A stretch of DNA of 24,000 bases from Arthrobacter sp. StoSoilA2 (GCF_019977195.1 NZ_AP024643.1:4296887-4320886); one strand, 5' to 3'; counted from the stretch's first letter, positions 1 to 24,000 are shown. Notes: generated from the sequence alone by a model not told the origin. Numbers and translations are program-made.

Positions 1-23
1 ACATCCGAGAAAGAGGTCACCGC

Positions 24-995
24 ATGAGCACAGAAGCCGAAGCACCCACGGCGGGGGTCGTCGTCGTCGGCTCCCTGAACGCCGATTTAACGATCTACTG
101 CGACCGCCTCCCGAAGCCCGGCGAGACGGTCCACGGCAATGGTTTCGCCGTAAATCCCGGTGGCAAGAGTGCCAACCAGGCGGTGGCGGCCAGCAAGCTC
201 GGTGCCCAGGTCAGCCTGGTGGGCGCAGTGGGCGATGACGCCAACGGCACCATGCTCCTGGAGTCGACCGCCAACGCCGGCGTGGACGTTACCCGCGTCC
301 GACGCTCGGATGCCGCGACGGGCGTCGCGGTCATCTCGGTGGATGCCGGCGGCGAGAACAGCATTATCATCTCGGCCGGGGCAAACGGGACTCTAACCCC
401 GGCGGACGTGCGCGCGGCAGCGGACACCTTCAACAATGCTGCGGTGGTCTGCCTCTGCCTTGAAGTCGCGATCGATACTGTGATCGCCGCTGCACAAGCA
501 GGGCACGACGCCGGCGCTACCGTCTTGTTGAACCTCTCGCCTTACGCGGAGGTGCCGGAGGTCCTGGCCGAGTTGAGCGACGTACTGCTGGTCAATGCGC
601 ACGAGGCCTCACTGTTCCTTGGTGGCGAAGCCGACGTTCCTGCCGCCGACGCGGAGGCCGAAGCGTGGGAGCCGGTACGTAGCCAGTTTGCTGACCGGGG
701 TTTGCAGCGCGTGCTGGTAACGCTGGGCGCCCACGGGTCTGTTGTGCTGGATTCTTTGGCCCGGGGTACCCAGGACCAGATCACGCGCATTGCCCCTACC
801 CGCGTTTCGGCCGTCGACACCACGGGTGCCGGTGATGCTTTTACGGGGGCGGTCGCTGCACGCCTGGCTGCCGGAGACTCCCTCGCCGACGCCGCCGGGT
901 TCGCCTCAGTGGCTGCCGCGTTGGCCGCCACGAAGAAGGGCACTCAGGCCGCCTATCCCAGCATCGCGGATGTGGAGCGCTTGCGGAGCGTTTAG
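24..995 (+). CDS. rbsK: Ribokinase (PfkB carbohydrate kinase family)
   Basis: 323-aa ORF. The N-terminal VVVGSLNADL...PGETV...GGKSANQAVAA block and the C-terminal DTTGAGDAFTGA motif closely match my memory of E. coli RbsK. AGAGG at 12-16 lies 7 nt upstream of the ATG. Confidence 0.9.
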   Translation: MSTEAEAPTAGVVVVGSLNADLTIYCDRLPKPGETVHGNGFAVNPGGKSANQAVAASKLGAQVSLVGAVGDDANGTMLLESTANAGVDVTRVRRSDAATGVAVISVDAGGENSIIISAGANGTLTPADVRAAADTFNNAAVVCLCLEVAIDTVIAAAQAGHDAGATVLLNLSPYAEVPEVLAELSDVLLVNAHEASLFLGGEADVPAADAEAEAWEPVRSQFADRGLQRVLVTLGAHGSVVLDSLARGTQDQITRIAPTRVSAVDTTGAGDAFTGAVAARLAAGDSLADAAGFASVAAALAATKKGTQAAYPSIADVERLRSV

Positions 996-1014
996 TCCCA
1001 GCGTCCCAGGTGGG

Positions 1015-1344
1015 TTAGCGGGACTTGCGGGCTGCGCGTTGGGCCGAGCGCTCCACTGCCTTGCGGGTGAGGGCGCCGTGGCCGGCCATGAGCTTGGGGA
1101 CCACAACGTAGACCGCGGCCGGGACCACAAGCGCCGTCAGCAGGAGTGCCCGAAGGATAGGGTGCCACGGCTCCATGATTGGCCCGAGCAACAGCATGCC
1201 GATGGATACCAAGGGGAAGATCGCGAGCCAGGTGATCAGTGCCCTCACGTGGACGGAGGGAACTTTCGGGCGAGCCGGGACTGCGGGTGACGAGGACTGA
1301 ACGGCGATTTCCGGCGTTGTTTGAGTGGTCATGGCATTCTCCAA
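1015..1344 (-). CDS. Small integral membrane protein (two predicted TM helices), function unknown
   Basis: 109-aa ORF with two long hydrophobic stretches (ALITWLAIFPLVSIGMLLLGPI and ALLLTALVVPAAVYVVVP) and a basic C-terminal tail. It is divergent from a TetR regulator, a typical regulator/target pairing. No family could be assigned by eye. Confidence 0.6.
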   Translation of the reverse strand: MENAMTTQTTPEIAVQSSSPAVPARPKVPSVHVRALITWLAIFPLVSIGMLLLGPIMEPWHPILRALLLTALVVPAAVYVVVPKLMAGHGALTRKAVERSAQRAARKSR

Positions 1345-1397
1345 CCAGATAGTTGCATTTAGCTTGGTCCCACCATAACCGCACTCGGGAGCAAATA

Positions 1398-1411
1398 CAA
1401 CTAGTTAGTTG
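1398..1411. promoter_or_regulatory. Candidate TetR operator palindrome in the divergent promoter region
   Basis: CAACTA-gt-TAGTTG is a perfect 6-bp inverted repeat at 1398-1411. An extra TAGTTG half-site lies at 1350-1355. The palindrome sits 21 nt upstream of the TetR ATG, between divergent genes. Confidence 0.3.
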
Positions 1412-1431
1412 GGAAATGGTAATCTGTAGTT

Positions 1432-2070
1432 ATGGCATGGGACACAGAACGCACCAAGTCACTCCTGCTCGAGGCGGCGACGTCCGAGTTTTGCGCGCGC
1501 GGACTTGCCGGGGCCCGGATTGACCGCATCGCGGCTGAGGCGGGTGTCAACAAGGAACGCATCTACCAGTACTTCGGCAACAAGAACGGCCTTTTTGACG
1601 CGGTTATCGTCGCGGCGCTCAGCTCCCTCATGGACGAAGTACCCATTCATGGAAAGGGTCCGGAGGCCATGGCTGACTACGCTGGCCGGCTCTTTGACCA
1701 CCACCAAAAAGATGCGACCGCGCCGCGCCTCCTCTTCTGGGAAGGCCTGGAACGCGGCGCTGAAGTTGTGGGCCTGCCCAAACGGATGGCCAACTGTGCG
1801 TCCAAGGTCAACAGCACCATTGCAGCCCTTCCTGGAATCTCAAGGGAAGACGCCGGCGATCTCCTCATCACCATCGTGAGTCTTTGCGATGCCGCGCCCG
1901 TGCTGCCTGCACTCGATGGACTCATGGCCGGGAACGACCCCGGCCGCCTCGAAAGGCGACGCGCCGCCGTCGTGCGTACCGTCTACCTGACTGCCTCCGC
2001 GCTGGCTGCGGAAGCGGCACCTGCCGGGTCGTCGGCCACAGAAATTGCACCAGCCTCAGTGGCCCAGTAG
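1432..2070 (+). CDS. TetR/AcrR-family transcriptional regulator
   Basis: 212-aa ORF. The N-terminal HTH signature (ARIDRIAAEAGVNKERIYQYFGNKNGLF) is typical of the TetR_N domain. TAATCT at 1420-1425 lies just upstream of the ATG with no Shine-Dalgarno, so the mRNA may be leaderless. Confidence 0.9.
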   Translation: MAWDTERTKSLLLEAATSEFCARGLAGARIDRIAAEAGVNKERIYQYFGNKNGLFDAVIVAALSSLMDEVPIHGKGPEAMADYAGRLFDHHQKDATAPRLLFWEGLERGAEVVGLPKRMANCASKVNSTIAALPGISREDAGDLLITIVSLCDAAPVLPALDGLMAGNDPGRLERRRAAVVRTVYLTASALAAEAAPAGSSATEIAPASVAQ

Positions 2071-2168
2071 CCGCCCCCATACACCCTGTGACAGCTTTGA
2101 CAGGAAAAGTGACTTCGTTGTGAAGTGGCCCCTAGCCAAGAAGGGGTGCCATCAACCATGCTTGCTGC

Positions 2169-2750
2169 ATGTACTCAACGACGAGCCCATACCGCATCAT
2201 CACGGTCTGCACTGGAAACATCTGCCGCTCGCCCATGGCAGCGCTCATGCTTACCGAGGCCTTCGAAGCGGAAGGGCTCGGCAAGCTGGTCGTCGTGGAC
2301 TCAGCAGGCACCACCGGGTACGAGGTGGGGCACCCGATCGATCCCCGGGCGGCCCGCAAACTGACCGCCCACCACATCGCTTCCGAGGATCACGTCGCAC
2401 GCCAGTGGCGGCAAGAGTGGTTCACTGAGCGGGATCTCATCCTGGCGCTGGACGTCGACCATTTCGGCTGGCTCCAGGAGGGCGCACCGGATCGCGAATC
2501 GCTGGCAAAAGTCCGGATGCTGCGCAGCTTCGATCCCATGATGGCTGGGCGCAGTTCCCTGGATTTGGGTATCGAGGATCCCTGGTACGGCGGCCACACC
2601 GACTTCGACAACACCTGGACCCTCATCAAAGCCGCCATTCCAGGCATTGTGCGCCACGTGGGCGCTGCCCTAGCGGAAGACCGCGGGAGTAGCGCCAGCG
2701 ACGTCCGGGACGGAGCCACCGAGCACCAGCAGGTAACCTCTATGTCATGA
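2169..2750 (+). CDS. Low-molecular-weight protein-tyrosine phosphatase
   Basis: 193-aa ORF with the CX5R(S) P-loop (VCTGNICRSP) near the N-terminus and the DPWYG general-acid motif. Its stop overlaps the next gene's start (ATGA at 2747-2750). Confidence 0.9.
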   Translation: MYSTTSPYRIITVCTGNICRSPMAALMLTEAFEAEGLGKLVVVDSAGTTGYEVGHPIDPRAARKLTAHHIASEDHVARQWRQEWFTERDLILALDVDHFGWLQEGAPDRESLAKVRMLRSFDPMMAGRSSLDLGIEDPWYGGHTDFDNTWTLIKAAIPGIVRHVGAALAEDRGSSASDVRDGATEHQQVTSMS

Positions 2751-4780
2751 CCCCTGCACCCGTGATCATCGCCGTCGACGGGCGGTCCGGCGCGGGCAAG
2801 ACCACGCTGGCCGTCGAGCTGGCGGCCCGCCTTCGGGAGCACCACAAGGTTTCCCTTTTCCATCTTGAAGACATCTATCCCGGCTGGAACGGCCTTGCCA
2901 CAGGCATCGAACGATACATCGCAACGGTCCTGACGCCCTTGAGCCAAGGCGAGGCAGCAGAGTGGGTCAGCTGGGATTGGGAAAAGCATTACGACGGCGC
3001 GCTGCACGTCACGCTGCCAGCCGAAATCGTGATCGTCGAGGGTGTCGGGGCAGCAGCAAACGCCGCGCGCCCGATGCTGGACGCCATCGTCTGGGTCGAA
3101 TCCCCCGGGGACGACCGCCGTCGCCGGGCTTTGGCCCGTGACGGAGATACCTACGAACCCTACTGGGACACCTGGGCCGCCCAGGAAGATCTTTGGCTCG
3201 AAGCTGACCCTGTCATCGGCGCAGCAGACATCCGTGTCCAGAACCTCGCGGATGGCAACGCCCCGGACGACGTCCTGCAGGCCATGCGGTACCTGCCGTC
3301 GCTGGCAGCGATCCTCTCGCCGGAACTCAGCGCGCGCCGCGGCCTGCAGCTCCGGTCCGAAAAGATCAGCGCCGCTCCTGACGCCGAGGCGCTCTTTCAG
3401 AACCTTTACGGTTCCTCGGCCAACGCTGTCTGGTTGGATTCCTCCAACGCATCCGCGGTTTCTGGGACGTCCCAGGCTGCTGCCCGAAGCCGCTTCAGCA
3501 TTCTGGCGGACGACGGCGGCACGTTCGGACAGTCCGTCCAGCACCGTCAGGGAACCACCCAGGTAACGGTCGGAACAGCCACCGTGGAAACCGCCGGACC
3601 CTTCTTCCGCTGGCTCGATTCCGTATGGGGACGCCGGGCCGTGCGCGCACCCCGCGGCTACGATGGCCAGTTCACGCTCGGCTGGTTGGGTTATCTGGGC
3701 TACGAGCTCAAGCGGGAAACCGGGGGGAACGACGTCCAGGCAGGGACTCCCGACGCCGCCCTGCTCTTCGCTGGACGGGCCGTGGTGCTGGATCATCGCG
3801 AGCACACTGTGTGGCTGCTCGCCTTGGACGCGCCCGACGCCGATGACTGGTTCCGCGAGGCTCGAACCGCCGTCGGGGCTGCTTCAGCCGCCCCTGTTTC
3901 CGCCGTCGGGCCGGCTTCCGAGGTGGCTCCGGAATTCACTTGCCGTGACAGCGCGACGGACTACAAGCGCAAAATCGCCGACGCCCAGCATGAAATAAGC
4001 GAAGGCAACTCATACGAGGTCTGCCTGACCACCATGCTTGAAGCCCCTGCCGGCGGGCTTGATCCGTGGGAGAGCTACCGGGCATTGCGTCGCCGCAATC
4101 CGGCACCCTTCGCCAGTTACCTTCGGTTCGGCGAGCTGGTTGTCGCGAGCACTTCGCCCGAACGCTTCCTGCGGATTCTCTCCGACGGCGGCATGCGGGC
4201 CGAGCCGATCAAAGGCACGCGTGGGCGTTCCGCCGACCCCACGGAGGACGCCGAACTGCGCCGCGACCTGGAGACGTCGCTGAAGGACCGCGCCGAAAAC
4301 ATCATGATCGTGGACCTGCTGCGAAATGACCTGAGCCATTTCGCCGTTCCGGGCTCGGTGACGGTCAGCCGCTTGTGCGCGATCGAAAGCTACGCCACGG
4401 TGCATCAAATGGTGAGCACCGTGGACGCACATCTCCGCCCTGGCGCTCCGCGGGCAGAGGCCGTGGCTGCGGCCTTCCCGGCCGGTTCAATGACCGGGGC
4501 GCCGAAGATCAGCACCATGGACATTCTTGACCAGCTTGAGGCGGGTCCCCGCGGTATCTATTCGGGAGCAATCGGCTACTTCTCGCTGAATGCTGCCACG
4601 GACCTCGCCGTCGTGATCCGAACCCTGGTGGTGAATCCCGACGACGACGGCGGGCGAAAGCTGAGCCTGGGCGTCGGCGGGGCAATCACCGCCGATTCGG
4701 TGGCCGACGACGAGTACGAAGAGATCCGGACCAAGGCGTTTGGCGTGTTGTCGACGCTCGGGGCCGACTTCCCCGGCTGA
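2747..4780 (+). CDS. pabB: P-loop NTPase (uridine-kinase-like) domain fused to aminodeoxychorismate synthase component I (chorismate-binding enzyme)
   Basis: 677-aa ORF. Residues ~1-190 carry a Walker A motif (DGRSGAGKTTLA), a hydrophobic strand (IVIVEGVGA) and a WVESP...RR block typical of small nucleoside/nucleotide kinases. Residues ~200-677 carry chorismate-utilising motifs (SPERFL, PIKGTRGR, IMIVDLLRND, AAFPAGSMTGAPK, RGIYSGAIGY). No glutamine amidotransferase domain is present. Confidence 0.85.
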   Translation: MTPAPVIIAVDGRSGAGKTTLAVELAARLREHHKVSLFHLEDIYPGWNGLATGIERYIATVLTPLSQGEAAEWVSWDWEKHYDGALHVTLPAEIVIVEGVGAAANAARPMLDAIVWVESPGDDRRRRALARDGDTYEPYWDTWAAQEDLWLEADPVIGAADIRVQNLADGNAPDDVLQAMRYLPSLAAILSPELSARRGLQLRSEKISAAPDAEALFQNLYGSSANAVWLDSSNASAVSGTSQAAARSRFSILADDGGTFGQSVQHRQGTTQVTVGTATVETAGPFFRWLDSVWGRRAVRAPRGYDGQFTLGWLGYLGYELKRETGGNDVQAGTPDAALLFAGRAVVLDHREHTVWLLALDAPDADDWFREARTAVGAASAAPVSAVGPASEVAPEFTCRDSATDYKRKIADAQHEISEGNSYEVCLTTMLEAPAGGLDPWESYRALRRRNPAPFASYLRFGELVVASTSPERFLRILSDGGMRAEPIKGTRGRSADPTEDAELRRDLETSLKDRAENIMIVDLLRNDLSHFAVPGSVTVSRLCAIESYATVHQMVSTVDAHLRPGAPRAEAVAAAFPAGSMTGAPKISTMDILDQLEAGPRGIYSGAIGYFSLNAATDLAVVIRTLVVNPDDDGGRKLSLGVGGAITADSVADDEYEEIRTKAFGVLSTLGADFPG

Positions 4781-4783
4781 GGA

Positions 4784-6277
4784 CTATTGGAGCGTCGCGG
4801 TCAACCTCGCGACGTTATCCACGTACTTGGCCAAGGGGGGTCTGTCCATCCAGTCGTCCAACGTAAGCTCACGGGATACCTCGCGATACGTGGACTCCAC
4901 GGCCCGCATGAGGTTCACGGTTTCGGCGCCCAGCAGCATCACCGAAACTTCCATGTTCAGGGAGAAGGAGCGCATGTCCATATTGCTGGAACCGAGAACC
5001 GCAACTTCGTCGTCGATCGTGAAGTGCTTTGCGTGGAGTACGTACGGCGCCCGGTACAGGTAGATGCGGACACCCGCTTCCAACAGTGCTTCGTAGTAGG
5101 AACGTTGGGCGTGGTGGACCAGGAATTGGTCACCCTTTTCCGAAACAAAGAGCTCCACATCCACGCCGCGCTGGGCAGCTGTAGTGATCGCATAGAGCAG
5201 GGAGTCATCAGGCACGAAGTACGGGCTGCAGATGGAGATCCTGTGCTGCGCCGAGTAGATCAGCGTATTGAACAGGCGCAGGTTGTTCTCGGTGGCGAAC
5301 CCTGGACCACTCGGGACCACCTGGGCCGTGACCTGTCCCGGGGAGGGCTGGGCGGGAAGGCGAAGCTGGCTCTCGAGTGATTCGTCGGTTTCGCTGAGCC
5401 AGTCGGTTGCGAAAACTACGTTGAGGGTGGCCACAATCGGCCCTTCAAGCCGGGCCATGAGTTCAACCCATTGACGGCCGGCACGGCGATGCTTGGGATT
5501 GTTATAGGAGGGCTCGATCAGGTTCTGCGAGCCGGTGAAGGCCAGCGTCCCGTCGATGACCAGGATCTTGCGGTGGTTCCTGAGATCGGGGCGGCGCCAC
5601 TGGCCGTGGATGGGCAGCAGTGGCAACATCCGCTTCCACTGGATCTTGCCTGCCTTGAGCCGGCGGACCAAGCGGCGGTAGCCCTTGATGCGCAGGGTTC
5701 CGATGTGGTCAAAGAGGAGCCTGACGGTTACACCCCGCTCGGCGGCCTTCTCCAGTTCAGTGAGCAATTCATCCGTTACGAAGTCGCTGCTCATGATGTA
5801 GAACTCTGCATTGACGTAGTCCGTAGCACCCCGCACTGCCTCGGCCATGGCTTTGATGGACTCCTGGTAGCCAGGAATGAGCTCCACCTTGTTGCCATCG
5901 ACCATCGGCAGCGAGCCAAGGCGATGGTTCAACTCACCCGCGGACTTCACCCATTCCGGGCCAGGATAGGTGCTGACGGGGTCGGCCAGGTCGGAGGTGA
6001 CAGCGCGAACTCGATGGTTCACTTGTTCCTGCTGCTCACGCCGGCGCTTGGACAAACGGAAATTGCCAAAAAGCAGGAAGAGCACGAACCCAACGGTCGG
6101 GACGAGGAAAACAGCCAGAAGCCAGGCCATGGCCGTGGTGGGGCGACGGTTTCCGGGAATGATGCCCAGCAGCACGATGCGCATGATGACTTCCGCAATG
6201 GCCCAAGCACCTAAAAGCCAGGTCCATTCCGGGCCAATCGGAAAAGGAAAAAGCACTCCACAACCCCCACGGTCCAA
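4784..6277 (-). CDS. cls: Cardiolipin synthase (phospholipase D superfamily)
   Basis: 497-aa ORF with N-terminal TM helices and two HKD motifs (HRKILVIDG...GSQN and HAKHFTIDD...GSSN). Confidence 0.9.
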   Translation of the reverse strand: MDRGGCGVLFPFPIGPEWTWLLGAWAIAEVIMRIVLLGIIPGNRRPTTAMAWLLAVFLVPTVGFVLFLLFGNFRLSKRRREQQEQVNHRVRAVTSDLADPVSTYPGPEWVKSAGELNHRLGSLPMVDGNKVELIPGYQESIKAMAEAVRGATDYVNAEFYIMSSDFVTDELLTELEKAAERGVTVRLLFDHIGTLRIKGYRRLVRRLKAGKIQWKRMLPLLPIHGQWRRPDLRNHRKILVIDGTLAFTGSQNLIEPSYNNPKHRRAGRQWVELMARLEGPIVATLNVVFATDWLSETDESLESQLRLPAQPSPGQVTAQVVPSGPGFATENNLRLFNTLIYSAQHRISICSPYFVPDDSLLYAITTAAQRGVDVELFVSEKGDQFLVHHAQRSYYEALLEAGVRIYLYRAPYVLHAKHFTIDDEVAVLGSSNMDMRSFSLNMEVSVMLLGAETVNLMRAVESTYREVSRELTLDDWMDRPPLAKYVDNVARLTATLQ

Positions 6278-6352
6278 GAACTAACGGTGACCACAGCCTA
6301 TCCGCCCGCCGTGCAGGAGGGCCGCACCGGGGTGCCGCACTAAGCTGGGAAC

Positions 6353-7294
6353 ATGACTTCTCCTGCCCCCACGGTTCTCGTTTTCCTGGACCCGGCCTTC
6401 GAAAACGGCCGCATTGCCGATTCCAGCCAGCCCCAGCTCATGGCCACGGACCTGGGCGCTACCCGTGGCGACGGCGTGTTCGAGTCCCTTCTGGCCGTGC
6501 AGGGCAGGGCGCGCAAAGTTCAGGCACACCTGAACCGGCTGGGCACTTCCGCAGCTGCCTTGGACTTGTCGATTCCGGAGCAGGACGTCTGGCGAAGGGC
6601 GATTGACACCGCGATCACGGAGTTCCGCACGGTGCACCCCGCGCCGACACCCGAAGAGGACGAAGTCGTCATCAAGCTGATCGTGACCCGTGGCGTTGAA
6701 GGTGCGGCCAGCCCCACATGCTGGGTACAGGCCTCGCCCTCACCCGCAGGCAGCCGCCGGCAGCGCGAGACGGGCATCGACGTCGTCCTCCTGGACCGCG
6801 GCTTCGACACCGAAGCCGGCGAGCGTGCGCCGTGGCTGCTGCTGGGCGCCAAGACGCTCTCCTACGCCGTGAACATGGCTGCGCTGCGTTACGCCCACAA
6901 GCAGGGCGCCGATGACGCCATCTTCACCTCCACGGATGGCCGCGTTCTTGAGGGGCCGACGTCCACTGTGTTGCTCGCCCACCTCGAGACAGTGGACGAC
7001 GGCGAGGGTTCCGTCAGGACTGTTCGTCGCCTCATCACGCCGCAACTGGATAGCGGCATTCTCCCCGGTACATCGCAGGGCGCGCTGTTCGCCGCCGCGA
7101 AGGCTGCCGGCTGGGAGCTCGGGTATGGGCCGCTGGTGCCGCAGGACCTGTTCGACGCAGACGCCGTTTGGCTCATTTCGAGCATCCGCTTGATCGCGCC
7201 CGTGAATCACATCAACGGCCACGAGATCGGTACTCCCGCTGTCCGGAAGCAGCTCACTGCCGAACTGAATGAGCTGTTTGCCGGGATCGAGTAA
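6353..7294 (+). CDS. pabC: Class IV aminotransferase-fold protein, probable aminodeoxychorismate lyase
   Basis: 313-aa ORF with the fold-type IV pattern (GDGVFES, GAKTLSYAVNMAA containing the candidate PLP lysine, ILPGTS). It lies near the pabB-like gene. Motifs alone cannot distinguish it from a branched-chain or D-amino-acid aminotransferase. Confidence 0.7.
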   Translation: MTSPAPTVLVFLDPAFENGRIADSSQPQLMATDLGATRGDGVFESLLAVQGRARKVQAHLNRLGTSAAALDLSIPEQDVWRRAIDTAITEFRTVHPAPTPEEDEVVIKLIVTRGVEGAASPTCWVQASPSPAGSRRQRETGIDVVLLDRGFDTEAGERAPWLLLGAKTLSYAVNMAALRYAHKQGADDAIFTSTDGRVLEGPTSTVLLAHLETVDDGEGSVRTVRRLITPQLDSGILPGTSQGALFAAAKAAGWELGYGPLVPQDLFDADAVWLISSIRLIAPVNHINGHEIGTPAVRKQLTAELNELFAGIE

Positions 7295-7378
7295 TTCCGG
7301 CCGGCCAGACTGAGGCCTACTCTGCTCCGCTTGGAACCTAGCAGATGACAAGTAGAGTAATTGCTCGCATGACTTATT

Positions 7379-7437
7379 GATAAGGAACTCTTGGTCTCAG
7401 CAGTGACCTTCACGGGGGTTCAATCGCGTTCCTTATC
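7379..7437 (+). promoter_or_regulatory. Stem-loop in the 250-nt AT-richer leader of the permease gene (function unknown)
   Basis: GATAAGGAAC (7379-7388) pairs perfectly with GTTCCTTATC (7428-7437). An internal GGTC(n8)GACC hairpin is also present. It lies 109 nt upstream of the permease start. Confidence 0.25.
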
Positions 7438-7545
7438 CTCCTTGAAATGGGCGTCCGTCATGTGATGAATCTTGTTCTCGTGTTAGTTGGATCACGTCCT
7501 CCCAACACCATTTGAGACTTTGCTGGCTAACTTCCCGGAGGGAAT

Positions 7546-8994
7546 ATGGGACACAGCTCCCCCACAACAGCCGAGGCATCGGCACCCGAGGCGCAGTCGG
7601 AGACTGGCGCCTCACAGACAGGGCTTCGCCGGTCCATGGAGGCCCGGCACCTGGTGATGATTGCCATGGGTGGCGTCATCGGCTCAGGCCTTTTCGTCAG
7701 CTCGGGTTACACCATTGCCACCGCGGGCCCTTTGGGCGCCGTTCTCGCGTTCCTTATCGGAGCCGTGGTGGTCTACCTGGTGATGGCATGCCTCGGGGAA
7801 CTCGCCGTTGCGTTCCCCGTTTCCGGTGCCTTCCATATCTACGCTGCCCGGACCATCGGACCTGCCACCGGTTTCGCCACGGCCTGGCTCTACTGGCTTT
7901 GCTGGGCGGTGGCATTGGGTTCGGAATTCACTGCGGCCGGCCTGCTCATGCAGCGCTGGTTCCCTGGCGTCGACGTCTGGATTTGGTGCTTCATATTCGC
8001 CAGCGTCCTGTTCACCCTCAATGCCATCTCATCGCGTGTCTTCGGTGAATCAGAGTTCTGGTTCGCGCTCATCAAGGTTGCCGCCGTCGTCGGCCTGATT
8101 GTCTTGGGTGGCGCCGCTTTGATGGGCTTCCACCCGCTCGCCGCAGGCGACTACCCGTCGCTCACCAGCAACTTCAGCACACCCGAGGGGCTGTTCCCCA
8201 ACGGCTTCACGGGCGTCTTCGTCACCTGCCTGGCGGTCTTCTACGCCTTCTCAGGCTCCGAACTGATCGGTGTGGCCGCCGGCGAAACATCCAATCCCGG
8301 TGCCAACATCCCCAAGGCCATGCGGACCACGGTCATCCGTCTCATGATCTTCTTTGTCGGGGCGATTACCGTCATCGCAGCGACCATCCCCTATGAGAAG
8401 GTCAGCGTTGACGAAAGCCCGTTTGTCACCGTCTTCTCGATGCTCGGCATTCCGTTCGCTGCGGACATCATGAATTTCGTAATCATCACCGCCCTGTTGT
8501 CTGCTGGAAACTGTGGACTCTACTCCTGTGCCCGCATGCTCTTCTCGCTGGCCGACGAAGGACACGCCCCCAAGGCGTTCAGGAAGCTAACCAAGCGTGG
8601 CATCCCGATGATTGCCCTGTGCGTCAGCATGCTCGGTGGCCTTGCCTCGCTGATCAGCAGCATTGTGGCGCCGGCAACCGTGTACCTGGTTCTCGTCTCG
8701 ATCGCCGGCTTTGCAACTGTGGGCGTGTGGATGTCCATCGTGGCCTCGCACTTCGTGTACAGGCGTACGTTTATCAGGAACGGCGGCGACCTCAGCACGC
8801 TCCCTTACAAGGCACCGTTCTTCCCTCTGGTTCCGATCCTTGCGTTCGCGCTGTGCGTTGTGTCCCTGATCGGCATTGCCTTTGACCCCAACCAGGTAGC
8901 GGCACTGCTGTTCGGCATCCCGTTCGTAGGGGCTTGCTACGCGTTCTTCTACTTCAAGTACGGACGACGCGCCAAGATTCCCGTGGCCTCCTGA
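7546..8994 (+). CDS. Amino acid permease (APC superfamily, AAT family; LysP-like)
   Basis: 482-aa ORF with about 12 hydrophobic segments. The signature RHLVMIAMGGVIGSGLFVSSG...LGELAVAFPVSGAF is typical of basic/aromatic amino-acid permeases. GGAGGG lies 5-10 nt upstream of the ATG. Confidence 0.9.
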   Translation: MGHSSPTTAEASAPEAQSETGASQTGLRRSMEARHLVMIAMGGVIGSGLFVSSGYTIATAGPLGAVLAFLIGAVVVYLVMACLGELAVAFPVSGAFHIYAARTIGPATGFATAWLYWLCWAVALGSEFTAAGLLMQRWFPGVDVWIWCFIFASVLFTLNAISSRVFGESEFWFALIKVAAVVGLIVLGGAALMGFHPLAAGDYPSLTSNFSTPEGLFPNGFTGVFVTCLAVFYAFSGSELIGVAAGETSNPGANIPKAMRTTVIRLMIFFVGAITVIAATIPYEKVSVDESPFVTVFSMLGIPFAADIMNFVIITALLSAGNCGLYSCARMLFSLADEGHAPKAFRKLTKRGIPMIALCVSMLGGLASLISSIVAPATVYLVLVSIAGFATVGVWMSIVASHFVYRRTFIRNGGDLSTLPYKAPFFPLVPILAFALCVVSLIGIAFDPNQVAALLFGIPFVGACYAFFYFKYGRRAKIPVAS

Positions 8995-9009
8995 CTTCTT
9001 TGGCGGCAG

Positions 9010-9059
9010 ATCAGCCCCTGTGCAACCCATTCCGGCTGCGCAGGGGCTGATGTTGTTTG
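9010..9059 (+). terminator. Rho-independent terminator of the permease gene
   Basis: ATCAGCCCCTG (9010-9020) pairs with CAGGGGCTGAT (9041-9051). The stem extends by G.U plus 3 bp, giving a 12-nt loop, and is followed by GTTGTTTG. It starts 16 nt after the stop codon. Confidence 0.65.
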
Positions 9060-9093
9060 AAAGTAGGTCAGGACGCCAAACGGCCTCCCAAGT

Positions 9094-9582
9094 TCAGGAC
9101 TTCGGCTTTGCCGTCCTGACGGGGTGCTCGCTCAGGATGGACAGGCGGTTGAAGGCGTTGATCCCAATCGCGGCCATGCAGAGAACACTGATTTGCTCGT
9201 CGTTGTAGTGCTCCCGGGCGCGCTCGAAGAGTTCGGGGCTCGGCCGTGACGTGCTCATCCGGGTGATCTGCTCAGTGATTTCCATGGCCACCCGCTCAGC
9301 CGGTTCAAACAACGCCACTTCCTTGTAGACCGCCACCAAGGACAAACGCTGTTCCGTTTCGCCGTACCCCAAGGCCCGGCGATGGTGCAGGTCCAGGCAG
9401 AATGCGCAGCCGTTGATCTGCGACGCAAGGTAGTTCAGAAGTTCGATGGTCCGGCGTGGGACACCTGTACGGTCGGCTTCTCCAACCACCTGTTGGGCAT
9501 AGTGGCTCAGCGTTGCGTACAGCTCGGGCTGTTGCTTATCCAGATAGCCGGCGAGACGTGCTTTTGTTTCCTGTTCAGGCAT
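9094..9582 (-). CDS. Carboxymuconolactone decarboxylase / AhpD-like family protein
   Basis: 162-aa ORF with the AhpD-core CxxC motif in context (INGCAFCLDLHHRRA). Size and helical composition fit the CMD family. Confidence 0.85.
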   Translation of the reverse strand: MPEQETKARLAGYLDKQQPELYATLSHYAQQVVGEADRTGVPRRTIELLNYLASQINGCAFCLDLHHRRALGYGETEQRLSLVAVYKEVALFEPAERVAMEITEQITRMSTSRPSPELFERAREHYNDEQISVLCMAAIGINAFNRLSILSEHPVRTAKPKS

Positions 9583-9911
9583 GCTTGGAGCCTAGCGCAA
9601 CTGGTATGGAGTGCCGGAGTGAGAGGCATCCACCCCCGGAGTAGCACCGGCTCGAAATCAAATAGAGATGGGCGGTGGAAGCCGCATTATCGACATTTTA
9701 TGACCAGTTCATCACAAGCTGGAAATGAGACTTGACTACTAATCGATGCAAATGGAGCACCCACCCAAGGACGCAAATAAATACGCTTCCACTTTCTATT
9801 GCGCCCTCATTCCAACAGTGGTTCACTGAGGCGCAGTGATCCCTGCTGGGGCGGGAGAACTCCCTCTCTGTCCGGCAGGACACACTGTTTTCACTACGCC
9901 GTGGGAACAGA

Positions 9912-11681
9912 ATGTTGATGGAGGGCATCATTGTGAGTGCAGTTTCTTCGTCCCAAAATTTCAACCACGGGTTTCCTACGCCCGGCCCCCAGGATCCTTC
10001 CCCGCAGAAGGTCATGGACCACGTATTTTTCCTCAACCAGGAAGAATGGAAAGACGTCCGCGAAACGGAACAATTCGATCATATTGTCATCGGCAGCGGG
10101 TTCTGCGGGTACGCGTTCGCGGAGAGGACCCTGACCGTTAACCCCCAGGCCAGGATCCTGGTTATTGAGCGGGGTCCGTTCTTCCTGCCCCAGCATTTCC
10201 AGAACCTTCCGTTGCCCTATCGCGAGACCCTGGGCGGACTTTCTGAAACATTCCCATGGAGGCTGGCTGCCGCCACGGCCAACCAACCCGCCGGCAAGAT
10301 CTCCTGGCAGCACGGAATGGTTCCGTTCTATGGTGGCCGCTCCATTATGTGGAGCGCTTGGTGTCCGCGACCTGAAGAGGACGAGATGCGCGGGTGGCCA
10401 CGCGCAGTCATGGATGCCGCAAAAGCGCACTTCACCACTGCAGAGGATCTGCTGAATGTGGTCAGCGCCGACCAAATCGACGCCGGGGCGTCTGCCGACG
10501 TCGTGGATCTCATCAACAACACCCGGCCCGTCTACGGGATCATGCAGAAGGCACTACAGGACCGGCTGGCGGCCGGCTTGCACAAGATTGACTCGGCCAC
10601 CCGCTCCATGCCAGCACCATTGGCAGCAGCTTCGGGCGCGACCTCAGGCATTGACTTCGCCAAATTCTCAACGCCATCGGTGCTGCTTGAACTATCGGAC
10701 AGGCAGCAACGGCTGGCAGCAGCAGGCAAGGGATCCCCGCTCCGCATCGTTACGGACTGCACTGTCAACAGCATCATCCAGCAGGACGGCCGGGCCACAG
10801 CGCTCGATACCAGCCGCGGTGTGGTGAACATCGGAGACGCAAACCTGGTGCTTGCCATGGGCACGTTGCCACCTGCCACCCTGGTCCTCAATTCGTTCCC
10901 CGAAGTGCCTGGAGTCGGTGAGCAGTTCAGCGCCCACTTCATTACGTCCGTCGTTGCCAGGGTCCCCCGCAAGGACTTCGAGTTCAGCGAGGCCCTGGGC
11001 GAGTTGGAACTGGCCGCCATCTACATGGCAGGCATGAGTCCCGCGGGCATGCAGTACCACGTGCAGCTCTCGGTGCTCTCGGATCGGAGCCCGGATAAGA
11101 ACGCCCAGAAGTCCGAGCGTTACGCACCTGACGTCGTTGCCACCGCCTCGCTGGCCCAATTGCAGTCCTCGGAGGACTACCTGGTGTTCGTGTGCGCGGT
11201 ACTGGGCGAGCTGGACATCGATAACCCGGAAAACCACCTGCGCTATTCCGGTGGAGCGGACCCCACCAACAACGTGACTCTTCAGGTCCTGGCCAACTCC
11301 ACGGACGATGCCACATGGGACACCATGGACGAGGGCACTTTCCAGATGTTGGAACGCGTGCTGTCACCCGACGGCGCGGATCATGTTGAGTATTGGCACG
11401 GCGATCCGGACACCGGAACCTGGGGATCGGACCGGCCCGGCATTCCCGAGCGCCGCGTCCCGGGACTCGTGCACGAGAGCTCCAGCCTTCCCATCGGCGA
11501 GGACGAGGACTCCACCGTCGGCACCGACTACCGCCTCAACGGCGTCGAAAATGTCTATGTCGCGGGCGGTTCGCTGTGGCCGACCGGCGGGTCCTGGAAC
11601 CCAACCATGACCATGGTTGCGTTGACGCAGGACCTCGCCGAACGGTTGGAGGCCGACGGCGGCACGGGAGTTGCGCTGTGA
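9912..11681 (+). CDS. FAD-dependent GMC-family oxidoreductase (pyranose/cholesterol-oxidase-like)
   Basis: The N-terminal Rossmann motif is HIVIGSGFCGYAF. The C-terminus (NVYVAGGSLWPTGGSWNPTMTMVALTQDLAERL) matches the conserved GMC C-terminal FAD/substrate block. Start is ambiguous: ATG 9912; GTG 9933, which has the best SD (GGAGGG at 9920-9925); or ATG 10014. Confidence 0.8.
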   Translation: MLMEGIIVSAVSSSQNFNHGFPTPGPQDPSPQKVMDHVFFLNQEEWKDVRETEQFDHIVIGSGFCGYAFAERTLTVNPQARILVIERGPFFLPQHFQNLPLPYRETLGGLSETFPWRLAAATANQPAGKISWQHGMVPFYGGRSIMWSAWCPRPEEDEMRGWPRAVMDAAKAHFTTAEDLLNVVSADQIDAGASADVVDLINNTRPVYGIMQKALQDRLAAGLHKIDSATRSMPAPLAAASGATSGIDFAKFSTPSVLLELSDRQQRLAAAGKGSPLRIVTDCTVNSIIQQDGRATALDTSRGVVNIGDANLVLAMGTLPPATLVLNSFPEVPGVGEQFSAHFITSVVARVPRKDFEFSEALGELELAAIYMAGMSPAGMQYHVQLSVLSDRSPDKNAQKSERYAPDVVATASLAQLQSSEDYLVFVCAVLGELDIDNPENHLRYSGGADPTNNVTLQVLANSTDDATWDTMDEGTFQMLERVLSPDGADHVEYWHGDPDTGTWGSDRPGIPERRVPGLVHESSSLPIGEDEDSTVGTDYRLNGVENVYVAGGSLWPTGGSWNPTMTMVALTQDLAERLEADGGTGVAL

Positions 11682-12082
11682 CCGCGGTTCCGGCCCTGGA
11701 CCCGGCAGTCCTGCCTAACGTGCCGCCGATGACAGTTGCCGACGTCCTGGACAGGCAGGATGGCGTCTTTTGGGTGGTCAAGGACGCCAACTCCGTTTTC
11801 CTGTGGGTGAACCAGAACTTCGCGGACCTCGTGGGGATGACCAAGGACCAGTTGATTGGGCATCAGGACTCGCGGGCAGCCCATGTTGCCCATGACAAGG
11901 AGGTGATGGCCAGCGGAAAACCCCTGCTCAATTTCCACGAAGTCATCGAGGTTCCGTTGAAGGATGGCGGGACGGTGAACGTGGAAATCGTGACCCAGAA
12001 GGGGCTCCTCCGGTCGCTGGACACCGGGGCCATCATCGGGATCACTGTCTGCTTCTCACTTGCGGATCCCCCCAATGACTGA
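11678..12082 (+). CDS. Standalone PAS-domain protein (no output domain)
   Basis: The GTG at 11678 overlaps the GMC stop (GTGA) and has GGGAG 8 nt upstream. An alternative ATG is at 11729. The sequence VFWVVKDANSVFLWVNQNFADLVGMTKDQLIGH...HDKEVMASGKPL...GGTVNVEIVTQKGL...GAIIGITVCF follows the PAS fold pattern. The upstream part of the 11393 ORF is Arg-rich out-of-frame overlap with the GMC gene and is not coding. Confidence 0.7.
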   Translation: MTAVPALDPAVLPNVPPMTVADVLDRQDGVFWVVKDANSVFLWVNQNFADLVGMTKDQLIGHQDSRAAHVAHDKEVMASGKPLLNFHEVIEVPLKDGGTVNVEIVTQKGLLRSLDTGAIIGITVCFSLADPPND

Positions 12083-12662
12083 TGTGGATCTGGCAGGCGG
12101 GAGCCCAGGCATCCACTTCGCCAGCCCGGACGCGGCCAGCCCGAACGCAGCCAGCCCCGACGCGAAGGAGTGGATCAAGCGGTTGGACATGACGCCGTCG
12201 GGCGTTGGCGGCTGGTTCGCGCCGGCAATGGTGAGCGACGAGCTAATCGCCGGGCGGGCATTGCCACCTCGCTTTGGCAGTGACCATCCGCTGTACAGCT
12301 CCAACTGGTACCTGTTGCAGGCGGGCGAAGTCCTCCAGCTGCACACTTTGAAGCAGGACGAGCTGTGGTTCTTCCATCTGGGCACCCCCATTCGGCTGCA
12401 CGTTTTTTCGCAGACAGAGGGGTACTCATCAACGGTCTTCGGTCCGGATCCGGAGTCTGGTGAGATTCTGCATGGCGCGGCGCCGCATTCCACATGGTTC
12501 GGGGCTGAGCTGGCTGGGGACGGGTTTGTCCTGGCGAGCTGCAGCCTGTCCCCCGGCTATGAACCGAGCGATTCCGCGAAGCCCACGAGCGAAGATGTGG
12601 AGGCACTCGTGGCGCAGTTCCCTGGTCAGTCGGAGTTGATCAGGAGGCTCGCGGCCGGCTAA
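12075..12662 (+). CDS. Cupin-fold protein (DUF985-like)
   Basis: The ATG at 12075 overlaps the PAS gene's end (ATGACTGA). The core (WIKRLDMTPSGVGGWF...LYSSNWYLLQAGEVLQLHTLKQDELWFFHLG...GFVLASCSLSPGY) resembles the DUF985 cupin family. The N-terminal 30 aa is a low-complexity ASP(D/N)A repeat. Confidence 0.7.
   Translation: MTDVDLAGGSPGIHFASPDAASPNAASPDAKEWIKRLDMTPSGVGGWFAPAMVSDELIAGRALPPRFGSDHPLYSSNWYLLQAGEVLQLHTLKQDELWFFHLGTPIRLHVFSQTEGYSSTVFGPDPESGEILHGAAPHSTWFGAELAGDGFVLASCSLSPGYEPSDSAKPTSEDVEALVAQFPGQSELIRRLAAG
12120..12164 (+). repeat. In-frame 15-bp tandem repeat x3 inside the cupin N-terminus
   Basis: The three units are GCCAGCCCGGACGCG, GCCAGCCCGAACGCA and GCCAGCCCCGACGCG. They encode ASPDA-ASPNA-ASPDA. 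Confidence 0.9.
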
Positions 12663-12672
12663 CCGCCACTGA

Positions 12673-12703
12673 AGGGTGCGCCCGTATGGGGAGGGCGCAC
12701 CCT
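12673..12703. terminator. GC-rich hairpin between convergent operons (candidate bidirectional, U-tract-less terminator)
   Basis: A-GGGTGCGCCC (12673-12683) pairs perfectly with GGGCGCACCC-T (12693-12703), giving an 11-bp stem and a 9-nt loop. It lies 11 nt after the cupin stop. There is no T-run on either side, which is common in Actinobacteria. Confidence 0.5.
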
Positions 12704-12715
12704 CCAGCGGGGCGT

Positions 12716-12857
12716 GAAGTGAGAGAACATCCGCCCAAAGGCCGCTGGAAGTGAGAGAGCATCCGCCCAAAGACCGCTGGAAGTGAGAGAACATCCGCCC
12801 AAAAGCCGGTGGAAGTGAGAGAAGATCCGCCCAAAAGCCGCTGGAAGTGAGAGAGCA
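12716..12857. repeat. 32-bp direct tandem repeat, 4 full copies plus a 14-nt partial copy
   Basis: Units start at 12716, 12748, 12780, 12812 and 12844 (partial). The consensus is GAAGTGAGAGAACATCCGCCCAAAGGCCGCTG, with 1-3 substitutions per copy. The array ends 2 nt before the stop codon of the minus-strand PLP-enzyme gene. Confidence 0.95.
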
Positions 12858-12859
12858 AG

Positions 12860-13912
12860 CTATTCGGTGGCGTCGCGGGCCAGGTGGATGCCGTTCTCTG
12901 CCAGCCACACCGGGTTGAAGGCCTTGCTCAGGTAGTTCGTTCCGGCGTCGGGCGCTATGGCAACCACCACCGAACCGTGGGGTGCGGCCCGGGCCACGCG
13001 CAGGGCAGCAGCCACCGCGAGTCCGGACGATGGACCCAGCGCCAGCCCTTCTTCGTCAAGGAGCCGATGCACCGTGGAGTAGACCTCGTCGTTGGGGATG
13101 CGCAGGAAACGGTCAACAATGGAGCGGTCAAAGGCCTTGGGCCATTCAGCCTGTGGCCAGGAGTTACCCACGCCGTCCACCAGGATCTCCCCAGGATGGC
13201 CACCACTGTAGGCGGAGCCGTAGGGGTCGGCGCCTATCACTTCAAGATGCCCGCCCGGCCGCGATGCTGCAACCTTCTCTTTCAGGAACCGGCCGTTGCC
13301 GCTAATGGTCCCGCCGGTTCCGATGCCGGCCACGAAATGCGTCACCAGGCCGTGGGTCTGCTCCCAAATCTCGGGCCCGGTAGTTTGGTAGTGCGCGGCA
13401 GGATTGGCAGGGTTGTCGAATTGCATGGGCCGCCACGCACCTGGCGTTTCGGCCGTGATCCGCGCTGCCACAGCGCGGGCGTTCTCCGGCGATTCGGAGG
13501 GCGCGCCCCAGTCCGTCAGCACCACGCGCGCACCATAGCTGTGGAGTGCGGCGAGCTTCTCCTGGGAGATGGTGTCGCCCGTAACCACCACCACGGGGTG
13601 CCCCGTCAGCCGCCCGATGAGCGCCAGCCCGATCCCGGTATTACCGGACGTGCTCTCCACAATGGTTGCGCCCGGCTGTAACTCTCCTGAGCGCTCCGCC
13701 GCCCGGACCATGCTCAGCGCTGTACGGTCCTTGATGGATCCGCCCGGGTTCTCGGACTCAAGCTTGATGTGGATGGTGCTGCCCAATCCACGGCCCAGGG
13801 CTTCCAATTTCACCAGCGGAGTGTTGCCCACTTTATCCAGGACGGAGGCATCCAGGCCATCCGGCAGCCCTGCCGCCGCATGTGCGCCCTGTTTCCTGAT
13901 TGCGGTACTCAC
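12860..13912 (-). CDS. Cysteine synthase / cystathionine beta-synthase-fold PLP-dependent enzyme (no CBS regulatory domains)
   Basis: 350-aa ORF with a PLP-lysine block (NPGGSIKDRTAL), the TSGNTGIGLA asparagine-loop region, a GIGTGGTISG phosphate loop, and a CBS-like VDGVGNSWP...IVDRFLRIPNDE segment. The GTG start overlaps the upstream gene's stop (GTGA at 13909-13912). Confidence 0.85.
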   Translation of the reverse strand: MSTAIRKQGAHAAAGLPDGLDASVLDKVGNTPLVKLEALGRGLGSTIHIKLESENPGGSIKDRTALSMVRAAERSGELQPGATIVESTSGNTGIGLALIGRLTGHPVVVVTGDTISQEKLAALHSYGARVVLTDWGAPSESPENARAVAARITAETPGAWRPMQFDNPANPAAHYQTTGPEIWEQTHGLVTHFVAGIGTGGTISGNGRFLKEKVAASRPGGHLEVIGADPYGSAYSGGHPGEILVDGVGNSWPQAEWPKAFDRSIVDRFLRIPNDEVYSTVHRLLDEEGLALGPSSGLAVAAALRVARAAPHGSVVVAIAPDAGTNYLSKAFNPVWLAENGIHLARDATE

Positions 13913-15522
13913 GTGGTCCCCTCCCTTTGAGCCATCGGCGGCAATTCCAACGCCACCACCTCACGCAATTCACGTCGGGCGCGCTCCACCAGGTCCGGAG
14001 CGGACGGCCGATGCGCCAGGACATCAGCCAGCCGGCCCGCGACGGCGCCGGTCCCCTTCCCAAGCGGTTGGGCGGCCCCCGCTTCGAACAACAGATACGA
14101 CGCCGTCAGAGCCTCAATAGCAAGCAATTTCTCCAAGGCCTCCAAGGACCTTTCAAGTTGCTGCAACGCCAGCGGCGCCAAGGTGGAGTGGTCCTCGACG
14201 TCGGCCGAGAGGGTGGGTGCCCCGAGCGTCGCCGGCGCTGCCAGGAACTTCAGTTCGGACAGCAGTCCTGCTGCGGAGTACCAGAGCAGCCCGGGCAACT
14301 CCTCCTGCACAAGGCCCGCGGCCGGTCCGGACCCGGAGATCGCATTCGACGACGAACCCTCCAGGTGCCCGGCGGCAGCCTCCAGATGTCTGGCCCGGAT
14401 CACCCGCTGTGGCGGATACAGTTTGGCGATGCGCCGCTCGCTGGAAATCCCCACGTGCGCCAACGCAAGCCGCAGGCCCTCAAAGGAAAGAGCCAGCTGC
14501 ATCGGTTGGAAATTCCCTCCGGACACCATTTGCCCGCTTTCAATATCAACCAGGGGGTTGTCGCCACGCCCGTTGAGCTCCACGCTCAACGCAGCGCCGA
14601 GTTGTGAAACCAGGGAGCGAAAAGCGCCATGCGTCTGGGGCGCAGAACGGAATGACAAAGCATCCTGCACCGAGACTTCGGGACGAACGTCCTCCAACCA
14701 CCCGCCGCGCAAAAGGTAACGGACGGCGGCCGCCGAGTCCTTCTGCCCGTCCACCGCCTTGCCCGCTTGGATAGCCGGCGAAAACGGGCTGAGGTTCCCG
14801 CCGCCGTCGTACCTTGCAATGGCTTCAAGCGAGAGGGAAAGCGCGACGTCGGCGAGTTCCGCCAGCTGTTGCAGGCGCACCAAGGCAAGGGTGCCGGCCC
14901 CCACGGAGTAGGCGTTCGCGCTGACCATGGCCAGGGCCTCACCGGGCGCGAGCCGCAGCGGCTGAAGACCGGCGTCGGCGAGCGCTTTCGCCCCGGGTAC
15001 CAGGGTGCCGTTCGCGTCGATGGCTTCACCTTCACCGATGGCGACGGCGGCGACGGCGGCCAGCTGGGTGAGGTCGGAGGAGCCGACTGAGCCTTCGCGC
15101 GGGATGGCGGGAAGAACCCCACGGTTGAGCAGTTCCGCATAGAACTGCGCTGTCTCCGGCCGCACGCCGGAGCCGCCGCGGCTGAAGCCGATGAGCCGGG
15201 CGAGGATCACAGCGCGGGCGGAGGGCCGGTCCAGATGCGCGCCCACGCCGCTGTTGTGGTATCTGACGACTTGGATTTGATAGGCAAGAACCGACTTCTC
15301 CTCCACGGCCGTATCCCGTCCGGATCCGAGGAGGGTGTTCAGGCCGTAGATTCTCTGCCCTGAGTTCGCAGCGCGCTCCAGCACTTCGCGTGATCGGCCG
15401 ATCAAAGACAACGCATCATGGTTGAGTTTCACGTGAAACGCCGGATCCAAGGCAGCGTCCGCTACGCGCACAGGGTCCACCGGCGATGTGCCGATCAAGA
15501 AGGTCCGGGGCTCGGAGGACAT
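13909..15522 (-). CDS. Histidine/aromatic-amino-acid ammonia-lyase family homologue lacking the MIO-forming Ala-Ser-Gly triad
   Basis: 537-aa ORF with clear HAL-family blocks (IYGLNT, LLNRGVLPAIPREGSVG, VQDALSFRSAPQTHG, GDNPLV, SADVEDHS). Where HutH has GSVGASGDLAPLA this protein has GSVGSSDLTQLA, which is one residue shorter and has no Gly. Confidence 0.85.
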   Translation of the reverse strand: MSSEPRTFLIGTSPVDPVRVADAALDPAFHVKLNHDALSLIGRSREVLERAANSGQRIYGLNTLLGSGRDTAVEEKSVLAYQIQVVRYHNSGVGAHLDRPSARAVILARLIGFSRGGSGVRPETAQFYAELLNRGVLPAIPREGSVGSSDLTQLAAVAAVAIGEGEAIDANGTLVPGAKALADAGLQPLRLAPGEALAMVSANAYSVGAGTLALVRLQQLAELADVALSLSLEAIARYDGGGNLSPFSPAIQAGKAVDGQKDSAAAVRYLLRGGWLEDVRPEVSVQDALSFRSAPQTHGAFRSLVSQLGAALSVELNGRGDNPLVDIESGQMVSGGNFQPMQLALSFEGLRLALAHVGISSERRIAKLYPPQRVIRARHLEAAAGHLEGSSSNAISGSGPAAGLVQEELPGLLWYSAAGLLSELKFLAAPATLGAPTLSADVEDHSTLAPLALQQLERSLEALEKLLAIEALTASYLLFEAGAAQPLGKGTGAVAGRLADVLAHRPSAPDLVERARRELREVVALELPPMAQREGTT

Positions 15523-15524
15523 GC

Positions 15525-16853
15525 TCAGAAGTCCAGAAGATTCTGGCGGAAGCCACCGTCGCCGTAACTCTTCCTCAACAGGCCACGGCGGCGCAGTTCG
15601 GGAGTGAGCTTGTCCAACACGCCGTGCACGGTGACGGGGTCCACGAAGCCGGAGAAGAGGAAGCCGTCGCCACCCACAGCCTCGCCGGTCTCCTCGAGAT
15701 AATCCGCGATTTCACCAACCGTGCCGATGATTGAATCACCGGCGCCACCGCTGCGTGCCTGAAGGATCTGGCGCAGGGTAGACCCCGGAGGCGCCGCCTT
15801 GGCGAAGTGCTCCAACGTGCCTTGGTTGCTGTTGGTGCTCAATTCGGGCAACGGCGCATCAAGGTCGAATTGCTTGAAGTCGATCACGGACAGGTAGGAG
15901 ATCGAATTGAGCTGGCTGTCGATATCACGCTGGGTAAGCTCCCGGCGCTGCGCACGCAACTCCCCGGCCTCGGCCGATGAACCAACCACGGTGGGCTTCA
16001 GCACGAAAAGTACCTTGACGTCGTCGGGGTTCCTGCCCGCCTTTGCAGCCTCGGCACGGATGGAATCCCGGTAGGCCTTCATGCCGTCAACGCCACGGGC
16101 CAAGGCGATCGCCACGTCTGCATGCCCACCCGCGAACGCTTTGCCGCGGGGAGAAGCGCCGGCCTGCACCAGTACGGGCTCCTCCGGCAGAGGTGCGGTG
16201 TTGAGGGGACCGCGGACCTTGAAGAAGTCGCCTTGGTGGTTAATGGGGTGCACTTTGGTGTGGTCGGCGAACACGCCGGCCTCAACGTCCTCAAGGACGG
16301 CGTCCGGTTCCCAGCTCCGCCAAAGCCTGCGGACGACGTCGACGAATTCCTCCGCCTTCTCATATCGAAGGTCGTGTTCAATCTGCTGGTCCAAACCGTA
16401 ATTCTGTGCTGCGAGGTCGCTGCCGGAAGTTACGACGTTCCATCCCAACTGCCCCTCGGAGAAGTGCTGCAGCGTGGCCAGGAGGCGGGCCGCAGTGAAA
16501 GGCGGATAGAACGATGCGCTGACCGTCGGGACGATTCCAAGGTGCTCGGTGGCGGACAGAAGGTACGGCACCAGGGCCAAAGGATCATGTTTGGGCGCAA
16601 AGGAGGCGTGTGCCAGCGAGACCTCGGCAGTGCCGCCATAGGTATCGGGAACAGTAAGGGAGTCCTCGATGATGAAGAGGTCAAGGCCGGATTGCTCAAA
16701 CGCGCGGACGGCGTCTTGATACAGGGCAGGCTTCTTCCAGTCGTAGCCCAGGCTGTAGCCGGGAGTTCCCCATCCCTGGACACCAAAACCGTGCCCCACG
16801 AACCATCCAAAATGCAGCATGGGCTTGAGTGTAGAGCTGCCTTGTCCGTTCAC
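15525..16853 (-). CDS. LLM-class flavin-dependent monooxygenase, NtaA/SnaA/DszA subfamily
   Basis: 442-aa ORF. The N-terminus (MLHFGWFVGHGFGVQGWG) and its length are typical of the nitrilotriacetate monooxygenase component A family. The start may be the GTG at 16853 or the ATG at 16820. The stop lies 2 nt from the lyase-like gene's ATG. Confidence 0.88.
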   Translation of the reverse strand: MNGQGSSTLKPMLHFGWFVGHGFGVQGWGTPGYSLGYDWKKPALYQDAVRAFEQSGLDLFIIEDSLTVPDTYGGTAEVSLAHASFAPKHDPLALVPYLLSATEHLGIVPTVSASFYPPFTAARLLATLQHFSEGQLGWNVVTSGSDLAAQNYGLDQQIEHDLRYEKAEEFVDVVRRLWRSWEPDAVLEDVEAGVFADHTKVHPINHQGDFFKVRGPLNTAPLPEEPVLVQAGASPRGKAFAGGHADVAIALARGVDGMKAYRDSIRAEAAKAGRNPDDVKVLFVLKPTVVGSSAEAGELRAQRRELTQRDIDSQLNSISYLSVIDFKQFDLDAPLPELSTNSNQGTLEHFAKAAPPGSTLRQILQARSGGAGDSIIGTVGEIADYLEETGEAVGGDGFLFSGFVDPVTVHGVLDKLTPELRRRGLLRKSYGDGGFRQNLLDF

Positions 16854-16945
16854 CGCGACCTGATTTCTTGCGAAGTTACAGGGGGTCGTACTGCGTCAAT
16901 TATGCTCCCGGGGCGTCACATTTGGGCTGCTACTCCAGCACCGGC

Positions 16946-16975
16946 CGGTTACGCAACATGACGACCGCGTAACCG
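16946..16975. promoter_or_regulatory. Palindrome in the divergent control region (candidate operator)
   Basis: CGGTTACGC (16946-16954) and GCGTAACCG (16967-16975) form a perfect 9-bp inverted repeat with a 12-nt spacer. A third GTTACG lies at 17005-17010. It sits between the LLM operon start and the riboswitch. Confidence 0.3.
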
Positions 16976-17018
16976 CTTGCAAGTGCGGGCCGCCGCCGCG
17001 GGATGTTACGTTTTTCTT

Positions 17019-17136
17019 GAGTAATGAGCACCAGCGCCAAGCCCTGACTTGCTGGTCGGCAACCCTCTCTCCGGCGGGGTGCCTCAGGTGACTACTCGGC
17101 GTATCGACACTTCGAACTGCAAGCGTGACTGAGGAG
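17019..17136 (+). promoter_or_regulatory. SAM-IV-class S-adenosylmethionine riboswitch (translational), including the downstream Shine-Dalgarno
   Basis: Near-collinear identity with the structurally studied mycobacterial SAM-IV RNA as I remember it. Ours reads AAUGAGCACCAGCGCCAAGCCCUGACUUGCUGGUCGGCAACCCUCUCUCCGGCGGGGUGCCUCAGGUGACUACUC. The reference reads CAUGAGUGCCAGCGUCAAGCCCCGGCUUGCUGGCCGGCAACCCUCCAACCGCGGUGGGGUGCCCCGGGUGAUGACC. P1 is GAGUA (17019-17023) with UACUC (17093-17097). P2 is ACCAGC (17030-17035) with GCUGGU (17051-17056), which covaries with the reference GCCAGC/GCUGGC. The 3' tail GCAAGCG (17119-17125) is shared, and GAGGAG (17131-17136) lies 9 nt before the ATG at 17146. Confidence 0.75.
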
Positions 17137-17145
17137 CACCAGCCA

Positions 17146-17412
17146 ATGCCTGAACCCACTGAAGAAAAACTCTCCTACCGCCTGATTACAGGTCCGGATA
17201 CCCGTGAATTCTGCGAGCGGATCACCACGGCACTCGCCGACGGCTACGTGCTCCACGGCAGCCCGGCAGCCACGTTCAATGGCACGGATGTCATCGTGGC
17301 GCAGGCGGTCGTCCTGCCCGCTGCCATCGCCAACGCAGACGCCGCCGTCGCGAATGCTGTTGACCAGTTGGAGAACGACGACGACGAAGAAGCATTCGAG
17401 GGACACGCATGA
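17146..17412 (+). CDS. Small conserved hypothetical protein (possibly DUF1737-like), acidic C-terminal tail
   Basis: I prefer the ATG at 17146, preceded by GAGGAG, over the track's GTG at 17125, which lies inside the riboswitch. The sequence SYRLITGPDTREFCERITTALADGYVLHGSP resembles DUF1737 as I recall it. The stop overlaps the rhodanese start (ATGA). Confidence 0.65.
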   Translation: MPEPTEEKLSYRLITGPDTREFCERITTALADGYVLHGSPAATFNGTDVIVAQAVVLPAAIANADAAVANAVDQLENDDDEEAFEGHA

Positions 17413-17819
17413 GCTACGCAGGTGACCTGACCCCGCAGGACGCGTGGGCCAAGCTTGAAGAAGGCGCAATCCTGGTAGACGTCCGCACCGAGGCCGAGTG
17501 GGCCCACATCGGCATCCCGGACACCAAAGCCACAGAGAATGATCCCCTGTTTATTCAGTGGAACCTCGCCGGTGGCATTCCCAACTCCCGCTTCATCGAG
17601 GACCTGCAGCAGCAGGCACCCGAGGGTGAGGGAGTGGAGCTCGTTTTCATCTGCCGCTCAGGCCAGCGCTCCATCTCGGCCGCCATCGCCGCGACGCAGG
17701 CCGGGTTCACCGCCTACAACGTGCTTGAGGGCTTCGAAGGTGACCCCGACCGTTACGGCGAACGGACCATCAACGGCTGGAAGAACCGCGGCCTGCCAAC
17801 CAACCTGGGGAACGACTAA
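17409..17819 (+). CDS. Single-domain rhodanese-like sulfurtransferase
   Basis: 136-aa ORF with an active-site loop CRSGQRS preceded by a hydrophobic strand (ELVFI) and the LVDVRTEAEW entry motif. Confidence 0.9.
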   Translation: MSYAGDLTPQDAWAKLEEGAILVDVRTEAEWAHIGIPDTKATENDPLFIQWNLAGGIPNSRFIEDLQQQAPEGEGVELVFICRSGQRSISAAIAATQAGFTAYNVLEGFEGDPDRYGERTINGWKNRGLPTNLGND

Positions 17820-19028
17820 GTGACTTTCAATCCCGATGCCGCCAGCTGGAGCCCTGACACCCAGGCAGTACGCGGCGGCCTTGACCGTACCAACTTCCAG
17901 GAGACGTCCGAACCCGTTTTCCTGAACTCCGGCTTCGTCTACGAATCCGCTGCCGCCGCCGAACGCGCCTTCACCGGCGAGGACGAACGCTTCGTTTACT
18001 CCCGCTACGGCAACCCGTCCGTGGCCACGTTCCAGGAACGCTTGCGGTTGCTCGAAGGAACCGAGGCATGCTTCGCGACGGCGTCCGGCATGTCCGCGGT
18101 GTTCACCGCCTTGGGTGCCCTCCTGGCTGCCGGTGATCGCGTGGTTGCCGCCCGTTCCCTGTTCGGCTCGTGCTTCGTGATCCTCAACGAGATCCTGCCG
18201 CGCTGGGGCGTAGAGACCGTGTTTGTCGACGGTCCCGACCTCGACCAGTGGCGGGCTGCCCTCTCCGAACCGACCACCGCCGTATTCTTCGAGTCGCCCT
18301 CGAACCCCATGCAGGAAATCGTGGACATCGCCGCCGTCAGCGAGCTGGCGCATGCTGCGGGAGCGACCGTCGTCGTCGACAACGTCTTTGCCACACCCCT
18401 GCTGCAGCGTTGCGGTGACCTGGGCGCGGACGTCATTGTGTACTCCGGAACCAAGCACATCGATGGCCAGGGGCGTGTCCTCGGCGGCGCAATCCTGGGC
18501 ACCAAGGAATTCATCGACGGCCCGGTCAAGCAGTTGATGCGGCACACCGGACCTTCACTCTCCGCCTTCAATGCCTGGGTGTTGACCAAGGGCCTGGAGA
18601 CGATCGGCCTGCGGGTGAACCACAGCTCGGCGTCTGCTTTGAAAATCGCGGAATGGCTCGAGCAGCAGCCTGCCATTAACTGGGTCAAGTACCCCTTGCT
18701 GAAATCGCACCCTCAGTACGAGCTGGCAGCCAAGCAAATGAAGGCCGGCGGTACCGTGCTGACCTTCGAGTTGCTGCCCTCCTCCGGGCGTTCGGCCAAG
18801 GATGCCGCGTTTGCGTTGCTGGACGGTCTGCGCGTCATCGACATCTCCAACAACCTGGGCGACTCCAAGTCCCTCATCACGCACCCGGCCACCACCACCC
18901 ACCGGGCCATGGGGCCCGAAGGGCGTGCGGCCATTGGGCTGAGCGACGGCGTGGTCCGTTTGTCCGTTGGCCTGGAAGACGTGGACGATCTCATTTTGGA
19001 TCTGGAGAAGGCCCTCAAACAGGTCTAA
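17820..19028 (+). CDS. metZ: O-succinylhomoserine (or O-acetylhomoserine) sulfhydrylase, Cys/Met-metabolism PLP family
   Basis: 402-aa ORF. The GTG start immediately follows the rhodanese TAA, with GGGGAA upstream. Motifs present are DTQAVRGG, YSRYGNPS, ATASGMSAV, and the PLP-lysine block YSGTKHIDGQG. A rhodanese-metZ pairing is also known in Mycobacterium tuberculosis (Rv0390-Rv0391). Confidence 0.9.
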   Translation: MTFNPDAASWSPDTQAVRGGLDRTNFQETSEPVFLNSGFVYESAAAAERAFTGEDERFVYSRYGNPSVATFQERLRLLEGTEACFATASGMSAVFTALGALLAAGDRVVAARSLFGSCFVILNEILPRWGVETVFVDGPDLDQWRAALSEPTTAVFFESPSNPMQEIVDIAAVSELAHAAGATVVVDNVFATPLLQRCGDLGADVIVYSGTKHIDGQGRVLGGAILGTKEFIDGPVKQLMRHTGPSLSAFNAWVLTKGLETIGLRVNHSSASALKIAEWLEQQPAINWVKYPLLKSHPQYELAAKQMKAGGTVLTFELLPSSGRSAKDAAFALLDGLRVIDISNNLGDSKSLITHPATTTHRAMGPEGRAAIGLSDGVVRLSVGLEDVDDLILDLEKALKQV

Positions 19029-19038
19029 CCTTGCTGCC

Positions 19039-19635
19039 ATGAGCGGGAACCACCCCCATCGCCGTGCCGGAGCAGTCATCGTTGCCGGTACGGCGGTGTG
19101 GTTTGCAGGGATCTCGCCTGTATCGCGTGTCTACGTCACCCCCGATGCCGCTGAACGGCTTCGTATGCTTGAGGCCGGCCAGCGTGGGTGGGTGATCGGT
19201 CAGCACCTCGCTGCTGCTGGAACAGTCGCGGTGCCGGTGGGATACGCAGCCTTTGCCCGTCGTCTTCCGCGCGGACAGGCGAAGCGTTGGGCTGTTGCAG
19301 CCGCGGCTGCTTTACTGGCAGGTGCTCCGCTCTTTGTCTCCAGTTTGTCCCGCCGGGCCGCGGATCTGGAACGCTTTGCCTACGGCCGTGGATCGAATGC
19401 GCCCTTCCTTGCCTACTCCGGGCTCCACGTTCTTGCCCTGGCTGCGCTCGGTGGAAGCCTTCTTTCCTTGCCCACCAGACGGTGGATCGGAGTCACGGCC
19501 GCAGCCAGCGCGCCCATCTACGGCGCCATCCTTATGGCGAAGAAGGACATCCCGCCGTTCGTGTTCTACCTCGTCGAGGGCTTGGCGGGGGCCTACTTGA
19601 TGACATGGGACGGGACTGACTCCGCAGTAGCCTAA
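19039..19635 (+). CDS. Hypothetical membrane protein
   Basis: I prefer the ATG at 19039, 8 nt after the metZ stop, over the track's start at 18967, which overlaps metZ. It has several hydrophobic segments and no recognisable family. Its stop codon overlaps the stop of the convergent gene (19632-19635). Confidence 0.55.
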
Positions 19636-20864
19636 GGCCTGCGGACCCTCGTCAGGATGGGCGCGGTCAGGTTGTGGGCCGGGTCCTTACGCGCATCTGC
19701 GGCAGCACCACGAATCGTCGCCTTCACCGCATGCCCAACCACCGCCCCCAAGGCCTCCCTGCTCGGCGGACTCCCTGGCGGATTCCGGGCGTCACGTTGC
19801 CGGTTGTTGAAACGCTCTGCTGCTTCGCGTTGCTCCCGGGCCCCGTTCCCGCGCTCAAGAACGTCCGCGATTCCGGCCTTCACCAGTTCCAGTTCACCTT
19901 GGTCATCCAGGACAGGGCTCAGGTAATCCACCAAAGCCCAGACCACGTCCGCTGCCGGCTGGGGACGGAAGTCGCCAAAGTCCAGGAGGTCTCCCCGAAG
20001 TCCGGAGTTGCTCGCTTGCCAACTCGCCATCCGGAGCAGGGCAGTCGGAACCGAGGCGGGCTCAACGCCGTCGAGCATTTCCAGGGAAGCAGTCTCAACC
20101 AATGCCCTCACAAGCACCGCAATCAAGGCTGCGTCCTCCGAGCGGAGGCAGACGTCAGCCACCCTGACTTCCACAGTGGGATGGTTGCGGGAGATGCGGG
20201 CGTCGAAGTAGATCATGCCCTCATCAAGGAGAACCCCGGTGTCCAGGAGGCGTTGGACCATGCGCCGGTAGGCAGTCAACGAGCCAAAAACGGCAGAAGG
20301 CCCGGACGTTGGCCACCGGTTCCAGGCCTGGATCCGATAGCTCTCGAAACCCGTGGGCAACCCACGCCAGTAGGGGGAATTGGCGCTGATGGCCGTCAAG
20401 ACAGCAAGTTTGTCGCGGATGTGGTCGAGGACCACCACGCCCTCTTCAGGTGACTCCACTGCGGTGTGCACATGGAAACCGCAGGTCAGTTGCTCGTGGG
20501 CCGTCAACCCGAAGCGCTCAAGCATCACGGCGAAGCGGGGATCCGGGGTGGTATGGGTGTTTTTGGCCAGGGGCGAGGTGGCAATCGCGGCCACCCGGGC
20601 GTTGTGCTTCCTGGCAGCGTCATCGGCCATGGCACGTCCACGCCGGATCTGCTGGAGGAGCTCGGTGAAGGTATGGCACGGCCGGGTCTGGGTTTCGATC
20701 TGCTCCAGCTTCAGTTCGTGGCTGAGCCCCATCCCGGTTTCAAGCGCCGCTTCCGGCCCTGCGAGCAGAGCATCCGCGAGGGCCAGGGGCTCGCCCGTCA
20801 CAGGATCGACGATGAGTAGCTCTTCCTCCACCCCGAAAGTCCGCATGGCACCAGTGTGCATCAT
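19632..20864 (-). CDS. Carboxylate-amine ligase, YbdK / glutamate-cysteine ligase family 2
   Basis: The N-terminus ([14 protein letters not shown]) and the GFHVH, YWRG and [15 protein letters not shown] blocks are typical of GCS2/YbdK. The start may be the ATG at 20864, 20861 or 20846. The C-terminal ~45 aa is a low-complexity extension. Confidence 0.85.
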
Positions 20865-20881
20865 GCGGCATCCGGGTTACA

Positions 20882-20946
20882 GCAACGCGGGGTCACTTAC
20901 GGCCCATGTCAGGGCCTTACATGGGCTCTAAGTGACCCCGCGTTGC
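20882..20946 (-). terminator. Long compound stem-loop between the MurA-like and YbdK-like genes (terminator, attenuator or processing site)
   Basis: GCAACGCGGGGTCACTTA (20882-20899) pairs perfectly with TAAGTGACCCCGCGTTGC (20929-20946). An inner stem pairs GCCCATGT (20902-20909) with ACATGGGC (20919-20926) around a 9-nt loop. It starts 8 nt after the upstream stop. There is no U-tract. Confidence 0.45.
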
Positions 20947-20954
20947 AGGAGTTC

Positions 20955-22478
20955 CTAGTCCTGGAAGTACTCCACCTTGGCGCCAATGGTGTTCAGTCGC
21001 TCGGCCAGGTCCTCGTAGCCGCGTTCAATCACGTAAATGTTGCGAAGCTCGGACGTTCCACGGGCAGCCAACATGGCCAGGAGCAGGCACGCTGCCGGAC
21101 GCAGGGCCGGCGGGCAGCCAATTTCCGCGGCGCGCCACTTGGTGGGTCCGTTGACGTAGATCCGGTGCGGGTCCAGGAGCTGCACTTGGGCGCCCAGCTT
21201 GTTGAGCTCCGTCAGGTAGATGGCGCGGTTCTCGTAGACCCAGTCGTGGATCATCGTCTGGCCCTCGGCATTGCCTGCAATCACTGCGAAGAAGGGCAGG
21301 TTGTCGATGTTGAGCCCCGGGAACGGCATGGGGTGGATCTTGTCCTGTGGCGCGTGGAGTTCAGAAGGCTTGGTGGTGACATCCACCAAACGCGTCCGGC
21401 CGTTGCGGGCCGTGTATTCACCCGAGATTTCCAGCTTCTGGCCCATTTGTTCCAGGGTGGCGAGCTCGATTTCCATGAATTCGATGGGAACCCGGCGGAT
21501 GGTGACCTCGGAGTTCGTGACGATGCCCGCGGTGATGAGGCTCATGGCTTCGATGGGATCCTCGGACGGGAAGTATTCGATCTCCACGTCTATGGCTGAC
21601 CGGCCCGTGATCTTCAAAGTCGTGGTGCCGACGCCCTCGATGGTCACGCCCAAGCCCTGCAGGTAGAAGCAAAGATCCTGGACCATGTAATTAGGGCTCG
21701 CGTTGCGGATCACGGTGGTGCCCTCGCGGTGCGCGGCAGCCATGATCGCGTTCTCGGTGACGGTGTCGCCACGTTCGGAGAGGACGAAGGAACGGTCGTG
21801 CCCATCGGCAGGGGGTGCCACCACGGAGTAGAAGCCGGACTTTGCCCCCACCGTCAGCCCGAACTGGCGCAATGCCTGCATGTGCGGTTCAACGGTGCGC
21901 GTGCCGAGGTCGCATCCACCGGCATAGGGAAGCAGGTACTCGGCGGTCTCGTCCAGGAGGGGGCCGAGCAGCATAATGACGCTGCGTGTGCGCCGGGCTG
22001 CTTCCACATCCATCGACTCAAGGTCAAGCACTTCGGGCCTGCGGATACGGAGGTCGCTGCCGTTGAGCCAGGTGCATTCGACGCCGATGGACGTCAGCAC
22101 CTCAACGATCCGGTTGACTTCCTCAATGCGGGCCAAGCGACGCAGCGTGGTGGTGCCGCGGTTGATCAGGCTTGCACAAAGCAGAGCCACGCCGGCATTC
22201 TTGCTGCTGTTGACATCCACTTCGCCGGACAGCGTGTGGCCGCCCTCCACCCGGAGGTGAGTCATCTGCGGCTTGCCTACTTTGACGATGGAACGGCCGA
22301 AGATGGCCTCCAGCCGCTCGATCATTCTGAGGCTGAGATTCTGTTTGCCCTGCTCCATCCGGGCGATAGCGCTCTGGCTGGTTCCCAGCTCGGAAGCCAA
22401 CTGCCCCTGCGTCCAGCCCTTTTCGCTTCGCGCGTCGCGGAGCAGGAGGCCTACATTCTCGGCGGTAGGTTGCGTCAT
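20955..22478 (-). CDS. XRE-family HTH domain fused to a MurA-like enolpyruvyl transferase (EPSP-synthase fold)
   Basis: Residues ~1-65 form a Cro/C1-type HTH (LLRDARSEKGWTQGQLASELGTSQSAIARMEQGKQNLS). The remainder aligns by eye with E. coli MurA. It keeps Lys22 (NSSKNAG), the Cys115 loop (AGGCDLGTRTVEPH versus PGGCTIGARPVDLH), Asp305 (NID), Arg397 (ALRPAA) and ERGYE. I prefer the ATG at 22478; the track uses the TTG at 22484. Confidence 0.85.
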   Translation of the reverse strand: MTQPTAENVGLLLRDARSEKGWTQGQLASELGTSQSAIARMEQGKQNLSLRMIERLEAIFGRSIVKVGKPQMTHLRVEGGHTLSGEVDVNSSKNAGVALLCASLINRGTTTLRRLARIEEVNRIVEVLTSIGVECTWLNGSDLRIRRPEVLDLESMDVEAARRTRSVIMLLGPLLDETAEYLLPYAGGCDLGTRTVEPHMQALRQFGLTVGAKSGFYSVVAPPADGHDRSFVLSERGDTVTENAIMAAAHREGTTVIRNASPNYMVQDLCFYLQGLGVTIEGVGTTTLKITGRSAIDVEIEYFPSEDPIEAMSLITAGIVTNSEVTIRRVPIEFMEIELATLEQMGQKLEISGEYTARNGRTRLVDVTTKPSELHAPQDKIHPMPFPGLNIDNLPFFAVIAGNAEGQTMIHDWVYENRAIYLTELNKLGAQVQLLDPHRIYVNGPTKWRAAEIGCPPALRPAACLLLAMLAARGTSELRNIYVIERGYEDLAERLNTIGAKVEYFQD

Positions 22479-22681
22479 ACTCAAGAAATATCACAAGTGA
22501 GCTAGAACTGCTGAACAAATTGCCGATTCAGCGGCAAACATCACACGGTACCCGCATAGTGCGATAACTCCGCCTCAAAATCAGCTTCTTCATGGAAAGC
22601 CCCACGATTTGAGAACCGGGCCGAAGCAACCTATCTTGAACTTAAGTAAGCCTAACCTAAGCTTGAAAGCGGTCTGAGAGA

Positions 22682-24000
22682 ATGACGCCCCCGACGCAAA
22701 ACCCCGCCCCGCCAAACGGCTCCGGGGTTTACCGCGATCACTGGGGAATCCCCCATCTGTGGGCCGGGTCCGCGGATGAACTCGCCTTCCTGCAGGGCAT
22801 GAACGCAGCAACGGATCGATCATGGCAGATTGAGCTGGAGCGCTGGCGCTCGGAGGGCCGCATGGCTGAAGTTTTAGGGCCCGATGCGGTGGTGTGGGAT
22901 CGTTTTGCCCGCCAGTCCCGGCTGAACGAGACTGCCCGCCATTGTTTCAACGGGCTGGATCCCGCAACCCAACGATGGGTTGGCCAGTATGTTGCAGGCG
23001 TCAACCACGCGCTGGCCAACAATCTGCGCGGCGGGCCCGAATTTGACGGTTCCGGCAGCGCACCCGAACCGTGGAACCCTTGGACGCCGCTAGGGGTGTT
23101 CCTGGTGCATCACATTCTGTTCTCCACCTTCCCCAACAAACTTTTCCGCGCCCACGTGGCCAGGACGCTGGGCCACGATGCCATCAGCTTGTTCAGCATC
23201 GAAGCCCCGGTCTGGTCCGGCAGCAACGCGTGGGCGGTCCACGGCTCAATGACCGCGAGCGGACTCCCCCTGATCGCCGGCGACCCACACCGCCTCATGG
23301 AACTCCCCGGTGTGTACCAGCAGGTTCGGCTTGCGTGCCCGGAGTTCGACGCAGTCGGCTTCGCGTTTCCCGGCGTCCCCGGGCTGCCGCATTTTGGCCA
23401 CACCGGAAAGACCGCCTGGGCCGTCACCAACGCCATGGCCGACTACCAGGACCTCTTCGAAGAGCAGTTGCGCCGCGTCCCCGCCCCGGAGGCGGGTGGC
23501 GAGCGCGTCGAGGCGCACGGCCCGCGAGGCTGGGAACCCGCCGTCGTAAGTAGCGAAACCATCCACATCCGTCATGGCGACTCTGTAGGCACAGAGACAG
23601 TGGAGATCATCGAGACCGCCCGCGGTCCAGTGATCTCGGAAACGCCCGACGGCGCCGCGTTGAGTTTGCGTTTCCCGGCGCAGGTTGAGGGGCGGCTCGG
23701 TTTCGAAGCCCTCCTGCCGCTGCTGAGAAGCGGGAGTGTGGGCGACGTCGAAGCAGCCTTCGATTCGTGGGTGGAACCGGTCAACAGCGTCGTGACTGCT
23801 GATGCTGCCGGAGCGGTACGGCATTTCGTGGCTGGATTGGTTCCCCAACGAAATCCGGCCAACCGTCGGTTGCCTGCTCCGGCGTTGTCGGCACGGCATG
23901 CCTGGGACGGCGATTACATTGTCCTGCCGCGCACAGAGGTCCAACGGCTTGCAGTCAGCGCCAATGATCGTGCTGCAGGCGGCGGCGAGGCCGTAGCGAT
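22682..24000 (+). CDS. Penicillin acylase (Ntn-hydrolase) family protein, 3'-truncated by the window edge
   Basis: Absent from the ORF track because it has no stop in the window. I translated the frame from the ATG at 22682 to 24000 by hand and found no stop. An in-frame TGA at 22664-22666 excludes a longer N-terminus. Motifs present are VYRDHWGIPHLWA, FLQGMNAATDRSWQIE, the self-processing site WSG/SNAWAV, GDPHR, and SANDR. Confidence 0.85.
   Translation, partial: MTPPTQNPAPPNGSGVYRDHWGIPHLWAGSADELAFLQGMNAATDRSWQIELERWRSEGRMAEVLGPDAVVWDRFARQSRLNETARHCFNGLDPATQRWVGQYVAGVNHALANNLRGGPEFDGSGSAPEPWNPWTPLGVFLVHHILFSTFPNKLFRAHVARTLGHDAISLFSIEAPVWSGSNAWAVHGSMTASGLPLIAGDPHRLMELPGVYQQVRLACPEFDAVGFAFPGVPGLPHFGHTGKTAWAVTNAMADYQDLFEEQLRRVPAPEAGGERVEAHGPRGWEPAVVSSETIHIRHGDSVGTETVEIIETARGPVISETPDGAALSLRFPAQVEGRLGFEALLPLLRSGSVGDVEAAFDSWVEPVNSVVTADAAGAVRHFVAGLVPQRNPANRRLPAPALSARHAWDGDYIVLPRTEVQRLAVSANDRAAGGGEAVA

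Follow-up and report, generated by a model that had tools for sequence, protein, structure and literature searches.

Three minus-strand genes of Arthrobacter sp. StoSoilA2, encoding an FMNH2-dependent luciferase-like monooxygenase (LLM), a HAL-fold lyase, and a PLP enzyme, form a conserved operon, here called the trio. We analysed it within a stretch of 24,000 nucleotides (the window) together with orthologous loci. Protein composition and neighbourhood, on which the proposed regulation is based, indicate that the trio is very probably a sulfur-limitation scavenging operon of the Micrococcales. As the best explanation of the whole, we tentatively propose a sulfur-starvation-type operon that scavenges organosulfur and whose most likely substrate is an ergothioneine-family thio-betaine derived from histidine.

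Operon architecture and sulfur neighbourhood

The three ORFs have the boundaries and junctions that the initial annotation had described (Table 1). By direct reading, the LLM stop TGA (15527-15525) is followed by a "gc" spacer and the lyase ATG (15522-15520), and GTGA at 13912-13909 holds the lyase TGA overlapping the GTG of the PLP gene, ahead of which lies a strong Shine-Dalgarno sequence, aaagggagggga. The 2-nt LLM/lyase gap recurs in the called genes of L001, L002, L084, and L085, and the 4-nt lyase/PLP overlap in those of L001 and L002. Both the packing of the genes and the translationally coupled architecture claimed for them are thus borne out by the ORFs, the direct reading, and the orthologous loci. 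The LLM start is ambiguous, either GTG at 16853 (442 aa) or, eleven codons further in, an ATG (431 aa); orthologues are annotated with lengths of 431 and 444 aa.

Table 1. Features of the trio locus, in window coordinates
Feature	Position	Strand	Basis or remarks
GC-rich hairpin	12662-12713	.	between convergent PLP and cupin genes
32-bp tandem repeat array, 4.3 copies	12716-12854	.	TRF score 236, 92% matches
Fold-type II PLP beta-replacement enzyme, 350 aa	12860-13912	-	PF00291; CBS/CysK-type core
MIO-less HAL-fold lyase, trimethylammonia-lyase type, 537 aa	13909-15522	-	PF00221, GSVG-SS-DL loop
FMNH2-dependent luciferase-like monooxygenase, NtaA/DmoA family	15525-16853	-	TIGR03860, PF00296
Conserved trio promoter and 5' leader	16854-16925	-	conserved block upstream of LLM
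SAM-IV riboswitch	17020-17131	+	RF00634, full-length match, heads divergent operon
DUF1737 gene	17146-17412	+	PF08410
Rhodanese gene	17409-17819	+	PF00581
O-succinylhomoserine sulfhydrylase MetZ gene	17820-19028	+	NF005870, 758 bits vs cut-off 618

Of the 71 Micrococcaceae species-representative loci, 70 contain the complete trio, which also occurs in Microbacteriaceae (L073, L076, L084, and L085), there in the order (rhodanese-)PLP-LLM-lyase. Identity to LLM orthologues is 87-99% within Micrococcaceae and falls to 62-68% in Microbacteriaceae. The PLP gene lies downstream in Micrococcaceae, upstream in Microbacteriaceae, and divergently in L066. Because the trio is found in two Micrococcales families with rearranged order, the co-occurrence that the initial annotation called for extends past close relatives. 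No LLM or PLP partner accompanies the six MIO-less lyases that are more distant (41-45% identity). In the literature searched, we found no characterised cluster of LLM, HAL-fold lyase, and PLP enzyme, in agreement with the initial claim that no known pathway is built from this combination.

The trio lies back to back with an operon containing rhodanese and MetZ under a SAM riboswitch, as had been noted; we find that the riboswitch is of the SAM-IV type (81 bits vs a gathering score of 38) and that a DUF1737 gene is also part of the operon. Rhodanese and MetZ neighbour the trio in every Micrococcaceae locus (69 of 71) except L015 and L066, which are truncated by contig ends. In L007 a gene for a SulP sulfate permease has been inserted next to the LLM, and in L054 such a gene directly adjoins the lyase; the same extra spacing of ~2 kb occurs in about half of the Paenarthrobacter-type loci. 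The Microbacteriaceae operon begins with a gene for a two-domain rhodanese, and its neighbours include a polar-amino-acid-type transporter (SBP_bac_3/permease/ATPase) and a GNAT. Additional LLMs are present in L066 and L074. The window contains neither a flavin reductase nor a transporter for the trio. The conserved SAM-IV/rhodanese/MetZ adjacency, the SulP insertions, the Microbacteriaceae rhodanese, and DmoA, DszA, and YtnJ as the nearest solved relatives of the LLM all uphold the proposed link to sulfur.

The trio itself is not under the SAM-IV riboswitch and is preceded by a promoter and leader of its own, conserved and unstructured, reading CGGGAGCATAATTGAC ... GTAACnnCGnA(T/A)GAAATCAGG, followed by the GTG start. 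Each of 70 loci has a single copy of the leader motif, and conservation of the full block extends over 71 upstream regions. It folds less than shuffled sequence (z = +2.0) and has no match in Rfam. The leader stays with the LLM despite the upstream SulP insertion and is joined to the lyase in the LLM-less L054.

Downstream, the repeat array and hairpin described previously are both real, the latter a very stable fold (-43.4 kcal/mol, z = -7.17; none of 200 shuffled sequences folded as stably). The hairpin has no U-tract, so a consensus terminator scan misses it; it is likely a bidirectional terminator, and transcription of the trio on through the array to this point is plausible. Outside the window, the 32-bp repeat was found only as two degenerate copies, in L004 and L006, the closest relatives, with none in the other loci of the 87 examined.

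Sulfur-poor composition of the trio proteins

The initial annotation did not mention that the trio proteins are nearly sulfur-free. The LLM, lyase, and PLP enzyme contain no Cys and two, four, and two Met, respectively. Their Cys+Met content is 0.45-0.75%, compared with 1-4.8% for most other window proteins and 0.74% for the neighbouring rhodanese. Trio orthologues have a median of zero Cys, and the Leifsonia and Microbacterium lyases have neither Cys nor internal Met. Elsewhere, Cys+Met amounts to 3-3.6% in non-trio MIO-less lyases, with a median of 2.75% in Lys-type (ergothionase-like) representatives. The Microbacteriaceae GNAT also has no Cys, and the transporter permease and ATPase are not sulfur-depleted. 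In E. coli, the sulfur content of the expressed proteome drops under sulfur depletion (PMC4357790), and the trio composition is that expected of proteins that would be induced by sulfur starvation.

Such a composition could also arise in a composite sulfur-starvation operon without a shared pathway, in which independent sulfur-poor enzymes (e.g., an organosulfur oxygenase, a betaine lyase, and a spare cysteine synthase/CBS isozyme) are co-expressed through one signal. This would suit the unfixed position of the PLP gene and the existence of sulfur-depleted islands of unrelated enzymes, of which the L066 neighbourhood is an example. However, the 2-nt LLM-lyase junction is kept across two families, and the sole LLM-less genome, A. 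cavernae (L054), in which the LLM is deleted, also has its catalytic lyase Tyr changed to His (one natural knock-out). Moreover, a sulfur regulon would have no obvious use for a betaine lyase that yields N or C, save where the lyase substrate is tied to the sulfur compound. We therefore consider a composite operon unlikely.

Enzyme families and the lyase active site

HMM comparisons matched the families first assigned to all three proteins. The LLM scores 373 bits against TIGR03860 (NtaA/DmoA; cut-off 279.7) and also matches PF00296. It shares this subfamily with the dimethylsulfide monooxygenase DmoA, the dibenzothiophene-sulfone monooxygenase DszA, and YtnJ/MoxC and YxeK from the ytmI and yxe operons of B. 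subtilis. Its nearest solved structures are DmoA (6ak1, 258 bits over ~390 residues), DszA (5tlc, 237 bits), and MoxC/YtnJ (213 bits), although it is not orthologous to any of these enzymes. The LLM may cleave a C-S bond. The sulfur-related setting is common to the trio and these systems, but the trio operon lacks a flavin reductase, desulfinase, and deacetylase, and we know of no HAL-fold lyase in the DmoA, DszA, YtnJ, or YxeK systems.

The PLP enzyme matches PF00291 with 247 bits. Its top NCBIfam match is CBS (TIGR01137), at 339 bits against a cut-off of 510 and covering only profile positions 4-321 of 457; no cut-off was reached for NCBIfam CysK, CysM, or SbnA. With its fold-type II core and the motifs SIKDR, TSGNTG, and GIGTGGT readable in the translation, it resembles Bateman-less CBS/O-acetylserine-dependent CBS (MccA type) and CysM, and its top matches are CysM and the catalytic domain of M. 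tuberculosis CBS (Rv1077, the nearest structure, 295 bits). It differs in falling under every curated equivalog cut-off, in lacking Bateman domains (the C-terminal module), in having no Cys and two Met, and in its family-dependent gene placement. The enzyme is a candidate for sulfur recapture; counting against our model, it may instead be a sulfur-free isozyme mechanistically unlinked to the LLM and lyase.

The lyase matches PF00221 with 355 bits and falls under all HutH, PAL, and TAL equivalog cut-offs. Its loop reads GSVG-SS-DL, compared with GSVG-ASG-DL in HAL; the MIO triad is absent, and with SS in place of ASG, the loop is one residue shorter. Known MIO-less trimethylammonia-lyases are ergothionase (T. 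denticola Td_ETL, PDB 6S7J; S. oneidensis SO_3057), the histidine-betaine lyase of S. woodyi (Swoo_3913), and the N(pi)-methyl-histidine-betaine lyase SO_3299. Like these, the trio lyase combines the PF00221 fold and two-residue loop with the changes HAL Asn195->Ser and Tyr280->Leu, while keeping the catalytic Tyr, the carboxylate-binding Gln/Arg/Asn, and the imidazole-binding His/Glu. Indeed, the loop co-varies with Asn195->Ser and Tyr280->Leu/Ile/Val across ~130 family representatives; Td ergothionase has all three, and the loop, VSxN, and D(A/P)LSFR are common to 6s7j and the trio lyase. Conserved residues are Y59, H89, Q286, R292, N322, F338, and E443, of which Tyr59 is catalytic and His89 and Glu443 correspond to HAL His83 and Glu414. 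Unlike the known enzymes, the trio lyase has a variable, lineage-specific insertion (residues ~373-409), is cytoplasmic where the Shewanella enzymes are periplasmic, and partners with an LLM and a PLP enzyme rather than with flavocytochrome reductases or a thiourocanate hydratase pathway; sequence similarity is ~30-35% (170 bits).

At the specificity position, ergothionase has Lys, HBTL Asn, and SO_3299 Gln. Lys384 of ergothionase binds the thiolate, and its replacement abolishes activity. In the trio lyase this position is Tyr415, and Tyr is found in 78 of 78 trio-type lyases, compared with Lys in 26 other MIO-less representatives; the lyase is therefore not a canonical ergothionase. Since Tyr is also the commonest residue here in true MIO-containing HALs, it speaks against a Lys-type ergothionase without pointing to any particular substrate. 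Tyr415 appears to fit a thiolate-free substrate such as hercynine better than ergothioneine. The MIO-deficient lyases that have been characterised depend on a trimethylammonium group (bioRxiv 10.64898/2026.04.22.720169), and a betaine substrate, as suggested in the initial annotation, is plausible because the lyase has the ergothionase-type MIO-less signatures together with the imidazole-binding residues of HAL.

The same position bears on whether the lyase acts first, on ergothioneine itself, as initially proposed. It would then release trimethylamine to leave thiourocanate, which the LLM would desulfurise oxidatively before the PLP enzyme re-fixed the sulfur. This order accords with the MIO-less signatures shared with Td ergothionase (the second-best PDB sequence match of the lyase) and with the likeness of the LLM to C-S-cleaving enzymes, and it is compatible with the sulfur-starvation signature. 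Yet the Lys that it needs is invariantly Tyr, and Lys-type representatives are not sulfur-depleted, making this order improbable.

A biosynthetic trio making a modified amino acid or small natural product, by PLP beta-replacement, LLM hydroxylation, and a HAL-fold lyase or mutase, is very improbable. CysK-fold (SbnA) and HAL-fold enzymes are known from biosynthetic clusters, and there are sub-threshold NCBIfam scores to SbnA and aminomutases; however, no NRPS, PKS, tailoring, or export genes are nearby, known aminomutases need the MIO that the lyase is missing, and the sulfur-depleted proteins adjoin sulfur assimilation genes and are core-genome-like across ~70 species.

Proposed pathway and its alternatives

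Sulfur limitation as the inducer, the substrate, and the order of steps given below are all inferred. The DmoA/DszA-like FMNH2-dependent monooxygenase would first attack the sulfur, either oxidising a 2-thioimidazole sulfur that leaves as sulfite or unmasking an S-substituted derivative. The coupled lyase, which keeps its binding residues for imidazole and carboxylate and has no Lys for a thiolate, would then take trimethylamine off a hercynine-like betaine to give urocanate. Finally, the Bateman-less CBS/CysK-type enzyme, alongside the neighbouring rhodanese and MetZ, would return reduced sulfur to cysteine or cystathionine. That the substrate is ergothioneine or a hercynine-type betaine is possible, though somewhat less likely than not. 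This scheme retains the families, coupling, and sulfur link of the earlier interpretation and drops ergothioneine as the first substrate of the lyase. Two objections are that turning a thione into sulfite calls for repeated oxygenation, which a lone LLM would not usually perform, and that a lyase acting only on hercynine would have no evident reason for such tight coupling to the LLM in a sulfur-starvation operon.

After ergothionase, the aerobic ergothioneine route continues with thiourocanate hydratase and then a desulfhydrase. Nalivaiko et al. are said to have described, in 2024, an actinobacterial ergothioneine dioxygenase and sulfinate desulfinase that yield hercynine and SO2. The trio pathway would resemble these routes in its ergothionase-class lyase and in its end products, hercynine or urocanate plus inorganic sulfur; Pfam scans of the large ORFs of the window found none of their partner enzymes. 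Breakdown via ergothionase has been cited as the aerobic Erg degradation pathway, and a thiourocanate desulfhydrase has been described for the anaerobic one.

The Microbacteriaceae loci lend themselves to another reading, salvage of S-substituted cysteines (S-methyl-, S-alkyl-, or S-(2-succino)cysteine) as by B. subtilis ytmI/yxe. Here the PLP enzyme would make or remodel an S-substituted cysteine, the LLM would cut the non-cysteine C-S bond in a DmoA-like demethylation, and the lyase would act on a by-product or expel a leaving group other than ammonium. CBS/CysK enzymes are broad in their choice of thiol nucleophile, and the LLM scores to YtnJ/MoxC and DmoA are consistent with such a role. 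The B. subtilis yxe/ytmI operons contain a GNAT and an SBP_bac_3 ABC transporter, and the Microbacteriaceae arrangement, with its Cys-free GNAT, mirrors yxeK-L-M-N-O; against our model, this set resembles S-alkylcysteine systems more closely than betaine uptake. Nevertheless, the GNAT and ABC transporter are absent from all Micrococcaceae loci, the permease and ATPase are not sulfur-depleted, no YxeP/YtnL-type deacetylase is nearby, and a lyase with imidazole-binding His/Glu and betaine-type signatures has no role. Altogether, salvage of S-substituted cysteines has some appeal but is not likely. If the thio-betaine pathway is true, the FMNH2-dependent LLM would represent a new kind of desulfurising step for ergothioneine-class compounds.

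The three-gene operon and its conservation

The window (G+C ~63%) carries on its minus strand the genes of a luciferase-like monooxygenase (LLM), a HAL-fold MIO-less lyase and a CBS/CysK-fold PLP enzyme, which we refer to as the trio. The ORFs and their translations place all three where the initial annotation had them (see table), and both of the tight junctions that it described can be read in the sequence. Only the 2 nt "gc" separate the LLM stop codon (TGA, 15527-15525) from the lyase ATG (15522-15520), and the lyase TGA lies on the PLP GTG (GTGA, 13912-13909) with a strong Shine-Dalgarno sequence in front. Identical junctions recur in orthologous loci, where the genes were called independently. 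The repeat array and hairpin described 3' of the PLP gene are both present. The 32-bp repeat was found nowhere else in the window or in 87 loci, except for two degenerate copies that the closest relatives (L004 and L006) carry at the corresponding site and a marginal match in L024. Because the copies are confined in this way, we rejected a dispersed element; the array is expanding locally.

Positions of the operon genes, neighboring elements and features of comparison loci
Feature	Locus	Position	Strand	Remarks
Hairpin	window	12662-12713		-43.4 kcal/mol, z = -7.2; between PLP gene and convergent cupin gene
32-bp tandem repeat	window	12716-12854		4.3 copies, 92% matches; between PLP stop codon and terminator hairpin
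PLP enzyme	window	12860-13912	minus	ORF
Lyase	window	13909-15522	minus	ORF
Lyase insertion (residues ~373-409)	window	~14296-14406	minus	Micrococcaceae-specific
LLM	window	15525-16853	minus	ORF
Intergenic region	window	16854-17020		several GTAAC/GTTAC-containing motifs
Inverted repeat	window	~16950-16978		perfect, 12-nt spacer
SAM-IV riboswitch	window	17020-17131		divergent, upstream of trio; full-length, 81 bits
DUF1737 ORF	window	17146-17412	plus	small
XRE-MurA-like fusion	window	20955-22484	minus	HTH N-terminal
Transposase-like ORF	L001	5345-6199		Arthrobacter sp. ISL-30
SulP sulfate permease	L007	6811-8652	minus	with STAS domain
LLM-deleted locus	L054	8133-11533		Arthrobacter cavernae
Variant island	L066	397-11590		Pseudarthrobacter sp. 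NPDC059871
Lyase paralogue region	L086, L087	~2000-13100		L086, Plantibacter flavus

Back to back with the trio lies the riboswitch-controlled rhodanese-MetZ operon of the initial annotation, as borne out by the SAM-IV match; the riboswitch is followed by DUF1737, rhodanese and MetZ. The DUF1737 stop codon overlaps the rhodanese start (ATGA, 17409-17412), and the gene was called at the equivalent position in L001 and L002 and detected by tblastn in about half of the loci. Elsewhere in the window, an XRE-type HTH (PF01381) is fused to a MurA-like UDP-GlcNAc 1-carboxyvinyltransferase (NF006873, 323 bits vs 297), an unusual domain pairing that is kept at 88-99% identity across Micrococcaceae loci.

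The trio co-occurs beyond close relatives. A genome scan with an 8-sequence alignment as query and one genome per species returned 80 loci, which were compared by tblastn with the window proteins. The whole trio was present in 70 of 71 Micrococcaceae loci (Arthrobacter, Paenarthrobacter, Pseudarthrobacter), and rhodanese and MetZ adjoined it in 69 of the 71, the exceptions being the contig-truncated L015 and L066. In Microbacteriaceae, where the matches include Leifsonia, Microbacterium and Glaciihabitans, the genes are reordered (two-domain rhodanese, PLP enzyme, LLM, lyase) with the 2-nt LLM/lyase junction kept, and a convergent GNAT gene and an SBP_bac_3 ABC transporter lie past them. Six distant MIO-less lyases (41-45% identity) had no LLM or PLP partner beside them; their neighbors are adenylate cyclases, a multicopper oxidase, sulfatases and housekeeping genes. 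Within the trio, the LLM is the most conserved protein (median identity 95%) and the lyase the least (80%). Part of this faster divergence lies in a highly variable, Gly/Ser/Ala-rich insertion of the Micrococcaceae lyases, which directly precedes the helix bearing Tyr415 and is missing from Microbacteriaceae orthologues, HAL and ergothionase.

One natural variant bears on how the LLM and lyase relate. In L054, the LLM is cleanly deleted; the trio promoter and leader, together with a SulP permease, now abut the lyase gene, and the catalytic Tyr59 of the lyase is replaced by His. This single case agrees with functional coupling of LLM and lyase, and the L054 lyase may be at the start of decay after the loss of its partner.

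Other loci vary around the trio. Insertions concentrate in the spacer that separates the MetZ operon from the LLM, a hot spot: it holds a SulP sulfate permease in L007, and ~2 kb of extra spacing, probably the same insertion, in about half of the Paenarthrobacter-type loci, while in L001 it holds a transposase-like ORF (judged by eye). Additional LLMs occur in L066 and L074. The L066 island is sulfur-depleted as a whole and lies away from MetZ. Besides the LLM, the lyase and a divergent PLP gene, it encodes an ABC ATPase, an SBP_bac_5 protein and two proteins with neither Cys nor Met, namely a class II aldolase and a second LLM. In L086 and L087, a divergent lyase paralogue with 0 Cys and 0 Met no longer has the catalytic Tyr, and several further residues of its active site are lost. 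It is encoded just upstream of an OpuAC-type (betaine) ABC transporter with an almost sulfur-free binding protein; two rhodaneses and a flavin reductase, the sole PF01613 gene near such lyases, are close by. This region resembles a further sulfur-starvation module, which may serve to take up a betaine that contains sulfur. We had considered the pairing of paralogue and transporter as direct support for a betaine substrate of the trio, and downgraded it to weak, indirect evidence because of the lost catalytic residues.

Enzyme families and the active site of the lyase

The family calls of the initial annotation held in HMM searches (TIGR03860, PF00296, PF00221, PF00291). The LLM belongs to the NtaA/DmoA family (TIGR03860, 373 bits vs a curated cut-off of 279.7) and has the PF00296 TIM-barrel domain (130.7 bits vs 27.9); its closest solved structures are DmoA, DszA and YtnJ/MoxC. 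The PLP enzyme (PF00291, 247 bits) contains the PLP-lysine, Asn-loop and Gly-rich phosphate-loop motifs of fold-type II (SIKDR, TSGNTG and GIGTGGT in the translation). It falls under every equivalog cut-off: CBS, 339 vs 510; CysK-type PRK10717, 305 vs 387; CysM, 278 vs 394; and SbnA, 214 vs 350. Only positions 4-321 of 457 of the CBS profile are matched, so the enzyme lacks a Bateman module. Its core is of the CBS/CysK type, with M. tuberculosis CBS Rv1077 supplying the nearest catalytic domain.

At 355 bits, the lyase matches the PF00221 fold, and it scores under all HutH, PAL and TAL cut-offs, including the HutH equivalogs TIGR01225 (283 bits vs 539) and NF006871 (293 bits vs 524). Its MIO site reads GSVG-SS-DL, whereas that of HAL reads GSVG-ASG-DL; the loop is one residue shorter and lacks the Ala-Ser-Gly triad. 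Among 75 trio lyases, the two loop residues are SS in 65 and SA or AA in 10. The best homologues are 94-98% identical and come from Paenarthrobacter and Arthrobacter. In a search against 1.84 billion protein-cluster representatives (50% identity), the nearest clusters were overwhelmingly MIO-less with a two-residue loop, and the first canonical ASG/SSG HAL appeared at rank 47 (~230 bits). Across ~130 full-length representatives, the two-residue loop co-varies with two substitutions relative to HAL, Asn195 to Ser (VSxN) and Tyr280 to Leu, Ile or Val. The ergothionase of T. denticola (Td_ETL, PDB 6S7J) has the same shortened loop and shares all three MIO-less changes with the window lyase (GSSD, VSANA and QDALSFR in the window; GEGD, VSCNA and QDPLSFR in Td_ETL). 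The catalytic Tyr (Y59), the carboxylate ligands (Q286, R292, N322) and the imidazole ligands (H89 and E443, equivalent to HAL His83 and Glu414) are all invariant or nearly so in 75-84 orthologues.

According to recent preprints, MIO-deficient lyases are trimethylammonia-lyases (ergothionase, histidine-betaine lyase and N(pi)-methyl-histidine-betaine lyase), with a strict need for the trimethylammonium group (bioRxiv 10.64898/2026.04.22.720169). The preprints further report that specificity depends on the residue at the position of Td_ETL Lys384: Lys serves the ergothioneine thiolate, hercynine lyase has Asn, and the N(pi)-methyl-histidine-betaine lyase SO_3299 has Gln. Direct alignment with a chimeric query, allowing for an offset of -1 in the PDB chain numbering (chain index 383), placed Lys384 opposite window Tyr415. 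Tyr occupies this position in 78 of 78 trio-type lyases and Lys in 26 other MIO-less representatives. Altogether, the MIO-less signatures and the retained imidazole ligands place the lyase in the trimethylammonia-lyase class, and it would work like a betaine lyase on an imidazole compound. With Tyr415 in place of Lys384, it is not a canonical ergothionase such as Td_ETL or SO_3057. The initial annotation, with ergothioneine among its candidate substrates, had the lyase acting first, on ergothioneine itself; with the thiolate-binding Lys replaced in every trio-type lyase, this order of reactions is weakened, and we consider it quite unlikely.

Sulfur depletion and transcriptional control

Cys is absent from all three trio proteins, and internal Met number only 2 in the LLM, 4 in the lyase and 2 in the PLP enzyme. 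Cys+Met make up 0.45-0.75% of the trio proteins vs 1-4.8% in most other window proteins, with the neighboring rhodanese as the exception (0.74%). The trio orthologues have a median of 0 Cys, and the depletion is kept in both Micrococcaceae and Microbacteriaceae; the Leifsonia and Microbacterium lyases run to 486 residues without Cys or internal Met. For comparison, Cys+Met content is 3-3.6% in non-trio MIO-less lyases, 2.85% (median) in HAL-family representatives and 2.75% (median, with the lowest not under 1.7%) in Lys-type, ergothionase-like representatives; the depletion is specific to the trio lineage. It is well established that proteins made under sulfur limitation economize on sulfur, as reportedly described by Mazel and Marliere in 1989 and by Baudouin-Cornu et al. 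in 2001. In E. coli, the effect is seen at the proteome level under sulfur limitation (PMC4357790). The depletion, together with the sulfur-gene neighborhood, makes a role of the trio in sulfur starvation likely. That the operon merely combines unrelated sulfur-poor enzymes seems improbable to us.

The trio is not under the control of the SAM-IV riboswitch, since the riboswitch faces the other way. It has its own conserved upstream block of ~65 nt with a -10-like CATAAT and the leader motif GTAACnnCGnATGAAATCAGG, which occurs once per locus in 70 loci. The leader gave no Rfam match at E <= 1 and folds worse than shuffled controls, on which grounds we rejected the idea that a riboswitch or other structured RNA precedes the LLM. 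Both results point to a protein regulator, with the promoter and a protein operator as the likelier content of the leader. As an operator, we also considered the perfect inverted repeat GGTTACGC-N12-GCGTAACC, which is kept only in the 4-5 closest relatives and is therefore no general feature. Among the GTAAC/GTTAC-containing motifs of the intergenic region, family-wide conservation is seen for AAAAACGTAAC and cgTCATgTTgCGTAAC, both close to the riboswitch promoter, and ctGTAAC is found in the trio leader. These motifs may be candidate sites for a shared regulator of both divergent operons.

A possible pathway and its significance

Each component of the trio is of a known kind, and the combination is a likely sulfur-starvation, organosulfur-scavenging operon with a new Tyr-type MIO-less lyase. 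Of the earlier reading, the idea of sulfur salvage is strengthened by the Cys/Met depletion and the sulfur-gene neighborhood. The statement that no characterized pathway is built this way also gains weight, as full-text literature searches did not find the gene combination; the part that fell was the lyase acting first on ergothioneine. The searches likewise found nothing relevant on ergothioneine with an LLM or on Arthrobacter under sulfur limitation, and the window holds none of the partner enzymes of known ergothioneine routes.

Many fungi and actinobacteria produce ergothioneine and related betaines, whose turnover is only beginning to be understood. Our tentative proposal, to which we give somewhat less than an even chance, is that the substrate is an ergothioneine-type thio-betaine. 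The LLM would remove or expose its sulfur, the lyase would then split the hercynine-like product into urocanate and trimethylamine, and the PLP enzyme, with MetZ and rhodanese, would re-fix the sulfur. Of the schemes considered, this one would explain the most observations: a likely starvation operon, an LLM related to sulfur-acting enzymes and coupled to an imidazole-binding lyase without the thiolate Lys, a thiol-fixing PLP enzyme and the recurring rhodaneses. It has gaps. Full oxidation of a thione to sulfite by a single LLM would be unusual, and the window contains neither a flavin reductase (PF01613 or SsuE-type, among its large ORFs) nor a transporter for the trio. The NAD(P)H:flavin reductase partner of such a two-component system may be encoded elsewhere in the genome.

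Salvage of S-substituted cysteines, as by B. subtilis yxe/ytmI, would call for an NtaA-family LLM, a GNAT N-acetyltransferase, an M20 deacetylase and a cystine-type ABC transporter. The LLM is there, and the GNAT and SBP_bac_3 ABC transporter genes, found near the trio in Microbacteriaceae loci only, speak for this kind of salvage. No deacetylase was found, the window has no GNAT, deacetylase or transporter, and the lyase would be left without a role; we regard this reading as unlikely. A biosynthetic role of the trio is the most remote of the readings considered and very improbable.

Going back to the thio-betaine scheme, a more specific version is possible, though doubtful: the LLM and lyase may form a new flavin-dependent oxidative route by which soil Micrococcales, when starved of sulfur, strip it in assimilable form from thiohistidine betaines of the ergothioneine type or from S-substituted forms of these, with the lyase as a new Tyr-type specificity class. 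If true, this route would be distinct from the known routes of ergothioneine degradation, and an FMNH2-dependent desulfurizing pathway would be a new fate for ergothioneine-type betaines, tied to sulfur assimilation. It would also extend the reactions of DszA/DmoA-like monooxygenases by a new type and the MIO-less HAL-fold lyases by a new specificity class. The conserved promoter and leader could help to find the regulator of the trio, and a near lack of Cys and Met, as in the trio proteins, offers a simple sequence-level marker that could point to further sulfur-starvation genes in these genomes. Even with another substrate, the trio would be a clean and widely conserved part of the Micrococcales sulfur-starvation regulon, which is still to be defined.
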